Source: Leptolyngbyaceae cyanobacterium clean351
GTDB taxonomy: Bacteria > Cyanobacteriota > Cyanobacteriia > DAIDHW01
Length of the DNA stretch: 64,000 nucleotides
Assembly (NCBI GenBank): GCA_027451865.1
Contig: DAIDHW010000001.1
Coordinates: 1,063,329-1,127,328, forward strand
Direction of reading: 5' to 3'
The notes beneath the pieces are model-generated. The model had not been told where the DNA came from, searched no databases, and saw nothing but the letters and a program-made list of their open reading frames with translations. The position numbers and the translations under genes are program-made. Positions 1-64,000 of the stretch are shown in pieces (positions within the stretch are counted from its first letter, which is position 1; the number at the start of each line of letters is the position of its first letter).

Positions 1-651
1 ATCCAACAGCCGTTGGTAGTGGGTGATCACGATGGTAGAGTTCTGCGGGCTAGCCAGGGTGTTAACTCCCTTGGCCACAATCCGCAAAGCATCAATATCT
101 AAGCCTGAGTCAATCTCATCGAGGACCCCTAGACGTGGTTCTAAAAGAGCCATTTGGAGAATTTCATTACGTTTCTTTTCTCCCCCCGAAAACCCCTCAT
201 TGACGCTGCGCTGTAAAAAAGCCGGGTCAATTTCCACGATCTCAAGCTTGGCTTGAATAAAGTCGTCAAAGTCTAGGGGATCTAATTCACTTAACCCCAG
301 GTAGCGCCGTCGGGAGTTACAAGCAAGGCGCAAAAAATCTAAATTACTCACCCCGGGGATCTCTAGGGGGTACTGGAAAGCCAAGAACAGCCCCGCCTGG
401 GCACGCTGTTCCGGGGCCATGCCGAGGAGGTCTTGTCCCAGATAGGTAAGCGTGCCCCCCGTCACCTCGTAGTCGGGGTGACCCGCTAGCACCTTGGAGA
501 AGGTGCTCTTACCGGAGCCATTACGGCCCATAATGGCGTGGACCTCCCCAGCCTTGACCTCTAGGTTCAGGCCGTTCAGGATGGGGATGCCATTCACCGA
601 GGCAGTCAGATCTCGGACCGCCAGGATCGTTTCACTGTGCTCAATCAACAT
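1..651 (-). CDS. sufC: Fe-S cluster assembly ATPase SufC (3' end runs off the window)
   Basis: Not in the ORF track. Manual translation from ATG at 651 gives [21 protein letters not shown]...[22 protein letters not shown] (Walker A). Lies directly downstream of sufB. Confidence 0.95.
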
Positions 652-658
652 AGCCGGA

Positions 659-2095
659 CTAACCTACACTCCCTTCTAACTTCAAGCCCAACAGACGGTC
701 CGCCTCCACAGCAAACTCCATAGGCAGCTGATTGAAGACATCCCGGCAAAATCCACTGATCATCAAAGAGACGGCTTCCTCTAGGGGAATACCCCGTTGT
801 TGGAAATAAAATAACTGGTCTTCACCAATTTTAGAGGTGGAAGCCTCGTGCTCCACCCGGGCTTGAGGATGTTGCACTTGAATGTAGGGGAAGGTGTTGG
901 CCTGGGCTTCATGACCAATCAGCATCGAGTCGCACTGGGAATAGTTGCGAGCCCCCCGGGCCTTAGGTCCCATTTTGACCAAACCCCGGTAGCTGTTGCG
1001 GGAGTGCCCGGCAGAGATGCCCTTAGAGACAATGGTGCTGCGGGTGTTGGGGCCTACGTGCACCATCTTAGTACCTGTGTCCGCCTGCTGGTAGTGGTTA
1101 GTTAGGGCAACAGAGTAGAATTCTCCCACAGAGCCTTCCCCTACCAGTACACAGCTAGGGTATTTCCAGGTGATGGCTGAGCCGGTCTCGACCTGAGTCC
1201 AGGAGATCTTAGAGTTTACCCCCTGACACAAACCCCGCTTAGTGACGAAGTTATAGATGCCGCCCCGGCCCTGGGCATCGCCAGCGTACCAGTTTTGGAC
1301 GGTGGAGTACTTAATTTGGGCATGGTCAAGGGCAACCAATTCCACCACCGCGGCGTGGAGTTGGTTAGTGTCGTACATGGGGGCGGTACAGCCCTCCAGG
1401 TAGGAGACCTGACTGCCACAGTCAGCCACGATTAGGGTGCGCTCAAACTGCCCCGTATCCCCGTTGTTAATCCGGAAATACGTAGATAGTTCCATGGGAC
1501 AAACCGTATCCCGCGGGATGTAGACGAAGGACCCGTCGGTGAACACCGCTGAGTTGAGGGCCGCGTAGTAGTTGTCGGCGCTCGGCACGACAGTACCAAG
1601 GTACTTTTTAATCAGGTCAGGATACTCCCGCACCGCCTCGGAGATGGAGCAGAAGATCACCCCTTGTTCGGCGAGCTTTTCCTTAAAGGTGGTGGCTACG
1701 GAGACGCTGTCAAAGATGGCATCCACCGCCACATTAGCTAAGCGCTTTTGCTCCGAAAGGGGGATACCGAGTTTCTCAAAAGTGCTCAACAGCTCCGGGT
1801 CTACCTCCTCTAGGCCCTTCTTCTTCGCTACCTGCTTCGGGGCACTGTAGTAGATGATGTCCTGGTAGTTAATCGGGGGGTAGGTGACACTCTGCCAGGT
1901 GGGAGGGCTCATCTGTAACCACTGGCGGTAGGCCCGCAGACGAAACTCTAGCAGGAATTCTGGCTCTTGCTTCTTAGCGGATATCAGGCGGATCACGTCT
2001 TCGCTCAGACCCCGGGGGATGGTGTCTGACTCAATATCCGTGACAAATCCGTACTTGTAAGGCTGGTTGACTAGGGTAGATACCGGAGAGCTCAT
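659..2095 (-). CDS. sufB: Fe-S cluster assembly protein SufB
   Basis: [22 protein letters not shown]...YLEGCTAP...[10 protein letters not shown]...[15 protein letters not shown]. Start trimmed to ATG 2095 (478 aa) because the longer ORF overlaps ftrC. Confidence 0.97.
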
Positions 2096-2108
2096 GGGGG
2101 GTGAGGAG

Positions 2109-2456
2109 TTATAGTTGATGGCTACGAATTTCAGCCAAGCTAATATCTTGGCGAGGGCCGGCAAAGGCGTTTTCCGGGGGCAGGAATAGCATACAGTGAC
2201 ACTCCTTTCGCTCCCGCATGGGTACGCAGGGGCAGTTCCAGTAGGCAGCTGACACCTCAGCCGCTTTGTCTTCGTAGTGGCGACAGGGGCATAGGGGTGC
2301 TCCCAACTCCTCCTTGTTTTTCGCCAACCCTTCAATCACTACCGCCGTAACCCCCAGGTCTAGGCAGAAGAAGGTACCAGTGCGCTGGGCGTAGGTTTCT
2401 GAGAAGTGGCGCATAGCCTCCAGATTCTTTTCACTAGAGAGAGGGGAAGTACTCAT
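2109..2456 (-). CDS. ftrC: Ferredoxin-thioredoxin reductase catalytic subunit
   Basis: CPC...CPC...CHC motifs ([23 protein letters not shown]). Usual cyanobacterial position upstream of sufB. Confidence 0.96.
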
Positions 2457-2531
2457 GGGCGGGGGAGTGAATGGTGCTTATAATTAAACCAGTATGTTCT
2501 ATTGCCTAGGGCTTTCTCAAGCTTACACTAT

Positions 2532-2555
2532 TTTAGCAACTTCTGTGTTGCTAAA
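2532..2555. promoter_or_regulatory. SufR operator (CAAC-N6-GTTG inverted repeat)
   Basis: tttagCAAC-ttctgt-GTTGctaaa: perfect 9-bp arms with a 6-bp spacer, between divergent sufR and ftrC-sufB. Matches the described cyanobacterial SufR site. Confidence 0.9.
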
Positions 2556-2599
2556 TGCCTTTATGACCCCCTCAAGCCCCCATCCCAGGTGTCCTAGTC

Positions 2600-3322
2600 A
2601 TGGCTAACACCTCCACTAAGCAAAGCATTCTCCAGTCGTTGCTACACAAGGGGGAATCCTCTGCTCAGTCTCTGGCCCAGGAGTTGGACCTCAGTCCCCA
2701 GGCCATTCGCCGCCACCTCAAGGACCTAGAGACCGCCGGCCTAGTTACCCACGTAGAGGTTCTCCCCCAAGGCCTAGGTCGTCCCCAGCATCACTACCAC
2801 CTCAGCCCGGCCGGGCGGGCCCAGTTTCCTACCCAGTACGATGAGTTTGCCCTGTCACTTCTAGACACCTTGGCAGAAACCGTCGGTAAGGAACAGGTAA
2901 CCTCGATCCTCCACAAGCAGTGGCACCGCAAAGCCCTCACCTATCGGGAACTTCTAGGGGAGCTGCCCCCAGAACAACGGGTGGCTCAACTAGTAGAGTT
3001 GCGGCGGGCAGAAGGCTACATGGCTGATTGGTACGTGCTCCCCCCTACCGCCGCCGGTCCCCAGTTCATGCTCACTGAACACAACTGTGCCATTTCCACC
3101 GTCGCCGAGTCTTTCCCCAGTATTTGTGGCCATGAACTGCAGATGTTCATGACTGCCTTGCCGGACGCCCAAGTCCAGCGCACTCATTGGCTAATCGATG
3201 GTGAAACCCGCTGTGGCTACCTAATCCAATTCCATCTGGGAGTGGGCTTGCCGGCGCAACCCCCAGGCCAGGACAACCAAAAACAGCAAGCCCATCCCCC
3301 CAGCGAGGGGATTTTGGTTTAG
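2600..3322 (+). CDS. sufR: Iron-sulfur cluster biosynthesis transcriptional regulator SufR
   Basis: N-terminal HTH (SPQAIRRHLKDLE), Cys ligands HNCAI...SICGHEL...RCGY. Divergent from the suf operon. Confidence 0.95.
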   Translation: MANTSTKQSILQSLLHKGESSAQSLAQELDLSPQAIRRHLKDLETAGLVTHVEVLPQGLGRPQHHYHLSPAGRAQFPTQYDEFALSLLDTLAETVGKEQVTSILHKQWHRKALTYRELLGELPPEQRVAQLVELRRAEGYMADWYVLPPTAAGPQFMLTEHNCAISTVAESFPSICGHELQMFMTALPDAQVQRTHWLIDGETRCGYLIQFHLGVGLPAQPPGQDNQKQQAHPPSEGILV

Positions 3323-4051
3323 GCCCGTCAACCAGAGGGGGGCTTGGGGCGGGTAGGTCACCAGACCTCCTACCCGTACCAGATAGTAGCCCCAAACTAG
3401 ACCCCCATGAATACCGATGGCCAGGCCGAGCCGGCCCCGGCTACAGGCCTTAGCCCAACCGAGGCTCCAACCCAAGACCACTAAACCAGGGAACTGGGTC
3501 CAAGTGGCCAGAATTTCAGTCCAAGGGTGAATAAAGTGCAGCAGGGCATAGATGAGACTACTGGCAAGTAGAGCAACGGCAGCTGAATAGTCCCGGCCTA
3601 GTTCATCCAACAGCCAGCCGCGAAATAGCAATTCCTCAGCTAGGCCCACCCCCAGGGCTACCCCCAGGCCACCCAAGACAACCGGTCCCAGGGGGGTCAC
3701 CGGCGCCTGCCAAGTTAGCCAGCCCCAGGCCCCCTCTAGGGTAAACAGCATCCCTAGCAGCCCCAAGCCCATACCCAATCCCAGCCCCAGTTCCCGCACA
3801 CTCCCCCAGCCCCCCCTAAAACCGTAGCGCTGCAGGGGTTGAGTTTCCCCGTAGACTTGCCAGTTCCACCACTTCACCAGGGCAAGAAACTCACCGTAGA
3901 GCAGGGGCATGGCCAACAGGCTAGCCCGGTTAGGAGAAAGCCAGGCGTAGAGGGGTAGGGCTAGGGGCAACCACACCACTAGAAGAGCCAGCACTAACAA
4001 ACCAATCCGCAGGGGTACTGGCAGTTTAGTTAGGGCAGCCAACCTAGGCAC
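3221..4051 (-). CDS. CPBP (CAAX/Abi family) intramembrane metalloprotease
   Basis: Multi-TM protein with EELLFRG, ALLHF and IGIHGG motifs. Start placed at GTG 4051, just after the clpS stop (uncertain). Confidence 0.85.
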   Translation of the reverse strand: MPRLAALTKLPVPLRIGLLVLALLVVWLPLALPLYAWLSPNRASLLAMPLLYGEFLALVKWWNWQVYGETQPLQRYGFRGGWGSVRELGLGLGMGLGLLGMLFTLEGAWGWLTWQAPVTPLGPVVLGGLGVALGVGLAEELLFRGWLLDELGRDYSAAVALLASSLIYALLHFIHPWTEILATWTQFPGLVVLGWSLGWAKACSRGRLGLAIGIHGGLVWGYYLVRVGGLVTYPPQAPLWLTGLNQNPLAGGMGLLFLVVLAWGLRRQAHSQMELD

Positions 4052-4058
4052 CCCCGGG

Positions 4059-4340
4059 CTAGTCTTCCGGCTCAATTGTGCTGGTGAGGCCATGACTGCG
4101 GAGGGTTTCACAGTAGAATTCCGCGTGTTCCTGGGTACAGACAATCACCAAGGCTAGCCCCTTGTGGTGGGCCTCCATGGTGATATCCACCGCCTGGGGT
4201 TGGGTCAGCTGAGGGACTGTCTGCAGCAAAACCTGCACCACGTACTCGATCGGGTTAAAGTCATCATTGTGGAGGATGACACGGTACTGGGGAGCATACT
4301 TGCGGGCCGTTGAACGCTGTTCAATAGTCTCGAGGGCCAC
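4059..4340 (-). CDS. clpS: ATP-dependent Clp protease adaptor ClpS
   Basis: YRVILHNDDFNPIEYVV...MEAHHKGLALV...EHAEFYCE. Confidence 0.95.
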   Translation of the reverse strand: MALETIEQRSTARKYAPQYRVILHNDDFNPIEYVVQVLLQTVPQLTQPQAVDITMEAHHKGLALVIVCTQEHAEFYCETLRSHGLTSTIEPED

Positions 4341-4465
4341 GGTTTACATCTCTCTAGTATCAAGGTCTAGGTGCGGTCCTTAGTCGACTTCCTCGCAGGG
4401 AAACGGCACGGACTATAGACTGGAGTCAATTCTAACACGATTTAACCCAGGCGAAGACCGCGTCT

Positions 4466-6184
4466 ATGACTAACCTAGTGCTGCAGGTGCAGAACCTGAG
4501 TGTCATGTTCCCCTCACAAGCGCGACGGGCAGTCGATGGGGTTTCCTTTGCCTTAGACCGGGGCCAAACCCTGGGCCTAGTAGGGGAATCAGGTTCAGGA
4601 AAATCCGTTACCGCCCTAGCTCTCCTAGGGCTCCTACCCGCCGCGGCCCAGGTCCAGGGGGAGGTTTGGTTTTATCCCCAGAGTAGGGGACCGGTAAATC
4701 TTGGTCAGCTCACTCCTCGGGAGCGGCGGCATCTTCGGGGTTCTCACCTGGGGATGATCTTTCAGGACCCCTTAAGCTCCCTCAACCCGGTCTACACCTG
4801 CGGCTTCCAACTAGTAGAGGCCATTAGGCAACACCGGCGGATCCCCCGAGCAGCCGCCTGGGACCGGGCGCTAGAGCTCCTCGGGGCAGTTAACCTCGCG
4901 GGACCCGAACTGGCCCGGACCCTGCTGCAGCGTTATCCCCATCAACTATCAGGGGGGCAGATTCAGCGGTTGATGATTGCCATGGCCATCAGTTGTCAAC
5001 CGGAGTTGCTGATTGCTGATGAGCCCACCACTGCCTTGGACGTGACGGTCCAGGCAGGTATCGTCCAGTTGCTAAGTCGGCTGCAACAACAGCAGAATAT
5101 GGCCCTGATATTTATCACCCACGACCTGGGGTTGATCGCCGACCTGGCAGATTGGATTGCTGTGATGTACCAGGGCTCGATCGTAGAGGCTGGTCCCGTC
5201 GGGGAAGTCTTTAGGGATCCTCAACACCCCTACACCCAGGGACTGCTAGCCTGTCGTCCTCAGCCGCAGCGACAGATGCTCTACCTGCCCACCGTTGCTG
5301 ATTTCCTGGGCGTTACCAAGGATAGCCGAGGGGGGATCCACATCCAGGCCAAAGCAATCAGCCCCGAACAGCAGCAAGTAGACCCAGATCTCGCCCACAG
5401 ACGCCTCCAGCAGCTCACGCAACAGCCCCCCCTCCTGCAAGTCCAGGATTTACAGGTACGCCTAGGTCATCACCTGGTGCTAGACCAAGTCAGCTTTACG
5501 CTATTCCCCGGAGAAACCCTCGGGCTAGTAGGAGAGTCCGGATGTGGGAAGACTACCCTGGCTCGGACCATCCTGGGACTGGTGCAGCCAGCGGGGGGCC
5601 GGGTTTGGTTTGCTGGCCAAGACCTAGGGCAGCCCAGGGCCCGGGAGGCCAGCCGCCAACACATTCAAGTGGTATTTCAGGACCCCTTCGCCTCCCTTGA
5701 CCCCCGCCAGACGGTTGGGGCAGCGATCCGCGAACCCCTGGTAATTCGCCAAGGACCACGCCCCCAACAGTGGGAAAGGGTAGCCGAGCTATTAACCCAG
5801 GTAGGTTTACAGCCCGATCACAGGGACCGCTATCCCCACGAGTTCTCCGGCGGCCAACGCCAGCGAGTCTGCATCGCTCGAGCCCTGGCCCTCAACCCCC
5901 AGCTGATCATCTGCGATGAGTCGGTCTCCTCCCTGGATGTGTCCGTGCAAGCCCAGATTCTCAACCTCCTCAAGCGTCTGCAACAGCAGTTCCATTGCGC
6001 CTACATTTTCATTTCCCATAACCTGGCGGTGGTCAAGTTTATGAGTGACCGCATTATGGTCATGTACGCAGGCAAAATTGTCGAAGTAGGCCCCGCTGAG
6101 GCGGTCTACCATCATCCTCAGCAAGCCTATACCCGCAGCTTGATCGCTGCCATTCCAGGCCAGAAGCTACCCCAAGGGACCTAG
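4466..6184 (+). CDS. Peptide/nickel-type ABC transporter ATP-binding protein with two fused NBDs (OppD/OppF-like)
   Basis: Two Walker A motifs (GESGSGKS, GESGCGKT), signatures LSGGQ and FSGGQRQR, Walker B IADEPT and ICDES. Confidence 0.92.
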   Translation: MTNLVLQVQNLSVMFPSQARRAVDGVSFALDRGQTLGLVGESGSGKSVTALALLGLLPAAAQVQGEVWFYPQSRGPVNLGQLTPRERRHLRGSHLGMIFQDPLSSLNPVYTCGFQLVEAIRQHRRIPRAAAWDRALELLGAVNLAGPELARTLLQRYPHQLSGGQIQRLMIAMAISCQPELLIADEPTTALDVTVQAGIVQLLSRLQQQQNMALIFITHDLGLIADLADWIAVMYQGSIVEAGPVGEVFRDPQHPYTQGLLACRPQPQRQMLYLPTVADFLGVTKDSRGGIHIQAKAISPEQQQVDPDLAHRRLQQLTQQPPLLQVQDLQVRLGHHLVLDQVSFTLFPGETLGLVGESGCGKTTLARTILGLVQPAGGRVWFAGQDLGQPRAREASRQHIQVVFQDPFASLDPRQTVGAAIREPLVIRQGPRPQQWERVAELLTQVGLQPDHRDRYPHEFSGGQRQRVCIARALALNPQLIICDESVSSLDVSVQAQILNLLKRLQQQFHCAYIFISHNLAVVKFMSDRIMVMYAGKIVEVGPAEAVYHHPQQAYTRSLIAAIPGQKLPQGT

Positions 6185-6223
6185 ACCCTACAATAACTAG
6201 GAAACTAACCCCCAGCATGCCCC

Positions 6224-7168
6224 ATGAAACACATAACCCTCGGCCCCGAAGGTCCTAGCTGCGCCCCCTTAGGCATCGGTACGTGGGCCTGGGGAGACAG
6301 CTGGTTTTGGAGTTATGGCCAAGACTATGGCCACACCCAGCTCAGGGAAGCCTTCGAAGCTGCCCTGAAGGGGGGGGTCACCCTATTTGACACAGCTGAA
6401 ATCTATGGCCTAGGGGAATCAGAGCGGCTGATTGGTGAGTTCATCCGTCAGACCAGTGCCCCAGTTCAGGTGGCCACTAAGTATTTTCCCCTCCCGTGGC
6501 GCTTTACTCCTGCCGCCTTAGCCGCTGCCCTGACCGCCAGCCTCCAGCGGTTGGGCGTAGGGCGAGTAACCCTCTACCAAATTCACTGGCCCTTCGACTT
6601 TTTCCTTGGTCAACCAGCCCTTATGCAAGCCCTAGCCCAGGAGGTACGGCAAGGCCGGGTAGAAGCCGTAGGCGTGAGTAACTACTCGGCAGACCAGCTA
6701 CAGCGGGCCCATCGGCTTCTCGCTGACCAGGGAGTACGCCTCGCCACCAATCAGGTCCCCTACTCCCTCCTGAATCGCCGGATCGAAACTGATGGTACCC
6801 TGGAGACAGCCAGGCAGCTGGGAGTGACCACCCTGGCCTACAGTCCCCTAGCTCAAGGGCTCCTGACGGGTAAATATCGCTACCAATCCCCCACACGACC
6901 TTCGGGGGCCCGCAACCTCAGTCCTCGTTTCTCCTCCCCGGGGCTTAAGGACCTAGAACCCCTCCTACTTACCCTTGAGCAAATTGCCCAGAACCACCAG
7001 GCTACCCCCGCTCAGGTAGCCCTAAACTGGCTGATTAGCCAGGGCACAGTCCCCATCCCCGGGGCCAAAAACCGCCATCAAGCCCAGGAAAACAGCGCTG
7101 CCCTCACCTGGGAGCTTAAGGAGTCGGAGGTAGAGCAGTTATCCGCCCATAGCCCTGGCCCATTTTAG
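6224..7168 (+). CDS. Aldo/keto reductase
   Basis: LGIGTWAWG, FDTAEIYG, VATK, YQIHWP, VGVSNY, YSPLAQGLLTGKY, PIPGAK. Confidence 0.93.
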   Translation: MKHITLGPEGPSCAPLGIGTWAWGDSWFWSYGQDYGHTQLREAFEAALKGGVTLFDTAEIYGLGESERLIGEFIRQTSAPVQVATKYFPLPWRFTPAALAAALTASLQRLGVGRVTLYQIHWPFDFFLGQPALMQALAQEVRQGRVEAVGVSNYSADQLQRAHRLLADQGVRLATNQVPYSLLNRRIETDGTLETARQLGVTTLAYSPLAQGLLTGKYRYQSPTRPSGARNLSPRFSSPGLKDLEPLLLTLEQIAQNHQATPAQVALNWLISQGTVPIPGAKNRHQAQENSAALTWELKESEVEQLSAHSPGPF

Positions 7169-7181
7169 ATTTGTTTACACC

Positions 7182-8045
7182 CTAGGATTTGCTAGGGCGC
7201 CGGTAACGCAGGAGCTGGTCTGCTAGCAGATCCACGTGCAAGTCCCCCATGCCCTGGAGCATAGCCTCGGCACTGGCAAAGCGCTCACCAGCCTCCGGAC
7301 GGGTGGCTTGGTCTAGAACTCTGGCCAGCAGAGGGCTAATCTTTACCCCCAAACTATCCCAGGAAATGGACTCGCCTGAGGTCCAGAGTTCCTGAGGAGG
7401 TCTGCCCGTGAGCAAGACTAGGGCTGTCACCCCCAAACTGTAGAGGTCACTGGCAAACACTGGATTGCCCTGCTTTTGTTCAAGGGGCATGTAGCCAGGG
7501 GTACCAATCACAGTCAGGTTAGCGGTACCCGCCTGGTTGACCATGGTTTCCTTCACAGCTCCAAAGTCGATCAGCACTACCTGCTGATTCTCGGCCCGGA
7601 CCATCAGGTTAGCAGGCTTCACATCCCGATGGATAATCCCTTTGGCATGGACCGACTGGAGGATCAGCAGGGAGTTAACCAACAGATCAATCACCGCCCT
7701 TTCCCCCAGGGGGCCGCCGGTCTGGAGTTGCTTCTCAACGGTTTGGCCCTCAATCAGCTCCTGTACCAGGTAGAACCGCCCCCCCTCCTCAAAATAGGCG
7801 TACAGTTTGGGAATCTGCGGGGTGTTAGCACTCAAGTCCTCGAGAATCGCCGCCTCCCGCCGAAACTGCTCCTGAACGTGATGGTACAGGTCAGGATTGT
7901 TGTTAACTGGCCGCAACTGCTTGATGACACAAGAGCGTCGGGAGGGTAGGTAGGTGTCTTCTGCCAGCATGGTCACTCCAAAGCCACCTTTTCCAAGGGG
8001 GGCAAGCAGGCGGTAGCGATTGTTTAGAAGGGTGGAATTCATCAC
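7182..8045 (-). CDS. Hanks-type Ser/Thr protein kinase (kinase domain only)
   Basis: LGKGGFG, VIKQL, HRDVKPAN, IDFG, GTPGYMPLEQ, DLYSLG all intact. Confidence 0.93.
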   Translation of the reverse strand: MMNSTLLNNRYRLLAPLGKGGFGVTMLAEDTYLPSRRSCVIKQLRPVNNNPDLYHHVQEQFRREAAILEDLSANTPQIPKLYAYFEEGGRFYLVQELIEGQTVEKQLQTGGPLGERAVIDLLVNSLLILQSVHAKGIIHRDVKPANLMVRAENQQVVLIDFGAVKETMVNQAGTANLTVIGTPGYMPLEQKQGNPVFASDLYSLGVTALVLLTGRPPQELWTSGESISWDSLGVKISPLLARVLDQATRPEAGERFASAEAMLQGMGDLHVDLLADQLLRYRRPSKS

Positions 8046-8346
8046 AAGTGACCCGGGAGAGGAGGGGGAACATAAAGCTTAGCTCGTGGCACCACCGGGG
8101 ACCAGTAATCCGGCACCAGATGGATGAGTTTGTAATCCAGATGATTATAAACTCGCACCCAATTAATTAAAATGCTAACGGCCCGAGCCACAGTTTACAG
8201 CTGTGAACCTAAATTTGATTGAACTCCCAGGGCAGTTTGACAGGCAGCAAAATAAATAGTCAAGGAAACTGCTAAAATCCGGCTTTGTAGTATCGGGCAG
8301 CCAGCGATTTTTGTTAAGCTGAAAGGATACAAGCGTAGTATTCGCC

Positions 8347-8568
8347 ATGGATGATCCTTCTCCCCAAGCCTCAACTAAAGTTGAGGTGTCAATTCGCCTA
8401 GACGCGCAGCTTCTAGACCAGATTAACCACCTCACAGCTGATCCGAGTAAAGTTATTGAGGTGGCAGTGAGCCAATGGCTGCGGGGAGAAACCCACCGGG
8501 ATGATGACTTGACCCGTAGCTTTTTACGTAACCCTCCTTTACCGCCCCGGGGTGAGTGGAACGATTAA
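8347..8568 (+). CDS. Small ribbon-helix-helix-like protein (CopG/CcdA-like, conserved in cyanobacteria)
   Basis: VEVSIRLDAQLLDQI...SKVIEVAVSQWL fits a beta-alpha-alpha pattern. 18 bp upstream of the kinase gene. Confidence 0.65.
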   Translation: MDDPSPQASTKVEVSIRLDAQLLDQINHLTADPSKVIEVAVSQWLRGETHRDDDLTRSFLRNPPLPPRGEWND

Positions 8569-8586
8569 CCTGCCCAGGACCTAGCC

Positions 8587-9867
8587 ATGGCGGACAAAGT
8601 AGCCCCTGACCGCGCAAAGCCAGGCTGCCAACTTCCCAGCTCCATCTCCTGGAATATTCGCCAGAGCCTCAAAACTGAGACCATTTGGTATCAAACGGTG
8701 GTGGGCCTAGGAGAAGCTTTGCAGTTGCACCTGTGCTTAGCCTACGCCTACGGTGAAGATGAGTTGTGCCTAGTTGATCGTTATCCCCAGGGGACTGGGG
8801 AAGCCCCTCCCCTGGCGGAGGATCTCCTAACGCAGATTATCTACACCGGTGAGTCAGTCCTCGAGGTAGCTCCAGGGGAGCTCGTCGTCACCACCCGCCA
8901 CCAAAACCAGCCCAACGGCTTGATTGTACTTTTTCGGCCCGGCCGGCCCTGGGACCCAGACGAGCAGGCTGTAGTTCAAGACCTAGCTGACCAAGTGGGA
9001 ACAGCGATTGCCCATGCTACCCTGTTTGCTGATGTGCAACACTTAGCAGCGGACCTGCAGTTAGCTAACCTCGAGCTGCGCCAGAAACAGCTAGAGCTAG
9101 AGGAGGCCCGGCGGCAAGCCGAAGTGGCCTCACGTCTAAAAAGTGAGTTCTTAGCCAACACCTCCCACGAACTGCGCACGCCCCTAAACGGAATCTTGGG
9201 ATTCCTGAAGCTGATCCTAGACGGCATGGCGGAAGACCCGGCTGAGCAGCGGGAATTTATCCAGGAAGCCTATCGCTCTTCCCTGCACCTGCTAAACATC
9301 ATCAATGACATCCTAGACATCGCCAGGATTGAAGCTGGCAAGCTCAAGATCGACCTAGACCCGGTATCGCTGCGAGAACTATTTACTGATGTGGAAAACT
9401 TTGTGCACCTCAGTGCCCAGCAAAAAAACCTCCAGTTACTGGTCAGCCTCCCTCCCACCCATGACGAGATCATGGTCTACGGCAACTATCAACGTCTCCT
9501 GCAGGTGATGCTAAACCTGGTGGGTAACGCCATCAAATTTACCGATCAAGGACGAGTAGAAGTGACGGCGGAGGTAGTCCCCCCCCACCCTAGCACCCCA
9601 GGCACCCCAGGAGTGGTACAAATTAAAATTCTAGATACAGGAATTGGCGTATCCCTCGAGAAGCAGGACCGCCTATTTCAGTCCTTCAGTCAAATTGACG
9701 GCTCCCGCACACGGCAGCACGGGGGTACGGGCCTGGGGCTAGTAATTTCCCAACGGCTAGTAGAGGCTATGGGAGGGGTAGTCAAGTTCTACAGCATGGG
9801 AGAGGGTCTAGGGTCTACGGTCACTTTTACTATCCCCCTTTACCAAAGACCGATCATCTCTTATTAG
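8587..9867 (+). CDS. GAF-HisKA-HATPase sensor histidine kinase
   Basis: H-box [17 protein letters not shown]-box [11 protein letters not shown]1 DTGIG, G2 GGTGLGL. N-terminal GAF-like region. Confidence 0.93.
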
Positions 9868-9870
9868 GTA

Positions 9871-10467
9871 TTAGGAAGCGTACATTGCCCGCAAGACCTC
9901 AGCTGGGTCAACCCAATCACCACCGTACTTAAGACCCCAGTGCAGGTGAGGTCCGGTAGTCCAGCCAGTCATGCCTACTCGACCGATGCGGGCTCCCGTG
10001 GGTACATCCTCTCCTTCAGCGATCGCAATACTCCCGGCTTTGTCCACTAGATAACGACGGCCGTCAATCACTTCGACCCCCCCCTGCATATGACAGTAGC
10101 GGTGTTGCCACTCCCCAGACTGAAGGACAATCATCGTGCCGCAACCAGTGTCATCGGAAACCACCAATACTTTACCCCCCCACCAGTTGCGAATATAACT
10201 CCCTAGGGGAGCGGCGATATCCAAGCCAGCATGGAACTCCTCCCCACTCCCCAGGGGGTTGGGCCGGTAGCCAAAGCCTGAGGTGTAGGCTTGGAAGTTT
10301 TCCACCGGGAAGGAAGCCTCCTTCCACAGGGAGTTAGAAGTAACTTGTCGCTGTGCCACCTGTTGGCCAAAGGCTGGGTGCAGGGAGAAAACCGCTACAC
10401 TGGTCAGACAAAAGACAGCTAGGAACAATGCCAGTCGGCGCTTAAGTCGTCTGGTAAGAGTAATCAT
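9871..10467 (-). CDS. Secreted M23 family metallopeptidase
   Basis: Signal peptide, HAGLDIA (HxxxD), TGPHLHW (HxH). Confidence 0.92.
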   Translation of the reverse strand: MITLTRRLKRRLALFLAVFCLTSVAVFSLHPAFGQQVAQRQVTSNSLWKEASFPVENFQAYTSGFGYRPNPLGSGEEFHAGLDIAAPLGSYIRNWWGGKVLVVSDDTGCGTMIVLQSGEWQHRYCHMQGGVEVIDGRRYLVDKAGSIAIAEGEDVPTGARIGRVGMTGWTTGPHLHWGLKYGGDWVDPAEVLRAMYAS

Positions 10468-10579
10468 GGTGAATCGGTGGTGTAGTTATTAAACAGTCCT
10501 CCAGTCTCGACTAGTCTAAGCCATAGCCGGCCAATCCCGGCAACCCCAATTCGGTCATTACCTACAGGTCGGAATCTCC

Positions 10580-12844
10580 ATGGCCACTGTTTATAGCCCA
10601 GCCACCTCCCCCCCGAAACAAAGACTCAGAGTCCCCAAGAAGCCCAAAAAAGAATACCTTTGGGTGATGCCTCACTCCGTAGAGTTCTTCACGGCACTGG
10701 CTAATTTCTTCAGGCCTGTCAGCTTAATAGCAAAATTGCTGGCCTTGTCCCTGATTGTAGTGGTGCCCGTGGGGGTGACCCTGTTTTTTAAAAATTTGCA
10801 AATAATCTTAACGGAAACAAAGTTTATCTACCAGGGGGGTATACCCTTCCTGCTACATATATTCATAAACATGTTTCTGATCGGCTTTTTTGTCAAGTTT
10901 GTCAAAAGTACAGTCTGTACCTCCTTTGGCGGCAAAGTTAAGGTTTTTGCTCTGACTTTAACCTTGGGGTTTCACCCCCGCTTCTACGTCGACCGCAAGG
11001 CGATCCTCCGGCTCCCTTGGCGTTACCGCATCATCACCTTCACTACCCCCATGTTATTTCGCTTGGGGATTATTTCCTATGCCGTCTTAATCTGGTACTG
11101 GACTCGGAACACCGGTATTGGCCTGACGGGCTCCCTAGGTACCTTTGCGCTCCTGTTAGCTCACTCCTGCTTCTTTGAGCTGCTGTTTGAGTCTACCCCC
11201 GTAGCCTCGGTGGATGGTTATTACCTATTGATCACCAGTCTAGGAATCCCGACTAACTCCCTGATGCGCACCTTTGAGGCGTTTGGCTTGATGATCAGTG
11301 GCCGTCCCCTGCCCCCTCACTTCAATTGGCGCAAGCGGCTCACCACTACTACTATCACCGTGCTCTCGGTGATTTTCCACCTATTGCTTGTGGGTGCCTT
11401 GAGCTTTCTGTGGGCCCACGGTTTTAATGACACCTACCCCGGCGTCTTGGGAGAGGGCTCAGAATATTTGTTCTATGTAATTTTCGTTACTATTGCCTTC
11501 TACCGACCGGTTAAACGGCGCGTTAAGGCCTACTGGCAGGAAAATCCCTGGCAGGGTCCAGCCTGGTTGCTGGTGGCAGGGCCGGTAGCGGTGATGACAG
11601 GGTTAGGCGTGCTTTTATTTTTGCCCTTCACCTACCAGCCCAGCGGCGATGTGCAACTGTTTGCTCCCCAAGTGGTGTCCATCCAAGCCCAGATTTCCGG
11701 AGTAGTCACCCAGGTCAACTACCCCGGGGGCACCACCCAGGTGATTCCAGCCAGCACCGTCTTAGGTACTATCACTTCTGTTGAAGTTAACAACTCCATA
11801 CTCACGACCGAAGATGCTATCCGCAAAGGCCACTCGGATATCAAGACCCTAAAATCCGAGTTGGCGCTGCTGCGCGATATCCCCCGCCCCGAGGATGTAG
11901 CAGTGGCTCAGCAGAAGGTTGCGATAGCTAACCAGGCGGTGGCTGTGGCTCAAGAGGGAGTGGCTGTGGCTGCAGCCCAACTCCGAACGGACCAGCAAAA
12001 ATCCCAGTTTAGTAGCCGCGAAGCAGCCCGTTATCAGCAGCTCTACCGGCGGGGGGTAGTATCCCTGCAGACTGAGGAGAACTTTACCAAGCAAGCTGAG
12101 GACGACCATGACCAGGTGCTTGTGGACCTAGAAGCAGTTAGTCAAGCCCAGCAGACCGTAGCCCAAAGTCAGGAAGTTTTGGCGGTGGCCAAGGGCAAAT
12201 TGCAAGAGGTACTCAGCGGTGCTGACCCGGCGGCCATTGCCCGTAAAGCCTCCCAGATGGAGGCAGCCGAGAAGAATCTGGCAAGGTTGCAGCAGGTATC
12301 TGCTTACTATCGCCAGCAGCAGTCCCAAGGGAAACTACTTATGCCCATCACCGGGCAGCTGGTCACCCCCTACCTCAATCAGAAGGTAGGCATTTACCTG
12401 AAGCAGGGTGAGACCTTCGCCTTGGCCTCCCCCATGGAGCATCTGCGCGCGGAAATGCAAGTGATCCAAACTGACAGCGCCATGGTTGAGCCGGGTCAAC
12501 TAGTACAGATTCACCTAATGGAGTTCCCAGATACTACGTTCCTTGGTCAAGTAGAGGCTCTGCAACCGCAGTTTTCTGAAGCTACTAACGAGTTGATCAT
12601 CCCCACCGATAGTTCAAGCGCTGATGACCCCCAGACTCCGCTCCAATATCTTTCACCTATTCCCTCCACTGACCCGGCTCGGGTACTGCGGGCGACCATT
12701 CGCCTGCATCCGGGCTACCCTGACTTGAAAGCTGGGATGAGTGGCTATGCCAGGATTCAGGGACCGATCCGGCCCTTTGGGGTAGCGCTCACCCACCCCT
12801 TCACCACCTTCTGGACCGTGGAGGGCTGGTCTTGGATGCCCTAG
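10580..12844 (+). CDS. Degenerate M50-like membrane domain fused to an HlyD-family periplasmic adaptor
   Basis: Multi-TM N-half with the M50-like scaffold (VCTSFGGKV...GFHPRFYVD; TPVASVDGYYLL). C-half has lipoyl halves (SIQAQISGVVTQV; LLMPITGQLV), a long coiled coil, and LKAGMSGYARI. Confidence 0.8.
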   Translation: MATVYSPATSPPKQRLRVPKKPKKEYLWVMPHSVEFFTALANFFRPVSLIAKLLALSLIVVVPVGVTLFFKNLQIILTETKFIYQGGIPFLLHIFINMFLIGFFVKFVKSTVCTSFGGKVKVFALTLTLGFHPRFYVDRKAILRLPWRYRIITFTTPMLFRLGIISYAVLIWYWTRNTGIGLTGSLGTFALLLAHSCFFELLFESTPVASVDGYYLLITSLGIPTNSLMRTFEAFGLMISGRPLPPHFNWRKRLTTTTITVLSVIFHLLLVGALSFLWAHGFNDTYPGVLGEGSEYLFYVIFVTIAFYRPVKRRVKAYWQENPWQGPAWLLVAGPVAVMTGLGVLLFLPFTYQPSGDVQLFAPQVVSIQAQISGVVTQVNYPGGTTQVIPASTVLGTITSVEVNNSILTTEDAIRKGHSDIKTLKSELALLRDIPRPEDVAVAQQKVAIANQAVAVAQEGVAVAAAQLRTDQQKSQFSSREAARYQQLYRRGVVSLQTEENFTKQAEDDHDQVLVDLEAVSQAQQTVAQSQEVLAVAKGKLQEVLSGADPAAIARKASQMEAAEKNLARLQQVSAYYRQQQSQGKLLMPITGQLVTPYLNQKVGIYLKQGETFALASPMEHLRAEMQVIQTDSAMVEPGQLVQIHLMEFPDTTFLGQVEALQPQFSEATNELIIPTDSSSADDPQTPLQYLSPIPSTDPARVLRATIRLHPGYPDLKAGMSGYARIQGPIRPFGVALTHPFTTFWTVEGWSWMP

Positions 12845-14115
12845 AAATTCACGGTCCCTGGTTTTACGCCGATCTGCGGGGGGTAGACTGGACTGGGCAG
12901 GACCGAGCCGGTGCCTGGTTGAGTGGAGCCAACCTCACCCGGGCCCAATTGGTGGGGGCAGACCTGCAGCAGGCCAACTTGGTAGGGGCTAGCTTACAGG
13001 CGGCAAACCTAGGGCAGGCGAAGCTCCAGGGAGCTAATCTGGTCCAGGCCAACCTCAGCGGTGCCAATCTCCAAGGAGCAGACCTGACAGGCGCCTACCT
13101 AGGAGAAACTAACTTCACGGCCGCCCAGCTAGGAGGAGCTAATCTCCAGGACACAGACCCTAACACTGGTAATTTCCATGGTGCCCTGGCGGACTGCCAG
13201 ACTCGCTTTCCCCCTGGCTTTATCCCCCCTGAGGCCTACTGGTTTCGACCAGGCTGCAGCTACCAGGGGTTCAACCTCCGGGGTCTGGACCTATCGCATC
13301 TGGACTTAACTGGGGTAGACCTGGCGGGGGCCTTCTGGGATGACTCCACTCGCCTACCCCCGGGGGTTTGCTGCCCGGGAGTCTGGCTGGGGCCGGGGGC
13401 TCAGCTGGCGGGTGCAAACTTGGGGGGCTTGAACCTGCAGGGGGCGGACCTAAGGGGGGCGGACTTGACTGGGGCGAAGCTAGTAGGCGCCGACTTAACG
13501 GGGGCAATCTTGGAGCGGGCGCGTCTCCTGCAGGCTGACTTGACGGGGGCAATCTTGGATCACACCCGGTTCCGGGGGGCAGTTTACGCTCCTGAAACCA
13601 GATTTCCCGAGGGCTTTGTGCCACTGGAGGCCTGCTGCATTAAGCCGGGGGCGGACCTGGCGGGGGTGGACTTAAGGGGGGCGGATCTGCGGCGGTTAGA
13701 CCTGCGGCGGGTGAACCTGCAGGGGGCCCAACTGGCGGGAGTACAGCTAGTAGGAGCTGTGTACAACCAACAGACTCGGTTCCCGGCTGACTTTACACCC
13801 GAGGGGGCCTACTGTCTGGGGCCGGGGGTTCAGCTGGCGGGGGCGGACCTTGGGGGACTAGACCTGCGGGGGGTGAATCTGAGCAGGGCTGACCTGACGG
13901 GAGCTAACCTAACTGGAACTACCTTGACGGGAGCTAACCTAACTGGAGCTACCTTGGCGGGAGCTAACCTAACTGGAGCTACCTTGACGGGAGCCCTATT
14001 TACCCAAGCCGACCTGAGCCACGCCAATCTGACTGGGGCCAGGGTTAAGGGAGCGGTGTGGGGTCAAGCCATCCTGACTGGGGCGGTCTTACCTACCGCT
14101 GAGCTTGGGAAGTGA
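12832..14115 (+). CDS. Pentapeptide repeat protein, modular
   Basis: A(D/N)LxG pentapeptide runs separated by four TR(F/L)Px(G/D) linkers. Start overlaps the upstream stop by 13 bp. Confidence 0.9.
   Translation: MDALEIHGPWFYADLRGVDWTGQDRAGAWLSGANLTRAQLVGADLQQANLVGASLQAANLGQAKLQGANLVQANLSGANLQGADLTGAYLGETNFTAAQLGGANLQDTDPNTGNFHGALADCQTRFPPGFIPPEAYWFRPGCSYQGFNLRGLDLSHLDLTGVDLAGAFWDDSTRLPPGVCCPGVWLGPGAQLAGANLGGLNLQGADLRGADLTGAKLVGADLTGAILERARLLQADLTGAILDHTRFRGAVYAPETRFPEGFVPLEACCIKPGADLAGVDLRGADLRRLDLRRVNLQGAQLAGVQLVGAVYNQQTRFPADFTPEGAYCLGPGVQLAGADLGGLDLRGVNLSRADLTGANLTGTTLTGANLTGATLAGANLTGATLTGALFTQADLSHANLTGARVKGAVWGQAILTGAVLPTAELGK
13891..13994 (+). repeat. 30-bp tandem repeat (~3.4 copies) encoding (T/D)LTGANLTG(A/T)
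   Basis: accttgacgggagctaacctaactggagct recurs with 1-2 substitutions per copy. Confidence 0.9.
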
Positions 14116-14118
14116 GGG

Positions 14119-14646
14119 TTATTCGGGGGTCGAGGTAATCACCTCGTTGGGACGGACAATCCGCTCCTGCCAGCGGAACCCCCGGCGGACCACGTGGGTG
14201 ATGGTTTGACTAGGCAGGTCAGGGCGGACCTCCCGCTCCACTACTCGGCAGGTATGGGGGTCTGGGTCCGAGGGAATTTCCAGGGGTACTACTCCACGCT
14301 TCTCTAAAAGGGTTAGGAGTTTAGAGCGCAAGCCCCCGAGGGAGCGGGGCAGGCGTCTTAAGGCAGGTGGCGCAGGGTCAGGGTTACGGGACCAGTAATC
14401 AATTAAGGGCTCAAGGCTATCGAATACTTCTAGGATTTCGAGGATCAGTTGCTCTTTTTCCGCTTGAGCATCCTTTTGGGCTTCCCGGAGGGCTCTTTCA
14501 CAGGTGGCGATTTGCTTGAGCTGATTTTGTAGGGATGCTTGCAGTTGCTCTTTGATCTGCGAGTCGAGGAGAAAAGCCCCGGAGGGTTGGGTAGGGGGTG
14601 GGTCGCAGCGGCGCCCTCTCAGGGCCTGTAACCATTTTTGAATCAT
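14119..14646 (-). CDS. GrpE-like nucleotide exchange factor
   Basis: Coiled coil, LILEILEVFDSLE helix, C-terminal beta domain DPDPHTCRVVE...TITHVVRRGFRWQERIVRPNEVIT resembling the GrpE signature. Confidence 0.8.
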   Translation of the reverse strand: MIQKWLQALRGRRCDPPPTQPSGAFLLDSQIKEQLQASLQNQLKQIATCERALREAQKDAQAEKEQLILEILEVFDSLEPLIDYWSRNPDPAPPALRRLPRSLGGLRSKLLTLLEKRGVVPLEIPSDPDPHTCRVVEREVRPDLPSQTITHVVRRGFRWQERIVRPNEVITSTPE

Positions 14647-14648
14647 AA

Positions 14649-15059
14649 TTATTCACTAAGTTTGATCAGGAGTTGCAGTTCTTCCGTCAGGACAGATTGT
14701 TCATCAACAACATCCTTTTCAGGTACATAGATGTTAGCCAATTCTGCAGCTAGGCTGTCAAACTCGGGCAAGATCTCCAGAAGAGTCTCCGGAACCGGGA
14801 TGGTTTGGGAGGTGAGCTTTTCCCGCCGGAACTTGGTCACGGCCGGTAAGACCGGAAACAACAAGTCCGCGATCAACCGCTTTTGGGGGTCTAGAAGAGA
14901 CTTTTGAGCCTCGCCGATAGCCTGGGGAGAGTAGCGCTTTTGCTTGAGAGCCGACATTTGGGCCCTGACGATTTCCTGCTTGTCGGCACTCCGTGACAGC
15001 CCCAATATATAGTAGGGGTTGGTTATGGGGGAGGAAACAGATACAGAATTTTCTGCCAT
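14649..15059 (-). CDS. J-domain-like protein lacking the HPD motif
   Basis: NPYYILGLSRSADKQEIVRA...RYSPQAIGEAQKSLLDPQKR aligns by eye to J-domain helices. Start set at ATG 15059 (alternative 15116). Confidence 0.75.
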   Translation of the reverse strand: MAENSVSVSSPITNPYYILGLSRSADKQEIVRAQMSALKQKRYSPQAIGEAQKSLLDPQKRLIADLLFPVLPAVTKFRREKLTSQTIPVPETLLEILPEFDSLAAELANIYVPEKDVVDEQSVLTEELQLLIKLSE

Positions 15060-15174
15060 TGTGGTTGATTTGGAAATCACTAGGTTGGTTCTGATGACAC
15101 GACTATCAGTGGGCATTGTGTCTGACTGAATTGCCCCATCAACATTACTTAGAGCTGATTCTTAGGGACTCGTA

Positions 15175-15193
15175 GGATGGAGCAGCTCCATCC
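15175..15193. repeat. Perfect palindrome ggatggagc-a-gctccatcc
   Basis: 9-bp arms with a 1-bp spacer, in the gap between the large repeat gene and the J-like gene. Confidence 0.7.
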
Positions 15194-15333
15194 ACTTATT
15201 CTCTAACATGTTAGTCGCCGCGGTACGTACCGGTAAGGCTTCTTGCTCTGGCGATGTAAGAGCAGACCGCCTGGTATTCCTAGGTCATTTATGAGATTGG
15301 TGAATAACCTAGTTGTTCGGTTATTAAACCAGA

Positions 15334-18300
15334 TCATTCCAGATCGTTTATATTTTTCCATAGTACTATCAGATCAAGAAAACTAGGATTACCAGAACTC
15401 ACCATTTCTAGAGCAATCTTTCTTAGTAGTTCCGCTAGAGCGTGTTTGAGTCTGGGGCTGCCGGAGGCTAGGGCCCTTTGGACGGCCTGTTGGATACTGC
15501 CCCTTGAAACCAAGGCCAGCAGGTTCTGCCACTCCCGATTTATTTGCTCAAGCTCTATGTTTTGCTTAACCAGACGAATGAGCTCAACAATCATGGGGTT
15601 ATTAGGGTCAATACTCCTGAGATGATTGAGTCTTGTTAGTCCTTCCTCTGCAGATATCTTCTCCTTAGCTAAGTCATCACGAATTTTATCAACGCTACTG
15701 CCAACATAAAGTACTTTCGCCCCAGGGGTATGCAGTAATTCATACCAAAACTTTCCCAGTTCAAGCCTTTCCTCCAGGGATCTAAGACCCTGACTAAGCT
15801 TTCCTAGTAATTCGTTGAGAGTGTTATTCCACCCGGGATTGGCATTGATCTCAGACTTTATTTTCTCGAGTACGGGGAGTGATGAACGCCAATTCCCAGC
15901 CCTTAATTGGTTGCAACCCCAGTGGTAGTTGACTAGGCTGAGGGCAAATTTAGTCACCGGTGTATTAGGGGTGGCCTTAGGCTTAATTTCCATGGCCCTT
16001 GGCACGTTGTCTTGAAGGCAAGCTGCCACGGCTACCCCCCAGGAACTATAGAGGGCCTTATAGACCTTGTCGTCATAACTCTCGCGGCCGGTGAAATTGG
16101 TAGCCCAGTCCCGGTTAAACAACCGCAGGTATAGTCCTGGGGAAAGCAGGATCGAGTTAGACCTAGGTTCGGGCCGGGGGGACATTTCCTGAACAGACAT
16201 CTCCAGGTTGTACATATCCTTGATTCGGAGGTCATTTGAGGCAAGCACCAGCTCCCCTAGGCGACTTTTCATAGTCTCGGATATTTCCGGATAGTTAACC
16301 CCTGATGGCAGCCAGGGAATATTTTTGAGAGATGGGTCTTGATCTAGATTTAGTAAGACGGTGGACAGGATGGGAATCAGGTCCATCAAGGTGCTAGGCG
16401 TAGTAATGGCCCGGTAGTAGGCAGCCACCATCAAGTTATGTAGGGTAACCGGAGTGCGAAGGGATTCTGTTTGCCAGGCCGACCAGACATGAGTAAATAT
16501 TGTCGACCAGCTCTGACTCTGCCACAGTTGCTGCTCCAACCCGGGCTTAATATGGTTCTCGAGGTTGTACTTGACGTTTGGGTAGGCGGATAGGACACTG
16601 AGGTTTTTTAGGGAAATGGTTTGAGCCGCCTGCAGATCTCCCGAATCCACCTTATTTTCGATCTCACGGACAAGATGTATTGCTTGGTTTTTGTCCAGGA
16701 ATGTCTGGAGGGAATTGAGTTTATTTTTCACTGCAGGGGCCTGGCAGTGACGCCACTGTTCAACGGCCTTAGGTAATAAGCCAACCTTAATATAGGCTAA
16801 GCCAAGGAGGTAATATTTTAGCTCCAGATCTTGAATGGGCCCCTGGGCTAGGTGCTCAACCTCTTGCACCAGCTCCTCAGTGTCTTCTCGGGTGAGTTTT
16901 GCGTCGATTAACTGCTTCACGCGGATAACTAACCGGCGCCTTGCCACCTGCTGGGCCTTGGCAGGAGTAGGAGCCAGTCGTTTATACCCTACTTGGGCAG
17001 CGCTCCAGTCCCCGGCTGCCTCAGCTGACAGAGCAGTTGCTAACTCCTGCTCAAACTTCCCCCCGCAAATCTGCAGGGTATCTTGTAACTCCCCCAGTAG
17101 GGCCTGGCCTGCGGGTCTGGGAAAGTAATTTTGAGCTAATTGCAATCTGCGAATCGCTAGCTGATATCGCCGCTTCTCGGTCAGGTCCCGCACATTGTCG
17201 ATGACCTTCTCGTAGGCCTCCTCGCGCTCAATCTGCCGGGGGAGTTCCTGAAGAATTACCCCTAGGCCTGAGCTCTCCACCCAGTCTAGGCGCCCCGCGG
17301 CTTTGGCTAAGTCGTAGGCTTTTTGGTAGAGTAGGCGGCTGTCCTTAAAAAACAGTTGCTTGTACTTCTGGTCGGCCTGGGATTTGAGGTCTGCAAATTC
17401 CTGTTCCTGCCGAGCCAAACCCGCCCTAAAGTCGGCGATTAACTGGTGACCATCAGGGCGGTCAAAGCTGCCGATGAGCTTTTCTAGGAGGGTGAGGGCT
17501 TCTTTGTACCTGGACTGCCGCGCTAATTTGTACCTGGACTGCCGCGCTAAATCCCGAGCCTGGGATAAACCTGCCTCGTAGGCCTCCTCCCGCTCAATCT
17601 GCCGGGGGAGTTCCTGAAGAATTGCCCCCAGGCCTGAGCTCTCCACCCAATCCAGGCGCCCCGCAGCTTTGGCTAAGTCGTAGGCTTTTTGGTAGAGTAG
17701 GCGGCTGTCCTTAAAAAACAGTTGCTTGTACTTCTGGTCAGCCTGGGATTTGAGGTCTGCAAATTCCTGCTCCTGCCGAGCCAAACCCGCCCTAAAGTCG
17801 GCGATTAACTGGTGACCATCAGGGCGGTCAAAGCTGCCGATGAGCTTTTCCAGGAGGGTGAGGGCTTCCTTGTACTTGGATTGCCACGCTAAACCCCGAG
17901 CCTGGGATAAACCTGCCTCGTAGGCCTCCTCCCGCTCAATCTGCCGGGGGAGTTCCTGAAGAATTACTCCCAGGTCTGAGCTCTCCACCCAATCCAGGCG
18001 CCCCGCGGCTTTGGCTAAGTCGTAGGCTTTTTGGTAGAGTAGGCGACTGTCCTTAAAAAACAGTTGCTTGTACTTCTGGTCAGCCTGGGATTTGAGGGCT
18101 TGGAATTCCTGCTCCTGCCGAGCCAGACTTGATCTAAAGTCAGCGATTAACTGGCGAACATCAGGGCGGTCAAAGCTGCCAATTAGCTTTTCTAGGAGGG
18201 TGAGGGCTTCTTGGTACCTGGACTGCCGCGCTAAACCCCGAGCCTGGGATAAAGCTGCCTCGTAGGCCTCCTCCCGCTCAATCTGCTGGGGGAGTTCCTT

Positions 18301-18549
18301 GAGAGTTACCCCTAGGCCTGAGCTCTCCACCCAGTCTAGGCGCCCCGCGGCTTTGGCTAAGTCGTAGGCTTTTTGGTACTTTTGCAGGCCCTGCTTAAAC
18401 CGTGACCGCTCACAGAGCTGATCCCCGAGGCTTCTTAATTCCTGGAACTCCTTGAGGCAAGCTTTGGTCCGCGCCGCTTTGGCCTTTTTTAGTTGCTGGA
18501 TAACTTGATAGACAACCAGGACGACCGCAGCAACTGCAATCAGGTACAT
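15334..18549 (-). CDS. Membrane-anchored large alpha-helical (TPR-like) protein with 114-aa tandem repeats
   Basis: 1071 aa. N-terminal hydrophobic helix followed by a Lys/Arg-rich stretch, repeated YQKAYDLAKAAGRLDWVESS units, and TPR-like segments (YYLLGLAYIKVGLLPKAVEQW). RBS ggag upstream. Confidence 0.85.
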   Translation of the reverse strand: MYLIAVAAVVLVVYQVIQQLKKAKAARTKACLKEFQELRSLGDQLCERSRFKQGLQKYQKAYDLAKAAGRLDWVESSGLGVTLKELPQQIEREEAYEAALSQARGLARQSRYQEALTLLEKLIGSFDRPDVRQLIADFRSSLARQEQEFQALKSQADQKYKQLFFKDSRLLYQKAYDLAKAAGRLDWVESSDLGVILQELPRQIEREEAYEAGLSQARGLAWQSKYKEALTLLEKLIGSFDRPDGHQLIADFRAGLARQEQEFADLKSQADQKYKQLFFKDSRLLYQKAYDLAKAAGRLDWVESSGLGAILQELPRQIEREEAYEAGLSQARDLARQSRYKLARQSRYKEALTLLEKLIGSFDRPDGHQLIADFRAGLARQEQEFADLKSQADQKYKQLFFKDSRLLYQKAYDLAKAAGRLDWVESSGLGVILQELPRQIEREEAYEKVIDNVRDLTEKRRYQLAIRRLQLAQNYFPRPAGQALLGELQDTLQICGGKFEQELATALSAEAAGDWSAAQVGYKRLAPTPAKAQQVARRRLVIRVKQLIDAKLTREDTEELVQEVEHLAQGPIQDLELKYYLLGLAYIKVGLLPKAVEQWRHCQAPAVKNKLNSLQTFLDKNQAIHLVREIENKVDSGDLQAAQTISLKNLSVLSAYPNVKYNLENHIKPGLEQQLWQSQSWSTIFTHVWSAWQTESLRTPVTLHNLMVAAYYRAITTPSTLMDLIPILSTVLLNLDQDPSLKNIPWLPSGVNYPEISETMKSRLGELVLASNDLRIKDMYNLEMSVQEMSPRPEPRSNSILLSPGLYLRLFNRDWATNFTGRESYDDKVYKALYSSWGVAVAACLQDNVPRAMEIKPKATPNTPVTKFALSLVNYHWGCNQLRAGNWRSSLPVLEKIKSEINANPGWNNTLNELLGKLSQGLRSLEERLELGKFWYELLHTPGAKVLYVGSSVDKIRDDLAKEKISAEEGLTRLNHLRSIDPNNPMIVELIRLVKQNIELEQINREWQNLLALVSRGSIQQAVQRALASGSPRLKHALAELLRKIALEMVSSGNPSFLDLIVLWKNINDLE
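17209..18378 (-). repeat. Intragenic tandem repeat, unit 342 bp (342, 342, 366 plus a ~120 bp partial)
   Basis: The anchor ctttggctaagtcgtaggctttttggta starts at 17301, 17667, 18009 and 18351. Confidence 0.97.
17503..17550 (-). repeat. Perfect 24-bp tandem duplication (LARQSRYK x2) nested in one repeat unit
   Basis: tttgtacctggactgccgcgctaa at 17503-17526 and 17527-17550. Confidence 0.97.
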
Positions 18550-18566
18550 AGAGCTCTCCGGTTGAG

Positions 18567-19064
18567 TTAGGGGCGAGCGGGGGGCAGAAGATTATGGGTG
18601 ATCGGGATGACTAGCTTTTGGCCAATCTGTAGGCGACCGGGGTCTGGTTGGAGTTGGGGGTTGGCCTGATAGATGGCCACGAAGGTGGTTAACTGCCCAA
18701 ATTTGGCCGCGATGGCACTCAGGTTATCCCCGGGCTGGACTAGGTAAACCACCTGGGGGGGGGCAAGTTTGCGGGCGGGGGGGCGGGGGGCAACGGTCGG
18801 AGGAGAGACGTGACTTACCTGATGGGAAATCACGACTGCCAGGGGAGCCGGGGGGACCCGGAGGCGCAGTGTAGCCCACACCGCCAGGACCACTGCTAGA
18901 GGGAGCACTACCCAGGGGGTCAGGTTAGTCCTGGTAAGGACGGGGGGGGGTGCAAACTGGGGCAACTGAGCCAGACTAACCAGGGCTGTCAAGTCAGCAT
19001 CACAGTTAGGGCAGTGGGTGTGCTCTACCTGCTGATAGCCGCACACTGGACAGTCAAGGCTCAT
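18567..19064 (-). CDS. Zinc-ribbon / transmembrane / LysM protein
   Basis: CPVC...CPNC, TM WVVLPLAVVLAVWATL, Pro-rich linker, LysM YLVQPGDNLSAIAAKF...IYQANPQL...LQIGQKLVIP. ATGA overlap with the Hsp70 gene. Confidence 0.88.
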   Translation of the reverse strand: MSLDCPVCGYQQVEHTHCPNCDADLTALVSLAQLPQFAPPPVLTRTNLTPWVVLPLAVVLAVWATLRLRVPPAPLAVVISHQVSHVSPPTVAPRPPARKLAPPQVVYLVQPGDNLSAIAAKFGQLTTFVAIYQANPQLQPDPGRLQIGQKLVIPITHNLLPPARP

Positions 19065-21298
19065 CTCCTAATCCCCTTCTGAACTACTTGGCCTGGAGAG
19101 GTTTGGCTGAAGCTAGGTTCTAGTTCTCGGCACAGCTCCAGGAGCGGCTGCGCATCCCCAGCGTTAAAGGCTCTCATGGCCTGCTCAAACCGGAACTCTA
19201 ACTGTTGAGCCCGGGCCGGGTCGCTCCCCTCCACCCTCGCAATCCCCTCGAGGCACAGTACGGGGAGGTGAGCCTCCGGGGCTAGAGAGTCGATTTCCCG
19301 CTCTACATCTTGAGCCAGTTTTTCGGTCCCTCCCCAATCCCGTCGCTCCTGGGCAGCCTCGAGCTGGGTTTGGAGCTTGCGCAACCGGTCCTGCTGGGGG
19401 GACCCAATCAGCCGGTCACTCAGGTCGAGGTAGTTTCGAGTGCGTCTGGCCCAAAAAGCTGCTTCAATTCGAGCATCAGAGAGCTCCCACTCCAATTTGC
19501 CGTACTCATCACGGGCTTTTTGCAGCATGTCGGGGCGCTCTCGACCGCTCTCATCAATAATCTGACTGGCGGCCTTGATCACCGCCGCCGCCATTTCAGC
19601 CGCCTTCTGGGCCCCAAAACTGGTGAGCCGTCCCTCTTCATTGAGCTCATCAATAAAGCTTTCAAGATCCCGGTAGACCTTCTCGTCAGCTTGACCCCGG
19701 GAAAACCGGCAACTTACCTTGGAGGATGGGTCCTGCTTGAGGCTGGCAGTGATCTGTAGGGGGCTACTCTGCTCATCTAGTTCTAGGAGCACGACCACGG
19801 CGGTGCCAGCGGGATGATTATCTTCTAGTCCTAGCCACAGCTGCCCTACCTCCTCCTCCACCGTAACCTGGTCAAGATTACTGCGCACCTCATCGGGACT
19901 GAGGAACTTTAACTGTACTATTCTTTGGTCATCCGCCACGGTACGGAAGGTTTTCTGCTGGCGCACCGGCAGAATATCCCCTTTACTAATCACCTTTTCC
20001 ATACTCCCATCAGCCAGCTGGATGAAGTAGTCGCGGGAGACGGTGGAGGTCTTATCTACCATCCCAGCTGCCACGATCGCGGCTCCCTCCGCCACAGCGT
20101 ACATGGGCCGGGGGTGGCTAACTACCTTGTCGCTGCCAAAGGCGGCCCGGACCTGCTGTTGAACGTAGGGGATTTGGGAGGAACCCCCCACCAACAGCAC
20201 CGCATCCACCAGGTCCGGAGTATATTCGGAAATATTGATCGCCTCGTGGCAGATCTGAATCGTCCGCTGCACTTGGGCTGCAATCATCTCCTCAAGCCGG
20301 GTGCGGGTCAGCTCTACCTGCACAGGGATGATCATGCCGGCTTCCTTCAGGGGTGAATCGGGGTTTACCAGAACTTTGGTCTGGGTGCTAAGGTCGATTT
20401 TGGCTTTTTCAGCTGCCCTCCTCAGGTCCGCCTGAAACCGCACCCGGTCGTGGAAGGGCATCTGGGTAATTACCTGGTCCACGGCGGCTGCATTTTCCCA
20501 GCCCTCCTCTTCGGCAATTTTTTGCTTCACGTAGTTGACTATCTGTAAGTCAATGTCATCTCCTCCCAGCCACAGGTCCCCAGCCTTGCCCTGCTCAAGA
20601 AATTGGGTGCCGGCGCAGGTGATCACCGAGGCATCAAAGGTACCTCCACCGTAGTCGTACACTAGGATGGTTTTGACCTCAGCACTATCGGGGCTAAATC
20701 CGTAGGAAATTGCTGCCGCCGTCGGTTCCGCTAGCAATTCTAGGGGTGTAATTCCCGCTAACAAAGCCGCATCCCGGGTGGCCGATCGTTGCTTGTCATT
20801 GAAGTAAGCCGGGATAGTAATCACCGCCTGGTCAATCACATCCCCTCGGTAACCCGGCCGCTCCCGCAAGGCCGCTTGGCCGTTAGCTACTACCTGCTTG
20901 AGAATGGCCGCGGAGATTTCCTCCGGCCGGTACTCCCGTTGGGGCTGGCCCGCAAAAAATACTACTAAGCTATTCTCAGTGCCATCCCTGGGAGCGGCAA
21001 TTTTGTAGCCTACCCGGGCTTTCTGGGTAGCCACCGCCTCTTCCCCAAACCCCCGGCCCATTAGACGCTTGATCGAGGTAATCACGTTCCCGGGGTCACT
21101 CCCTAGGTAATTGTAGGCGGTTTCCCCCACCACTAGTTCAGGCTTCTCCTTGAGCCAGGCCACCATCGAACGGGTCAGCTTACGCTCCGGCACTGAGTTA
21201 GTGGCGGCAGTCACCACCTCGGGGTCCTGGTCAATCACAAACTTGAAAGCGCCGACGGAATTAGTGGTGCCGAGATCGATACCGATCGATTTACCCAT
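19061..21298 (-). CDS. Atypical Hsp70-family protein
   Basis: GIDLGTTNS, SIKRLMGR, TIPAYFND, EPTAAA, DYGGGTFD, LGGDDID, LLVGGSSQIP. C-terminal half is unlike DnaK. Start at ATG 21298. Confidence 0.93.
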   Translation of the reverse strand: MGKSIGIDLGTTNSVGAFKFVIDQDPEVVTAATNSVPERKLTRSMVAWLKEKPELVVGETAYNYLGSDPGNVITSIKRLMGRGFGEEAVATQKARVGYKIAAPRDGTENSLVVFFAGQPQREYRPEEISAAILKQVVANGQAALRERPGYRGDVIDQAVITIPAYFNDKQRSATRDAALLAGITPLELLAEPTAAAISYGFSPDSAEVKTILVYDYGGGTFDASVITCAGTQFLEQGKAGDLWLGGDDIDLQIVNYVKQKIAEEEGWENAAAVDQVITQMPFHDRVRFQADLRRAAEKAKIDLSTQTKVLVNPDSPLKEAGMIIPVQVELTRTRLEEMIAAQVQRTIQICHEAINISEYTPDLVDAVLLVGGSSQIPYVQQQVRAAFGSDKVVSHPRPMYAVAEGAAIVAAGMVDKTSTVSRDYFIQLADGSMEKVISKGDILPVRQQKTFRTVADDQRIVQLKFLSPDEVRSNLDQVTVEEEVGQLWLGLEDNHPAGTAVVVLLELDEQSSPLQITASLKQDPSSKVSCRFSRGQADEKVYRDLESFIDELNEEGRLTSFGAQKAAEMAAAVIKAASQIIDESGRERPDMLQKARDEYGKLEWELSDARIEAAFWARRTRNYLDLSDRLIGSPQQDRLRKLQTQLEAAQERRDWGGTEKLAQDVEREIDSLAPEAHLPVLCLEGIARVEGSDPARAQQLEFRFEQAMRAFNAGDAQPLLELCRELEPSFSQTSPGQVVQKGIRR

Positions 21299-21608
21299 GG
21301 TGTTTAGCGTGGTGGGAATGGCAGGGGTCAATACCCCACCGGGGGGAATTGCCCTGTATTATAACCCTCCCCCCCGGAATGTGTACATAAAGCCTAGGAT
21401 GACAAATGTATTTACCAGTAGGGGCATCCTGCCCGCTGTAATTAAGGCGTAGCAAGAGTTAACAAAACCTGAATCGGCCGGGAGAAGTCTGTTATATCTA
21501 GGATGCACCGGGTCAAGGCCTTGGACACCACCCCTGACCCGGCGGCCCGTGGCTCCCCTCTAGCTGGACCTATAACCCTCTAGGATGTCCTATTTACTTT
21601 ACTAGTTC

Positions 21609-21887
21609 ATGCAAAACCCCGTAGATCCGATTCTTGACCCTGGCACGCTCCTGCACACGGATACCCCAGACCTACGCGGAACCCTCCTAGAATTCCTTGA
21701 TTATCTCCAGGGAGACCCCCAGGCGCCGGCACAAATCCTAGAGACTTCTACAACCCAGGCGGAGATCCAGGCCCATGCCCAGCAACTCTCCTACCGGCGA
21801 GCCTGGCTGAGTGCCCTGCTCGCTGAAACAGAGCGAGAACTAGCGGTGGTCGAGCGCATTCTGGGCCAACAGGTTCCCCCTGCTTAA
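21609..21887 (+). CDS. Hypothetical protein (C-terminal coiled coil)
   Basis: 92-aa ORF with ATG start, ending 19 bp before the Rieske gene, no competing gene on either strand. Confidence 0.6.
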   Translation: MQNPVDPILDPGTLLHTDTPDLRGTLLEFLDYLQGDPQAPAQILETSTTQAEIQAHAQQLSYRRAWLSALLAETERELAVVERILGQQVPPA

Positions 21888-21906
21888 CCTCCTCCCCTCT
21901 TGCCCC

Positions 21907-23001
21907 ATGAAACCTCTCATCCCAGTCGCCTCCTACACAGACCCCGCCATCTTTAAGCAGGAGCAGGCCCGCCTGTTTAACTCCCTGTGGATGTTTGCTG
22001 GCTTTACTAAGGATCTAGCCCAGTCCCAAGACTACGTCACGCGCAACATTGCCGGACAACAGGTGTTTGTCCAAAACTTCCAAGGGCAGCTGCGCGCCTT
22101 TGATAACGTTTGCTCCCATCGCTTTAGCCTGATCCACCAGCAGCTGGTTGGTCATGGAGCCGTCCAATGCCCCTACCACAGCTGGACCTACAACCAGGAA
22201 GGCATTCCCGTAGGAATTCCTCACCTAGAGGAGTTCCCCAACTTTTCCGAGGCTGACCGCTGCAGGCTGCGACTGCGGGAGTGGCAGGTAGAGGTATGCG
22301 GCCAGTTTGTGTTTGTCAAAGCTCCCGGCAGCCAATTCTCCGGGGGCCTAAGGGAGTTTCTCGGCCCCGCCTGGGACATCCTGACCACTTTCTCAGCGGG
22401 GATGGGCAATCAGTTGGACCGCTACCCGATGCGGATCCGGGCTAACTGGAAGGTAGTAGTCGAAAACACCCTGGAGAGTTATCACATTTGGTCTGTGCAC
22501 AGTGAATCCCTGGCTAAACATGGTCCGGTAGAGGAGAACTTTAACCTATACCCCCACCACTCCCTCTACCGCAGTCAGCCCCGCAAAACTCCCCCCAAAA
22601 CCCGCAAATTCCTAGCCACCTTCAAAGACCGCCAATTAGAGCTAGAGGGGTACCAACACTGCCTAATTTTCCCCCTATTAACCTTGGCGACGTTTTCTGG
22701 TTTGTCCTTGAGTGTGCACGTGATCAATCCCCAAAGCCCCGGGGAAACCCAAGCCACTAACTATACCTTTTGCGGCCGGCTTAAGGACCCTAGTTACGAG
22801 AAAATCCTCCAGGACATGAGCGGTCAATCCGCTGCAGCCTTGACCCGACAGGCCTGGCAGGAGGACCGCCCAATCTGTGTTCTAGTCCAACAGGGAATTG
22901 CCTCCCTAGACCAGAATCAGCCTAGGGAGGGGATCTTTAGCCAGGAAGAACAACGGGTGTATCACTTCCACCAGGCTTACATGGCCGCCATGGCCTCCTA
23001 G
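21907..23001 (+). CDS. Rieske aromatic ring-hydroxylating oxygenase alpha subunit
   Basis: Rieske ligands CSH...CPYH, mononuclear-Fe motif ENTLESYHIWSVH, C-terminal EDRPIC..VQQG. Confidence 0.9.
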   Translation: MKPLIPVASYTDPAIFKQEQARLFNSLWMFAGFTKDLAQSQDYVTRNIAGQQVFVQNFQGQLRAFDNVCSHRFSLIHQQLVGHGAVQCPYHSWTYNQEGIPVGIPHLEEFPNFSEADRCRLRLREWQVEVCGQFVFVKAPGSQFSGGLREFLGPAWDILTTFSAGMGNQLDRYPMRIRANWKVVVENTLESYHIWSVHSESLAKHGPVEENFNLYPHHSLYRSQPRKTPPKTRKFLATFKDRQLELEGYQHCLIFPLLTLATFSGLSLSVHVINPQSPGETQATNYTFCGRLKDPSYEKILQDMSGQSAAALTRQAWQEDRPICVLVQQGIASLDQNQPREGIFSQEEQRVYHFHQAYMAAMAS

Positions 23002-25652
23002 CCCTCAGCCCAAGTAACCAAGCCCATTTCGTAGGGATTGCTCAAGCGCTGGTCACACGGTAACACCCGTAGGGAAAAACCCTGGAGGCCACTGTTAGCG
23101 TAGGTGATTTGGACACTGTAAACCAGTTCACCGTGGTCGGTTTGGCCTTTGTATTCCATCCGAACCACTGAACCGGCTACAATCTCCGTGTTGGTCCCCA
23201 GCGCTCCCTGGTACAGCTCCACCCTCACATCTGCTGGCTGGAGAGCCCCGAGACTGACGTGGGCAGTGACGGCGATGCTCTGGTTCACCTGGACCTCGGC
23301 GGGGTAATTAGCCGTAGGCTGGTGGACGTTGCCTACTGCTACATCCACACTCGTTATCTTGACCTCTCGCCAGTGCTGGCTAACGTAGGTTTTCCACTGG
23401 GCCAGGCCCCGGGCGGCAGCATGCTGGTCGGCTCGCATCTGCTGACACCGGTCACTAGCGGGAAAATAGCCCCGCTGGGCGTACTCTCCCACCATGCGGG
23501 CGGTGTTGAAGTGAGGGCAGTTAAGCTGAATGGCATCCTTCATCTTGGCAATCCAGCCCCGCGGCAAACCCTCCGGGTCGCGACTATAGAACAAGGGGAT
23601 CACCTCCTGTTCGAGGAGGTCGTAGAGGGCGTTAGCCTCAATCGTGTCTTGATACTCCTGGTCTTGGTAGTCCTCCCCATGGCCAATGGACCAACCCGTG
23701 CGGATATAGTCAGCCTCATCCCACCAGCCATCTAGCACGCTCAAGTTAGGCAGACCATTCATCGAGGCCTTCATACCGCTAGTGCCAGAGGCTTCCCGGG
23801 GACGACGGGGGTTATTGAGCCACACATCACAGCCAGCCACCATCAACCGGTTAACGTGGATGTCGTAGTCGGCGATGAACACCACACTGTGACGCATACC
23901 TTCTTCCCGGATGAAGCGGATGATATCCCGAATCAACTCCTTCCCGGGAACGTCCATGGGGTGGGCTTTGCCAGCGAACACAAACTGGACTAGACGCTTT
24001 TTGCCCTCGAGCATGCCGCCCTTGAACCTTTCCTTATGGAAATCCAAGATGATCCGTTTAATCCGGTCTAGATCCCGCAGGAACAAATTGGCACGCTTGT
24101 AGGTGGCGAAGCGGCGGGCAAACCCGATCGTCAGTACGGAGGGATCGAGTACCTCTTGGGCCTGGAGGATTTCCGCCGGGGAAGCCCCCCGCTCCCGCAG
24201 CCGCCGCTTGAGGTGCTCCCGGATAAAGAGCACCAACTCCAGCCGACAGCGCTCGTGGTTACGCCACAGCTCCTCATCAGGGATGGACTTGATCCGCTCC
24301 CACAGGGGATTCTCCGGCAAGACTTCCGACCAGTTGGGACCGAGATAACGGTCGTAGAGGTCTTGGGTGGACTTGGCCACACAACTGCGAGCGTGAACCC
24401 CATTGGTGATGGAGGTAATTGGTACCTCCGGCACCGGCAGGCCGGGCCAGAGCTCTTGGAACATGTCCCGGGAGACATGGCCGTGGAGTCGGCTCACCCC
24501 ATTGATAAAGGAAGCCATTTGAATAGCCAGGATGGCCATACTAAAAGGGGCGGCCGTATCTCCAGACCGAGCCCTACCCAAAGCCAGGAACTCCTCTCGG
24601 GTCAGCCCGAAAGTCTCGGCGTAGTGCCCCAAATAGTACATAATTTTGTCGGGCGGGAATAGGTCAATACCCGCAGGCACAGGGGTATGGGTGGTAAACA
24701 ATTGGCTGGCCTTGGCCACCTGTAGGGCCTCGTGGAAGCGCAGCCCCTCTTCCTGGATCATGTGGCGAATCCGCTCTAGGGACAGGAAGGCCGAGTGGCC
24801 CTCATTCATGTGGTAGGCGGTGACGTTTAATCCCAAAGCCCGGAGCATCTTGACGCCGCCAATCCCCAGAACTATTTCCTGGTGAATTCGCATGTCCAAG
24901 TCTCCCCCGTAGAGCTGGTCAGTGATGTCCTGGTCGTAGGGGTTATTTTCCGGCAGGTTGGTATCGAGGAGGTAGAGCGGCACGTTGCCCACCTGGACTC
25001 GCCAGACCCGGGCATGCACCTGGCGGCCCGGCAAATCTAAACTAATCCGCAGCTCCTTGCCCTCGGCCTGGAATTCCTGGTGGAGAGGCATGTTGTAAAA
25101 GTCGTTGACCGGGTAGTTTTCCTGCTGCCACCCATCAGCTCCCAGGTGTTGGGAAAAATAGCCTTTCTGGTAGAGCAAACCCACCCCCACCAAAGGCAAG
25201 CCCAAGTCACTAGCGGACTTGAGATGGTCGCCAGCTAGTACCCCCAAGCCCCCCGAGTAGATGGGCAGACAGTCTACCAACCCAAATTCAGCCGAAAAGT
25301 AGGCGTAGCAATCCTGCTGCCGGGGGCGCTGCCGATGGTACCAATTGGGAGTGCGATTTACCTCATCGGTGACTCGGTCAGCTAGGTAGTCCTGGAGCTG
25401 CCGCGCCGCCCGGTCCATCTGGGCCAGAAATCCCTCATCTTCGGTTACCTCCCGCAGGCGATCTTGGCTGATAGTGCCGAGCATCAGCACTGGATTGTGG
25501 CGGCTGGCATCCCACAGGTCATGGTCCAGACGACGAAACAGTTCCTTAGCCTCCACATTCCAGTCCCAGTAGAGGTTGTGGGCCAACTTGCGCAGGGGCT
25601 CTAGGCGGGGGGGTAAACTGGGGGAGACATTGAAAGTGCGAATTGGATGCAT
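22998..25652 (-). CDS. glgP: Alpha-glucan (glycogen) phosphorylase
   Basis: YFSAEFG, YSGGLGVLAGDHLKSASDLG, MNEGH, GFARRFATYKR, PLP motif EASGTSGMKA. Confidence 0.96.
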   Translation of the reverse strand: MHPIRTFNVSPSLPPRLEPLRKLAHNLYWDWNVEAKELFRRLDHDLWDASRHNPVLMLGTISQDRLREVTEDEGFLAQMDRAARQLQDYLADRVTDEVNRTPNWYHRQRPRQQDCYAYFSAEFGLVDCLPIYSGGLGVLAGDHLKSASDLGLPLVGVGLLYQKGYFSQHLGADGWQQENYPVNDFYNMPLHQEFQAEGKELRISLDLPGRQVHARVWRVQVGNVPLYLLDTNLPENNPYDQDITDQLYGGDLDMRIHQEIVLGIGGVKMLRALGLNVTAYHMNEGHSAFLSLERIRHMIQEEGLRFHEALQVAKASQLFTTHTPVPAGIDLFPPDKIMYYLGHYAETFGLTREEFLALGRARSGDTAAPFSMAILAIQMASFINGVSRLHGHVSRDMFQELWPGLPVPEVPITSITNGVHARSCVAKSTQDLYDRYLGPNWSEVLPENPLWERIKSIPDEELWRNHERCRLELVLFIREHLKRRLRERGASPAEILQAQEVLDPSVLTIGFARRFATYKRANLFLRDLDRIKRIILDFHKERFKGGMLEGKKRLVQFVFAGKAHPMDVPGKELIRDIIRFIREEGMRHSVVFIADYDIHVNRLMVAGCDVWLNNPRRPREASGTSGMKASMNGLPNLSVLDGWWDEADYIRTGWSIGHGEDYQDQEYQDTIEANALYDLLEQEVIPLFYSRDPEGLPRGWIAKMKDAIQLNCPHFNTARMVGEYAQRGYFPASDRCQQMRADQHAAARGLAQWKTYVSQHWREVKITSVDVAVGNVHQPTANYPAEVQVNQSIAVTAHVSLGALQPADVRVELYQGALGTNTEIVAGSVVRMEYKGQTDHGELVYSVQITYANSGLQGFSLRVLPCDQRLSNPYEMGLVTWAEG

Positions 25653-25779
25653 AGATTCTTGGGCAGAGGAGTAAATAAATTCTGCACCCAGTTTGATCCA
25701 AACTGAGTTTGTCTTAATACTGTCTTAGGTCCACGTGATGACCACGACAGTCTGTAGAACACCCCCCTATTCTAGGAAC

Positions 25780-26709
25780 ATGACCTCGGCTTTCTTCCCC
25801 ATTCCCGATCCTCCTCCTGATTTCAAGTCAGGATTTGTAGCCATTGTGGGACGGCCTAACGTCGGGAAGTCGACCCTCGTCAACAGTCTGGTGGGTCATA
25901 AGATTGCCATCACCTCCCCTACCGCTCAGACTACCCGGCGGATGCTGCGGGGGATTTTGACCACTAGCACCGCCCAGATCGTTTTTTTGGATACTCCCGG
26001 CATTCACAAACCCCAACATCTGCTTGGTCAGGTCCTGGTAAAAAATGCCCTCACCGCCTTGGGGTTAGTAGACTCAGTGTTGTTTGTAGCGGACGGGTCA
26101 GGGGTAGTGGGGCGGGGAGACCTATACATTGCCGATCTATTAGCTAAGGTGGCGGTTCCGGTAGTAATGGGCCTGAACAAAGCCGACCTCCAGCCAACCG
26201 CCTGCGCTGAGCTAGACCGGGGATACCAGGAGTTGGCCGCGCGTCACCACTGGTCCCTTGTCAAGTTTTCGGCCTTGACAGGGGCAGGGCTGCTACCCCT
26301 GCAGGAGCAGTTGCTCACATTTCTGGAGCCGGGTCCCTACTACTACCCTCCCGATTGCCACACAGACCAGCCAGAAGTTTTGATCTTAGCAGAACTAATT
26401 CGGGAGCAGATCCTGCATCACACCCGTGCCGAAATCCCCCATGCGGTGGCGGTAGTCATTGACCAGCTGGAGGAAACACCTAAGATCACCCGAATTCTAG
26501 CTACTATTTATGTGGAGCGCCCCAGCCAACGGGCAATCCTCCTGGGGAAAGGCGGCCTGATGCTCAAGTCCATCGGCACCACGGCCCGCCAAGAAATCCA
26601 GAAGCTGATCTGTGGTCCGGTTTATCTGGAGCTATTCGTCAAAGTGCAACCCCACTGGCGCCAGTCGCCTGGCCAACTGGCAGAATTAGGCTACCGCGTA
26701 GAGTCCTAG
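25780..26709 (+). CDS. era: GTPase Era
   Basis: GRPNVGKST, AQTTR, DTPG, NKAD, KH-domain region. Start at ATG 25780. Confidence 0.96.
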   Translation: MTSAFFPIPDPPPDFKSGFVAIVGRPNVGKSTLVNSLVGHKIAITSPTAQTTRRMLRGILTTSTAQIVFLDTPGIHKPQHLLGQVLVKNALTALGLVDSVLFVADGSGVVGRGDLYIADLLAKVAVPVVMGLNKADLQPTACAELDRGYQELAARHHWSLVKFSALTGAGLLPLQEQLLTFLEPGPYYYPPDCHTDQPEVLILAELIREQILHHTRAEIPHAVAVVIDQLEETPKITRILATIYVERPSQRAILLGKGGLMLKSIGTTARQEIQKLICGPVYLELFVKVQPHWRQSPGQLAELGYRVES

Positions 26710-26799
26710 GGCAAGGTTTCCTCAATCAGGCTATCTATTGCCGGCCAGATTTGGTTACACTAAACCTCACATGGCGTTATTCAACAATGGGTTTTTGGG

Positions 26800-27345
26800 A
26801 TGGCCAGTGACCCCCCTGCCCCTTGGGGCCAACAATTGCGCAATCTAATTATCGTTTTGGTGGCCGTAGTGCTGACGGTTGCCTTAGCCCTGGGCCTAGA
26901 GGGTCAAGGGAGGGGAGTTTCTCTCAAAGCCTTAGCAGCAAACTCTATCCCCCTAGAGGTGGCTCTCACCAACGGCAAGCCGACCCTGATCGAGTTTTAT
27001 GCGGACTGGTGTACATCTTGCCAGGCCATGGCTAAGGACATGGCCGAGCTGGCATCCCGCTACCAAGACCGAGTCAATTTTGCTCTGCTAAACGTGGACA
27101 ATACTAAGTGGCTGCCGGAAATGCTCCACTATCAGGTAGATGGAGTGCCCCACTTTGTATTTTTGGACTCCCAGGCCACTGCCCTTGGCAGCGCCATCGG
27201 TGAGCAACCCCCCACAATTATGGCTGCCAACTTGGACGCTCTGCTGCACGGGGAGCGGCCCCCCTACCTCCAGACCGGTCACAGTTCCGACTTTGACCCC
27301 TTAGCTCCCTCGGGAGCTGCCGACCCGCGCAGTCACGGTGGCTAA
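26800..27345 (+). CDS. txlA: Membrane-anchored thioredoxin-like thiol:disulfide protein (TxlA/HCF164-like)
   Basis: N-terminal TM, EFYADWCTSC, DGVPHFVFL. Confidence 0.85.
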   Translation: MASDPPAPWGQQLRNLIIVLVAVVLTVALALGLEGQGRGVSLKALAANSIPLEVALTNGKPTLIEFYADWCTSCQAMAKDMAELASRYQDRVNFALLNVDNTKWLPEMLHYQVDGVPHFVFLDSQATALGSAIGEQPPTIMAANLDALLHGERPPYLQTGHSSDFDPLAPSGAADPRSHGG

Positions 27346-27360
27346 CTCTGGACCCTATTA

Positions 27361-28665
27361 ATGGACATCCCTGAGAAACTTTTTGTCTTAGGTCTGCTAG
27401 TCCTGGTCAATGCTTTTTTCGCTGCGGGGGAGATCGCCCTAGTTTCCGCTAATGATGCTCGATTAAGGGTTCTAGCCGAGCGGGGAGACCAGCGGGCCCG
27501 CCTAGTACTTAAAAATACTCAAAACAGCACCAAGCTTCTAGCCACAATCCAGGTGGTTCTCACCCTGGCCAGTTTCTTCACCTCAGCCACCGCTGCCCAA
27601 GGGCTAGTCGGACCTCTAGAACAACTCCTGCGCCAGATCCCCTGGTTGGGAGACAGGGTATACAATAGCGCTTTCGTCTTAATCACCCTTATGAGTGCCC
27701 TAGTGACCCTAGTGTTAGGGGAGCTAGTGCCGAAGCGGATTGCCCTGCGACATCCGGAACAGGCAGCGATCCTGACGATCATCCCGATTGCCTGGCTTGG
27801 TCGCCTGGCTGGCCCGGTGATCCTCTGGATTAGCCAACTCACTAATCTACTGTTGCGCCTCAGTGGCAATCACCCCGATGGCCCCGAGTCCCCCGTCAGT
27901 GTGGAGGAGGTGAGGGCAATGGTGGATGCGGCCCTACTAGGAGGAGCCGTCGGTGAACAGGAGCGACGGATTATTCATGGGGCGGTGGAGCTGAGTCAAA
28001 TTACTGTCCGGGCAATCATGGTCCCCCGGGTGCAGATTCAATACCTCAAGGCCACCACCTCCCTAGAGGAAGCCTTTCAGGTAGCCTCGGAAAATGCCCA
28101 TACCCGACTGCCCGTTTGTCATGAAGACCTGGACACGGTTTTGGGGATCCTCCACGTCAAGGACCTGATCCGGCCCCTAGGGGAGCTGCTTACCCACCCG
28201 CCTAGTCTGGGGGAGCTTCTACGGCCAGTCTGCTACGTCTCCGAAAGCAAGCTGGCCACGGATCTATTAGCGGAGATGCAAAGAAACCGACTGCATATGG
28301 CTATCGTCCGGGATGAATTCGGTGGCACTGCCGGCCTGGTGACCTTAGAAGACATCCTAGAAGAGATTGTCGGAGAGATCCGAGATGAGTACGATGCAGA
28401 GGAGGAGCGGGAGTTTCGGCGTTTGGGGGACCACGCAGGCATATTCAAAATTCGCGCTAGCTTGGCACGGGTCAATAATGAGCTGGAGGTCCGTCTCCCC
28501 AGGGAAGAGGCAGCTACGCTGGCAGGATTATTCATGCGGGAGCTGGACCGGCCCCCGGAACCAGGAGACCGCCTAGAGATTGACCACATCTTATTAGAAG
28601 TTTTGGCCGACGGCCTCCGGGTACGTGTGACTCGCTTATCACCAGGTCCTGAGGAGGACATCTAG
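27361..28665 (+). CDS. CNNM/CBS/CorC 'hemolysin family' protein
   Basis: NAFFAAGEIALVS, LVLGELVPKRIA, CBS pair, DEFGGTAGLVTLEDILEEIVGEIRDEYD. Confidence 0.92.
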   Translation: MDIPEKLFVLGLLVLVNAFFAAGEIALVSANDARLRVLAERGDQRARLVLKNTQNSTKLLATIQVVLTLASFFTSATAAQGLVGPLEQLLRQIPWLGDRVYNSAFVLITLMSALVTLVLGELVPKRIALRHPEQAAILTIIPIAWLGRLAGPVILWISQLTNLLLRLSGNHPDGPESPVSVEEVRAMVDAALLGGAVGEQERRIIHGAVELSQITVRAIMVPRVQIQYLKATTSLEEAFQVASENAHTRLPVCHEDLDTVLGILHVKDLIRPLGELLTHPPSLGELLRPVCYVSESKLATDLLAEMQRNRLHMAIVRDEFGGTAGLVTLEDILEEIVGEIRDEYDAEEEREFRRLGDHAGIFKIRASLARVNNELEVRLPREEAATLAGLFMRELDRPPEPGDRLEIDHILLEVLADGLRVRVTRLSPGPEEDI

Positions 28666-28669
28666 GGCT

Positions 28670-31324
28670 ATGGGAATCTTCCCCCGGCTGCGTCACTCTA
28701 TTGGCAAGGAACTCACAGCCATAGCTGTCTCTCCCCTGAGCCACCTACTACACCCTTTATTGCGGCCGCGCCGCCTGGTGATTCTTGAGGCCTTCCTCAT
28801 TGGGATCGTCGCTGCCCTAGGAGCAGTCTGCCTGAAGGAATCGGTTGCTGGACTGGAGTGGTGGCGGGATAATCTGGCGGAGCGCTTTCCACTCCTGTTG
28901 GTCTTGCCGGCCTTGGGAGTGGGAGGGGGAGGCTTAGCTGGGCTACTGATTCAGACTCTGGCCCCGGAGGCCGCCGGAAGCGGCATGCCCCAGGTCAAGG
29001 CAGTTTTGGCCCGGGTGCCCATGGCCCTGAACCTCAGGGTAGCCCTAGTGAAGCTAGGATCGGCGGCAGTAGCCCTGGGCACAGGCTTGGCCCTGGGACC
29101 TGAGGGACCGACAGTCCAGATTGGGGCCGGGATGGCTGCCCAATTGAGTCACTGGCTGCCCACATCCCCTGACTACCGCCGGCAGCTGATCGCCGCTGGG
29201 GGAGCAGCCGGGTTAGCCGCCGCCTTCAACGCCCCCATTACTGGCATGCTGTTTGTAATTGAGGAACTCCTCCAGGATGTGTCCAGCTTCACCCTGGGAA
29301 CGGCAATAATTGCCTCCTTCGTCGGCGGGGTGATGTCCCGGGTTTTGGAGGGAAGGACCCTAAATTTAGACGTAATTGTTACCAGCCATCAAATCGACTT
29401 TACCGCCGTTGATATCCCCTTGGTGGTGGGCCTAGGTCTGGTAACCGGGGGCCTAGCTGCCCTATTAGACCAGGGGGTCCTCAAGGGGGCCAGGTGGACT
29501 CGCGAACACTTAAACTGGAGTCTACCAGTGAAGGTGGCCTTGGCCGGGGGTATATCGGGCTTAGGCGTGGCCCTGTTACCCCAGGCCCTAGGAAGCCGCA
29601 GCGACCTACCGACCCTGCTAGCCCACGGAGGGGTTAGTTGGCAGTTAACCCTGTTCGCCTTTGCTATCCAGTTTGTGCTGGTAATTGTGGCCGCAGGACT
29701 GCGGGCGCCCGGGGGGCTGCTCACTCCTACCCTAGTCCTTGGTTTCTACGTTGGTCACCTGTGGGCCATGGCTGCGCACGTGAACACGACCCTGCCTAGT
29801 ATCTACGCCATGGCCGGGATGGGAGCATTCATGGGGGCTTTCTCCAAGGTGCCTGTGACGGCGATCGTCATCGTCTTCGAGTTAACCCACAACTTTGACT
29901 TAGTTCTGCCCCTGATGATTTGTGTGGTCACGGCCTATCTCGTGGCGGAGAAGCTCTCACCTGGGTCTCTCTATACCCGGTTATTGGCTTTAGACGGCAT
30001 TCACCTAGAACCAGAGGGGGAGCCGGAGCACCCCTGGGACCAGCTGACTGCTGGGGAATTCATGGAATCCCGAGTGGAGACCCTGCCAGTAACCATGAAG
30101 ATCGAGCAAGTAGTGCAAGTATTTCAAGAATCCCACCATCGGGGGTTTCCCGTAGTGGATGGCCATAAGCTAGTAGGGATTATCACCGAAAGCGACCTGA
30201 TTCGAATTCGCCAGGGCCGCCTAGGACCTGACCAGCCCCTAGGACTAATTATGAGTCCCAGACCGATTACCGTGCGCCCTTCAGATACCCTCAATCAAGT
30301 CCTTTACCTCCTCTCCCACTACCAAATCTCCCGGCTGCCGGTTATTGAGCACAACCAACTGGTCGGCATTATTACCCGCAGCGATATTCTCCGGGTAGAG
30401 TCAATGCGCCTCGAACCCGGAGAGTACAAAGACCCCCACCCTTCCTACCTGGCCTACCAAGTCCGTCCCCCTGCCGTCAGTCAAGGACGAGTGATTTTAC
30501 TTTTGAGTAATCCTCTGACAGCCACCACTTTAGTACAACTAGGATTACGCCTGGCCCGAGCTCGGGACTGGGAACTGCTTTGTTTGTGTGTGGTTCTTAT
30601 CCCCCCCACAAGTTCTCCAAGCACTACCCAAGTGGACCTGACTCCGGCTCGCCAAATCCTAGACCCCCTTTTGGCCCTAGGGGCGGCAGAATCAGTCCCC
30701 CTTCACCTCCAGGCCCGGGTAGCCCACACGGTCAGCGCTGCGGTGCTCGACGGCATTCGCGAGCAACACACGGACCTGTTGTTAATGGGCTGGAAGGGCA
30801 GCACCTCTACCCCCGGCTCAGTGTTTAGTACTGCTGTGGACACCCTGATCAACCACGCCCCCTGTGATGTGATGGTGGTCAAGGCTAACCCTCAGCTCGG
30901 CTGGCGGCGCTGGCTCCTGCCCATGGCCGGGGGCCCCAATGCCCAGCACGCCCTAGAGCTGCTGCCCAGCCTAGTGGATCGTCGAGACAAGATTCAAGTT
31001 CAACTGTGTCAGATTTTTCAACCCAACGACACCAGCTATGACCCAGGATTTCTCCAGGATCAGGCCACCTTTGCCCAGGAAGTTTTAGGGCTGCGAGTTA
31101 CCACTACTGCTGCCTGTGCCCAAACCGTATCCGAGGCAGTCTTAGACCTAGCCCAAAACCATGACACGGACGTGGTCTTGATTGGGGCAACTCGTGAGGG
31201 GCTCCTCAAACAAGTGATCCTGGGCAATATCCCAGAAACCATTGCCCGCCAGGCATCATGTACTGTAATTTTGGTGCGCAAAGCAGTATCAAAAGCAACC
31301 GAACACCTAGCCCAATTGGAGTAG
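28670..31324 (+). CDS. ClC chloride channel/antiporter with CBS pair and two USP-like domains
   Basis: GSGMP, GPEGP, AAFNAPITG, CBS domains, C-terminal USP-like region (LLMGWKG; GNIPETIARQA). Confidence 0.92.
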   Translation: MGIFPRLRHSIGKELTAIAVSPLSHLLHPLLRPRRLVILEAFLIGIVAALGAVCLKESVAGLEWWRDNLAERFPLLLVLPALGVGGGGLAGLLIQTLAPEAAGSGMPQVKAVLARVPMALNLRVALVKLGSAAVALGTGLALGPEGPTVQIGAGMAAQLSHWLPTSPDYRRQLIAAGGAAGLAAAFNAPITGMLFVIEELLQDVSSFTLGTAIIASFVGGVMSRVLEGRTLNLDVIVTSHQIDFTAVDIPLVVGLGLVTGGLAALLDQGVLKGARWTREHLNWSLPVKVALAGGISGLGVALLPQALGSRSDLPTLLAHGGVSWQLTLFAFAIQFVLVIVAAGLRAPGGLLTPTLVLGFYVGHLWAMAAHVNTTLPSIYAMAGMGAFMGAFSKVPVTAIVIVFELTHNFDLVLPLMICVVTAYLVAEKLSPGSLYTRLLALDGIHLEPEGEPEHPWDQLTAGEFMESRVETLPVTMKIEQVVQVFQESHHRGFPVVDGHKLVGIITESDLIRIRQGRLGPDQPLGLIMSPRPITVRPSDTLNQVLYLLSHYQISRLPVIEHNQLVGIITRSDILRVESMRLEPGEYKDPHPSYLAYQVRPPAVSQGRVILLLSNPLTATTLVQLGLRLARARDWELLCLCVVLIPPTSSPSTTQVDLTPARQILDPLLALGAAESVPLHLQARVAHTVSAAVLDGIREQHTDLLLMGWKGSTSTPGSVFSTAVDTLINHAPCDVMVVKANPQLGWRRWLLPMAGGPNAQHALELLPSLVDRRDKIQVQLCQIFQPNDTSYDPGFLQDQATFAQEVLGLRVTTTAACAQTVSEAVLDLAQNHDTDVVLIGATREGLLKQVILGNIPETIARQASCTVILVRKAVSKATEHLAQLE

Positions 31325-31354
31325 GCTGACTCGTGTCCGCTGGTCTGCCCTTCC

Positions 31355-32299
31355 ATGCGCCTTGAGCAGTTACAATCCTTCCTAGCCGTCGCCGAAACCA
31401 ACAGCTTCCAGAAAGCCTCCCGTCGTTGCCAAGTTACTCAATCTGCCATTAGCCGGCAAATTCAAGCCCTGGAAGCTAATTTGGGTTTGCGCTTGTTTCA
31501 CCGGGGAGCCAAGGTACGCCTGACCCTAGGGGGTGAGCAGTTGCTTCCGTGGGCTAGGAAGATCTGTCAAGAGTGGCAAACTGCCCAAGAGCAAATTCAA
31601 AATCTGCTGCACGGGGAACGCTCAGACCTATGCATCGCGGCTGTACCTTCGATCTGCACCTACTACCTTCCCCCCATCATCCATAGTTTTTACCACTCCT
31701 ACCCGCGGGTGCAGCTGCGGGTGACCGCCCTTGGCAGTGACCGGGCCGTGAAGGTGCTCAAAGACGGCCTAGTGGATGTGGCAGTGGTGATGCAAAATCC
31801 CTTCTTGGTGCCCAGTGCCGAATTAGTAGTTCAACCCCTATTTGAGGAGTCAATTCGGGTGCTCATGGCGGCCAGCCACCCCTTGAGCACCCAGACGAGT
31901 ATTACTTGGGAGACCCTAGCTACCTATCCCCAGGTAGTGTTTAAGGATGGCTACGGTATGCAGCGCCTAGTGCGTGAGCAGTTCCAGCGCCGGGGACTAC
32001 CTCTGCAGGCCGCCCTAGAACTGAACATTCCCGAGGCATTTCGGGGCGTGCTACGTCAAGGAATAATGGTGGCTCTCCTGCCAGAGTCTTGCCTAGGGGA
32101 TGCTGGGTTTGACCAGACCCTAGCCGTGCGGTCTCTAGCTCTAGAGGCTAATGAGGCCCCCTTGGTGCGGCGGATTGTACTGGTGACTACCCAGGACCGG
32201 CTCCATATTCCGCCAATCCGGGATTTCCATAGGTTAGTGTTGGAACTACAACCTCCCCAGGTAGGTTATGAGTCACGAGTTCCGCACCCTATTATGTAA
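31355..32299 (+). CDS. ntcB: LysR-family nitrate assimilation activator NtcB
   Basis: MRLEQLQSFLAVAET HTH. LGSDRAVKVLKDGLVD, YPQVVFKDGYGMQRLV and TTQDRLHIPPI match NtcB as I recall it. Confidence 0.85.
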   Translation: MRLEQLQSFLAVAETNSFQKASRRCQVTQSAISRQIQALEANLGLRLFHRGAKVRLTLGGEQLLPWARKICQEWQTAQEQIQNLLHGERSDLCIAAVPSICTYYLPPIIHSFYHSYPRVQLRVTALGSDRAVKVLKDGLVDVAVVMQNPFLVPSAELVVQPLFEESIRVLMAASHPLSTQTSITWETLATYPQVVFKDGYGMQRLVREQFQRRGLPLQAALELNIPEAFRGVLRQGIMVALLPESCLGDAGFDQTLAVRSLALEANEAPLVRRIVLVTTQDRLHIPPIRDFHRLVLELQPPQVGYESRVPHPIM

Positions 32300-33308
32300 G
32301 ATCGGCAGCGGCACTCATACGGGTGAATCTCTGACCCGGACTGAGGCTAAGCTGGCCTTGCAGTTAATGCTTAAGCAAGTGGCAACCCCAGCACAGATCG
32401 GGGCTTTTTTGATTGCTCACCGGATCCGGCGCCCCACCGGGGCGGAAATGGCCGGGATGCTAGATGCCTGCGATGAACTCGGGCCCTACTTAAAACCCCT
32501 GAACAACCCCAAACCGGTTCTGGTAATGGGTTCTCCCTACGATGGACGCTGTCGCACCTTGCCCCTGAGTCCCCTGGTGGCTCTGGTCTTGGCCGCCGCC
32601 GGGCAACCAGTAGTTCTGCACGGGGGCGAACGCATGCCCACTAAGGCAGGTCTGCCCTTGGTGGATATGTGGCGGGGTCTCGGGGTAGACTGGGGCCGCC
32701 TATCTCTAGATCAAGTACATCTCACCCTATCCCAGGTGGGGATTGGCTTAGTTTACCTCCCAACTCACTTCCCCCAAGCCCAAGGCTTGGTACCCTACCG
32801 AGAGCAAATTGGCAAGCGGCCCCCCCTCGCCACCCTGGAGCTAATATGGTCACCCTACCGGGGGGCTGCCCACGTGGCCTGTGGATTCGTCCACCCACCC
32901 ACTGAGGCGGTGATTCGGGAAGCCTTCGCCCTAAGGGCAGTGGAACAATTTACTACCGTCAAAGGCTTAGAGGGAAGTTGTGACCTGCCTCGGGAGCGTA
33001 CAGGAATCCTGGGGTTAGCCGACTCGGGCATTTCCTTCCGACGTCTGCATCTCCACCCCCGGGAATACGGCCTGGGGGGAAAAGAAATCCCCTTGACAGA
33101 GCAGTTCTCCCCTGAGATCCTCACTAGCTTGGCGGGAGAGCCGGGGGAACTTGGTGATGCCGTCCTTTGGAACGGGGGATTTTACCTGTGGCGCTGTGGA
33201 GCCTGTGCGGATCTGGCAAGTGGCCTGGACCGGGCGCGGGAGATCTGGCGCAGCGGCCAAGCCCTCACTCAACTACGCCGGTTACAGCAAATCATGAACT
33301 ACCTGTGA
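32268..33308 (+). CDS. Anthranilate phosphoribosyltransferase-like protein (glycosyl transferase family 3, YbiB-like)
   Basis: [29 protein letters not shown]. Confidence 0.85.
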
Positions 33309-33591
33309 ATGCCACCAGGGGGAAACGCGCTTGGACCTCTCCCAGAGGGCGTCTTCTACCCTCTTCCTGCCAGTAGTTGATTACCTCGGTAGCTTGGTTG
33401 AGCAGCTCGATCCGGTCTTGGTCGCTAATCCAATGTTTGGCCTCCAACTCAGTCTTCAACTGTTCCCAAGCGTCGTTGCGAGGCCAAAAAAAGTAAGATG
33501 TCAAGGGACTAGTGCCCTTACCCACCACTTGGTCCACTGCCAAGGCCACGTCTTTCTCCAACCAGAGAACCTTCAGGATAAATTTCGACAA
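33292..33591 (-). CDS. ycf65: 30S ribosomal protein PSRP-3 (Ycf65)
   Basis: [48 protein letters not shown] start at 33591 preceded by GAGG. Confidence 0.92.
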
Positions 33592-33665
33592 GTATGCCTC
33601 CAAAGCTATTGCCAACTTTTGCCAAGAAACAATCGCAATCCATAATTCTACTTTAATTAAAGCCC

Positions 33666-34424
33666 ATGTATCCTCAACCAATAGCGATAATTATTTTTGA
33701 TATTGATGGGGTGATCAGAGATGTGGCCGGTTCCTATCGCCGCGCCCTAGCTGACACCGTCGAATACTTTACCGGGGGAATCTACCGGCCGTCGGCCGAA
33801 GATATTGACCAACTCAAGGCAGAGGGAGTCTGGAACAACGATTGGCAGGCAGCCGAGGAGCTAGTCTACCGCCAGGGGGCCCGGCGGGGGTCCCTAGATT
33901 ACCAGCAGGTAGTCGCCTTCTTTCAGTCCCGCTATCGCGGCCCGGACCCCAGTCACTGGACCGGCTATATTTGTCATGAACCCCTCCTGGTGGATTCGAC
34001 CTACTTTAACCAGCTCACCCAGGCTAGGTTACCTTGGGGCTTTTTCAGCGGCGCTACGCGGGCTTCAGCTCTCTACGCCCTGGAGGGCCGTTTAGGCCTG
34101 GTAGCTCCGCCCCTAGTGGCCATGGAGGATGCCCCAGGTAAACCCGACCCCACCGGCCTGATTAGCCTAGCGGACCAACTAGCACCTGCCAGTCCAGTAG
34201 TGTACGTGGGGGACACCGTGGCAGACATGAAAACCGTGGTGGCAGCCCGCTCTCTCCGGCCAGACCGGCGGTGGTTCGGGGTGGGGGTCCTGCCACCCCA
34301 TGTCCTGGAAAACCCCAGCGCTGCCCTTGCTTACCGCAACCAGCTAGGACAAACCGGGGCAGACCTAGTGCTAGACCAGGTCCGACTGCTGGGCGCCTCT
34401 GTGATTAGCCAACTACTTGCCTGA
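33666..34424 (+). CDS. HAD-superfamily hydrolase (TIGR01548-like)
   Basis: [19 protein letters not shown]. Confidence 0.88.
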
Positions 34425-34436
34425 CTTGAACTTACC

Positions 34437-34661
34437 ATGACTGAACAACTGCAACCGGGGGACCGAGTGCGGCTGGCGATAGCGCCACCCTACCTGAAAA
34501 CCGCTGAACCTATGCCCATGCTGCGGCCACCTGATGTGGTCAGTATCGGTGAAGAGGGGGTAATTATCGACCGGCGGCCCGGGGGGTACTGGGCGGTGCG
34601 CTTTCACCGAGGGGCATTCTTGCTCGGGGCCGAGTTTCTCGAGGTAGTCCCTCCCCGTTGA
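34437..34661 (+). CDS. sipA: Regulatory protein SipA (NblS-interacting, DUF3148)
   Basis: PPYLKTAEPMPMLRPPD...DRRPGGYWAVRF..GAFLL. Confidence 0.88.
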   Translation: MTEQLQPGDRVRLAIAPPYLKTAEPMPMLRPPDVVSIGEEGVIIDRRPGGYWAVRFHRGAFLLGAEFLEVVPPR

Positions 34662-34728
34662 TATTGCTCCAAGGGAGTCCCCACTAAGCTAAAATCACCT
34701 CTGGGATTTCACAAGAAGGGGCAAACCA

Positions 34729-36051
34729 CTGGCTACCAGAGTCATCCTCGTCCGCCACGGCGAGAGCACCTACAATCAACAGCAGCGAGTCCAGGGGCAC
34801 TGTGACGCCTCCACCCTAAATGAACGGGGAATCTGGGGAGCCCACCAAGTGGCTAAAGCCTTGCTGGGTATCCCCGTTGAAGTCTTGCTAAGTAGCCCCC
34901 TGCAACGAGCCCAAGCCACTGCTGAGGTAATTGCTGACCATCTGAGACCGCCCCAGCGGGAGACCACAGACCTTCTGAAGGAAGTAAGCTTACCCCTCTG
35001 GGAAGGGATGGCCTTCAAGGATGTTCAGGCTCAATACCCTCAGGAGTACGCTGCCTGGCAACACCACCCCCACCGACTTAAAATGGTGGTCGACGGGAGG
35101 GATTTTTATCCTGTCCCCACTCTCTACGCACAAGCCAAAGCCTTTTGGGATTACGCACTCCCGACCTACCAGGACAAGACTCTGGTGGTCGTGGCCCACA
35201 GCGGCATTAATCGGGCCCTAGTGTGTACTGCCCTGGGACTAGGCCCAGAGCAGTACCAAACCTGTCACCAGTCCAACTGTGGGATCAGCGTCCTGAATTT
35301 CCCAGGCCTCCTCGGAGAGGGGGTCCAACTTGAGGCGCTTAATTTGACCTCTCACCTAGGAGAAACCCTACCTTCGAGCCGGCTGAAAGCCAAAGGACCG
35401 CGAATCCTGCTAGTGCGCCACGGAGAAACCGACTGGAACCGCCAGACCCGTTTTCAGGGTCAAATCGACATTCCCTTAAATGCCACCGGGTTGAGTCAGG
35501 CCACTCAAACCGCTGAATTTTTAAAAGACATACCCCTACAGTTTGCCTACAGCAGTCCCTTGGCCCGGGCCCAGCAAACCGCCACTGCCATCCTTGGGCA
35601 TCATTCCCTAGCCCTGCAGTTTCATCCGGGTCTGCGGGAGATCAGTCACGGGGAGTGGGAAGGAAAACTGGAAGCCCAGGTGGAAACACAGTTTCCCGGG
35701 CAGCTGCAGGCCTGGCGTCAAACCCCTCATCAGGTCCAGATGCCCGGGGGTGAGAATCTCGACCAGGTTTGGCAGCGGGCCGTGGGCGCCTGGTCAGAAG
35801 TCCTCGCCAACGAAGCTCTAGATTACCGTCTGGGAGTTGTAGTCGCCCACGACGCCATCAATAAGGTGATCCTAGCCCACTGTCTGGGCTTGGGACCGGC
35901 TGCTTTTTGGGCCTTCCGCCAAGGCAATGGGGCAGTAAGTGTGATCGATTATGTCCACGGACCTAGCGCACCCCCAGTGGTGATGGCGATGAACATCACC
36001 ACCCATCTGGGAGGAGGGATTCTTGACCGGACGGCAGTGGGAGCACTTTAG
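34729..36051 (+). CDS. Tandem histidine-phosphatase-domain protein (PspA/GpmB-like), probable CTG start
   Basis: The frame extends 120 bp upstream of the track ORF to CTG-GCT-ACC-AGA-GTC-ATC-CTC-GTC-CGC-CAC-GGC (xATRVILVRHG). Second RHG domain at VRHGET. Confidence 0.9.
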   Translation: MATRVILVRHGESTYNQQQRVQGHCDASTLNERGIWGAHQVAKALLGIPVEVLLSSPLQRAQATAEVIADHLRPPQRETTDLLKEVSLPLWEGMAFKDVQAQYPQEYAAWQHHPHRLKMVVDGRDFYPVPTLYAQAKAFWDYALPTYQDKTLVVVAHSGINRALVCTALGLGPEQYQTCHQSNCGISVLNFPGLLGEGVQLEALNLTSHLGETLPSSRLKAKGPRILLVRHGETDWNRQTRFQGQIDIPLNATGLSQATQTAEFLKDIPLQFAYSSPLARAQQTATAILGHHSLALQFHPGLREISHGEWEGKLEAQVETQFPGQLQAWRQTPHQVQMPGGENLDQVWQRAVGAWSEVLANEALDYRLGVVVAHDAINKVILAHCLGLGPAAFWAFRQGNGAVSVIDYVHGPSAPPVVMAMNITTHLGGGILDRTAVGAL

Positions 36052-37319
36052 TGACTTCACCACCCGAACTACTCAAGCAGGTGCGCGTGCTTGATCTGGG
36101 AACTGGCGTCGATCTGGTCACCGATGTTCTGTTACACCAGGGGATGATCCTCCGTGTGGGCCCCGAGTTAGAAGATTACCCGGCTGATACCCTGGTTGAG
36201 GATGGCTCCGGTTGGATCCTCGGCCCGGGCCTGGTGGATTTGTATAGTACCTGCGGCGAGCCAGGCCACGAGGAAAGTGAGACCCTAGCTGAGTTACTCC
36301 AAGCAGCCCAGGCGGGAGGCTTTACCCGGATAAACCTCTTGTCATCTGCTCACTTCCCCCTCGACCGTCCCGGGGCGGTCGATCTGCTGACTTCCCGGGT
36401 AGCGGCCACAGGAAGACCTCATCCCCAGGTAAACCTCTGGGGAGCTTTGACGGAAGGGTCCCAAGGCCAGCATATGAGCTGCATCCTAGACCTAGTCCAG
36501 GCGGGGGTAGGCGGGTTCATGGACTGCCGGCCCCTGGCAAATCTGCGGGTGTTACGTCATACCCTCCTCTACCTAGCTCCCCTAAAACTGCCAATTAGTT
36601 TATGGCCCCAAGAGCCCTCTCTAGCAGCTCAAGGGGTAGCCCGAGAAAGCCCCGAGGCCTTAGTTCTAGGACTGCCATTAATCCCCGCTAGTGCCGAGAC
36701 AGCCGCTCTGGCAGCCTTGCTGATGGTGGTCGAAGAAACTGGAGTACCCGTGCACATCGCCCGGGTGTCAACTGCCCCAGGGGTGGCCATAGTAGCTGCG
36801 GCTAAGGAGCGGGGCTTGCCTGTGACGGCTAGCACCTCCTGGATGCACCTGTTGCATTACGCTGGGGACCTAGAGGGCTACAATCCCAACTTGCGCCTCG
36901 AACCCCCTCTAGGGACCGCTGCTGACCAGGCAGCTCTCCAGGAGGCCACCCTCCAGGGAGTCCTAGATGCCATTGCTGTCGACCACCGGCCATGTACCTA
37001 CGAGGAAAAAACCCTCCCCTTTGCAGAGGCTCTACCCGGGGCTGTTGGGTTTCAGTTAGCCTTACCCTTGCTTTGGCAGGCCCTAGTAGTTAATCAAAAC
37101 TGGTCTCCCCTTACCCTCTGGCAAAGACTCAGCACTGGGCCTGCCCGCTGCCTAGGACAGCCCCCTGCCACCTTGGCAGTCGGGGAAAGGGCTGAGCTGA
37201 CTTTGTTCAATCCTGGGGGGAGTTGGCCTGTGAATACTCAAACCCTGACTTCTCGAGCCCACAACACCCCTTGGCTGGGGAAACCGATTACCGGCCAAGT
37301 CCTGAGAACTTGGTGTTAA
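36051..37319 (+). CDS. pyrC: Dihydroorotase-like protein (probably non-catalytic PyrC')
   Basis: Amidohydrolase fold motifs GPGLVD, EPG, PPLG, AVDHRP. Metal-binding His residues are absent. Confidence 0.85.
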   Translation: MTSPPELLKQVRVLDLGTGVDLVTDVLLHQGMILRVGPELEDYPADTLVEDGSGWILGPGLVDLYSTCGEPGHEESETLAELLQAAQAGGFTRINLLSSAHFPLDRPGAVDLLTSRVAATGRPHPQVNLWGALTEGSQGQHMSCILDLVQAGVGGFMDCRPLANLRVLRHTLLYLAPLKLPISLWPQEPSLAAQGVARESPEALVLGLPLIPASAETAALAALLMVVEETGVPVHIARVSTAPGVAIVAAAKERGLPVTASTSWMHLLHYAGDLEGYNPNLRLEPPLGTAADQAALQEATLQGVLDAIAVDHRPCTYEEKTLPFAEALPGAVGFQLALPLLWQALVVNQNWSPLTLWQRLSTGPARCLGQPPATLAVGERAELTLFNPGGSWPVNTQTLTSRAHNTPWLGKPITGQVLRTWC

Positions 37320-37992
37320 ACCCAGGGGGTTCGGTTTTGGCTTGCTCTCGCTTGCGCCGCTCCGCCAAGACCAGATCCTTCATCACCGCCTGGGCTTGAG
37401 CCATTTTTTCCAGATTGCTATGGTATAAATCAAGATCCTTCTGCAATCTGTCAACGGCAATCGGCAACCCGGTCAGCATTTGGGTGAAGACTACTTCCCG
37501 CCGCGACTCGTCCCGGGCGATTTCCGGGGCAACCTGTTCAATCAGGGTGTAAAGGCCGATTGCAAACAGACGACCACACTTGTAGCGTGGATAGGTGGCA
37601 ATTTGGCCTAGGGTCCCTCGGAGCACCTCAGCCCCAGGGCCTAGCACTTGGGGTAGGGCCATCAGATCCGCTTCAGTCCAACCCTCCAGGGCCGCCGTGA
37701 AGACCTGGGCATCCCGCCGCAGTTGTTGCGGATCAAAACCTACTGCCTGGACTAGGGCTTGAAAAATGCTCTCCCGGTCCTGGTCAGGGTAGTAACCAGC
37801 CATAAATTGGTCAAAAGAAGTAACTACTCCCAGGGCCAGAACCGGATCGTAGTGGAAGTCAACATTCACCGCCAATAGGTGCAGCTCCACCAGCAATTCT
37901 TCTACGAAGCGCCGGTAAACCGAATGGATGGGACGGTTGTGGAGGGAGTAGAACTGGTGTTTTGTATCGGAAACGGTGCGGACGTTATTCAC
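37288..37992 (-). CDS. psb29: Photosystem II biogenesis protein Psb29/Thf1
   Basis: RTVSDTK..FY..H.RPIHSVYRRFVEELLVELHLL...RLFAIGLY...KDLDLYHSNLEKM. Confidence 0.95.
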   Translation of the reverse strand: MNNVRTVSDTKHQFYSLHNRPIHSVYRRFVEELLVELHLLAVNVDFHYDPVLALGVVTSFDQFMAGYYPDQDRESIFQALVQAVGFDPQQLRRDAQVFTAALEGWTEADLMALPQVLGPGAEVLRGTLGQIATYPRYKCGRLFAIGLYTLIEQVAPEIARDESRREVVFTQMLTGLPIAVDRLQKDLDLYHSNLEKMAQAQAVMKDLVLAERRKREQAKTEPPGFNTKFSGLGR

Positions 37993-38063
37993 AAAGGGTC
38001 ATCCAAGTTGACGGACGTATGGGGCTCAAACTAGGAACACTACCTCGGAGGGTACCAGAGACT

Positions 38064-38089
38064 GACACCAGGGGGGCACCCCCGGTGTC
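38064..38089. terminator. GC-rich stem-loop downstream of fbaA (no clear U-tract)
   Basis: gacacc(a)ggggg-gca-cccccggtgtc, 10 bp past the fbaA stop. Confidence 0.55.
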
Positions 38090-38098
38090 TAGGAAACT

Positions 38099-39178
38099 TT
38101 AGATAGCTACGGCTTGACGAGTGACAGCGTTGAGCAGTCCCTTGGCGTACATGACCGCAAAGTCGTCGATGCTAGAGTGCTTGATCTTGCTAGCTTGCCC
38201 GGCACTCCCAAAAGAAATGTAACGGTCGCCACAGACCTTCTGCATGTATTTGATAGAGGGCTTCAGGAAGTGACGGGGGTCAAACTCCTTCGGGTCCTTG
38301 GCTAGGGCTTCCCGAACCGCAGCCGTGATGGCCAGGCGGTTGTCAGTGTCAATGTTCACCTTGCGCACACCACTTTTGATCCCCTTTTGGATCTCTTCCA
38401 CGGGTACCCCGTAGGTCTCAGGGATAGCGCCCCCGTACTGATTAATGATTTCAATCAGATCCTCGGGCACCGAAGAGGAACCATGCATGACCAGGTGGGT
38501 GTTAGGTAGGCGACGATGAATTTCTTCAATCCGACTGATAGCTAGGATTTCCCCGGTGGGTTTACGGGAGAACTTGTAGGCACCATGGCTAGTACCAATG
38601 GCCACTGCCAGGGCGTCCACCTGGGTTTGTTCCACGAAGTCTACAGCCTGGTCGGGGTCAGTGAGAAGTTGGTCGTGGGAGAGTACTCCTTCGGCCCCGT
38701 GACCATCTTCCTTATCCCCCATACCAGTTTCCAAAGAGCCAAGGCAGCCGAGTTCTCCCTCTACACTTACGCCGATGGAATGGGCTACCTTAACTACTTC
38801 CCGCGTAGTTTGGACGTTGTATTCGTAGCTAGAGGGGGTCTTAGCATCTGCTTCTAGGGAACCATCCATCATCACGCTGGTAAATCCCTGACGCATGGCC
38901 GAGTAGCAGGTAGCTGGCTCGTTACCGTGGTCTTGGTGCATGACCACGGGAATGTGGGGGTAAGTTTCCACCGCTGCCAGAATCAAGTGACGCAGGAAAT
39001 TCTCTCCGGCATACTTGCGGGCCCCTCTGGAGGCTTGGAGAATCACGGGGCTGTCGTGCTCATGGGCAGCCTGCATGATCGCCTGAATCTGCTCCATATT
39101 GTTGACGTTATAGGCAGGGATGCCGTAGTCATTTTCCGCTGCATGGTCAAGCAACAGACGTAAGGGTACGATTGCCAT
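38099..39178 (-). CDS. fbaA: Fructose-bisphosphate aldolase class II
   Basis: [51 protein letters not shown]. Start at ATG 39178. Confidence 0.97.
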
Positions 39179-39430
39179 AAGTAATCCTGGGGTTAATGGG
39201 CAGTAACGGCACCGAAAGCTAGAAAGCAATCTAAACTATGACTACAATCTTAAGCCAATTGGGGGATCCCAGGTGATGTACTGCCAGAGCTTCCCCCACT
39301 TCCACAAGGCACCACAGCACAGCCTAAAATTTGGACTTGTCTTCTGACTACCTTTTCCGCTATCATCATGCCGCACCTTGTTCTAGGAGGGTGTGTGTTT
39401 CTTCGTACTAGCCCCTACCACATACCAGTA

Positions 39431-41140
39431 ATGAAAACTTTTATTGGCTCTTCTGCCCGGGTTGTTGCTTTGGGCTTTTTAGCGGCCCTCCTGCCCAGGG
39501 TAGCCCTGGCCCAAATCCCTCCCAGCATCCAGCCAGGCCAAATCCAGCGGCAACTAGCTCCCCTGCCGCCCTCTACTGGGCCTGCCCCTAATGTTCCAGT
39601 ACCAGTTCCGGGACAAGGTCCTAGCGTTGCCCCTGGCAATAATGAGGTGACCTTTACCATTACCTCCGTAGACATCGAAGGTTCTACGGTTTATAGCCAG
39701 GCACAACTGCGGCCCCTCTACGCCCCACTGCTAGGGCACCCTATCCATCTAGCGGATTTGTACGCCCTGGCTAGTCGTATCACCGCCATGTATCAGAAAG
39801 ATGGCTACCTACTGTCTGAGGCGGTGGTGCCGGAGCAGACCATCGAGAATGGCCAAGCCCGGATCCAGGTTATTGAAGGCTACGTACAATCGGTGAATTT
39901 TACTGGGGTCTCCCCCCGCCTGCAGCATACACTCCAGGGATATGCCCACCATATTGAGGCTTCTCGCCCCCTCAACAATAGTGTCCTGGAGCGCTATCTG
40001 CTCCTGATGAGTGACCTCTCAGGCCTGCACCTGAACGTCGCTCTCAATCCCGGTACGGTGCCGGGGGCAAGTGTCCTCGATGCCTCGGTGAACCTGAAGC
40101 CCTTTAGCCCCTTCATCGAGTTTGATAACCGGGGCAGCCAGCAGGTAGGCCCGCTGCGATTACAGGCGGGGGTTTACCTCAACTCTTTACTCGGAGAGGG
40201 CGAGCGGTTCAACATTGACTTTGCCACCACCCCAGAGGACGTCAGTCAGCTGCAGTACGGGGATGCCGGGTTAGTATTTCCCATTGGGAGTAATGGTCTG
40301 ACCGTTAATGTGGATGGCTCCTACACTGCCGTCCGGCCAGGGGGTACCTTCCAAACCTTCGACTTGAACGGCAGTAGCACCGTGATCAATATGGGGGTCA
40401 GTTACCCTCTGATCCGCTCGCGGGCCGAAAACCTCAACGTCAGCATCGGTTTCCAATACAACGACAGTAAAAACCTAACCCTGTTTACCGGCACGCCGGT
40501 GTACATCAGCGCAGACCGCCTGCGAGTCCTTAGCCTTGGCGTCGACTACAACCGCACTGACAGATTCGGCCTGACCACCGCCGACGCTACCCTGGCCGAA
40601 GGCCTAGGCATTTTAGGAGCAACCACTAATGGCACCTCCGCCCGCCCTCTGTCCGTGGCCAATGGCAGTGCTCAGTTTACTAAATTTAGCTTCCAAGCCA
40701 CCCGCCTTCAGACTTTGCCGGATCACTTCAGCCTCTTCCTGCTAGCTAACGGGCAGGTAACGGGGGACACCCTGCTGACGGAGGAGCAGTTCGGAGTAGG
40801 GGGGGCTACCTGCGGCAGCGCCTTTGTGTCCTTCCAGATTGCGGGAGACTCCGGGTACTGTGTGCGGACGGAACTAGCCCGCTCCTTCACCTACCGGTTC
40901 CAGCATCAAAACATGTTCACTCAGCCCTACATCTTTGCCGATTACGGTCAGACTTTCCTCAATAGTCCCACAGCCGCCCAGTCTTCTAGCAGCAGGCTGG
41001 CTTCTGCCGGTCTGGGGGTGAGGCAAAACTTCGGTCAGTACGTCAACCTGCAAGTGGAAATGGCTTTCCCCCTTCAGGACACGGGTACCGGCTTCACCCA
41101 AGACCCGCGTCTGTTCTTTACCCTACAGTCTTTGTTCTAG
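39431..41140 (+). CDS. ShlB/FhaC/HecB-family two-partner secretion outer membrane protein (TpsB)
   Basis: Signal peptide ending ALA-Q, POTRA motifs (ITAMYQKDGY; LERYLLLMSDLSG), FDNRGS, beta-barrel, C-terminal Phe. Confidence 0.9.
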   Translation: MKTFIGSSARVVALGFLAALLPRVALAQIPPSIQPGQIQRQLAPLPPSTGPAPNVPVPVPGQGPSVAPGNNEVTFTITSVDIEGSTVYSQAQLRPLYAPLLGHPIHLADLYALASRITAMYQKDGYLLSEAVVPEQTIENGQARIQVIEGYVQSVNFTGVSPRLQHTLQGYAHHIEASRPLNNSVLERYLLLMSDLSGLHLNVALNPGTVPGASVLDASVNLKPFSPFIEFDNRGSQQVGPLRLQAGVYLNSLLGEGERFNIDFATTPEDVSQLQYGDAGLVFPIGSNGLTVNVDGSYTAVRPGGTFQTFDLNGSSTVINMGVSYPLIRSRAENLNVSIGFQYNDSKNLTLFTGTPVYISADRLRVLSLGVDYNRTDRFGLTTADATLAEGLGILGATTNGTSARPLSVANGSAQFTKFSFQATRLQTLPDHFSLFLLANGQVTGDTLLTEEQFGVGGATCGSAFVSFQIAGDSGYCVRTELARSFTYRFQHQNMFTQPYIFADYGQTFLNSPTAAQSSSSRLASAGLGVRQNFGQYVNLQVEMAFPLQDTGTGFTQDPRLFFTLQSLF

Positions 41141-41162
41141 GGGGGCTGTAGTTATAGCTCCT

Positions 41163-41197
41163 AAGGGGGACTTGATCTAAACCCAGTCCCCTTTTTT
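41163..41197 (+). terminator. Rho-independent terminator after tpsB
   Basis: ggggact-(loop)-agtcccc followed by tttttt, between convergent genes. Confidence 0.65.
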
Positions 41198-41207
41198 AGC
41201 CGCCGTG

Positions 41208-43256
41208 TCAGGGGCTGACGGTCTCGGTCGGAGTCTGAGACTCGGTGGTTTGATTCAGTCGCCACTTCCCATCCTCCCGTAGTTCCAGAACCCACTGGTG
41301 ATAGGCCATCAGGCTGGGGCGGTGGCCGACACTAATGTAGGTAATTCCTAAGACCCGAAGCTGGCGGTAGAGATTCTCCTCATTCTCTAAGTCCAGAGCA
41401 CTAGTAGCCTCATCCAAGATCGCGTAGGCCGGGCGGGTCAAAAGCAGGCGGGCAAAGGCAAGGCGTTGCTGCTCACCTAGGGAGAGCACATCAGCCCAAT
41501 CCAACTCCACATCAAAGCCCCCGAGACGCTCGGGCAGATGCTCTAGGTTGACTTCCCTGAGCACTTTCTCCAGCTCGGCCACCGGAATCTGGGCGCTGCT
41601 GTTGGGGTAGAGTAGTTGCGAGCGTAGGGAACCCAAAATCATGTAGGGCCGCTGGGGAAGAAAGAGCATTTCTCGGAGGGGTGGCCGACGAACAGTGCCG
41701 CTGCCTTGGTTCCAAAGGCCAGCGATTGCCCGGAGTAGGGAACTTTTGCCAATCCCGCTCGGACCTACCACCACCAGTCCTGATCCCGGAGGCACCATCA
41801 GGCTCAAGTCACAGATCAGCCGCCGCCCTCCATCGGGGGTCAAGAGGGTGAGATTCTCGAGGACCACTTCTGTACCCTGCTCCTGGAGGGCAATGCCAGC
41901 GCTGCGGGGAGCATCCAAGCCCATAGACTCGGTGAATATTGACAGACGGTCAATGCCCGCAGCAAAGGCGGTAATATCAGTGATGCTGTTGACGATCAGG
42001 GACAGGGAACCGTAGACCATACTGAAGGCATAGTTAGCCTGGACCATGTCACCGTACTGGATCCTCTGGACTATATGACCGTCACGCATCACCCCTTGCC
42101 AATCAAAAAACAACGGGAACAGGACTAGGTAAGGGAGCACAACCGGGATGTATTGGTAGGCAGTCGTAAAGAAGGAGAGGTTCCGCTGCCAACCAATCAA
42201 GGCCAGGAAGTTAGCCACGGCAGTGTTAAACCGATTGCCGGCCTGTTGGGCTTCCTGGGGCTCCCCCTGGTAGAAGGCAATCGCCTCGGCGTTATCGCGC
42301 ACGCGCATGAGGGAATACCGGAAATCTGCCTCAAACCGCAGCTGGTTAAAGTTTAGCCGCACTAAACGCCGGCCGATCAGCACTGTTAACAGGGTACCAA
42401 CAACCGAGTAGATGAGTACAACCACGACTAGGAGTAGAGATTCGGACCAGAGGATGCCGATAAAGGAGGCCAAATTGATCAGTGAGCTCAGGATGGCCAG
42501 CAAAAAACCTAAACTAGTGTTTGTAAAGTTGTTAATGTCGGCACTGATCCGCTGGTCAGGGTTATCGATTTGGGCGTCCTGCTCAATGGCGTAGTAGGTG
42601 CGATGGGCAAAGTAGCGGCCTAGAAAGTCGTCGGTGAGCCAGACTCGCCACCGCAAACCCAGGTAGCTCTGGATATACCCGTAAAAAGCCGTCAGAGGAA
42701 TACCAATTAAAAAGGCTACAAAGTAGGTGCCTACGTACAGATAGGCTAGGTGCACATCCGCATCAGCTGAGACTTTATCCCGGGACACAAAGTCCTTGGC
42801 AAAGTCCACCAAGGCATTGGTGAAGAAGTTACCCACATAGCTAAAACTGACGTTGATCCCAGTGATGGCGATGGATAGAAAGAGCACTGCCCCGAGGAGA
42901 AACCACTGCTCTAAGCGCGGCCGGACCTGCCGGCGAAAGGCCAGAAAACTGGCGGTAGGCACCGCTAGGGTCAACACTAGCAACACCACCAGGGGGGACT
43001 GAAGGATACTCCTAATTAGAGGGGCCAGGCCAGGGGCGATCTTGCCGGTCAGATCGGGATTGAGATGCTCCCCTAAAAGAGTAGCCACCGCCACTAACAC
43101 AAACAGTAAGCCAAATAGAAATACTATCAGTAGGCTCATCAGCAGCACCGTAATCCAACCCCCCCCCCGGATTCTGGGGAAAAAATAGGGCTGGGCAATG
43201 CTGACAAAGCGCTGCCACAACTGGGGGGTAAAAGGCGAGGGGGAAGATGAAGACAT
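41208..43256 (-). CDS. ABC transporter, fused permease/ATPase (ABC_membrane_2, YddA/ABCD-like)
   Basis: IDNPDQRI, EADFRYSL.RVRDNAEAIAFY, GPSGIGKS, LSLGEQQRL, ILDEAT. ATG at 43256. Confidence 0.92.
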   Translation of the reverse strand: MSSSSPSPFTPQLWQRFVSIAQPYFFPRIRGGGWITVLLMSLLIVFLFGLLFVLVAVATLLGEHLNPDLTGKIAPGLAPLIRSILQSPLVVLLVLTLAVPTASFLAFRRQVRPRLEQWFLLGAVLFLSIAITGINVSFSYVGNFFTNALVDFAKDFVSRDKVSADADVHLAYLYVGTYFVAFLIGIPLTAFYGYIQSYLGLRWRVWLTDDFLGRYFAHRTYYAIEQDAQIDNPDQRISADINNFTNTSLGFLLAILSSLINLASFIGILWSESLLLVVVVLIYSVVGTLLTVLIGRRLVRLNFNQLRFEADFRYSLMRVRDNAEAIAFYQGEPQEAQQAGNRFNTAVANFLALIGWQRNLSFFTTAYQYIPVVLPYLVLFPLFFDWQGVMRDGHIVQRIQYGDMVQANYAFSMVYGSLSLIVNSITDITAFAAGIDRLSIFTESMGLDAPRSAGIALQEQGTEVVLENLTLLTPDGGRRLICDLSLMVPPGSGLVVVGPSGIGKSSLLRAIAGLWNQGSGTVRRPPLREMLFLPQRPYMILGSLRSQLLYPNSSAQIPVAELEKVLREVNLEHLPERLGGFDVELDWADVLSLGEQQRLAFARLLLTRPAYAILDEATSALDLENEENLYRQLRVLGITYISVGHRPSLMAYHQWVLELREDGKWRLNQTTESQTPTETVSP

Positions 43257-43497
43257 AGGAGCTGCTGCCAAATAGGTCAAGGGAGGAAAGGACTCGAGGA
43301 TCCCTGACTAGCTAGCCAGAGACCCCGCGGCTGAGGGCTAGGGAAACTGGATGGGGACTTTAAGCGCTCCCCAGTCCGCGACCGGGATTTTTCCCTTGGC
43401 CGGGAGAAGGATAGGGAGCCAAGTCTAGTTTAGGATAGGAGAAGTTAGGAGCCCAGTCTGCGGGCTGGAACTGCTGGTTCTGTTATAGATTAACCTG

Positions 43498-44580
43498 ATG
43501 CTAAGTGCCGGGATCGTTGGCCTCCCCAATGTGGGCAAGTCCACTCTTTTTAACGCCCTAGTGGCTAATGCTAAAGCCCAGGCCGCCAATTTCCCGTTCT
43601 GCACTATTGAGCCTAACGTAGGGGTGGTGTCCGTGAGCGACCCCCGTCTGGAAACCCTTGCCCGCCTGTCTGGGTCGGCACAGATCATTCCCACCCGGGT
43701 AGAGTTTGTAGATATTGCTGGCCTAGTGGCAGGGGCTAGTCAGGGAGAAGGCCTAGGTAATCAGTTTCTCGGTCACATCCGCCAAGTAGACGCCATTGTC
43801 CAGGTGGTGCGTTGTTTTGATGACCAGGACATTATTCACGTGGCCGGTTCCGTTGACCCGCTACGGGACGTGGAGGTGATTAACCTGGAACTAGCCCTGG
43901 CTGATCTAGCCCAAGTAGAAAGGCGGCTCGAACGACTACGTAAACAGCCCCGGGGGGAGGCCGCCGATGAGGTGCAGTTGCTCGAGCGCTTGAGAGCAAC
44001 CTTGAATGAAGGTCAAGCCGCCCGCCAACTATCCCTTGGTAGCGAAGAGGAACTGCTGGTAAAACCCTTGGGACTGCTGACGCGCAAACCCCTGATCTAC
44101 GCCGCCAACGTAGCCGAGACTGACCTGGGTACAGGCAACGCGTGGGTAGAACAGCTGCGGGCCTACGCCGGGGAATCTACCCAAGTAGTAGTAGTCTCAG
44201 CCCAGGTGGAGGCTGAGCTTGGGGATCTGTCTTTCGCCGAGCAGGCCGATTACCTTGCCTCCCTAGGAGTCAGCTCTGGGGGCCTGCAAACTCTGATCAA
44301 TGCCACCTATCAACTGTTGGGCTTACGGACCTACTTTACTACTGGTCCGAAGGAAACCCGCGCTTGGACCATCAAAGCTGGGATGCTGGCACCCCAGGCT
44401 GCCGGGGTGATCCATACTGACTTTGAGCGGGGATTCATTCGGGCGGAGACCGTCGCCTACCAAGACTTGGTGACAGCAGGTTCCCTGGCGGCGGCCCGGG
44501 AGCGGGGGTTAGTACGCAGTGAGGGCAAGGATTACCTGGTCCAGGAGGGGGATGTGATGTTGTTCCGCTTCAATGTTTAG
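43498..44580 (+). CDS. ychF: Redox-regulated ATPase YchF
   Basis: [46 protein letters not shown]. Confidence 0.97.
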
Positions 44581-44621
44581 CTGCCCTCAGGGCGACACAG
44601 TTACCACCGAGGAATCCAGGG

Positions 44622-45314
44622 ATGACTAGCCGATTCCACACCCCGGAAGCAATAGACCTTGCACCTTTAGTTGATCTAGCCCTCCTAGACCCGACCCTCA
44701 CCCCGGAAGGATTCACCCAAGGCTGTGAGGCAGCTGACCAGTTTGGGTTTGCCACGGTTTGCGTTTACCCGTACCAGGTGGGACGGGCCGCTGAGTTGTT
44801 GCAGCGCAGTAAGACACGGGTAGGCACAGTAGTCGGCTTTCCTAGCGGTGCCCACACTTGCGCTGTCAAGCTCTACGAAGCGGAGGAGGCCACCGAGAAT
44901 GGCGCCCGAGAGCTAGATGTGATGGTTAACCTAGGCTGGCTCAAACAGGGACAGTGGGATCTATTGCACCGGGAACTGGCGACAATCTGCGAACACACCG
45001 GCCAAACGGTGAAAGCGATTTTGGAGGTTAGCCTCCTTACGCCTGAGGAGGTTAGTCAAGCCTCAGATGTGTGCCTGGACGCCGGGGTAGCGTTTCTGAA
45101 GACCGGTACTGGCTGGCGGGGCGGGGCGACCGTTGAAGGGGTGAAGCTTTTAGCCCAAGTTACCCGGGAGCGGGCCGGGGTCAAGGCGGCCGGCGGTATC
45201 CGCACCGCTGCCCAAGCCCTGGACTTGGTCCAAGCTGGGGCAACTAGATTGGGGACCTCCCGGGGAGTTGAGATTCTCCAAGAGTACTATCACCGTGGCC
45301 CGGGGTCTTCCTAA
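44622..45314 (+). CDS. deoC: Deoxyribose-phosphate aldolase
   Basis: [41 protein letters not shown]. Confidence 0.93.
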
Positions 45315-45377
45315 TCTCCCGCAATTCGCAATTCAGGAAAAAGTCCCATGTATACCCGGCCCGCGTCAGTCTGACCC

Positions 45378-46130
45378 ATGAGTTCTACCTACAAAGTCAC
45401 AGGCATCAATCTCAAGAGCACTCCCCTCGGAGAGACAGACCGACTAGTGACGATTCTCACCCCTGAACAGGGTTTGTTGCGGGTAGTGGCTCCTGGGGCT
45501 CGGAAAATCCATTCCCCCTTGGCGGGTCGCAGTGCCTTGTTTGTGGTCAACACCCTCTTGGTAAGCCGGGGCCGGACCCTGGACCGGATTTGTCAAGCGG
45601 AGACTTTGCTTTCCCATCCTGGTTTAAGCCGCCAGCTCCTGCGGTTGGCGGCAGCCCAATACCTGGCGGAGATGGTTTTGCACCAGTCCCTGAGTGGGCA
45701 GTCCCAAGCGGAGCTATTTCTACTTTTTTGTCAGCGCCTAGAATGCCTAGACCAGGTGCCCGAAGCCCAGGTCTTGCCCCACCTAGTGGGCGGCATCTTT
45801 GCCCTGCTTACCCTAGCTGGTCTAGCTCCCCAGGTTCACACCTGTGTGATGACTCACCAACCCCTCGAGCCCAACCCTCTGGACCCGCAGTGGCACGTGG
45901 GCTGGAGCCCTTCCCTCGGGGGGGTGGTGAAGGCGGGGGTCCTTGGCGGTGTGGCTACCACCCGGCTCGCCGCTGCGGATTTAAGATCGCTTCAGCAATT
46001 GCCGGCGCTGGACCTACCAGGAACACCGGCGGTATGGCAGCGCCTGGAACAGGTTTTGCGCCAGTACGCCGAGTATCACCTTGAGCGTTCAATCCGCTCT
46101 AGCGAACTACTTCACACCTGTCTTACCTAA
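45378..46130 (+). CDS. recO: DNA repair protein RecO
   Basis: LGETDRLVTILTPEQG..R.VAPGARK; usual position after deoC. Confidence 0.92.
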   Translation: MSSTYKVTGINLKSTPLGETDRLVTILTPEQGLLRVVAPGARKIHSPLAGRSALFVVNTLLVSRGRTLDRICQAETLLSHPGLSRQLLRLAAAQYLAEMVLHQSLSGQSQAELFLLFCQRLECLDQVPEAQVLPHLVGGIFALLTLAGLAPQVHTCVMTHQPLEPNPLDPQWHVGWSPSLGGVVKAGVLGGVATTRLAAADLRSLQQLPALDLPGTPAVWQRLEQVLRQYAEYHLERSIRSSELLHTCLT

Positions 46131-46146
46131 GCCCCCCCGACCCGCC

Positions 46147-47541
46147 ATGGAATTTTTTGACAGCAGCACCTACAGTCTTCCTCCCCAACAGGTGAAAGCC
46201 GATCCCGATCCCTTACCGCCAGAGGAAGGGGAGACAGGATTCTGGCCGGTGCTCAGTAACCGCAATTTCTTAACCCTCTGGACTGGTCAGCTTTTCTCCC
46301 AAGTGGCAGACAAGATCTACATTGTGCTGATGGTGGCGATCATTGCCGCCCAGTACAGCCATGAGGACCAGCCCATGAGCGGCCTGATATCAGGGGTGAT
46401 GGTTGCCCTCACGGTGCCAGCGGTGCTGTTCGGTTCGGTGGCGGGAGCCCTGGTAGACCGCTGGTCGAAAAAGCTGGTCCTAGTTGCTACTAACTTGGCG
46501 CGGGGATTATTGGTCCTCAGCTTGCCCTCCCTGTTGTGGCTGACCCACGACTGGGGAGCCCTAGGAACTATCCCCTGGGGATTTGGGATGATCCTCGGCT
46601 TAAGCTTTCTAGTTTCAGTCTTGACGCAGTTCTTCGCCCCTGCTGAGCAAGCAGTTATTCCCTTGATCCTAGAGCGGCGGCACCTACTGTCAGCCAATTC
46701 CTTATACACGACCACCATGCTAGCTTCAGTGATCCTGGGCTTTGCCCTAGGTGAACCCCTCCTGGCGCTGGCGGAGCGAGGGCTAAGCCATTTTACCGCT
46801 CACCCAGAGTGGGGAGGAGAACTGCTGGTGGGGGGGAGTTACATCGTGGCTGGTCTGCTGTTGCTAGGGCTGCGCACTCCCCAGGAAATGGCCCTAGCTC
46901 ACCCTGGAGATTCCCACGTGTGGCAGGACATTCAAGAGGGGCTGCAATACCTCAAGCAACAGCCCCGGGTGCTTGGGGCCTTGATTCAGCTCATGGTCTT
47001 GTTCTCTGTATTTGCTTCCCTATCGGTTCTAGTGGTAAGACTAGCCCAGGTAATTGAGGAGATTAAGGCATCCCAGTTTGGGTTCCTGCTGGCAGCAGGG
47101 GGGGTGGGTATGGCCCTAGGAGCCAGCGTCATTGGTCACTTGGGAGCTGCCCGGCTCACTGCTCACCATCGTCTGAGTTTGGTGGGGTCCTTGGGGGTAG
47201 CGGTAACCATGGGTGGTCTAGCCTGGTTTCCCTACCAGTTATGGATTGTGCTGGGGCTGCTGACTGTGATGGGGGTGTTTACGGCCATGGCGGTAATCCC
47301 GATGCAGACTACGATTCAGGAGGAGACTCCGGAAACCATTCGGGGTAAAGTGTTCGGTCTACAAAATAATGCCATCAACATTGCCTTGAGCCTGCCTCTG
47401 GCCCTTACCGGGGTAGCAGAAACCTACCTCGGCCTAAAAAGTGTCCTTTGGGCCCTAGCGGTGCTGACCCTGGTCGGGGGTAGTTTGACCTGGTATATTT
47501 CCTTAGAGAAGAACCCCCTTATTACTCCCCCGAGTTCCTGA
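46147..47541 (+). CDS. MFS transporter
   Basis: NFLTLWTGQLFSQVADK, AGALVDRWSKK, QFFAPAEQA, RGKVFG. Start at ATG 46147. Confidence 0.9.
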   Translation: MEFFDSSTYSLPPQQVKADPDPLPPEEGETGFWPVLSNRNFLTLWTGQLFSQVADKIYIVLMVAIIAAQYSHEDQPMSGLISGVMVALTVPAVLFGSVAGALVDRWSKKLVLVATNLARGLLVLSLPSLLWLTHDWGALGTIPWGFGMILGLSFLVSVLTQFFAPAEQAVIPLILERRHLLSANSLYTTTMLASVILGFALGEPLLALAERGLSHFTAHPEWGGELLVGGSYIVAGLLLLGLRTPQEMALAHPGDSHVWQDIQEGLQYLKQQPRVLGALIQLMVLFSVFASLSVLVVRLAQVIEEIKASQFGFLLAAGGVGMALGASVIGHLGAARLTAHHRLSLVGSLGVAVTMGGLAWFPYQLWIVLGLLTVMGVFTAMAVIPMQTTIQEETPETIRGKVFGLQNNAINIALSLPLALTGVAETYLGLKSVLWALAVLTLVGGSLTWYISLEKNPLITPPSS

Positions 47542-48663
47542 ATGCACATAGCCTGGATCGGTAAGAAGTCCCCATTTTGCGGCAACGTCACCTACGGCCG
47601 GGAAGTGACCAATGCCCTGCTAGAGCGGGGCTATCAGGTGAGCTTCTTGCACTTCGCCCAGGAGGAAGAGTTCCTCGGCACTCGCCCAGACCGGCCCGAG
47701 TTTTCCCTCCCTTTCCTATATAAGTCTCAGGTCTATACAATCCCAGCCCCGCGCTCTAGTCGGGTACTCACCCAGGTACTCCAGGACCTGCGGCCAGACT
47801 TGGTGCACGCTTCCTTGACCTTATCTCCCCTAGATTTTGTCTTGCCTGAAATTTGTGCCGACCTGGGCTTACCCTTGGTAGCTACTTTTCACCCCGCCTT
47901 TGACCGCAAACCGCGCAACCTCACCTCTGGTACTTCCCACCTTACCTATCAGATCTACGCTCCCTTCCTGGCTAACTACGACCGGGTAATTATCTTTTCC
48001 GAGATTCAGCGGGAGATCCTCGCTAAGCTTGGGGTACCAGAGCAACGCTTGGCTGTGATCCCCAACGGTGTAGATGTGCAAAAGTATGCCCCTGGACCCC
48101 AATCCATCAGAGGTAGATGGTCAGCCAAGTGCCTATTTGTTTACCAGGGGCGGATCTCCACTGAGAAGAATGTCGAATCCCTGCTGCGGGCTTGGAAGCA
48201 AGCCAAGTTGGGACCTGAGTGCCAGCTGGTAATCGTGGGGGATGGTCCCCTAAAGGCCTCCCTAGAATCTTTCTACCCCAGCAGCCTGGGAATTGATTGG
48301 TGGGGGTACGAGCCGGACGAACAACAAAGGGTGGAGATCTTACGGGCCGCCGATGTGTTTGTCTTGCCCTCCCTAATTGAAGGTTTATCTCTATCCCTTC
48401 TGGAAGCGATGGCCTGTGGCACGGCTTGCCTAGCCACGGAGGCCGGGGCGGACGGGGAGGTGCTGGCGGGGGAAGCTGGGGTCGTGCTCAGTACCCAGGG
48501 AGTGACCGGACAGCTGCGCACCCTACTGCCCATTCTGCGGGACCACCCAGAATGGCTGATCCTTCTGGGTCGGCAGGCCCGGCAACGGGTGTTAGACCAC
48601 TACTCTCTGGCGGCTAATATTGCTAAACTAGAGCTCTTATACGCTGATGCTCCCTATCGGTAA
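47542..48663 (+). CDS. dgdA: GT4 glycosyltransferase, likely digalactosyldiacylglycerol synthase DgdA (Ycf82)
   Basis: IAWIGKKSPFCGNVTYGREVTNALL matches cyanobacterial DgdA as I recall it. FVLPSLIEGLSLSLLEAMACG is a GT4 signature. Confidence 0.78.
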   Translation: MHIAWIGKKSPFCGNVTYGREVTNALLERGYQVSFLHFAQEEEFLGTRPDRPEFSLPFLYKSQVYTIPAPRSSRVLTQVLQDLRPDLVHASLTLSPLDFVLPEICADLGLPLVATFHPAFDRKPRNLTSGTSHLTYQIYAPFLANYDRVIIFSEIQREILAKLGVPEQRLAVIPNGVDVQKYAPGPQSIRGRWSAKCLFVYQGRISTEKNVESLLRAWKQAKLGPECQLVIVGDGPLKASLESFYPSSLGIDWWGYEPDEQQRVEILRAADVFVLPSLIEGLSLSLLEAMACGTACLATEAGADGEVLAGEAGVVLSTQGVTGQLRTLLPILRDHPEWLILLGRQARQRVLDHYSLAANIAKLELLYADAPYR

Positions 48664-48795
48664 GCCAGTCTTGTCTTGGGCGAAATCTGGCCGAGCCTAG
48701 GTGTGGTTGTCAGGATGCTGGCCAGCTCGAGCATAGGGCCAGGGGTCTAACGGGCAGACTAGGGAAAAGTAAAACCAGAGACACCTGAGACACCT

Positions 48796-50736
48796 ATGGA
48801 CGAGAGACAGGCAGATGAACCAAGTCAGTGGTTAGCCGCCCGGGTTGAGAGGCTAGAGCAGCAGGTAGCTAGTTTGCAAGCACCGATTGAGCAGCTGTTG
48901 ATCAGTCGATCCAGGTTAAGAGCCAAACCGGTCGAGAATTCGGCGGACCAGTCCTTAGAAGCGCGGGTCCAACGGCTTGAGCAGGAGGTAGCAGACCTGC
49001 AGGAATTGACTGGGCAGCTCCCTGCCCCTGAGGCTGGGTATCAACCCAAGTCTTCCGAAACGGGGGTCAACTCCCCGGCCCCAGGCAGTCTGGGTCCTGA
49101 CTTTAAGTCCCTGCAGGTTTGGGAGAATTTGCTCAACCGCGCCGGCATCGCCCTGGTCCTCTTAGGAGCAGGGTTTTTCTTTAAGTACTCCATTGACCAC
49201 CACTGGTTAAGTCCCCAGTTGCGGGTCGGGGGGGGAATCGGGCTGGCTCTGGTCATGCTAGGCATGGGCATGCGTCTGCAGAAACCCCGCCTAGGTCTAA
49301 GTCAGATCCTCCTGGGGGGGAGCCTGGGGGTCTTTTACCTGAGTGGGTTTTTTGCTGCCCAAGTGTTCCGGATCTGGTCCCCCGAGTTGGCTCTGGGGTT
49401 TATGGTCGCGGTAACTCTGGCCGCCTTCTACCTCTCCCTGAGGCAGAAGGAAGCTGTATTGGCGGTAGTGGCAACCATAGGGGGCCTAGGCGCCCCCTTT
49501 ATGGCTATCCCCCAGGTGTGGACTTACCCTCACGTGGATTTTTCAGGGTTGAGTCTCTACGCCGGCATCCTCCTGCTGGGGAGTAGTGGAGTCTACTGGT
49601 ACCAGGGCTGGTTATCCCTGTTGTTGACGAATGCCCTAGGGGGTTGGGTGATCATCGGCATTACCGTCAACCTTGCCTCGAGCGTGGGCCCGGGGGCGGC
49701 CTGGGTAACTCAGATGCTGGTACTAGAAATGTGGCTCCTAGGGGGGGTGCTGCCCCTCCTGCGCCGGGGTAAAATCGCCAATCCTATTGCCGCCGGAGTG
49801 CCGGACCTGGCCGCCGTTTTCAGTCCCAGTCTGGGCCTACTGATGTCCCAACAGCTTTGGCCCCTCCCAGACCCGGCCTGGGGGGGCTGGATGGCCGTCA
49901 CGGCCGTCGCCTACGGGGTGGGTAGCCTTGGCCTGAAGTCCCGGGCTCCCACCCTGGCCCTGGTAGCCGGGCTCCAAGCTGCCACTGCCTTGAGTTTGAG
50001 TCTCTTGCCGGAGCAGTGGCCCCTGTTGACGGGGGCTGGACAAGCCTTGGTCCTCCACGGGCGGGCGCGTCAAGGGGGGTCTCCCCTGGTACGGTGGACC
50101 GCTCACCTGTGGTCAGGGCTGGTAGCCCTAGTCATGATCGTGATTTGGATGTTCTATTACTTTCCGGGAGAGCCGAGGAATAATCAGACAAGCCTGAGTG
50201 AACTGTTAGTGATGGCTGCTGCTTGTTGGTTAGGGTTTAGGTTCCTGAGACAGTCTAGGGGCTTTTACTTGGGGTTTGCCTACTTTTTTAGCTTGATGTG
50301 GGTGTTGCTACAGTCCCTTACCTGGGGTCCGTTAATCTGGTCCCTGGAGGGCCTGGGCTTTTTGGTTCTGGGAGTGGAGCGGCGCTACCGCTGGTGTCTG
50401 GGAGTGGGCTACTTTACCCTGGGGTTATCTCTGCTGATTGGAGGGATTTGGGTCACCCTGGTGGAGTCCCTAGGCGGGCTGGGGTTGCTGGGTTTAGGGC
50501 TGGGCCGACGTCACCGCTGGTACCTAGGAGCAGGCTCATTTACCCTGGGAGCAGCCCTCCTGAAACTATTCATAGTCGATCTGGAAAACCTGGAGGCCAT
50601 CTGGCGGGTGTCACTGATGATGGGCTTGGGTCTGGGATTGTTGGGATTAAGCTACTTTTACCGGGGTTTTTGGCGCCGTCTCACTGACTCCGAGGAGCAT
50701 CAAGCCCCGGACCAAGACGATGCACCATCCCGCTAA
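48796..50736 (+). CDS. DUF2339-like multi-pass membrane protein
   Basis: N-terminal coiled coil, NRAGIALVLLGAGFFFKYSI, RVGGG, C-terminal KLFIVDL...WRVSLM. Confidence 0.82.
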   Translation: MDERQADEPSQWLAARVERLEQQVASLQAPIEQLLISRSRLRAKPVENSADQSLEARVQRLEQEVADLQELTGQLPAPEAGYQPKSSETGVNSPAPGSLGPDFKSLQVWENLLNRAGIALVLLGAGFFFKYSIDHHWLSPQLRVGGGIGLALVMLGMGMRLQKPRLGLSQILLGGSLGVFYLSGFFAAQVFRIWSPELALGFMVAVTLAAFYLSLRQKEAVLAVVATIGGLGAPFMAIPQVWTYPHVDFSGLSLYAGILLLGSSGVYWYQGWLSLLLTNALGGWVIIGITVNLASSVGPGAAWVTQMLVLEMWLLGGVLPLLRRGKIANPIAAGVPDLAAVFSPSLGLLMSQQLWPLPDPAWGGWMAVTAVAYGVGSLGLKSRAPTLALVAGLQAATALSLSLLPEQWPLLTGAGQALVLHGRARQGGSPLVRWTAHLWSGLVALVMIVIWMFYYFPGEPRNNQTSLSELLVMAAACWLGFRFLRQSRGFYLGFAYFFSLMWVLLQSLTWGPLIWSLEGLGFLVLGVERRYRWCLGVGYFTLGLSLLIGGIWVTLVESLGGLGLLGLGLGRRHRWYLGAGSFTLGAALLKLFIVDLENLEAIWRVSLMMGLGLGLLGLSYFYRGFWRRLTDSEEHQAPDQDDAPSR

Positions 50737-50937
50737 CCCCCGCTGCCGGCGTGGGGTTGGTAAACTGAGGGGGATAAAAGCAACCCCCTAGTCAAGCTGA
50801 AGTAAGGCCAGATGTTAGCATAATCGAGGACTAACTCGCAGTCGTTTTTCCAGATCTGAGTTCTGCCTCCTACTCCGCGGCCCTCATCTAAGGTCCGGTC
50901 CCAGAGAGCACAAACTATACCTTTACCCTCCTACCCG

Positions 50938-53103
50938 GTGACCACCATAGTCAGCTACTGTATCGTACACTCTATCCCTGGACGTCTGCGGTTACGAGTT
51001 CCCCAGCTTGGTCTAGATGCGGACTATCCCGACCGCCTCCGGGGGGTCTTGGCCCAAACATCCTGTATTCGGGAGGCACGGATAAATCCCCCGGCCTGCT
51101 CCTTGGTGGTAGTGGCCGAAGCCCCCTTGAACATCCTCGAAAGCCAGGTGGCTCGGTTGCTCGTCCAGGCCCTGAGCGCCCCGCCCATCCCCCCTGAACC
51201 CTCAACCCTAGAGGAAGTCCAAGCGCACCTCACCTGGCCGCTCTTGAGCCTCGGGGCAGCGGTGTGCGCCTCCCTGCTAGGAGTTCCCCCCGCCTGGCTG
51301 ACGGGTGGTTTGGTACTGGTGGCAGCCATACCGGTATTTGAATCCACGGTGCACGCCCTCACCCACGAGCGCAAGCTGAACCTAGATGTGTTGGATGCCC
51401 TGTGGACGATCATCCACACCTGGGAAGGGCACTTTACTAGCCCGGCCCTGGCCCTGAGCTTGGGAGAAGTGGGGGTGCTCCTGCGCGATTCAACTGCTCG
51501 CGGCACAGAAAGGCAGGAGCTAAGTCTGCTGGAGGGTTGCTACACCCACGTGGAGCGCTCCGGTGTGGAAGTGCGTATCTCCTTCCGGGATGTACAAGTG
51601 GGGGAGAAAGTAGTGGTTTATGCCGGCGATATGATCCCGGTGGATGGGCGCGTCCTGGAGGGGAATGCCCTAGTCGACCAGCGTAAGTTAACTGGGGAAT
51701 CCAAACTAGTGCACTGTGTGGCCGGTCAGGAACTCTACGCGGCCACCCTGGTAATTAAGGGTCGGTTAAGTCTGGTGGCTGAGCGCACTGGTCAAGACAC
51801 CCATGCGGGCATGGTAGTAGACCTGATGAAAAAGGCTCCGGCCTACGATACTCGCCTGGCAGACCACGCCGAGACGGTGGCAGACTTAACCATCACCCCC
51901 ACCCTCGTGCTCAGTGGCCTAGTCCTCGCTTTCACCGGTAATGTCCATCAGGCTTTATCCCTACTGCAGCTAGACTTTGGTACCGGGATCCGGATCGCCG
52001 CCGCCACCACAATCCTCTCGGCGATGAAGAGCGCTGCAGAAGCGGGAGTGCACATCCGCAGTGGGCGGGCCTTGGAAATGCTGGCCCGGGTCAACACCAT
52101 TCTCTTTGACAAAACCGGTACTTTGACAGAGGCGGAAGCCAAGGTGGTGGATATCTACCCAGTCCTAGAATCCCTGACCCCCTTTGAACTACTCACCCTA
52201 GCGGCCGCCGCCGAGCGGGGAATGACTCACCCTTCCGCGGTGGCGATCGTGAACTATGCCGAAGACTTTGGTCTAGACATTGGCTTGGAGTGGGATTCCT
52301 GGGATTACGAGGTAGGGGGGGGGATTTTCGCTTTTTTGAAGGGCGATGAAGTGCTCCTAGGCGGGGGCCGATTTCTCCAGAGCCGTGGGGTAGACTTAGA
52401 GCCCTTGCACCAACACTATCCAGACCTGAGGTTGAGTGGTCACACCCTGGTATACATCGCCCTGGCCGGGCAGTTGGCCGGGGCAATTGCCATCACCAAC
52501 ACCATGAGACCCGAGAGTAGCACTCTGATCGCCACCCTGCGTAACCAGGGCATAGAGCCTCACCTACTCACCGGTGACCATGCCCAAGCCGCCCAGGCGG
52601 TGGCCATGCGGGTAGGTATTCTACCCCAGCACACCCACGCGGATGCCTTCCCGGAGAAGAAAGTAGCGGTGATCCGCTCCCTCCACGACCAAGGAAGGAC
52701 CGTAGCCTACGTGGGCGATGGAATCAATGACGTGGCCGCCCTGGCCTACGCGGATGTGTCGATCGCTATGGGAGAGGGCAGCGAGGTGGCCCAGCAGACT
52801 GCCGATATTGTTCTGATCCACAATGACCTGCGGGGGCTGGCCCAAGCCATGATCATTGCCCGTCAGGCCGTCCAGGTGATCGAACAAAATATTGGCTTGG
52901 TGGCGGTGCCTAACATTGGCATTGTAATGGCGGGGGTGTTTTTGGCCCTAGACCCAGTCTTGGCAGTGGCTATCAACAGTGGGGCGATGCTCTTGGCCGA
53001 GTTGAATGGCCTGCGGCCCCTAGGTTCAACGCAGGAATTGCAAGCCCAGATAACTCAGGAACTACCGGTGAGTGCTGGCAACACCACCCTGGCTTTCCTC
53101 TAG
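50938..53103 (+). CDS. P1B-type heavy-metal ATPase with HMA2-like N-terminus
   Basis: [38 protein letters not shown]. Confidence 0.92.
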
Positions 53104-53119
53104 GGCTTTAGCTTCTACC

Positions 53120-54166
53120 ATGACCACTATCTTAGCCCTGGAGACCAGTTGCGATGAGACCGCAGTAGCGGTAGTTAGGGACCGGCAGGTTCTCAGTAAC
53201 GCGGTCACTTCCCAAGTCGAGCTACACCAACCCTACGGGGGAGTAGTGCCGGAGGTGGCTTGTCGGCAGCACCTAGAAACCCTCAACTTGGTGTTAGAGG
53301 AAGCCCTGAGCCAGGCACGGGTCTTCTCCTGGGAGAGTATTGATGGAATTGCAGCTACCTGCGCCCCAGGACTGATCGGGTCCCTCCTGATGGGTTTGAG
53401 TGCCGCCAAGACCTTGGCCCTGGTGCACCAAAAGCCTTTTTTGGGTGTCCATCACCTGGAGGGGCACATCTACGCCTCCTACCTTGCTGAGGCACAACTG
53501 CAGCCCCCTTTCTTGTGTCTGCTCGTCTCCGGCGGACACACTAGCCTGATTCAAGTCCGGGGTTGTGGGGACTATGGGATCTTGGGGGAAACCCGTGATG
53601 ACGCTGCCGGGGAAGCCTTCGATAAGGTGGCCCGCCTGCTAGGGCTAGAATATCCCGGAGGCCCAGTTATCGATCAACTAGCGGACCAGGGTGACCCGGG
53701 GAGATTTAACCTGCCTGAGGGTCAAGTTTCCCTACCAGAAGGGGGCTATCATCCCTACGACACCAGTTTCAGTGGCTTAAAAACGGCTGTTCTGCGCCTA
53801 GTGCGTAAGTTAGAAGCAACCACCGCTGCCCCCCTGCCGGTCAATGATCTGGCAGCCAGTTTCCAGAATGCGGTAGCTCGGTCCCTGACCCGTCGAGCCC
53901 TGCGAGCAGCCCAGGACTACAACCTGGAGACCCTGGTGGTGGTCGGGGGAGTCGCGGCAAACCGAGGCCTACGAAAACACCTGGGGTCTGCCGCCACCAC
54001 TCAGGGGGTGCGGGTGCTCTTCCCTCACCCTAGCCTATGCACCGACAACGCCGCCATGATCGCCTGTGCTGCTAGTGACCACTTTGATCATGGTCACCGG
54101 TCTTCTTTATCGCTAACAGCCCAGTCTCGCCTGTCCCTAACCCGGGTGATGTCCCTTTACGAGTAA
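53120..54166 (+). CDS. tsaD: tRNA N6-adenosine threonylcarbamoyltransferase TsaD
   Basis: [49 protein letters not shown] at 53120. Confidence 0.96.
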
Positions 54167-54403
54167 AGCTAGCAGACGGGGAAATCCGAGTTATAAACAC
54201 ATCAAATCTGGCTGAGCGGCTCAAATTCTTTAAATTCGTTAATATAGTTGCAGGTTAGTACCCAATTGTGCTCAAAACAACATCTTTGTTGCCAGCAAGT
54301 GAGTCTAATCTTGTGAGGGGCTCCTGAGATTCTCCCTGGAATTCAAGCTTGTTCTGTTGGAGTCACCTGGGAGCCCATTAACTTTCTTGGGAGTTATTCA
54401 CCA

Positions 54404-54769
54404 TTGAGAACATCCAAATCACCAAAGCCCTCGACCCAGAAGAATACTTGGTCGTGGGTCCGCCCAGAGGAGATGTTGCCCTACTCAGTGCCGCCTGCCG
54501 CTCCTAAAGGCTTCCAGCCCCTGCGTCCCTTGCGCAACTGGCTAGATGGGATCCAAATTCAAGACCCCCAGTTAGCCCGGCGGCTGTGTAAGCTGATTCC
54601 CTCTACCTGTCCCTTCGAACGGGATGTGACCCTGTTTGGTCGGACCATCTTCCATATCCCCGCTCTTTGCAAGCTCAACCCCCTCTACGAGCAACTAGTC
54701 GCCCTCCGCTACCGAGCCCTATGCTACCTCTCTGACACCTGTCACGAGGATATCTCCTCCTATTGCTAG
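54404..54769 (+). CDS. Stand-alone Mo-dependent-nitrogenase C-terminal-like domain protein
   Basis: CKLIPSTCPFERD...HIPALCKLNPLYEQLVALRYRALCYL. Start uncertain (TTG 54404 or ATG 54473 region). Confidence 0.8.
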   Translation: MRTSKSPKPSTQKNTWSWVRPEEMLPYSVPPAAPKGFQPLRPLRNWLDGIQIQDPQLARRLCKLIPSTCPFERDVTLFGRTIFHIPALCKLNPLYEQLVALRYRALCYLSDTCHEDISSYC

Positions 54770-54812
54770 GCAGACCTCCCTGCTATGCTAGGGGTAGAGC
54801 TTACCCCCTACA

Positions 54813-55058
54813 ATGCCTAATCCCTCAGAGTTCGCCGTCCATCTGATGCTAGAGGGTGGTCATCGCGAAGAGGTCCGATTTTCCACCATCCAAGAGTTTC
54901 AGAAGTGGTATAGCGGCGAAATGGTCCCAAAATCTGACTCTCGAGACTTTGTCAGTGTCCCCCTGAAAACCATTCAGGGGGAGTACATGGTTGTCCGTCC
55001 CTCAGCTGTTCTCGCCATCCGGGTAGAGCCGATATTTAGCTCCAGCGTGGAACGTTGA
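54813..55058 (+). CDS. Conserved small cyanobacterial hypothetical protein
   Basis: EGGHREEVRFSTIQEFQKWY...GEYMVVRPS. 4-bp overlap with mltA. Confidence 0.75.
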   Translation: MPNPSEFAVHLMLEGGHREEVRFSTIQEFQKWYSGEMVPKSDSRDFVSVPLKTIQGEYMVVRPSAVLAIRVEPIFSSSVER

Positions 55059-56176
55059 CCTTGGCTGGGAAACCCCTCCTAGCTCTTCTAGCCTTAATCT
55101 GGTGGGGTTATCCCCTCCAGTCCGTTCCCCTTTCCCAAGTAGATAGCCCCGCCTGTCCTACTGCCTGTGTAGCCCTAGACTCGGCTCTAGCCAGACCAGC
55201 CGACCGCCAGGCACTCCTGCGGGCCGTTGATGAGAGCCTGATTTACCTGCAGACCCCCGGGGCGCAGCTTGCCTACCAGCACTACCCGGTGCCTGGGATC
55301 ACCTGGTTGCGAGTCCGGCAAAGCCTGGAGCGGTTTCGATCCCTGCTGGAGACTAGCCCTTCGCCAGCGGCCCTACAGCAGGCTGTCAAAAGTCAGTTTC
55401 AGTTTTACAGTGCTCTCGGTCAAGACCACCAGGGCACTGTTGCCTTCACTGGTTATTTTGAGCCGATTTATTCCGCTAGTCTGCGTCCCACCCCCATTTA
55501 TCGCTATCCCCTCTACCGGATCCCTCCCCATTTCTCCCAGTGGCCCCACCCCAACCCGACCCGGGTGCAGCTAGAGGGAGAGGATGGTCTAGGCGGCGAC
55601 CGGGGCCCCCTGCGCGGCCTAGAACTGGTGTGGCTCAAGAGTCGGTTGCAGGCTTTTCTAATTCAGGTCCAAGGTTCAGCCCAGCTACAATTGACTAATG
55701 GGCAGACGATTACCGTCGGCTTCGCTGGGCGCACCGACCAACCCTACACTAGTCCTGGCCACGAGCTAGTCCAGGCAGGCATTATCCCAGCTGCAGAATT
55801 AACCTTGCCACGAGTGCTAGCCTACTTTAAGCAACACCCTGACCAGGTCAATCACTACCTGTCTGGGGACCGGAATTTTGTATTTATGCAGGTGGTCCCC
55901 AATCAACCGCCCAACGGTAGCCTAGGCGTCCCCCTGACTGCCGGCCGCTCCATCGCTACGGATAAGACCCTCATGCCTCCAGGGGCCTTGGCACTGATCC
56001 AGGCTCCCCTACCGCCAGACCCCTTGGTAAACCGCTTTGTCCTAGACCAGGATAGTGGTAAGGCAATTCGAGGCCCTGGCCGGGTGGACATTTTCCTCGG
56101 CCGGGGACCCCAAGCCGAGGCCCAGGCGGGTCTGATCAATGGTCCTGGTCATCTTTACTACCTGCTGTTGCGCTAG
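55055..56176 (+). CDS. mltA: Membrane-bound lytic murein transglycosylase A
   Basis: FTGYFEP, FLIQVQGS, RSIATD, DQDSGKAIRG..RVDIFLG (3D domain). Confidence 0.9.
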   Translation: MTLAGKPLLALLALIWWGYPLQSVPLSQVDSPACPTACVALDSALARPADRQALLRAVDESLIYLQTPGAQLAYQHYPVPGITWLRVRQSLERFRSLLETSPSPAALQQAVKSQFQFYSALGQDHQGTVAFTGYFEPIYSASLRPTPIYRYPLYRIPPHFSQWPHPNPTRVQLEGEDGLGGDRGPLRGLELVWLKSRLQAFLIQVQGSAQLQLTNGQTITVGFAGRTDQPYTSPGHELVQAGIIPAAELTLPRVLAYFKQHPDQVNHYLSGDRNFVFMQVVPNQPPNGSLGVPLTAGRSIATDKTLMPPGALALIQAPLPPDPLVNRFVLDQDSGKAIRGPGRVDIFLGRGPQAEAQAGLINGPGHLYYLLLR

Positions 56177-56879
56177 CAGCCTCCCTGATGGCCCACTCGG
56201 TTTGGGTTAGGACCCCGCGGATCAAGGCTACCTCTGCTGAACTTAAGGCTGCCCTGAGGTAGATCTGCCGCAACTTGGCCATGCGGCTGGCGGCCGTGTG
56301 AGGGTGAAGATAGCCAATCTGCCCCAGGAGTTGTTCTAGGTGGTGGAAGTACCCCTCTAGTTCCTCCTGACAGGCTAGCTGGCGGACAGGGACTGCAGGG
56401 GCAGGGGGAGAGTCCTCTCGATACAACTCGTAGGCACAAATAGCCACCGCTTGGGCCAGGTTTAAAGAGGAGTAATCCGGATGGCTCGGGATACAAACTA
56501 GACGCTGGGCATAGCTGAGCTCCTGGTTGCTTAACCCACGGTCCTCGGGACCAAACAACAGGGCTGAGGCTTCACCCTTCAACCAAGACAGGGCCACCTC
56601 CGGTCGCTCTAGGGGCATAGTTAGGGTGCGGGGGCGGTTAGTTGTGGCGATGATCCGGCGGATACCCTGGAGGGCACTAGGCAGATCGCCATAGACCTGG
56701 GCGTTATCCAGGAGGGCTTGGCCGTGGACAGCCATCTGGCGGGCCTCAGGCGCCTGGGGGTCACACTGGGGCTTCACCAAAACCAGCTGGTCTAGTCCCA
56801 TATTCTTCATTACCCGGGCAACTGCTCCCACATTCAGAGCGCCGGCCGGCTCCACCAGAACAACGCGAGGATAAATCAT
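56136..56879 (-). CDS. trmJ: tRNA/rRNA 2'-O-methyltransferase, TrmJ/LasT family
   Basis: NVGAVARVMKNMGL, LFGPEDRGLSN, SLNLAQAVAI. Confidence 0.88.
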   Translation of the reverse strand: MIYPRVVLVEPAGALNVGAVARVMKNMGLDQLVLVKPQCDPQAPEARQMAVHGQALLDNAQVYGDLPSALQGIRRIIATTNRPRTLTMPLERPEVALSWLKGEASALLFGPEDRGLSNQELSYAQRLVCIPSHPDYSSLNLAQAVAICAYELYREDSPPAPAVPVRQLACQEELEGYFHHLEQLLGQIGYLHPHTAASRMAKLRQIYLRAALSSAEVALIRGVLTQTEWAIREAASATAGSKDDQDH

Positions 56880-56903
56880 AGCTGCGGCAAACTTCGCTCC
56901 GGT

Positions 56904-59252
56904 TCAGGGGGATGACGGGGATTGAGACACATGGTTTTTCAGCAACTCTAGCAGCCGTTGACGATCCACTGGTTTAGTCATATAGTCCACTGCCCCCAGA
57001 GCTTGGCTGAGGCTGTGGCTATCCATCATGGTCACCATGACCACAGGGATATTCATCAGGTCCACATCCCCTTTCAAGCGATTCAGCACTGACCAGCCAT
57101 CAACCCCAGGCATCATTACATCGAGGAGAATAAGGGCAGGCTGCAGCTGACGGGCTAACCGCAGCCCCTCTTCACCATCTTTGGCGATAACCACCGGGTA
57201 TCCCTCCTTCCCCAGCATCCGCTGCATCAGGTCCCCATTATTAGAGTCGTCATCGATCACCAACACTAGGGGTCCCCGCATGGTTGCCTGGGGAGGCTCT
57301 GGCGGACTGGGCTCGGGGACCTGAACCTCCTCAGGGCGCGCTGGTAGCCGAATACTAAAGACCGACCCCTTCCCCATGGTGCTAGTCACCGTAACATCGC
57401 CGCCCATCATTTGACAGAATTTGCGAGTAATCACCAGTCCCAAACCCGTGCCGCCATACTTACGAGTGGTGGAGGCGTCAGCTTGGGTAAAGGCTTGGAA
57501 GAGCTTACCCATCTGCTCAGGGGTCATGCCGATGCCCGTATCCTCTACCTCTAGACGCACCCATTCCCCCCCCTCATCTGTGAACCGCTCTGCCCGCAGA
57601 TAAATCTGACCGTGGTCGGTAAACTTACAGGCATTACTGAGCAAGTTCAAGAGGCTTTGGCGAATTTTGGTCAAGTCTGAGCACATGGAGCCAATCTCGG
57701 GGTCACAGCTCACCACTAAGCTATTACCATTTTTGGCCAGCAGGGGCTGAATAGTACTTACTACCCCTTCAATTAGACTGGCAATACTAAAAGTTTCTAG
57801 ATAAAGCTCCATCCGGCCGGCCTCAATCTTTGACAAGTCTAAGATGTCGTTGATCAAACCGAGCAAATGCTTCCCGGCCCCAAGGACCTTTTCTAGATCC
57901 GGAATGAAGTCGGCGGGTTCTAGTTCATCGGCCTCCTCAATGAGCATTTCGCTGTAGCCGATGATGGCGTTCATGGGGGTGCGCAACTCGTGGCTCATGT
58001 TGGCGAGGAAGGCGCTCTTGGCCCGATTGGCTGCCTCCGCGGCGATTCTTGCCTGTTGGGCCTCAGCAGTTGCATGGGCTAACTGGGCGGTGCGCTCCTC
58101 TACCCGGGACTCTAGTTCACTGTTGGTTTGCTCTAAGGCCGTGAACATCTGCTGTAGTTCGCTGCCCATGGTGTTGAAGGCCTGGGCCAAAACCCCGAGT
58201 TCATCTCGGCGGTCTAGCTGCACCCGGTGCCCCCAATCACCATCAGCAAGCACAGAAGCAGCCTCCGTCAGCGCCGTAATCGGTCTCACTAGACGGTCAG
58301 TGATAATCCAAGTCAGGATGCCCACAACTAACACAGCCACCACTGCCGTACCAGAGGAGAACTCCCAAAATACTTGCTCTTGCTTGAGAACTTCACTAGC
58401 CTGCTTCAGGACTACCACTCCCCAGCCATTATCTAGGGGAATAATGTAGGACCACCAAGCCACACCTTGCTTATCCACAAAGGGGTATAGCCCCAGCTGA
58501 TGGCTCATCACCGCCTTCACTGGGGGATAATGACTAAAGTCCTGCAATTTGGCAATGCTGCGGGTGCTCTGGTCAGCAATCAACTTACCCCGGGGGGAAA
58601 CCACAAAGGCGTAGCCGGTCCGGCCTATTTGCAGGGCTCCTACGCGCTCTGCTAGGTCCTTGAGGTCGGTACATTGGAGCATAACCCCCCGGACTTGGTG
58701 GTTCGGCCCGATAATGGGTACCGACATACAAAGACTGGGGCGGTCGATGGTGCGACTGATGAGGATCTCCCGGGTCAGGGGGCGGCCCTGCTTAGCGTCC
58801 TTGAACCAGTTGCGGTCACCGTAGTAGATCGGGGGGAGGTTATCGTTGCGGGCTAGACTTTCGCCATTCAGGCCAACCGTAGCCACCAGGTAAACGTGCG
58901 TATAGGTGCTCGCTAAGACCTTCAAGACCGGCCGCTGGCGAGCTGGGTTCATGCTGACAATCGCCGGCAGATGGCTTGCAGCCTCTAGGGAGAGGTAGTT
59001 TTGTTGGTCCCAGCGGGTGATGTGGTCGGCAAGACTCTGGGCGGTCTGCTCGAGCCCCCGGCGGGCGTAGCGGTGTAGCAGACCGCTAATAAAAAAGCTC
59101 GGAAACAACTCCCCCGCTAAGACCGGCGGGATGAGGAAAGCAATGATGACTAGGGTAAAGCGCAGGCGCAAACTAGTGCGCTTGGCTGGCTTAGCAGTCT
59201 CGGCGGAGGTTTCAAGCACAGTCGATTCGGATGGTATAGGGGAAGACGACAT
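56904..59252 (-). CDS. Hybrid sensor histidine kinase (TM-dCache-TM-HAMP-HisKA-HATPase-REC)
   Basis: [11 protein letters not shown] (HAMP), [46 protein letters not shown]. Confidence 0.94.
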
Positions 59253-59259
59253 GGCAACC

Positions 59260-59886
59260 TCAACTGCTAGGAGCCTCTACCATAGAGTATGACTTCGGGT
59301 CAAAGCCAGGGTCAAATTGGGTTTGGTGATCATAGACCGACCCCCAAAAGTTGACCCTGTAAAGGCTGGCCAGACGTAGATCGGCACCGCAGAGGTTCGC
59401 CTGACGCAGATTAGTCTGATGAAGCATTGCCCCCGTTAGTACCACCTGGCGCAGGTCAGCCTGGATCAGGTCGGCCTGAGTAAAATCGACCTGAGTAAGG
59501 ATGGCCTGGGTGAGGTTGGCATAGCTAAGGTTTACCTTTTGACAACTAGCCTGGCGCAGACGGGCCTGGAACAAGTAGGCTCCTTGACAGTTAGCCAGGA
59601 CTAGCCTGGCCAAGTCTAGGTTAGCTTGACCTAGGCTGGCACCGACCAGATTTGCAGCCTCCAGGTCTGCCCCCTGGAGGCTGACTTTAGCTAAATCGGC
59701 ACCCAGCAGACTAGCATGTCGGAGATTGGCCAAGCTGAGGTCTGCCCCATTAAAGTTTGAGCGCTGTAGATCAGCCCGGTCTAAGCTAGCCCCGAGGAGA
59801 CAGGCACCGGGAAGCTGAACCTGGTGGGCAAAATCCCTCTGGCCTTGCTCCACTAAACGGAGCAAATCCTGGACATCACTAATCAA
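59260..59886 (-). CDS. Pentapeptide repeat protein
   Basis: Continuous A(D/N/S)L repeats ending [16 protein letters not shown] start. Confidence 0.88.
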
Positions 59887-59900
59887 GAGACAACCCTTCT

Positions 59901-59931
59901 AAACAAAAATCCCCTACCGCAGGGGCAGGGG
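59901..59931 (-). terminator. Rho-independent terminator of psaAB
   Basis: Minus strand cccctgcc-cctgc-ggtagggg followed by atttttgttt, about 25 bp after the psaB stop. Confidence 0.75.
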
Positions 59932-59955
59932 AAGAGTAACCAAGGATCAGGAGCC

Positions 59956-62184
59956 TTAGCCGTACTTAGCAGCCGTAGAGGCAATCACAAAGGCGGCATA
60001 GGTGAGGACATAACCCACAGTGAAGTGAGCTAGACCCACAACCCGAGCTTGGACAATGGACAGGGCAACGGGCTTGTCCTTCCAACGAATCAAGTTAGCT
60101 AGAGGAGTGCGCTCGTGGGCCCAGACAAGGGTTTCAATCAACTCTTGCCAGTAGCCCCGCCAGGAGATCAGGAACATGAACCCAGTAGCCCAAGCCAAGT
60201 GACCAAGGAGGAACATCCAAGCCCACACAGACAAGTTGTTTACACCGTAGGGGCTGTAGCCATTGATCAGGGGACCAGAGTACTGCCAGAGGTAGTCGCG
60301 CAGCCAGCCCATGAGGTAGGTGGAGCTTTCGTTAAACTGAGCCACATTACCAGACCAGATGGACAGGTGCTTCCAATGGAAGTAAAAGGTGACCCAGCCG
60401 ATGGTGTTCAGCATCCAGAACATAGCCAGGTAGAAGGAGTCCCACGCTGAGATGTCGCAGGTGCCGCCCCGGCCAGGACCATCACAGGGGAAGGCATAGC
60501 CAAAGTCTTTCTTATCGGGCATGAGCTTGGAGCCACGGGCATCCAGAGCACCCTTCACCAGGACCAGAGTGGTGGTGTGCAGACCAAGGGCGATGGCGTG
60601 GTGGACTAGAAAGTCCCCAGGACCAATGGTCAGGAACAGGGAGTTAGTGCCGGCATTGATGGCATCTAGCCAGCCGGGCAGCCACACGTTGCCGTGGTTA
60701 GGCCAAGCGGTAGTGGCAATCGAATCCGGATTAGACAGGAGGGTATCAAAGCCGTAGAGGAGCTTCCCGTGGGCAGCCTGAATGAATTGGGCGAAGACCG
60801 GCTCAATCAGGATTTGCTTTTCGGGGGTGCCGAAGGCTACTACCACGTCATTGTGGACGTACAGGCCAAGGGTATGGAACCCAAGGAATAGGGAAACCCA
60901 GCTAAGGTGCGAGATAATTGCTTCCTTGTGCTGGAGCACCCGGTCAAGGACGTTGCCCTTGTTGGTTTCCGGATCGTAATCCCGCACCAGGAAGATAGCC
61001 CCGTGGGCAAAGGCCCCAACCATCAGAAACCCAGCAATGTACTGGTGATGGGTGTAGAGAGCAGACTGAGTGGTGAAGTCCTTAGCCATGAAGGCGTAGG
61101 GAGGCAGGGAATACATGTGCTGGGCTACCAGGGAGGCAGCCACCCCAAGACTGGCCAAGGCCAGAGCTAGTTGGAAGTGCAAGGAGTTGTTGACAGTCTC
61201 GTAGAGGCCCTGGTGAGGCAGGTTGAACTGACCTTCACTCTTGCCGCTGATCAGACCCTTTTTGGAGTCCAGCATCTCCTTGATGGAGTGACCGATCCCA
61301 AACTGGGTCCGGTACATATGGCCAGCCACAATGAAAATAACCGCAATGGCCAGGTGGTGGTGAGCCATATCCGTCAACCAGAGAGACTCGGTTTGCGGAT
61401 GGAACCCACCCAGGAAGGTGAGGATGGCGGTGCCGGCCCCTTGAGAGGTCCCAAACATGTGGCCCGCAGTATCCGGATTCTGGGCGTAGACTCCCCAGTT
61501 GAGACTGAAGAAGGGAGCCAGACCAGCCGGATGGGGAGGGGTGCTCAGGAAATTATCCCAACCCACGTGTTGTCCCCGAGATTCAGGGATGGCCACGTGG
61601 ACCAAGTGGCCTGTCCAAGCTAGGGAGCTGACTCCAAACAAACCCGCCAGGTGGTGGTTCAGTCGGCTTTCAGCGTTCTTAAACCAAGACAGGGAAGGCC
61701 GGAACTTGGGCTGCAGGTGGAGCCAGCCGGCAAACAGAAACACAGCAGAGAGGATTAGCAGGAACAGAGCCCCACTGTACAGCTCGCTGTTGGCACGCAT
61801 ACCGATCGTGTACCACCAGTGGTAGAGCCCAGAGTAGGAGATATCAACCGGGTAGGATGCTCCTGCTTGGGTGAAAGCATCTACAGCTGGCTTACCGAAC
61901 TGGGGGTCCCAAATCGCATGGGCGATGGGACTGACGTTGAGGGGGTCTTTGATCCACTGTTCAAAGTTACCTTGCCAGGCTACGTGGAATAGTAGGCCTG
62001 ATGCCCAGAGGAAGATAATCGCCAGGTGGCCGAAGTGGGAAGCAAAAATCTTTTGGTAAAGATTTTCCTCGGTCATACCATCGTGGCTTTCAAAGTCGTG
62101 GGCGGTGGCAATCGCATACCAGATCCGACGAGTAGTCGGGTCCTGAGCGAGTTCCTGGCTGAACTTGGGAAATTTATTCGCCAT
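59956..62184 (-). CDS. psaB: Photosystem I P700 apoprotein A2
   Basis: [18 protein letters not shown]...[13 protein letters not shown]...[21 protein letters not shown]. Confidence 0.99.
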
Positions 62185-62208
62185 AGGGATTTACAGGTCT
62201 CCTTGCCA

Positions 62209-64000
62209 TCATCCAATTGCGCCCATACGTGCTAGGAAGAATGCCCAAGTTGTGACAATCCCCCCTAACAAGTAGTGAGCTACACCTACGGCCCGGCCCT
62301 GAATAATACTCAGAGCGCGGGGCTGAATTGCTGGGGCAACCTTCAACTTGTTATGCGCCCAGACAATGGATTCGATCAACTCTTGCCAGTAGCCGCGGCC
62401 ACTAAACAGGAACATCAGACTAAAGGCCCAGACGAAGTGCGCCCCTAGGAACAGCAAGCCGTAGGCCGACAGAGCGGAGCCGTAGGAGTTGATCACCTGC
62501 GCAGCTTGGGCCCACAGGAAGTCTCGCAGCCAGCCGTTAATAGTGATCGCACTTTGGGCAAAGTTGCCGCCAGCTAGGTGAGACACAGTACCGTCTGCAT
62601 TCAGGGTACCCCAGACGTCGGACTGCATCTTCCAGCTGAAGTGGAAAATGACTACCGAGATGCAGTTGTACATCCAGAAGAGGCCGAGGAACACGTGGTC
62701 CCAACCAGACACTTGACAGGTACCACCACGGCCTGGGCCATCACAGGGGAACCGGAAGCCGAGATTACCCTTGTCAGGGATGAGGCGCGAGCTACGGGCA
62801 AACAGCACGCCCTTAAGCAGGATCAGGACTGTGACGTGGATGGTGAAGGCATGGATATGGTGGACCATAAAGTCTGCCGTCCCCAAGGTAATTGGCATCA
62901 TGGCCACTTTCCCAGCCACGGCCACCACATCACCGCCAAAGGCCACGCTAGCAGAGGCTAGGGCGTGGGGGGCAGTACCCCCAGGAGCCAGGGTGTGGAT
63001 GTGTTGGACCCATTGGGCAAACACCGGCTGCAGTTGAATGCCTGTATCGGAGAACATATCCTGGGGACGACCAAAGGCTCTCATGGTGTCGTTGTGCACA
63101 TACAGACCAAAGCTGTGGAAGCCAAGGAAAATGCACACCCAGTTTAAGTGAGAGATAATCGCATCCCGGTGCCGAATCACCCGGTCTAGAAGGTTGTTTT
63201 GATTCACTACCGGGTCGTAGTCACGGACCATAAAAATGGCGGCGTGGGCAGCAGCACCGGTAATAAATATCCCCCCTAACCACATATGGTGGGTAAACAG
63301 GGACAGTTGGGTGGAGTAATCCGTTGCCAGGTAAGGGTAGGGAGGCATGGAGTACATGTGCTGAGCAACAATGATGCTCAGAGAGCCTACCATGGCCAAG
63401 TTGATGGCCAGTTGGGCGTGCCAAGAGGTGGTGAGCACCTCGTAGAGACCCTTGTGACCCTCCCCAGTGAACGGCCCCTTATGGGCTTCAAGAATCTCCT
63501 TAATACTGTGGCCAATGCCCCAGTTAGTCCGGTACATGTGGCCGGCGATGATGAATAGGACTGCGATAGCCAGGTGGTGGTGGGCTTGGTCCGTCAGCCA
63601 GAGACTACCCGTGACCGGATTTAAGCCTCCCTTAAAGGTGAGAAAGTCAGAGTAGGCACCCCACTGGAAAGTAAAGAAAGGTACTAAACCCTTGGCAAAA
63701 CCGGGGTAAAGGTCACCCATCAACTTCGGGTTGAGGATGAATTCGTGGGGGAGAGGAATGTCCTTGACGGCCACCCCACTGTCTAGGAGCTTATTAATGG
63801 GCAAAGAGACATGAATCTGGTGTCCAGCCCATGCCAGGGAGCCCAAGCCAAACAGCCCAGCTAAGTGGTGGTTGAGCATAGACTCTACGTTTTGGAACCA
63901 CTCTAGCTTCGGAGCTCGCTTGTGGTAGTGGAACCACCCTGCAAACAGCATCAAGCCCGCCATCACCAAGCCGCCGATGGCAGTGACGTAGAGCTGGAAG
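62209..64000 (-). CDS. psaA: Photosystem I P700 apoprotein A1 (5' end runs off the window)
   Basis: The frame stays open to the window edge ([27 protein letters not shown]). [13 protein letters not shown] and [22 protein letters not shown] present. Confidence 0.99.

Follow-up and report, generated by a model that had tools for sequence, protein, structure and literature searches.

A pseudo-protease membrane domain fused to an EmrA/HlyD-type periplasmic adaptor in a cyanobacterium, from a protein family without adjacent pump genes in the loci examined

What does a periplasmic adaptor do when it is anchored in the membrane by a protease-like domain without a zinc site, and when no pump gene lies beside it? 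This question is raised by a gene in a 64,000-nt stretch of DNA (the window) from Leptolyngbyaceae cyanobacterium clean351 (GCA_027451865.1, DAIDHW010000001.1:1,063,329-1,127,328, forward strand); no public sequencing runs holding this stretch were found. A preliminary description of the locus had read the membrane half of the product as a catalytically dead M50 derivative, followed by a full HlyD-type adaptor and coupled to a pentapeptide-repeat gene, and all the coordinates it gave hold against the open reading frame (ORF) list and the sequence. The fusion gene and its parts are as follows.

10580 to 12844, + strand: fusion gene, 754 aa, with a basic cytoplasmic N-tail, a 7-helix pseudo-M50 domain and an EmrA/HlyD-type adaptor (ORF translation, AF2)
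10661 to 11620, + strand: pseudo-protease membrane domain, residues ~28-347 (hhalign and profile search)
10892 to 10906, + strand: lost zinc motif, VKFVK against HExxH (H to V, E to K, H to K), residues 105-109 (family alignment, hhalign register)
10946 to 10990, + strand: beta-hairpin after the pseudo-active-site helix, residues 123-137 (AF2 secondary structure, hhalign register)
11198 to 11218, + strand: retained P-x4-D-G, here PVASVDG, residues 207-213 (family alignment)
11624 to 12841, + strand: periplasmic adaptor, residues 349-754 (Pfam HlyD_D23, PDB profile match, Foldseek)

Pfam and NCBIfam detect only the adaptor part of the fusion protein, and this half is complete. The HlyD_D23 model reaches 32.7 bits (cut-off 30), the PDB profile match is to EmrA (E 6e-9), and EmrA is also the best Foldseek match in the PDB (4tko, E 8e-17), with MacA and EmrAB-TolC next. 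The lipoyl-like strands of a barrel-sandwich, a long alpha-hairpin (residues 401-582, nt 11780-12325), a beta-barrel and a conserved C-terminal helix are all present, with helices at 401-582 and strands at 612-732 in the AF2 model. This last helix terminates in W-S-W-x-P, whose W750, S751, W752 and P754 are shared without exception by the window protein, a paralogue on contig 5 of the same genome and the closest relatives of both. The lipoyl-like domain, hairpin and barrel are thus shared with EmrA, HlyD and MacA, and EmrA is the best match in both sequence and structure. Canonical adaptors, however, are anchored by a single transmembrane helix or a lipid, and their genes adjoin that of the pump, whereas here the anchor is a seven-helix pseudo-enzyme and there is no adjacent pump.

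The AF2 model of the whole fusion protein, built with a 127-sequence alignment, has a mean pLDDT of 86.5 (vs 40 with an alignment of only 6 sequences). In this model, strands 123-128 and 132-137 come after helix 90-115, and in the hhalign register residues 123-137 align with the segment right after the HELGH of active M50 proteins. Based on this register and on established knowledge of the fold, we read the hairpin as the putative counterpart of the membrane-reentrant hairpin of site-2 proteases. Because the basic N-tail is expected to lie inside and seven helices follow, the pseudo-active site would be at the cytoplasmic face and the adaptor would be periplasmic. Overall, these analyses establish the product as a membrane-anchored periplasmic adaptor of the EmrA/HlyD type on a seven-helix pseudo-enzyme anchor.

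The origin of this anchor is not visible to standard models. PF02163 had no match at E ≤ 10 in the fusion protein or its five closest homologues, nor at E ≤ 0.1 in nine further family members, and no Pfam or NCBIfam library model detects M50 directly in any of these proteins. The top 50 Foldseek matches of the whole AF2 model are all adaptors, and the similarity to site-2 proteases rests on sequence profiles. When a profile of the dead family was aligned with 120 HExxH-bearing M50 proteins (89 of which carry a precomputed PF02163 match), hhalign returned a probability of 99.6% and an E value of 1.3e-23 over 267 columns, with the HELGH of the active proteins placed against S-K-x-x-Q of the dead family. 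The family profile also matches two HExxH-bearing cyanobacterial proteins at E 9e-16 and 5e-15; both of these intermediates score above the PF02163 gathering threshold, and NCBIfam NF041824 recognises them at E 1e-37 to 1e-41. At the level of sequence, these comparisons show descent of the membrane domain from the RRE-dependent M50 intramembrane leader peptidases of RiPP pathways (daptide MpaP/YydH type). Housekeeping M50 classes (RseP-, EGY-, CBS- and small-type) matched only at E 0.04-0.18 and probabilities of at most 1.2% with small alignments from genome loci, although the CBS-type alignment was in the expected register; this comparison was superseded by the RRE-M50 set.

The polytopic core of the fusion protein, including the helix-hairpin and P-x4-D-G elements, is therefore homologous to that of MpaP and the YydH/LiaK-type proteases, as judged from cyanobacterial proteins that match their models (NF041824, NF058609). 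MpaP has an N-terminal RRE/PqqD-like domain (bioRxiv 10.1101/2023.03.08.531785). Relatives of the window protein keep such a domain, while the window copy is without it. The fusion protein differs from these enzymes in having VKFVK for HExxH, so that it is no protease, and in the added C-terminal periplasmic adaptor; no precursor peptides or RiPP-tailoring genes are among the annotated neighbours of the fusion gene.

Is the loss of the zinc site a local accident? While word-indexed homologue searches gave 6 and 8 matches and a related-loci search 5 loci, an exhaustive profile search found 1680 representatives at E ≤ 1e-3 and 277 representative clusters at E ≤ 1e-10. We aligned the window protein and the five first-search homologues with the best 149 representatives, and HExxH occurs in none of these 155 sequences, whose consensus at this site is S-[K/R]-x-x-Q (K or R at the E position in 110, Q at the second H position in 105). 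Within this alignment the loss is family-wide and not local decay, and since HExxH is replaced throughout the family, the domain is not a metalloprotease. The preliminary description had placed VKFVKST at 10892-10912 and TPVASVDG from 11195, which correspond to residues 105-111 and 206-213. The N of NxxPxxxxDG is E in the fusion protein and variable across the family, while the other groove residues are kept: P207 in all 153 filled positions, D212 (the position of the third zinc ligand) in 114 and G213 in 147. The hairpin is conserved in the family as well. The window copy keeps every invariant or near-invariant residue (W172, P207, G117, G130, P133, G213) as well as the commonest residues R134, D138 and D212, which suggests that it is still under family constraint.

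If the domain does not cut, the adaptor might still serve a pump. As the preliminary description had noted, no ABC or TolC gene is adjacent to the fusion gene, and the same holds for RND, MFS and FtsX genes; in the loci examined, which come from several lineages, no pump gene lies within about 10 kb. Of the nearest ABC genes, one codes for a peptide-importer-type ATPase and lies 4.4 kb upstream; the other (41208-43280), 28 kb downstream, codes for an ABCD/SbmA-type protein and was rejected as the pump on grounds of type and distance. Neither a C39 or CLD-type exporter nor an RTX-type substrate was identified. The genome does hold three TolC-like genes, unlinked to the fusion gene, and four MsbA-like ABC half-transporters (586-599-aa ABC_membrane exporters) without an adjacent adaptor, so that a pump encoded elsewhere may serve the adaptor and the export module proposed earlier need not be ATPase-free. 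These same genes, together with the complete EmrA-like adaptor part, are what favours an ordinary tripartite-efflux or type I adaptor, with its pump (an ABC half-transporter or MFS protein) encoded elsewhere and the pseudo-protease as an elaborate anchor. We nevertheless consider this unlikely, because five other pump-linked adaptors of the genome are each encoded beside the RND or FtsX-type pump they serve (no pump is listed next to a sixth adaptor, at C1:464-465 kb), because family members in the loci examined from several lineages lack an adjacent pump, and because a domain of ~320 aa with invariant residues across at least 277 representative clusters (E ≤ 1e-10) is hard to square with a mere anchor.

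The genes that do recur near the fusion gene point in another direction. A Sulfotransfer_3 gene and a gene for a ~500-aa protein without Pfam domains are found near it in L005/L007, L053/L054, L065 and L050, joined in L005/L007 and L053/L054 by an esterase or other alpha/beta hydrolase. Of 41 genomes compared at class level, the four with a strong match to the fusion protein are the same four that have the ~500-aa protein, a small sample of three genera. In the clean351 genome these partner genes are unlinked to the fusion gene: the ~500-aa protein, 63% identical, is encoded on contig 3 between a sulfotransferase and a probable lipoprotein esterase, and no PKS adjoins this set. Elsewhere the sulfotransferase, ~500-aa and esterase genes sit with PKS genes, and a sulfated lipid-like or polyketide-like product is therefore suggested.

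In the window and its closest relatives, the fusion gene is instead part of a conserved gene row with the following members.

12820 to 12824, + strand: GGAGG, ribosome-binding site of the pentapeptide gene, within the 3' end of the fusion gene (read from sequence)
12832 to 14115, + strand: pentapeptide-repeat protein, 427 aa (PF00805, E 3.7e-78, 10 stretches)
21609 to 21887, + strand: small acidic protein, 92 aa, orthologue of a 111-aa gene 3' of the pentapeptide gene in related loci
21907 to 23001, + strand: Rieske oxygenase, 364 aa, next in the conserved gene row (Pfam Rieske and Ring_hydroxyl_A)

The pentapeptide gene starts at a TTG at 12832, with a 7-nt spacer to GGAGG and a 13-nt overlap with the fusion gene, which agrees with the coupling proposed earlier. 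Its product carries tandem A(D/N)LXX repeats in blocks separated by four 'GA.Y..T.FP..F.P..AY' linkers. An orthologous pentapeptide gene is the downstream neighbour in all five of the closest cyanobacterial loci. This neighbour is kept in L005, L007/L039, L036 and L037, and in L040 a degraded form of it is seen. The pentapeptide protein of the window is the best match in its own genome to the neighbour of a homologous fusion gene, with which it is colinear (36% identity, E 3e-77). The acidic protein was found by tblastn of P0010 (44% identity, E 7e-15), and a Rieske gene of 363-364 aa has the same position in L005, L007, L037 and L039, while the L036 contig ends within it. Because this synteny includes genes of no evident connection to the fusion gene (Rieske oxygenase, acidic protein), pentapeptide adjacency alone is weak functional evidence. 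Distant family members without a pentapeptide neighbour keep those for the sulfotransferase and the ~500-aa protein, and the core job of the family therefore does not appear to need the pentapeptide protein.

Upstream of the fusion gene are genes for a histidine kinase, a Ser/Thr kinase and an M23 peptidase. Other pseudo-proteases serve as scaffolds or sensors, and here a catalytic site that is gone, a groove that is kept, an apparently cytoplasmic partner and these upstream genes would all suit a role outside transport, in which the pseudo-protease tethers or sequesters the pentapeptide protein as a membrane scaffold or sensor and the adaptor reports on or braces the envelope. Such a role seems improbable, since these upstream genes do not recur with the family, the neighbourhoods of the family are biosynthetic and not regulatory, and the adaptor has the full hairpin and barrel of channel-docking proteins.

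The window copy also has to be considered alongside its paralogue. Five first-search homologues carry a PqqD/RRE domain (Pfam PqqD, best E 3.5e-4) that is absent from the window protein, as the preliminary description had observed, and members without it occur in other lineages of the family. The idea that an RRE lies hidden further upstream of this gene was discarded: there are only 20 open codons before the ATG, and tblastn of the RRE matches contig 5 alone. The 550-aa contig-5 protein has the reverse composition, keeping the RRE (seen by alignment only, as Pfam PqqD is not detected at E ≤ 0.01) and lacking the pseudo-protease in the alignment. The two copies are sisters in the tree (support 100/97) and have an 'IIPTD' insert in common. 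According to this tree, an ancestral RRE-pseudoM50-HlyD gene was duplicated in this lineage, and the copy in the window remained in the ancestral row of genes, lost its RRE and evolved faster (branch length 1.37 vs 0.48), although the long branch could also mean relaxed selection. The branch length, the missing RRE of which no upstream remnant was found, and the fragmented related module in Chlorogloea (L040), where decay has evidently happened, could indicate a redundant duplicate heading for loss while the contig-5 paralogue does the work. We give this little credence, as neither of the two window ORFs (754 and 427 aa) is disrupted, all family-invariant residues are kept, the AF2 model is confident, RRE-less members exist in other lineages and the contig-5 copy, without the family-conserved pseudo-protease, cannot replace it fully. 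The reciprocal domain loss is a natural experiment: it indicates that recognition domain and pseudo-protease need not share one polypeptide to work.

That the pentapeptide protein is cargo secreted without an ATPase, as its tight and conserved coupling had suggested, is least plausible: inspection by eye showed neither an obvious signal peptide nor a known C-terminal secretion signal, the paired proteins are 427 to 844 aa long with an expected beta-helix fold, distant members lack this neighbour while keeping the sulfotransferase and ~500-aa genes, and we know of no precedent for exporting a folded beta-helix without an energy source.

The family probably helps to export a sulfated product without a nearby pump gene. 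For the window protein, we favour, at about an even chance, a non-proteolytic, envelope-spanning export or docking component. In this model, the pseudo-protease core would be kept as an inner-membrane module that binds a ligand or partner, and the adaptor would oligomerise and dock to one of the three TolC-like channels. The assembly would export or hand over the product of the sulfotransferase, ~500-aa and esterase genes. The window and contig-5 copies would probably co-assemble in one adaptor ring, with the translationally coupled pentapeptide protein most likely a cytoplasmic accessory on the cytoplasmic face of the machine. A bolder version is a doubtful extension: the pseudo-protease itself would be the inner-membrane conduit or substrate-loading site of a pump-less exporter that spans the envelope and carries sulfated lipid- or polyketide-like products, duplication would have split this machine into an RRE subunit and a pseudo-protease subunit that have to co-assemble in a single ring, and the pentapeptide beta-helix would dock at the cytoplasmic face as a gate or cargo-delivery factor.

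Elements of the favoured export or docking role have parallels. In Xanthomonas, a sulfated peptide is exported with RaxST, RaxA and RaxB, which are a sulfotransferase, an HlyD-type adaptor and a peptidase-ABC exporter. Both systems show a genetic association between a sulfotransferase and an HlyD-type adaptor, but the ABC pump of Rax has an active C39 peptidase and its RiPP substrate is known, whereas the fusion family has neither a pump gene nearby nor an active peptidase and its neighbours elsewhere are PKS-type. In Anabaena, the pentapeptide-repeat protein HglK is functionally tied to the adaptor-dependent heterocyst glycolipid exporter DevBCA-HgdD. The pentapeptide gene described here is coupled to an adaptor gene, a likeness known at the level of the repeats only, but HglK sits in the membrane itself and the DevCA part of its exporter is an ABC pump.

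In eukaryotes, the iRhoms are pseudo-enzymes that arose from intramembrane proteases. We found no description in the searchable literature of a bacterial pseudo-enzyme of site-2-protease origin joined to a trans-envelope adaptor, nor literature on PqqD+HlyD+M50, site-2 protease+HlyD or RRE+HlyD fusions, and judging by titles and abstracts nothing apparently relevant on sulfotransferase, HlyD and pentapeptide proteins together. Database annotation of the family goes no further than "HlyD family" or "multidrug efflux pump". The family is large (277 representative clusters at E ≤ 1e-10), unstudied and repeatedly located near sulfotransferase and PKS genes with no pump. If it does constitute an export route, this would be a new way for natural products to cross the diderm envelope, and it would provide a handle for finding new sulfated products.

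Our comparisons show that the membrane half of the fusion protein descends from M50 leader peptidases and that the loss of the zinc motif is family-wide. The coordinates of the gene and its two motifs in the preliminary description proved exact on ORF calling and translation. The gene forms an overlapping pair with a pentapeptide-repeat gene, whose TTG start lies 13 nt within the 3' end of the fusion ORF:

10580-12844, plus strand: fusion gene, 754 aa
10892-10912: VKFVKST, residues 105-111 of the fusion protein
11195 (start): TPVASVDG motif
12820-12824: GGAGG, 7 nt upstream of the TTG start of the pentapeptide gene
12832-14115, plus strand: pentapeptide-repeat gene, 427 aa (Pfam E 3.7e-78)

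The membrane half went unrecognized by every library model: PF02163, the Pfam M50 model, gave no match at E<=10 in the window protein or its five homologs, and nine other family members had none at E<=0.1. The bridge to true proteases came from weaker genome matches of the family profile, namely two cyanobacterial proteins of 461 and 509 aa (E 5e-15 and 9e-16). Both score above the Pfam M50 gathering score and retain HELGH/HEFGH and NxNPLxxxDGYY intact; in NCBIfam they hit the daptide intramembrane metalloprotease model NF041824 (E 1e-37 to 1e-41) and the YydH/LiaK model NF058609. Aligned with an active M50 set of 120 homologs of one of these intermediates, all of which carry HExxH, the dead family matched over 267 columns with 99.6% probability (E 1.3e-23), bearing out the M50 similarity first proposed from the sequence. 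In this alignment S-K-x-x-Q falls under HELGH and the retained motif under NPLxxxDGYY. The degenerate HExxH noted in the window protein extends to its homologs: none of 155 aligned sequences has H, E and H at the equivalent positions, where the consensus reads S-[K/R]-x-x-Q. The P-x4-D-G motif is kept in the same alignment (P207 in 153 of 153, G213 in 147 and D212 in 114). With the membrane domain alone as the profile, an exhaustive search recovered 1680 representative clusters at E<=1e-3, 277 of them reaching E<=1e-10.

The ancestral type, an RRE (peptide-recognition domain) fused to an intramembrane site-2 protease, removes leader peptides (bioRxiv 10.1101/2023.03.08.531785). While the daptide-type protease combines an RRE with active leader-peptide cleavage, the window protein has no RRE and its zinc motif is gone. 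Among adaptor-carrying aligned sequences, 86 of 114 have an N-terminal RRE/PqqD-like domain, giving the order RRE, membrane domain, HlyD adaptor. Active M50 proteases with intact HExxH and no adaptor were also seen in two other cyanobacteria (L051 8884-10413 and L052 4051-5436); these are of a common cyanobacterial type, their N-terminal region is RRE-fold-like by eye, and they adjoin giant proteins of 2247 and 2725 aa.

The adaptor half of the fusion protein is shown to be complete. Pfam HlyD_D23 is above cut-off, and a profile of the window protein and its five homologs matched EmrA in the PDB (E 6e-9). An AlphaFold2 model (127-sequence alignment; mean pLDDT 86.5, pTM 0.64) contains, besides lipoyl-like strands and a beta-barrel, a four-helix hairpin at residues 401-582. 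Its top Foldseek PDB match is EmrA (4tko, E 8e-17), followed by MacA and by the complexes EmrAB-TolC and MacAB-TolC. The C-terminus of the adaptor is a short helix bearing W-S-W-x-P, a motif invariant in the window protein, a contig-5 paralog and their closest relatives. The modeled seven membrane helices and basic N-tail imply, by the positive-inside rule, that the pseudo-active site would face the cytoplasm and the adaptor the periplasm. A beta-hairpin (123-137) directly follows the pseudo-active-site helix (90-115) in the model; from knowledge of the fold rather than superposition, we read it as the probable counterpart of the site-2 protease hairpin.

The missing RRE has a counterpart elsewhere in the genome, where tblastn matched contig 5 with the adaptor part and, separately, with a homolog's RRE:

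Contig 5, 22108-23760, minus strand: sister paralog, 550 aa (RRE, linker, one transmembrane helix, HlyD adaptor)

This paralog lacks the pseudo-protease core, and by the family profile the genome holds a single membrane domain. A maximum-likelihood tree built on the adaptor region places the two proteins as sisters (100/97 support), with branch lengths of 1.37 for the window protein and 0.48 for the paralog. They share an 'IIPTD' insert absent from three other co-aligned relatives, and the paralog's nearest database relatives are full-length proteins of 889-897 aa; one ancestral three-domain gene therefore duplicated in this lineage. The comparison shows that the paralogs are reciprocal, each copy having lost the module present in the other (the RRE in the window copy, the pseudo-M50 domain in the contig-5 copy). 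RRE-less family members are present in other lineages too.

The pentapeptide gene is shown to be a conserved neighbor of the fusion gene in the closest clade (36-39% identity), which comprises Aliterella, Chroococcus, one "Tatlockia"-bin contig and one metagenome contig. The downstream neighbor there is always a pentapeptide-repeat protein (494-850 aa), with unusual 'GA.Y..T.FP..F.P..AY' linkers in common with the 427-aa pentapeptide protein of the window. The latter is colinear with one such neighbor (36% identity, E 3e-77) and is that neighbor's best match in the window's genome. An adjacent downstream pentapeptide gene was absent from the loci examined of more distant family members. In the closest clade the row continues with two genes that have window counterparts:

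21609-21887: acidic protein (~111 aa in the row)
21907-23001: Rieske oxygenase

A 7-kb minus-strand Hsp70-like cluster downstream of the pair thus splits the ancestral row and leaves the fusion-pentapeptide junction intact. This non-canonical chaperone-like cluster (14119-21331) encodes a GrpE-like protein, a 155-aa J-like protein without a Pfam match, a 1071-aa protein of ~100-aa repeats, a LysM protein with an apparent N-terminal CxxC zinc-ribbon motif and a 756-aa Hsp70-like protein.

Three loci of other genomes have features of their own. In Chlorogloea sp. CCALA 695 (NZ_PVWN01000022.1, 7980-11530) both the fusion and pentapeptide genes are fragmented into several short frames, through decay or sequencing errors. 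JACCVJ010000348.1, labeled MAG Tatlockia sp., carries the cyanobacterial row of fusion, pentapeptide, acidic protein, Rieske and sulfotransferase genes, and was probably mis-binned into a Legionellales MAG. The 844-aa partner in a Chroococcus MAG (L007 12566-15100) contains a near-exact internal duplication of ~330 aa.

Beyond this clade, the family is shown to co-occur with a sulfotransferase set. Sulfotransfer_3 genes and a ~440-500-aa protein without Pfam domains recurrently flank family members in cyanobacteria and in two metagenome loci with more distant members, and the ~500-aa proteins of a cyanobacterial locus and the distant L053 metagenome locus are plainly similar by eye. Loci L005/L007 and L053/L054 also contain alpha/beta hydrolases or esterases; L038 and L050 have a TPR protein, and L053 and L065 have PKS genes. 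A pump gene occurs in none of the family loci compared here. In the window's genome the set lies apart from the fusion gene, on contig 3. The ~500-aa protein there shares 63% identity with a Chroococcidiopsis-type one and has a sulfotransferase on one side and a probable lipoprotein esterase on the other:

Contig 3, about 26950-30470 (locus L058 7954-11466): esterase, ~500-aa protein, Sulfotransfer_3

Across 41 class-level genomes, the 4 with a strong fusion match (three genera) are exactly the 4 with the ~500-aa protein, a coincidence with a chance of ~1 in 100,000 if genomes are independent, in a small sample.

As first described, the neighbors of the pair include no ABC or TolC gene, nor any RND or MFS gene; the upstream side has a histidine kinase gene and, on the minus strand, one for an M23 peptidase. 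Farther along the window (39368-43280), a TpsB-type (ShlB/FhaC, POTRA) outer-membrane transporter gene adjoins an opposite-strand ABCD/SbmA-BacA-type ABC transporter. The genome holds three TolC-like genes and eight HlyD_D23-type adaptors, four of them beside RND pumps, one beside an FtsX-type ABC transporter, one (contig 1, 464-465 kb) with no listed pump alongside, and the last two being the window gene and its contig-5 paralog. Four MsbA-like ABC half-transporters have no neighboring adaptor and thus leave room for a pump supplied in trans, a reading we consider unlikely. It is doubtful that the pseudo-protease acts as a scaffold or sensor, and equally doubtful that the window copy is a decaying duplicate. 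That the pentapeptide protein, earlier suggested as substrate or partner, is itself the cargo is highly improbable.

We hold with even confidence, as a whole, the picture of the fusion protein as a non-proteolytic, envelope-spanning export or docking component. The pseudo-protease would be an inner-membrane module for binding or conduction and the adaptor would dock to TolC, with the pentapeptide protein as a putative cytoplasmic accessory. The window protein and its contig-5 paralog may co-assemble, and the cargo would be the product of the sulfotransferase-associated genes.

Follow-up and report, generated by a model that had tools for sequence, protein, structure and literature searches.

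A cyanobacterial five-gene cluster proposed to encode a dedicated Hsp70 machine linked to a LysM membrane protein

Five adjacent genes of Leptolyngbyaceae cyanobacterium clean351 may form a self-contained operon whose products assemble into a dedicated Hsp70 machine, positioned on the cytoplasmic side of the plasma membrane and anchored to the cell wall; we give this reading about an even chance (roughly 0.5). Rather than serving immunity, the machine most likely has a housekeeping or regulatory function connected with the envelope. The operon is so far seen in cyanobacteria, and a literature search found no functional study of it, in keeping with the first-pass annotation, which mentioned similar uncharacterized clusters in other cyanobacteria with no assigned function. 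The genes lie at 14119-21298 of the window (the whole 64,000-nucleotide stretch that was analyzed), where five co-oriented minus-strand open reading frames were confirmed. Listed in 5'-to-3' order behind a candidate promoter, the features are:

21358..21387, minus strand: candidate promoter of the sigma-70 type (TGTACA-18-TATAAT), ~60 nt 5' of the Hsp70 start codon
19061..21298, minus strand: Hsp70-like gene, 745 aa
18567..19064, minus strand: Zn-ribbon/TM/LysM gene, 165 aa
15334..18549, minus strand: scaffold gene, 1071 aa
14649..15116, minus strand: J-like gene, 155 aa as the longest ORF, with a probable start at M20 (15059)
14119..14646, minus strand: GrpE-like gene, 175 aa

The ORF coordinates bear out the gene content, co-orientation, packing, and spacings reported in the first-pass annotation. 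The start codon of the Zn-ribbon/TM/LysM gene overlaps the Hsp70 stop codon (ATGA), the scaffold gene follows 17 bp 3' of the Zn-ribbon/TM/LysM gene, and the GrpE-like gene begins 2 bp past the J-like stop; this overlap and the short spacers indicate co-translation and co-transcription of the cluster. A gap absent from that annotation separates the scaffold and J-like genes. It measures 217 bp, or 274 bp if the J-like protein begins at M20, the start suggested by alignment of its orthologues. No convincing minus-strand terminator was found within the cluster. The promoter candidate comes from a consensus scan only, and sigma-70-type sites in the region are no more numerous than the shuffled expectation. 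The sole GTPase encoded nearby (25735..26709) looks like the housekeeping protein Era, with MMR_HSR1 and KH_2 domains.

The five genes are conserved together. They occur in the same order in 72 of the 73 cyanobacterial loci long enough to tell. Nostoc PCC 7120 carries the set (inferred locus tags all4477-all4473), and the order also occurs in Microcystis, Crocosphaera, Chamaesiphon, Oscillatoriales, and Thermosynechococcus, where a 2.65-Mb genome retains the module. The Pleurocapsa and Spirulina loci keep the order up to their contig ends, and at the Prochloron locus only genes one to three are found together. The flanks are housekeeping genes that differ between lineages, and no flanking gene family is conserved past sub-lineage synteny. 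An arrangement shared so widely is far beyond chance, and these comparisons show the five genes to be inherited as a unit. The co-occurrence in other genomes on which the first-pass annotation had made its proposal depend was thus found, and across cyanobacteria a private Hsp70 set is genetically linked to both a LysM membrane protein and a TPR scaffold. Full-length cyanobacterial orthologues of the Hsp70 number more than 100 and are ~50% identical, and the between-lineage divergence (50-60% identity) looks vertical rather than horizontal from sequence comparison. Judged from the matches listed in motif scans, the distribution of the cluster is patchy, with none among those matches from picocyanobacteria, Synechocystis, or Synechococcus elongatus.

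The first gene encodes a genuine two-domain member of the Hsp70 superfamily. Translation from the ATG at 21298 gives MGKSIGIDLGTTNS, in agreement with the N termini of its orthologues, and the protein scores 300.5 bits against the Pfam HSP70 cut-off of 20.6. Its layout comprises a nucleotide-binding domain (residues 1-412), a β-sandwich substrate-binding domain (415-531), a nine-helix C-terminal domain (537-731), and a disordered tail. The AF2 model (pLDDT 84.1, pTM 0.77) matched DnaK, BiP, and Ssb structures in Foldseek at TMt values up to 0.86 and 25-30% identity, with TMt of 0.84-0.86 and an rmsd of about 3 Å against DnaK and BiP. As the first-pass annotation proposed, the protein is distinct from housekeeping DnaK1-3. 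Its scores against NCBIfam DnaK models range from 252 to 291 bits against cut-offs of 648-1019 (NF001413, 290.8 versus 648; TIGR02350, 280.3 versus 822.55; NF009946, 252.5 versus 1019; NF009947, 252.2 versus 1002), and a DnaK1-3 identity was rejected because every equivalog cut-off was missed and neither the linker nor R167/N170 is kept. Identity with HscA was also rejected, given HscA model scores of 174-254 bits against cut-offs of 620-743 (TIGR01991, 246.1 versus 708.55) and flanks devoid of isc or hscB genes. Alignment with Escherichia coli DnaK shows that the predicted ATPase catalytic residues (equivalents of K70, E171, D194, and D201) and a DnaK-like peptide-binding pocket (equivalents of F426, Q433, V436, and I438) are retained. 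Across 20 orthologues, the hydrophobic interdomain linker (VLLL of DVLLLD) is not kept and reads DK(V/T)xTV, the R167 position is occupied by L, K, Y, I, or A, and the N170 position by A, P, or S. Although the model shows the C-terminal tail as disordered, the final residues of this tail are conserved among orthologues, those from LysM-less variants included.

The J-like protein carries a putative, degenerate J domain. It reaches 17.4 bits against Pfam DnaJ, under the cut-off of 27.8, and all 15 orthologues likewise give weak DnaJ matches; profile comparison with canonical J domains (hhalign) nonetheless returned a probability of 94.8% (E 5e-8). The alignment contains a 13-residue deletion that covers the HPD tripeptide and the beginning of helix III, and HPD is absent in 15 of 15 orthologues. 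The degenerate J region is followed by conserved ADYLRPILP and LPEFDGL segments. With HPD lost from this protein and no matching R167/N170 in the Hsp70, canonical J stimulation by the J-like protein is unlikely. The claim that all three chaperone-cycle components are present consequently holds for the Hsp70 and GrpE but not for an intact J protein. The last gene product scores 53.4 bits against the Pfam GrpE cut-off of 25.8, and its Thermosynechococcus orthologue reaches 82.5 bits. All NCBIfam housekeeping GrpE equivalogs fell below cut-off for the protein, which is 40% identical to its PCC 7120 orthologue (inferred All4473), named as a GrpE paralogue in bioRxiv 10.1101/2025.04.14.648684. Profile matching thus shows a predicted GrpE-type nucleotide-exchange factor private to the operon.

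The small bitopic protein encoded by the second gene combines an N-terminal four-cysteine zinc ribbon (CPVC-x11-CPNC), an L..L..LP segment, one transmembrane helix, a proline-rich linker, and a C-terminal LysM domain (Pfam LysM, 40.4 bits against a cut-off of 20.9) that is predicted to bind peptidoglycan. In 16 orthologues, the zinc-ribbon cysteines, like the LP motif downstream of them, show little or no variation. The LysM domain, in contrast, is missing from two of them (loci L077 and L081) and degenerate in two others (L073 and L052), so it is not universal, and peptidoglycan binding is not essential to the core mechanism.

The 1071-aa scaffold is hydrophobic over residues 1-19, and its N-terminal transmembrane helix is followed by four copies of a 114-aa helical module (residues 58-171, 172-285, 286-407, and 408 onward), a TPR region, and a conserved C-terminal α-solenoid of roughly 500 aa that was found only with the five-gene cluster. 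Three of the four modules are recent tandem duplicates; orthologues have one copy only. Tandem Repeats Finder (TRF) returned a period of 342 bp with 92% matches for the gene, and two repeat features were mapped:

17210..18378, minus strand: tandem amplification of 342-bp units (TRF and repeat mapping)
17503..17550, minus strand: perfect in-frame 24-bp microduplication in the scaffold gene

The scaffold is only 26% identical to its PCC 7120 orthologue over 692 aa, and its family comprises 88 cluster representatives among 1.84 billion. Residues 380-1071 were modeled by AF2 as all-α (pLDDT 90.9), and this model retrieved only generic TPR scaffolds in Foldseek (TM < 0.2); the family profile matched consensus-TPR structures in the PDB at E 1.6e-20. 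Pfam TPR_2 matches 10 of 14 orthologues, and the window protein by itself has a weak TPR_10 match only. From the model, the scaffold can confidently be predicted to be an all-α TPR-like protein. Three interchangeable N-terminal membrane devices occur on these scaffolds, namely a transmembrane helix, a short hydrophobic peptide, and, in Pseudanabaena, a TM-LysM-TM unit fused directly to the scaffold. The description of the scaffold as TM-anchored therefore applies here and in a few other genomes, whereas in most orthologues the N terminus is a short peptide of hydrophobic or amphipathic character. The Pseudanabaena fusion strengthens the trans-envelope anatomy proposed in the first-pass annotation, which is plausible.

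Domain logic suggests how these parts might work together. The small protein would sit in the membrane with its LysM domain on periplasmic peptidoglycan and its zinc ribbon and amphipathic segment facing the cytoplasm. The TPR solenoid would provide an assembly platform on the same membrane, held by its transmembrane helix, hydrophobic peptide, or TM-LysM-TM unit, and the Hsp70 would dock on this platform. By analogy with EEVD-TPR docking, a candidate contact is that between the conserved disordered Hsp70 tail and the TPR region. The HPD-less J-like protein would serve as an adaptor or regulator and not as an ATPase trigger, as in Pam16 or the J-like domain of ARC6/ZipN. Cycles of binding and release that are powered by ATP and rapidly reset by the private GrpE could then assemble, disassemble, or remodel a membrane-bound client, with the zinc-ribbon tail and the scaffold itself as possible candidates. 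In standard culture, expression of the PCC 7120 orthologues is weak (Flaherty 2011, low-count reads), an observation as compatible with a conditional role as with a housekeeping one.

Other readings of the same parts are less probable. The products might act as a sensor of cell-wall status, with LysM reporting the state of peptidoglycan (damage, remodeling, or division) via the transmembrane helix to the zinc ribbon, and the Hsp70 cycle releasing or sequestering a regulator held by the scaffold. We consider this unlikely. Bitopic signaling proteins do combine a cytoplasmic zinc ribbon, a single transmembrane helix, and an extracytoplasmic sensor-type domain, and the small protein resembles them, but the LysM domain is dispensable in some lineages, and the cluster and its immediate neighborhood contain no conserved sigma factor, kinase, or transcription factor. 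The transmembrane anti-sigma factor DdvA appeared among the weak Foldseek TPR matches of the scaffold, with a TM-score (about 0.14) no better than that of many generic TPR proteins. The weak expression in PCC 7120 and the rise in all4474 and all4475 reads after nitrogen step-down are compatible with a conditional function, although the read counts are very low.

A membrane-tethered Hsp70 motor, in which ATP would power the pulling, insertion, or extraction of a membrane or envelope protein, is a more doubtful proposition. It draws on a part-by-part analogy with the mitochondrial PAM motor, in that an Hsp70 with its ATPase and pocket residues kept is accompanied by a membrane-associated scaffold, an HPD-less J-like protein, a private GrpE, and a zinc ribbon. 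Pfam searches, however, revealed no zf-DNL, Tim44, or Pam16 homology, the cluster lacks a translocon or channel gene, and the Hsp70 sits on the cytoplasmic side, which leaves the direction of pulling ambiguous.

An anti-phage or conflict system, one of the options raised in the first-pass annotation, is very improbable. The theme is familiar from predicted GTPase-centered conflict systems that combine Hsp70 and GrpE with proteins fused to DnaJ or TPR (Kaur et al. 2020, PMC7159879), and rapid evolution of the scaffold (26% identity versus 52% for the Hsp70), the recent repeat amplification in its gene, and the patchy distribution among the matches listed would be in line with it. Against PADLOC-DB 2.0, however, none of the five proteins had a credible match: the Hsp70, LysM, and GrpE-like proteins had none at all, the scaffold matched only Csn2 (30 bits), JetA, and CARF, in sub-threshold or repeat-driven hits on its repeats, and the J-like protein only a sub-threshold DrmMI. 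These few weak matches either fell on repeats or lay below E 1e-3. No GTPase, effector, or effector-associated domain was found within the cluster, and the housekeeping flanks offer no defense-island context. Uniform order and content across cyanobacterial orders, retention in the 2.65-Mb Thermosynechococcus genome, and the apparently vertical divergence also argue against defense. Finally, public records annotate the genes singly (Hsp70 family protein, hypothetical protein), as if ordinary chaperone paralogues stood beside unrelated membrane genes by chance, a reading effectively refuted by the gene order conserved across loci while flanks vary and at odds with the start/stop overlap and short spacers.

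The preferred reading, a dedicated Hsp70 machine at the plasma membrane, invites comparison with several known systems. The PAM import motor consists of mtHsp70, the Tim44 tether, Pam18, the HPD-less Pam16, Mge1/GrpE, and the zinc-ribbon protein Hep1/Zim17. The operon would resemble it in kind: its Hsp70 would likewise be membrane-tethered, its J-like subunit lacks HPD, and both a GrpE-type factor and a zinc-ribbon partner are encoded. Homology was detected only in the Hsp70 and GrpE. The likeness is a functional analogy only, and the operon has neither an HPD-bearing J subunit nor a translocase. The specialized E. coli Hsp70s HscC (with DjlC/DjlB) and HscA (with HscB) have private J partners encoded close by, one of them membrane-anchored, but those partners keep HPD, and the systems are not known to include an exchange factor of their own, a LysM protein, or a TPR scaffold. 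ARC6/ZipN (Ftn2) of the cyanobacterial and plastid divisome places a J-like domain in a membrane-associated, TPR-containing context; it differs from the J-like protein in family and architecture and is likened to it by description only. The predicted GAP1-N2 GTPase-centered systems (Kaur et al. 2020, PMC7159879) likewise have operons in which a private Hsp70 and GrpE stand next to DnaJ- or TPR-containing proteins. Their defining features are a GTPase and FNIII-repeat proteins, and they come mostly from actinobacteria and firmicutes, whereas neither a GAP1-N2-type GTPase nor an FNIII-repeat protein was found among the five proteins (Pfam) or their conserved neighbors. In Nostoc punctiforme, DnaK1/DnaJ3/GrpE links type IV pili to hormogonium polysaccharide (McDonald et al. 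2022, PMC9239167), and is likewise a case of a cyanobacterial Hsp70 serving one envelope-associated process with a TPR co-chaperone and GrpE. The DnaK1 of that system belongs to the canonical DnaKs, its gene lies at grpE-dnaK1-dnaJ11, and it works with the housekeeping GrpE, the single GrpE counted in that study (PMC9239167). The Hsp70 described here, in contrast, falls below the DnaK equivalog cut-offs and is encoded with a private GrpE paralogue and an HPD-less partner, and its operon adds a zinc-ribbon/TM/LysM protein and a unique scaffold.

The five minus-strand genes at 14119-21298 are present in the order and with the spacings that the first-pass annotation had described, apart from a 217-bp gap that had gone unmentioned:

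About 60 nt upstream of the Hsp70 gene, minus strand: candidate promoter-like site TGTACA-18-TATAAT (consensus scan)
19061-21298, minus strand: Hsp70-like protein, 745 aa (ATG at 21298, stop at 19061; ORF and Pfam HSP70)
18567-19064, minus strand: ZnR-LysM, a small zinc-ribbon/TM/LysM membrane protein, 165 aa (ATG overlaps the Hsp70 stop codon, ATGA)
15334-18549, minus strand: scaffold, a large TPR-like protein, 1071 aa (17 bp downstream of the ZnR-LysM gene)
14649-15116, minus strand: J-like protein, 155 aa (separated from the scaffold gene by the 217-bp gap)
14119-14646, minus strand: GrpE-like protein, 175 aa (2 bp after the J-like gene)

The window proteins matched Pfam HSP70 (300.5 bits; cut-off 20.6), LysM (40.4; 20.9) and GrpE (53.4; 25.8), and the J-like protein reached 17.4 bits for DnaJ (cut-off 27.8). 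No convincing minus-strand terminator was found inside the cluster, and Rfam yielded no RNA family in the region. The gap between the scaffold and J-like genes (15117-15333) is unusually long, the same interval spanning roughly 15-290 bp in other genomes and often <40 bp. It holds a hairpin at 15175-15193, a perfect palindrome with an 8-bp stem (GGATGGAGC.GCTCCATCC) and no T-run on the coding strand, which may serve as an element for processing or stability, or may lie near an internal promoter. GC content is even across the window, at about 57%, and the surroundings include sufB, a probable era, a glycogen phosphorylase gene and psaB and psaA (59956-63969, psaA extending past the window end); the last two confirm a cyanobacterial chromosome. 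A ShlB/FhaC-type two-partner-secretion transporter is encoded at 39368-41140. Nearer the cluster are genes for an M23 peptidase-domain protein (9871-10467, minus strand), a HlyD-like membrane-fusion protein (10580-12844, 754 aa) and a pentapeptide-repeat protein (12832-14115, 427 aa, convergent with the GrpE-like gene); these three neighbors are envelope-related, but other genomes do not conserve them.

More than 100 full-length orthologues of the Hsp70-like protein were identified at ~50% identity, every named one cyanobacterial. In Nostoc sp. PCC 7120, the other four genes come after the Hsp70 orthologue in unchanged order, with identities to the window proteins of 53% (Hsp70), 38% (ZnR-LysM), 26% (scaffold), 45% (J-like) and 40% (GrpE-like). 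We infer these genes to be all4477 to all4473; the assignment agrees with the position of All4481 upstream, with the naming of All4473 as a GrpE paralogue and with the coordinates that the Flaherty 2011 supplement gives for all4472-all4476. all4477 was not found in that supplementary table, so its number follows from position. A first scan with the family-specific Hsp70 C-terminal region, covering one genome per species, gave at least 96 relatives, and gene order was read at each locus by tblastn, using the proteins of the window and of PCC 7120 as queries. The full order was present in 72 of 82 loci; nine of the remaining loci are contig ends and one (Cyanomargarita) carries an Hsp70 fragment. 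A second scan with the motif GKAGDxWLGGDD gave at least 119 matches and, among the matches listed, added Microcystis, Crocosphaera, Aphanocapsa, Geminocystis, Pleurocapsa, Waterburya, Chroococcopsis, Spirulina, Prochloron, Coleofasciculaceae and Chroococcidiopsidaceae. Those loci of sufficient length had the same gene order, with the exception of Prochloron sp. (L139, one of the related loci from other genomes; 1-5707), where adjacency is limited to the Hsp70, LysM and scaffold genes and a convergent 932-aa ORF stands in place of the J-like and GrpE-like genes; the cluster has therefore been split or partly lost in that symbiont. All five genes are kept in the 2.65-Mb genome of Thermosynechococcus sichuanensis E542.

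Clustering of the flanking ORFs of 65 loci revealed no further conserved family beyond sub-lineage synteny. Because the five genes stay linked while their neighbors shuffle, they form a self-contained module, and they are inherited as a unit. Two PCC 7120 neighbors were considered as members and rejected: the 289-aa ORF that follows the GrpE gene (by position all4472) is not conserved elsewhere, and All4481 (Get3d/ArsA; PDB 3IGF), which lies upstream of the cluster in Nostoc, is unlinked in other lineages. Synechocystis slr0086, which is not known to have such neighbors, was also set aside as an orthologue; the literature found was silent on the point. Among the matches listed, the system is confined to cyanobacteria bar one contig, CALRTB020000011.1 (L087), the sole match with a non-cyanobacterial label (a Sphingobacterium thalpophilum MAG). 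Its Hsp70-like gene is 66% identical to the query proteins and adjoins a TnpB gene, with a kinase and rRNA methyltransferases also nearby; the contig is probably cyanobacterial and mis-binned.

The Hsp70-like protein fell far under every NCBIfam DnaK and HscA equivalog threshold, in keeping with its earlier separation from housekeeping DnaK. Its AlphaFold model (pLDDT 84, pTM 0.77) contains a nucleotide-binding domain, a β-sandwich substrate-binding domain, nine additional helices and a disordered tail, and superposes on DnaK and BiP with TMt up to 0.86 at 25-30% identity; as modeled, the protein is structurally a real Hsp70. In alignment with Escherichia coli DnaK, equivalents of catalytic K70, E171, D194 and D201 and of pocket residues F426, Q433, V436 and I438 are retained, which shows a protein predicted to be ATPase-competent and peptide-binding. 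The interdomain linker reads DK(V/T)xTV in place of the hydrophobic VLLL of DnaK. Despite the modeled disorder of the tail, its final residues, (I/V)x(T/K)G(L/I)x(R/K), show conservation among orthologues, a pattern typical of a docking motif.

In the complex of DnaK with a J domain, R167 and N170 of DnaK contact the HPD motif of DnaJ; neither residue has a retained equivalent in the Hsp70-like protein. The J-like protein aligned with canonical J domains at 94.8% probability in hhalign, the reference J domains being approximate, and weak Pfam DnaJ matches were obtained for all 15 orthologues examined. HPD is present in none of the 15, a 13-residue deletion having taken out the motif and the start of helix III. 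Its loss, together with that of R167 and N170 in the Hsp70, argues from sequence that the J-like protein is an adaptor or regulator and not the canonical ATPase trigger. In Nostocales and certain further lineages it carries appended TPR modules. The GrpE-like protein is clearly a GrpE, if a divergent one. The proposal of a complete chaperone cycle with three divergent components thus holds for the Hsp70 and GrpE-like proteins, and gives way where the J-like protein and its Hsp70 lack HPD and R167/N170. An HPD-containing J-domain protein of ~310-370 aa is encoded near the cluster in an Anabaena-type subset of Nostocales and in Pseudanabaena, either ~2 kb downstream of GrpE (L008, L010, L012, L015, L025, L027, L029, L041 and L060) or upstream of the cluster (L048, 280-1386; L074, 1-720), and several of these loci also have a signal peptidase I gene nearby. 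This protein may be the genuine J partner, or its position may simply be left over from synteny.

ZnR-LysM consists of an invariant four-Cys zinc ribbon with a conserved L..L..LP, one TM helix, a Pro-rich linker and LysM. LysM is absent from two orthologues (L077 and L081) and degenerate in two (L073 and L052), so the universal part is the zinc ribbon and TM helix. In L077 (7488-7730) and L081 (10996-11199), both Nostocaceae MAGs, the protein is reduced to 68-81 aa, alongside a short scaffold (579-597 aa) and an Hsp70 with ~55% identity to that of PCC 7120; these loci represent a divergent sub-type of the cluster, which may be a paralogous lineage of the system.

Orthology between the scaffold and its PCC 7120 counterpart (All4475 by position) extends over ~690 residues, and the scaffold family profile matched consensus TPR structures (E 1.6e-20). 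Residues 380-1071 were modeled as an all-α solenoid (pLDDT 90.9) whose only structural matches were generic TPR scaffolds (Naa15, IFT-A, APC subunits, OGT, P58IPK and DdvA) with TM-scores <0.2. Protein word-index searches returned almost no matches, and an exhaustive HMMER search found the family in 88 cluster representatives among 1.84 billion, making the C-terminal domain essentially private to the five-gene system. The N-terminus varies: it is a TM helix here and in Chamaesiphon, a short hydrophobic or amphipathic peptide in most species (e.g., MGLFDFIGK or LGIGIVD) and a fused TM-LysM-TM module in Pseudanabaena cinerea (L038, 11605-14580), which has a separate ZnR-TM-LysM gene as well. Spacing in L048 and L070 is similar to that of the fusion locus. 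The three devices are interchangeable and all point to a site on the cytoplasmic side of the plasma membrane, and the fusion predicts a direct tie of the scaffold to peptidoglycan binding. A 114-aa (342-bp) helical module occurs four times in the window scaffold (17210-18378, minus strand), as three recent tandem copies adjoining an ancestral one, and a perfect 24-bp microduplication, in frame, lies within the third copy (17503-17550). Orthologues have a single copy, so the length of the N-terminal arm differs by lineage (559-1071 aa). Matches to PRTRC_E, Csn2, JetA and Type_III_YscG were treated as spurious, falling on the amplified repeats only and in 1 of 14 orthologues. The label [quoted passage not shown] on two public records orthologous to the scaffold (P0121 and P0128) is a pattern-match artefact, as HExxH occurs in 4 of 52 family members and is absent here.

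These features fit, with a probability of roughly one half, a membrane- and wall-tethered, dedicated Hsp70 machine with a private GrpE. ZnR-LysM and the scaffold would together make up a platform at the membrane, with LysM fastening it to the wall; the Hsp70 would dock on this platform, possibly through its conserved tail and the TPR region; the J-like protein would adapt or regulate the Hsp70 cycle; and ATP-driven cycles, reset by the GrpE-like factor, would remodel a membrane-bound client. The same parts might serve as a cell-wall sensing switch, an unlikely reading, or as a PAM-like pulling motor, which is less probable still. The first-pass annotation had linked a dedicated Hsp70 set to a LysM protein and scaffold, which stands, and had offered anti-phage or contact defence among its roles, which is very unlikely: PADLOC gave no credible match for the cluster proteins, Pfam detected no GTPase, nuclease or other effector, the flanks are housekeeping with no defence genes among them, the plasmid collection contained no match, and the architecture is uniform across cyanobacterial orders and kept in a small genome. 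Chance juxtaposition of the five genes is scarcely credible.

Cyanobacteria possess multiple DnaK paralogues that serve dedicated functions, thylakoid biogenesis and the coupling of pili to polysaccharide secretion being two examples. The operon would add another Hsp70 system, overlooked until now as a unit; its predicted physical tie to membrane and cell wall is unusual, and the losses in the J partner and the Hsp70 imply non-canonical control of the cycle. Since genetically tractable PCC 7120 and Thermosynechococcus, a structural-biology workhorse, both carry it, what it does and how it works can be tested directly. A clear phenotype would reveal a new envelope-associated process, and even a negative defence result would help curation of candidate defence lists. 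Freely accessible full-text literature held no description of the cluster, in line with the earlier statement that it has no assigned function, and the system, with its non-canonical J partner, private GrpE and predicted membrane/peptidoglycan tether, appears uncharacterised. The only main-text mention found of any all447x gene terms All4473 a GrpE paralogue (2025 preprint, bioRxiv 10.1101/2025.04.14.648684). The Flaherty 2011 supplement annotates all4472-all4476 as "unknown protein" with low read counts; at 0, 6, 12 and 21 h after nitrogen step-down, reads were 0, 4, 43 and 30 for all4474 and 3, 6, 15 and 22 for all4475, a modest increase in counts too low to be firm.

The cluster is distinct from the DnaK1/DnaJ3/GrpE pilus-polysaccharide system of Nostoc punctiforme, which has a canonical DnaK at a different locus (PMC9239167). 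A private exchange factor is also unusual, whereas that study counted a single GrpE in the genome. The predicted GTPase-Hsp70-GrpE conflict systems (Kaur et al., PMC7159879) share the theme, but the five-gene cluster lacks their defining GTPase. By analogy, and as a long shot, the operon might encode a hitherto unrecognised bacterial device that follows the logic of the mitochondrial Hsp70 import motor and transmits force or conformational change across the envelope. An ATP-driven Hsp70 engine, held on the plasma membrane by the TPR tether and the peptidoglycan-anchored zinc-ribbon protein, would then insert, extract or reposition envelope proteins, for example, and would constitute a new class of envelope energy-coupling device beside Ton/Tol/Mot-type systems.

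Follow-up and report, generated by a model that had tools for sequence, protein, structure and literature searches.

In-frame tandem amplification of a 114-aa module in the membrane-anchored solenoid protein of a cyanobacterial Hsp70 cassette

Introduction

The 64,000-nt stretch of DNA analysed here (the window; Leptolyngbyaceae cyanobacterium clean351, GenBank assembly GCA_027451865.1, contig DAIDHW010000001.1, positions 1,063,329 to 1,127,328) encodes on its minus strand a 1071-aa, membrane-anchored alpha-solenoid (TPR-like) protein (ORF 15334..18549), in which a unit of 114 aa is repeated in tandem. The locus raises the question of how these copies arose, and whether they are working parts of the protein, a spacer, a diversifying recognition surface or simply tolerated repeats. 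A first-pass annotation had favoured unequal crossover or gene conversion as the source of the copies, and a variable-length spacer or a recognition region typical of conflict systems as their role. All features described below lie on the minus strand and are given in window coordinates.

Results

Anatomy of the array

The array had been described as a tandem repeat of 342 bp at 17209-18378, with three full 114-aa units and a partial one, and this was borne out: the region comprises three 342-nt units and a 120-nt partial, with in-frame unit starts at aa 58, 172, 286 and 408 of the ORF. TRF reported a 342-nt period at 17528-18378 (2.5 copies, 92% matches, score 1464), the top-scoring tandem repeat of the 2.48-Mb genome; this call ends early because of a 24-nt insert in the third unit, and the array proper extends to 17209. 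When the second unit was used as a BLAST query against the whole genome, matches were found at the four array positions only.

The first unit, U1 (18037..18378, aa 58-171), is the most diverged full copy, with 90.9% identity to U2 (17695..18036, aa 172-285) and 91.5% to U3 (17329..17694, aa 286-407). U3 measures 366 nt and is 96.5% identical to U2 once its 24-nt insert is set aside. This insert forms part of a perfect tandem micro-duplication (17503..17550; TRF 2.0 copies, 100% match) which doubles the 8-aa sequence LARQSRYK and is the youngest event of the array. U4 (17209..17328, aa 408-447) is a 'head' only, corresponding to the first 120 nt of the unit, and is 95-96% identical to the other heads. 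The high-identity block thus opens and closes with the same 40-aa head, and old, diverged homologous sequence lies on both sides of it. Upstream, a 'pre' element (18379..18453, aa 33-57, KEFQELRSLGDQLCERSRFKQGLQK) is homologous to the C-terminal 25 aa of the units; its local alignment score was reached by 35 of 2000 shuffles, and it falls within the first full match of the unit profile described below (aa 33-139). Downstream lies an ancestral 'tail' with an FPRPAG motif (17059..17208, aa 448-497), which according to the family alignment is orthologous to the one FPRxDG unit present in every relative. Its relationship to the tails of U1-U3 is only ancient, with a score of 48 as compared to 25 +/- 4.6 in shuffles, 1 of 2000 reaching 48.

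The outer copies U1 and U4 have cgcctagactgg and caggcctagggg in common, and the inner copies U2 and U3 carry cgcctggattgg instead, as the first-pass annotation had noticed. Its reading of this pattern as a mosaic did not hold, since the site patterns of U1, U2, U3 and U4 fit the tree ((U2,U3),U1,U4) without conflict, and the common ancestry of U2 and U3 accounts for them. We therefore rejected the pattern as evidence of recombination. Near-identity of the copies even at synonymous sites had also been overstated, given identities of 90.9-96.5% and pairwise dS values of 0.24 (U1-U2), 0.22 (U1-U3) and 0.10 (U2-U3).

As the genome is a draft of 48 contigs, the array could in principle have been created by the joining of strain variants or the over-expansion of a repeat during assembly. 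Searches of sequencing runs with the array and with the unique part of the gene matched no run. The longest exact repeat within the array is 80 nt, so that the copies can be resolved by ordinary reads; all copies are distinct, differing at 12-31 sites, and the 342-nt period is exact and in frame. Moreover, the array is internal to a contig of 1.2 Mb, and its edges coincide with the boundaries of protein modules and with the old homologous flanks. An assembly artefact is thus very improbable.

Protein architecture

A single N-terminal TM helix (18490..18546, aa 2-20) was found, this being the sole segment with a 19-residue Kyte-Doolittle mean above 1.6 (1.99). The units, beginning at aa 58, hence follow the membrane anchor, as had been stated. 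The helix is followed directly by KKAKAARTK, and on the positive-inside rule this Lys/Arg-rich flank C-terminal to the TM helix predicts that the rest of the protein, repeats included, is cytoplasmic. The cytoplasmic partners encoded in the same cassette (Hsp70 and GrpE-like) also suggest cytoplasmic repeats. The C-terminal core of the family (15337..16869, aa 561-1071), delimited by alignment of homologues, contains seven invariant columns (G583, H704, N705, P804, A843, L882 and W935).

The AF2 model is all-alpha, with a mean pLDDT of 80.9; the core is mostly above 90 and the repeat region is of moderate confidence, at about 70-77, each unit being modelled as helices of about 17, 5, 30, 15 and 33 residues. 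The best Foldseek matches were Ski3, IFT-A TPR subunits, Ctr9, TFIIIC, Naa15, APC subunits and P58IPK (3ieg, 2y4t), with probabilities of 0.95-1.0 and low TM-scores (about 0.1), as expected of long flexible superhelices. Among Pfam TPR models, the array protein matched TPR_10 only, at 16.5 bits and below the cut-off of 27.5, while TPR_2 matched 23 and TPR_19 16 of 44 family members (E<=0.001) in the region directly after the unit.

Several other domain assignments were considered and rejected. PRTRC system protein E (PF19556) scored 34.6 bits over a cut-off of 26, yet no single stretch passed; the match lies within the amplified helical units, occurs in the array protein alone among 44 family members, and is accompanied by no ParB or ThiF genes in the cassette, and we take it to be a compositional match inflated by the repeats. 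Matches to Csn2, YscG and JetA likewise fall within the repeat, are inflated by its four copies and are missing from other family members. A peptidase function, suggested by the source name of one homologue, was also discarded: the array protein has NYHWGCNQ where several relatives have YHEGC, and no HExxH was seen in the family consensus. A LysM-like segment seen by eye at the N-terminus of the homologue in genome G030 was not detected by Pfam, and no fusion is argued from it. An alignment of the N-terminal fragment with full-length homologues was visibly drawn out over the C-terminal columns and was left out of the analysis.

The array separates the TM anchor from the conserved core, a position that could be taken to indicate a molecular ruler, in which rigid helical units of strain-variable copy number set the distance between the inner-membrane and peptidoglycan anchor and the core with its Hsp70. 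The modelled units are all-helical, with helices of 30-33 residues, and the repeat structure is recombination-prone and has undergone the 24-nt slippage. The unit is no featureless linker, however, but the best-conserved part of the N-terminal half of the family, with positions such as A465 and R478 nearly invariant. A variable length, as had been claimed, was observed at the level of the family, the N-terminal region before the last head ranging from 104 to 407 aa, with an independent N-terminal expansion of a sub-module of roughly 50 aa in the P0019 lineage; the ruler itself we regard as quite unlikely.

Copy number of the unit in relatives

The solenoid family, a small one of proteins of about 800 aa, comprises 93 representatives among 1.84 billion proteins and is cyanobacterial. 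Phmmer retrieved 54 representatives at E<1e-30, aligning from aa ~300-580 to ~1050 of the array protein. Full-length members are mostly of 760-915 aa, with one of 985 aa, and the array protein is the longest, at 1071 aa. In the source databases, members are named 'hypothetical', 'tetratricopeptide repeat protein' or 'peptidase M, neutral zinc metallopeptidase site'. The family profile recovered the protein from its own genome (G000) at E=8e-189. Closer relatives were sought in three ways: a word-based protein search returned the array protein itself only, back-translated peptide scans of genome and metagenome contigs revealed no close relative, and a degenerate DNA pattern for YQKAYDLAKAAG had no match in genome contigs or metagenome contigs.

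The 114-aa unit corresponds to the signature N-terminal TPR-like module of the family, with its FPRxDG (FxRxDG) motif. A profile of this unit, built without the array protein, gave four full-length matches in the array protein as opposed to one per relative, and the single unit of relatives aligns across the end of the U3 tail, the U4 head and the ancestral tail. In a whole-genome profile search, carriers of the family were found in 29 of 401 genomes and 24 of 156 genera, the relatives compared belonging to the same class as the source genome and none being closer; the three extra matches occurred in G000 only, and each of the other 28 carriers had one unit. The amplification is thus specific to this lineage, as had been supposed. 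The array protein is an atypical member of its family, which retains the core and the cassette context but lacks the single-unit feature. Taken together with the evidence on assembly, the expansion was shown to be lineage-specific, in frame and genuine.

Selection on the copies

The dN/dS ratios between copies were 0.20-0.25 (binomial p versus neutrality 4e-4, 6e-4 and 8e-3), which indicates purifying selection rather than diversification. No non-synonymous excess was present between copies, the non-synonymous share being significantly below the neutral expectation, and every copy retains the residues conserved across the family. These data show that the copies have been under purifying selection since duplication. 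Such selection is likewise expected for a structural spacer that needs only to fold.

It could be envisaged that the expansion was neutral or nearly so, the extra repeats being tolerated by the solenoid, having become fixed through drift in an isolated lineage, and being constrained only to fold and not to aggregate. Other members of the family function with one unit, the length of the N-terminal region differs widely among them, and further module duplications have occurred, of the C-terminal module in G073, G132 and G219 and of the ~50-aa module in P0019. Against this, low dN/dS has been sustained over dS values of up to 0.24, the family-wide motif residues are present in every copy, and the ORF has remained intact although recombination could delete units. 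We therefore consider neutral expansion rather unlikely, while giving it more weight than any other alternative discussed here.

Origin of the copies

Of the two routes that had been put forward, unequal crossover fits the structure of the array, with the same head at both ends, old flanks and a 24-nt duplication, as far as the sequence allows. For gene conversion the evidence is weak: a U1-like patch in U3 (unit nt 151-186; p about 0.01-0.04) may represent a conversion tract. An older two-unit arrangement would have provided two homologous heads 342 nt apart, between which unequal homologous recombination or replication slippage could have inserted further units. U2 and U3 would be the most recent pair, with the slippage in U3 coming last, and the similarity of the copies is possibly maintained by occasional gene conversion.

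A five-gene Hsp70 cassette

The solenoid gene occupies the middle of a five-gene cassette, in the order Hsp70, Zn-ribbon-TM-LysM, solenoid, J-like and GrpE-like. The first gene (19061..21331) encodes a divergent Hsp70 paralogue (Pfam HSP70, 300 bits), which scored 291 bits with NCBIfam DnaK models whose cut-offs are 648-1019, and is ~35% identical to the other DnaKs of the genome; elsewhere, the genome has three further DnaK paralogues as well as a canonical grpE-dnaK pair. By its Hsp70 score, the cassette is thus not a canonical DnaK/DnaK1 system. The second gene (18567..19064) encodes a protein with a Zn ribbon, a TM segment and a LysM domain (Pfam LysM, 40.4 bits), which is found beside the Hsp70 in other loci too. 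Downstream of the solenoid gene are a J-like protein which lacks the HPD motif and has a weak Pfam DnaJ match (14649..15116), kept in the cassette, and a divergent GrpE-like protein (14119..14646; Pfam GrpE, 53.4 bits). All five genes were present in 19 of the 20 other loci, with unrelated flanking genes; here the cassette is bordered by a pentapeptide-repeat gene of convergent orientation and by genes divergent from it on the plus strand. The extreme C-terminal tail of the Hsp70 (...LPSxxIxTGLTR) is conserved. Literature searches on the cassette returned other Hsp70 systems only.

The patchy distribution of the cassette, its self-contained nature with flanks that are not conserved, the presence of DNA methyltransferases (2 of the 10 flanking genes examined) and the putative conversion tract could be viewed as signs of a conflict or defence system, in which recombination and positive selection would diversify the units for recognition of a variable invader or surface ligand. 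A diversifying region of this kind is not supported, given the dN/dS values and the family-conserved residues in all copies. Searches of PADLOC-DB 2.0 with the five cassette proteins gave matches no better than noise, comprising sub-threshold, repeat-inflated hits to Csn2, JetA and DrmMI only, with no significant single stretch in the solenoid. Furthermore, the cassette lacks an effector-like domain, its flanks are mostly housekeeping genes with no consistent defence-island context, the predicted location of the repeats is the cytoplasm and not the surface, and no link to conflict was found in the literature. The suggestion that such repeats are typical of conflict systems was thus not upheld, and a conflict role is highly unlikely.

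Discussion

The reading that we favour, and consider reasonably probable, is an in-frame, lineage-specific module amplification whose copies are kept as working modules and are likely to form a docking surface. The extra copies would then be neither junk nor a hypervariable surface. Predicted to lie on the cytoplasmic side, after the membrane anchor and before the conserved C-terminal core, the units would most likely, by analogy, provide a multiplied docking surface for a partner from the cassette, candidates being the Hsp70 paralogue with its conserved extreme C-terminal tail, the J-like protein and the Zn ribbon. A scaffold longer by roughly 10 nm would be a by-product of the extra units. 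Docking is suggested by conservation and by the parallel with TPR co-chaperones.

As an event, the expansion is unremarkable: gains of whole modules in frame are textbook behaviour for repeat proteins. As in the tandem amplification of bacterial TPR, Sel1 or HEAT-like proteins, whole in-frame modules have been added by unequal recombination, interior copies are closest and the edges diverged, and the solenoid fold tolerates extra copies. In contrast to these, the unit here is of 114 aa and about five helices, not the generic 34-aa TPR, and the expansion is confined to a single lineage, the rest of the family keeping strictly one unit. The Alp/Rib and M-like surface proteins have extracellular repeats whose DNA is generally almost 100% identical. 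They share with the present array long in-frame tandem units whose copy number can be changed by recombination; the repeats described here differ in being predicted to be cytoplasmic, 91-96.5% identical and under purifying selection.

Among chaperone systems, Hop/Sti1, CHIP and P58IPK offer a TPR-type solenoid genetically tied to an Hsp70, a J-type protein and a nucleotide-exchange factor, and the conserved extreme C-terminal tail of the cassette Hsp70 may recall EEVD docking. The solenoid here is nevertheless bacterial and membrane-anchored, and the tail is TG(L/I)xR, not EEVD; the likeness is one of analogy only, no sequence homology or carboxylate-clamp residues having been identified. In cyanobacteria, a DnaK1-DnaJ3-GrpE system links type IV pili with the secretion of polysaccharide (McDonald et al. 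2022, PMC9239167), and is similarly a specialised, non-housekeeping Hsp70 system of the cell envelope. It differs in its locus (grpE-dnaK1-dnaJ11), which has a canonical GrpE and no solenoid or LysM gene, whereas the cassette Hsp70 has a low identity to the DnaK paralogues of the genome and falls far under DnaK cut-offs. HSP70, GrpE and DnaJ- or TPR-fused proteins also occur in the GAP1-N2 GTPase conflict systems, mainly of actinobacteria and firmicutes (Kaur et al. 2020, PMC7159879), which resemble the cassette in that the module is patchy and operon-like and links HSP70 and GrpE with a DnaJ/TPR component. Those systems are, however, built around GTPases and FNIII-repeat proteins, and no TRAFAC GTPase, FNIII or effector-associated domain was found in the five cassette genes.

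A more specific proposal joins these strands, namely that the module docks the tail of the cassette Hsp70 (...TG(L/I)xR-COOH) as a bacterial analogue of TPR-EEVD docking, making the cassette a peptidoglycan-tethered Hsp70 machine tuned by copy number. Drawn by analogy, it is a long shot. If docking of this kind takes place, about four Hsp70s could be held per scaffold here as compared to one in relatives, and unit copy number would tune stoichiometry and reach at the membrane.

The expansion singles out the 114-aa FPRxDG unit as a module that is autonomous and open to selection, in an entirely uncharacterised family. Members of this family are always accompanied by a dedicated Hsp70, by J-like and GrpE-like proteins and by a membrane protein that binds peptidoglycan, in a cassette linked to the cell envelope. 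The expansion also offers a natural series of one-copy and four-copy proteins with which binding by the module may be probed.

Organisation of the tandem array

The array lies in frame on the minus strand within the 1071-aa ORF at 15334-18549 (-), which encodes the predicted TPR-like solenoid. Tandem Repeats Finder reported it as a 342-nt period at 17528-18378 (2.5 copies, 92% matches, score 1464), the top-scoring tandem repeat of the whole genome, together with a perfect 24-nt duplication at 17503-17550. It comprises three full units, U1 (18378-18037), U2 (18036-17695) and U3 (17694-17329; 366 nt owing to the 24-nt duplication, with LARQSRYK repeated), and one partial unit, U4 (17328-17209), which holds only the first 120 nt, all on the minus strand. 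The YQKAYDLAKAAGRLDWVESS motif starts at aa 58, 172, 286 and 408, and downstream of U4 the sequence switches abruptly to KVIDNVRDLTEKRRYQ... A BLAST search of the whole 2.48-Mb genome with U2 matched the four array places only. The first-pass annotation was correct in observing this repeat and exact in its coordinates, and the outer and inner variants it quoted are present, cgcctagactgg and caggcctagggg being common to U1 and U4 while U2 and U3 have cgcctggattgg. The repeats also directly follow a membrane anchor, as it had claimed: residues 2-20 form the sole strongly hydrophobic segment (Kyte-Doolittle mean 1.99) and are followed by KKAKAARTK. The predicted topology draws on this single N-terminal transmembrane (TM) segment with its positive flank on the C-terminal side, and on the cytoplasmic partners.

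An assembly artefact is an unlikely and poorly supported explanation, since the array is in frame, sits inside a 1.2-Mb contig and has its borders at module boundaries. The longest exact repeat inside it is 80 nt, so standard reads can distinguish the copies.

Elsewhere, pentapeptide units have recently expanded inside a pentapeptide-repeat gene converging on the cassette, as a 30-nt tandem repeat (13888-13994 (+); 3.3 copies, 95% matches). Further long-period arrays in the genome, at C1:763258-769767 (~290-297 nt), C16:3346-4293 (219-297 nt) and C2:142232-143941 (108 nt), with 71-94% matches, presumably encode repeat-domain proteins.

Amplification of a conserved module in one lineage

The solenoid family is small: across 1.84 billion representatives, an exhaustive HMMER search returned 93 matches, of which 54 have E<1e-30. 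In the sources these proteins are called 'hypothetical protein' or 'tetratricopeptide repeat protein', or carry a pattern-derived name, 'peptidase M ... site'. Most full-length members span 760-915 aa and one reaches 985 aa; none is as long as the window protein. An alignment of 44 members shows good conservation over the C-terminal ~500 aa, and the column of aa 408 is preceded by 407 residues in the window protein as against ~160-180 in its relatives. The single-unit consensus of the relatives (...RxxFxxLxxxAxxxxxxxxFKxAL...ExxYExxLxxAxxLAxxGxFxxAxxxLxxALxxFPRxDGxxLL) aligns with the U3 end, the U4 head (head being the first 40 aa of a unit) and the ancestral tail. A unit profile built without the window protein gave four full-length matches in it (aa 33-139, 147-252, 261-374 and 383-493) and one per relative, and the consensus residues are kept in all four copies. 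The amplified module is the conserved N-terminal module of the family. A profile search found the family in 29 of 401 genomes of the phylum (24/156 genera), with extra matches at the unit positions in the source genome only, so that copy number is one in all other sampled carriers. The amplification from one to four copies is private to the source lineage; on this lineage-specific change of length, as on origin, the reading in the first-pass annotation was partly right.

The 985-aa member (P0019) shows an independent expansion of a ~50-aa sub-module, the last 25 aa of a unit ('pre') plus the head, in 3-4 diverged copies at residues 208-403, together with N-terminal TM segments. Some members of ~890-930 aa (L006 in G219, L007 in G073 and L008 in G132) instead carry a C-terminal module twice in tandem, with profile positions 731-814 matched twice, so that modules have been duplicated in the family in a second, independent way.

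From the family alignment, AlphaFold2 predicted an all-helical model of mean pLDDT 80.9 (~70-77 in the repeats, >90 over much of the C-terminal core), with helices of ~17, 5, 30, 15 and 33 residues per unit. Foldseek searches of the PDB returned TPR-type scaffolds (Ski3, IFT-A, Ctr9, TFIIIC, Naa15, APC subunits and the Hsp70 co-chaperone P58IPK) with high probability and low TM-scores, and Pfam TPR models match 23/44 family members. An above-threshold PRTRC_E match of the window protein was rejected as spurious: no other member has it, it falls only within the amplified units, and no one stretch of it is significant by itself.

Divergence of the copies and origin of the array

Over 342 nt, identity is 90.9% for U1-U2 (dS 0.24, dN 0.059), 91.5% for U1-U3 (dS 0.22, dN 0.055) and 96.5% for U2-U3 (dS 0.10, dN 0.019), and any two heads are 95-96% identical over 120 nt; an earlier description of the copies as nearly identical even at synonymous sites was thus too strong. 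Among full units dN/dS is 0.20-0.25, and the non-synonymous share of differences falls significantly under the neutral expectation (binomial p 4e-4, 6e-4 and 8e-3). The copies are therefore under purifying and not diversifying selection. Neutral expansion is a rival account of the array; a diversifying conflict module, as first proposed, is poorly supported.

In the family's phase the unit reads pre-head-tail, and the window protein is laid out as preA-head-tail, pre-head-tail, pre-head-tail, pre-head-tailD. The tail and tailD align with a score of 48 (shuffles 25 +/- 4.6; reached in 1/2000), and the score of pre against preA was reached in 35/2000 shuffles; by these alignments preA and tailD are only ancient relatives of their counterparts. 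From first head to last head all sequence is 91-96.5% identical. If unequal crossover took place between the two heads of an older array of two units and so added units, it would be expected to leave such a block, with the same sub-element at both ends and old, diverged homologous borders. Concerted evolution generally produces this picture too, with copies at the edges escaping homogenisation. The youngest pair, and so the latest unit duplication, is probably U2 and U3, and the perfect 24-nt duplication in U3 would be the last event.

The earlier suggestion of unequal crossover thus fits the block, while the 'mosaic' of outer and inner copies needs no recombination. That pattern sits at head positions 42, 45 and 66 and is the sole parsimony-informative split in the head, the remaining variable sites being private to U1; no site pattern conflicts with the tree ((U2,U3),U1,U4), which explains it. 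At the 31 differences between U1 and U2, U3 agrees with U2 at 24 and with U1 at 7, and 5/7 of the latter fall within six consecutive informative sites (unit nt 151-186), where the 24-nt duplication sits. This clustering (permutation p 0.013; two-breakpoint maximum chi-square p 0.04) hints weakly at one conversion tract, or at clustered mutation in U2.

The five-gene Hsp70 cassette

The solenoid gene stands third in a compact run of five genes that share one orientation. The other four encode a divergent Hsp70, which scores 291 bits where the DnaK cut-off is 648, a Zn-ribbon-TM-LysM protein, a J-like protein lacking HPD (14649-15116 (-)) and a divergent GrpE-like protein. Three ordinary DnaK paralogues and a canonical grpE-dnaK pair lie elsewhere in the genome. 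The five genes occur together in 19/20 other loci sampled, in identical order in 18; only 2/5 were detected at L032. At L041 (G085, another class) the Zn-ribbon-LysM gene is upstream, not downstream, of Hsp70, and at L039 (G207) an insert of ~1.9 kb (9328-11273) separates the solenoid and J-like genes of an otherwise intact cassette. The J-like protein lacks HPD family-wide, with YSPQ in the window and (F/Y)PID in G006 and G030 (L002 3532-4935; L003 3088-3456); that of G006 forms a fusion with a TM segment and a pair of repeated C-terminal modules whose SPOR match is marginal (21 bits, at cut-off). A decayed solenoid gene copy with several in-frame stops at G338:C2:1218204-1219431 indicates that pseudogenisation can eliminate the cassette.

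Flanking genes differ between loci, with none shared; housekeeping genes predominate among the annotated ones, which also include two DNA methyltransferases. None of the five cassette proteins matched a PADLOC defence family, leaving the conflict-system reading unsupported. We found no published paper on the cassette in the literature; the cyanobacterial DnaK1-DnaJ3-GrpE system (PMC9239167) and the GTPase-HSP70-GrpE conflict systems of Kaur et al. (PMC7159879) differ from it in both loci and components.

Possible role of the extra copies

The extra copies are probably working modules, predicted to multiply the surface at which a partner from the cassette docks; a longer scaffold would be an incidental effect. 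Under the rival reading, a length-setting spacer, that length would itself be the point; valency is favoured over pure spacing because the unit bears the family's most conserved N-terminal motif. The cassette Hsp70 is a candidate partner. Among the Hsp70 genes of L024-L043 its extreme C-terminus (...LPSxxIxTGLTR; more fully ...(Q/D)(E/D)LP(S/T)xx(I/V)xTG(L/I)(T/S)R) is conserved in nearly all loci, and the window tail (19061-19200 (-)) reads ...VQKGIRR, in longer form ...SPGQVVQKGIRR. By analogy with TPR-EEVD docking, which it recalls, this tail might serve as the peptide through which Hsp70 docks to a partner, for example the TPR-like solenoid.

The amplification is an event well known in kind, here found as a new instance in a conserved yet uncharacterised Hsp70 cassette, and it is the cassette that is of more interest than the repeat itself.
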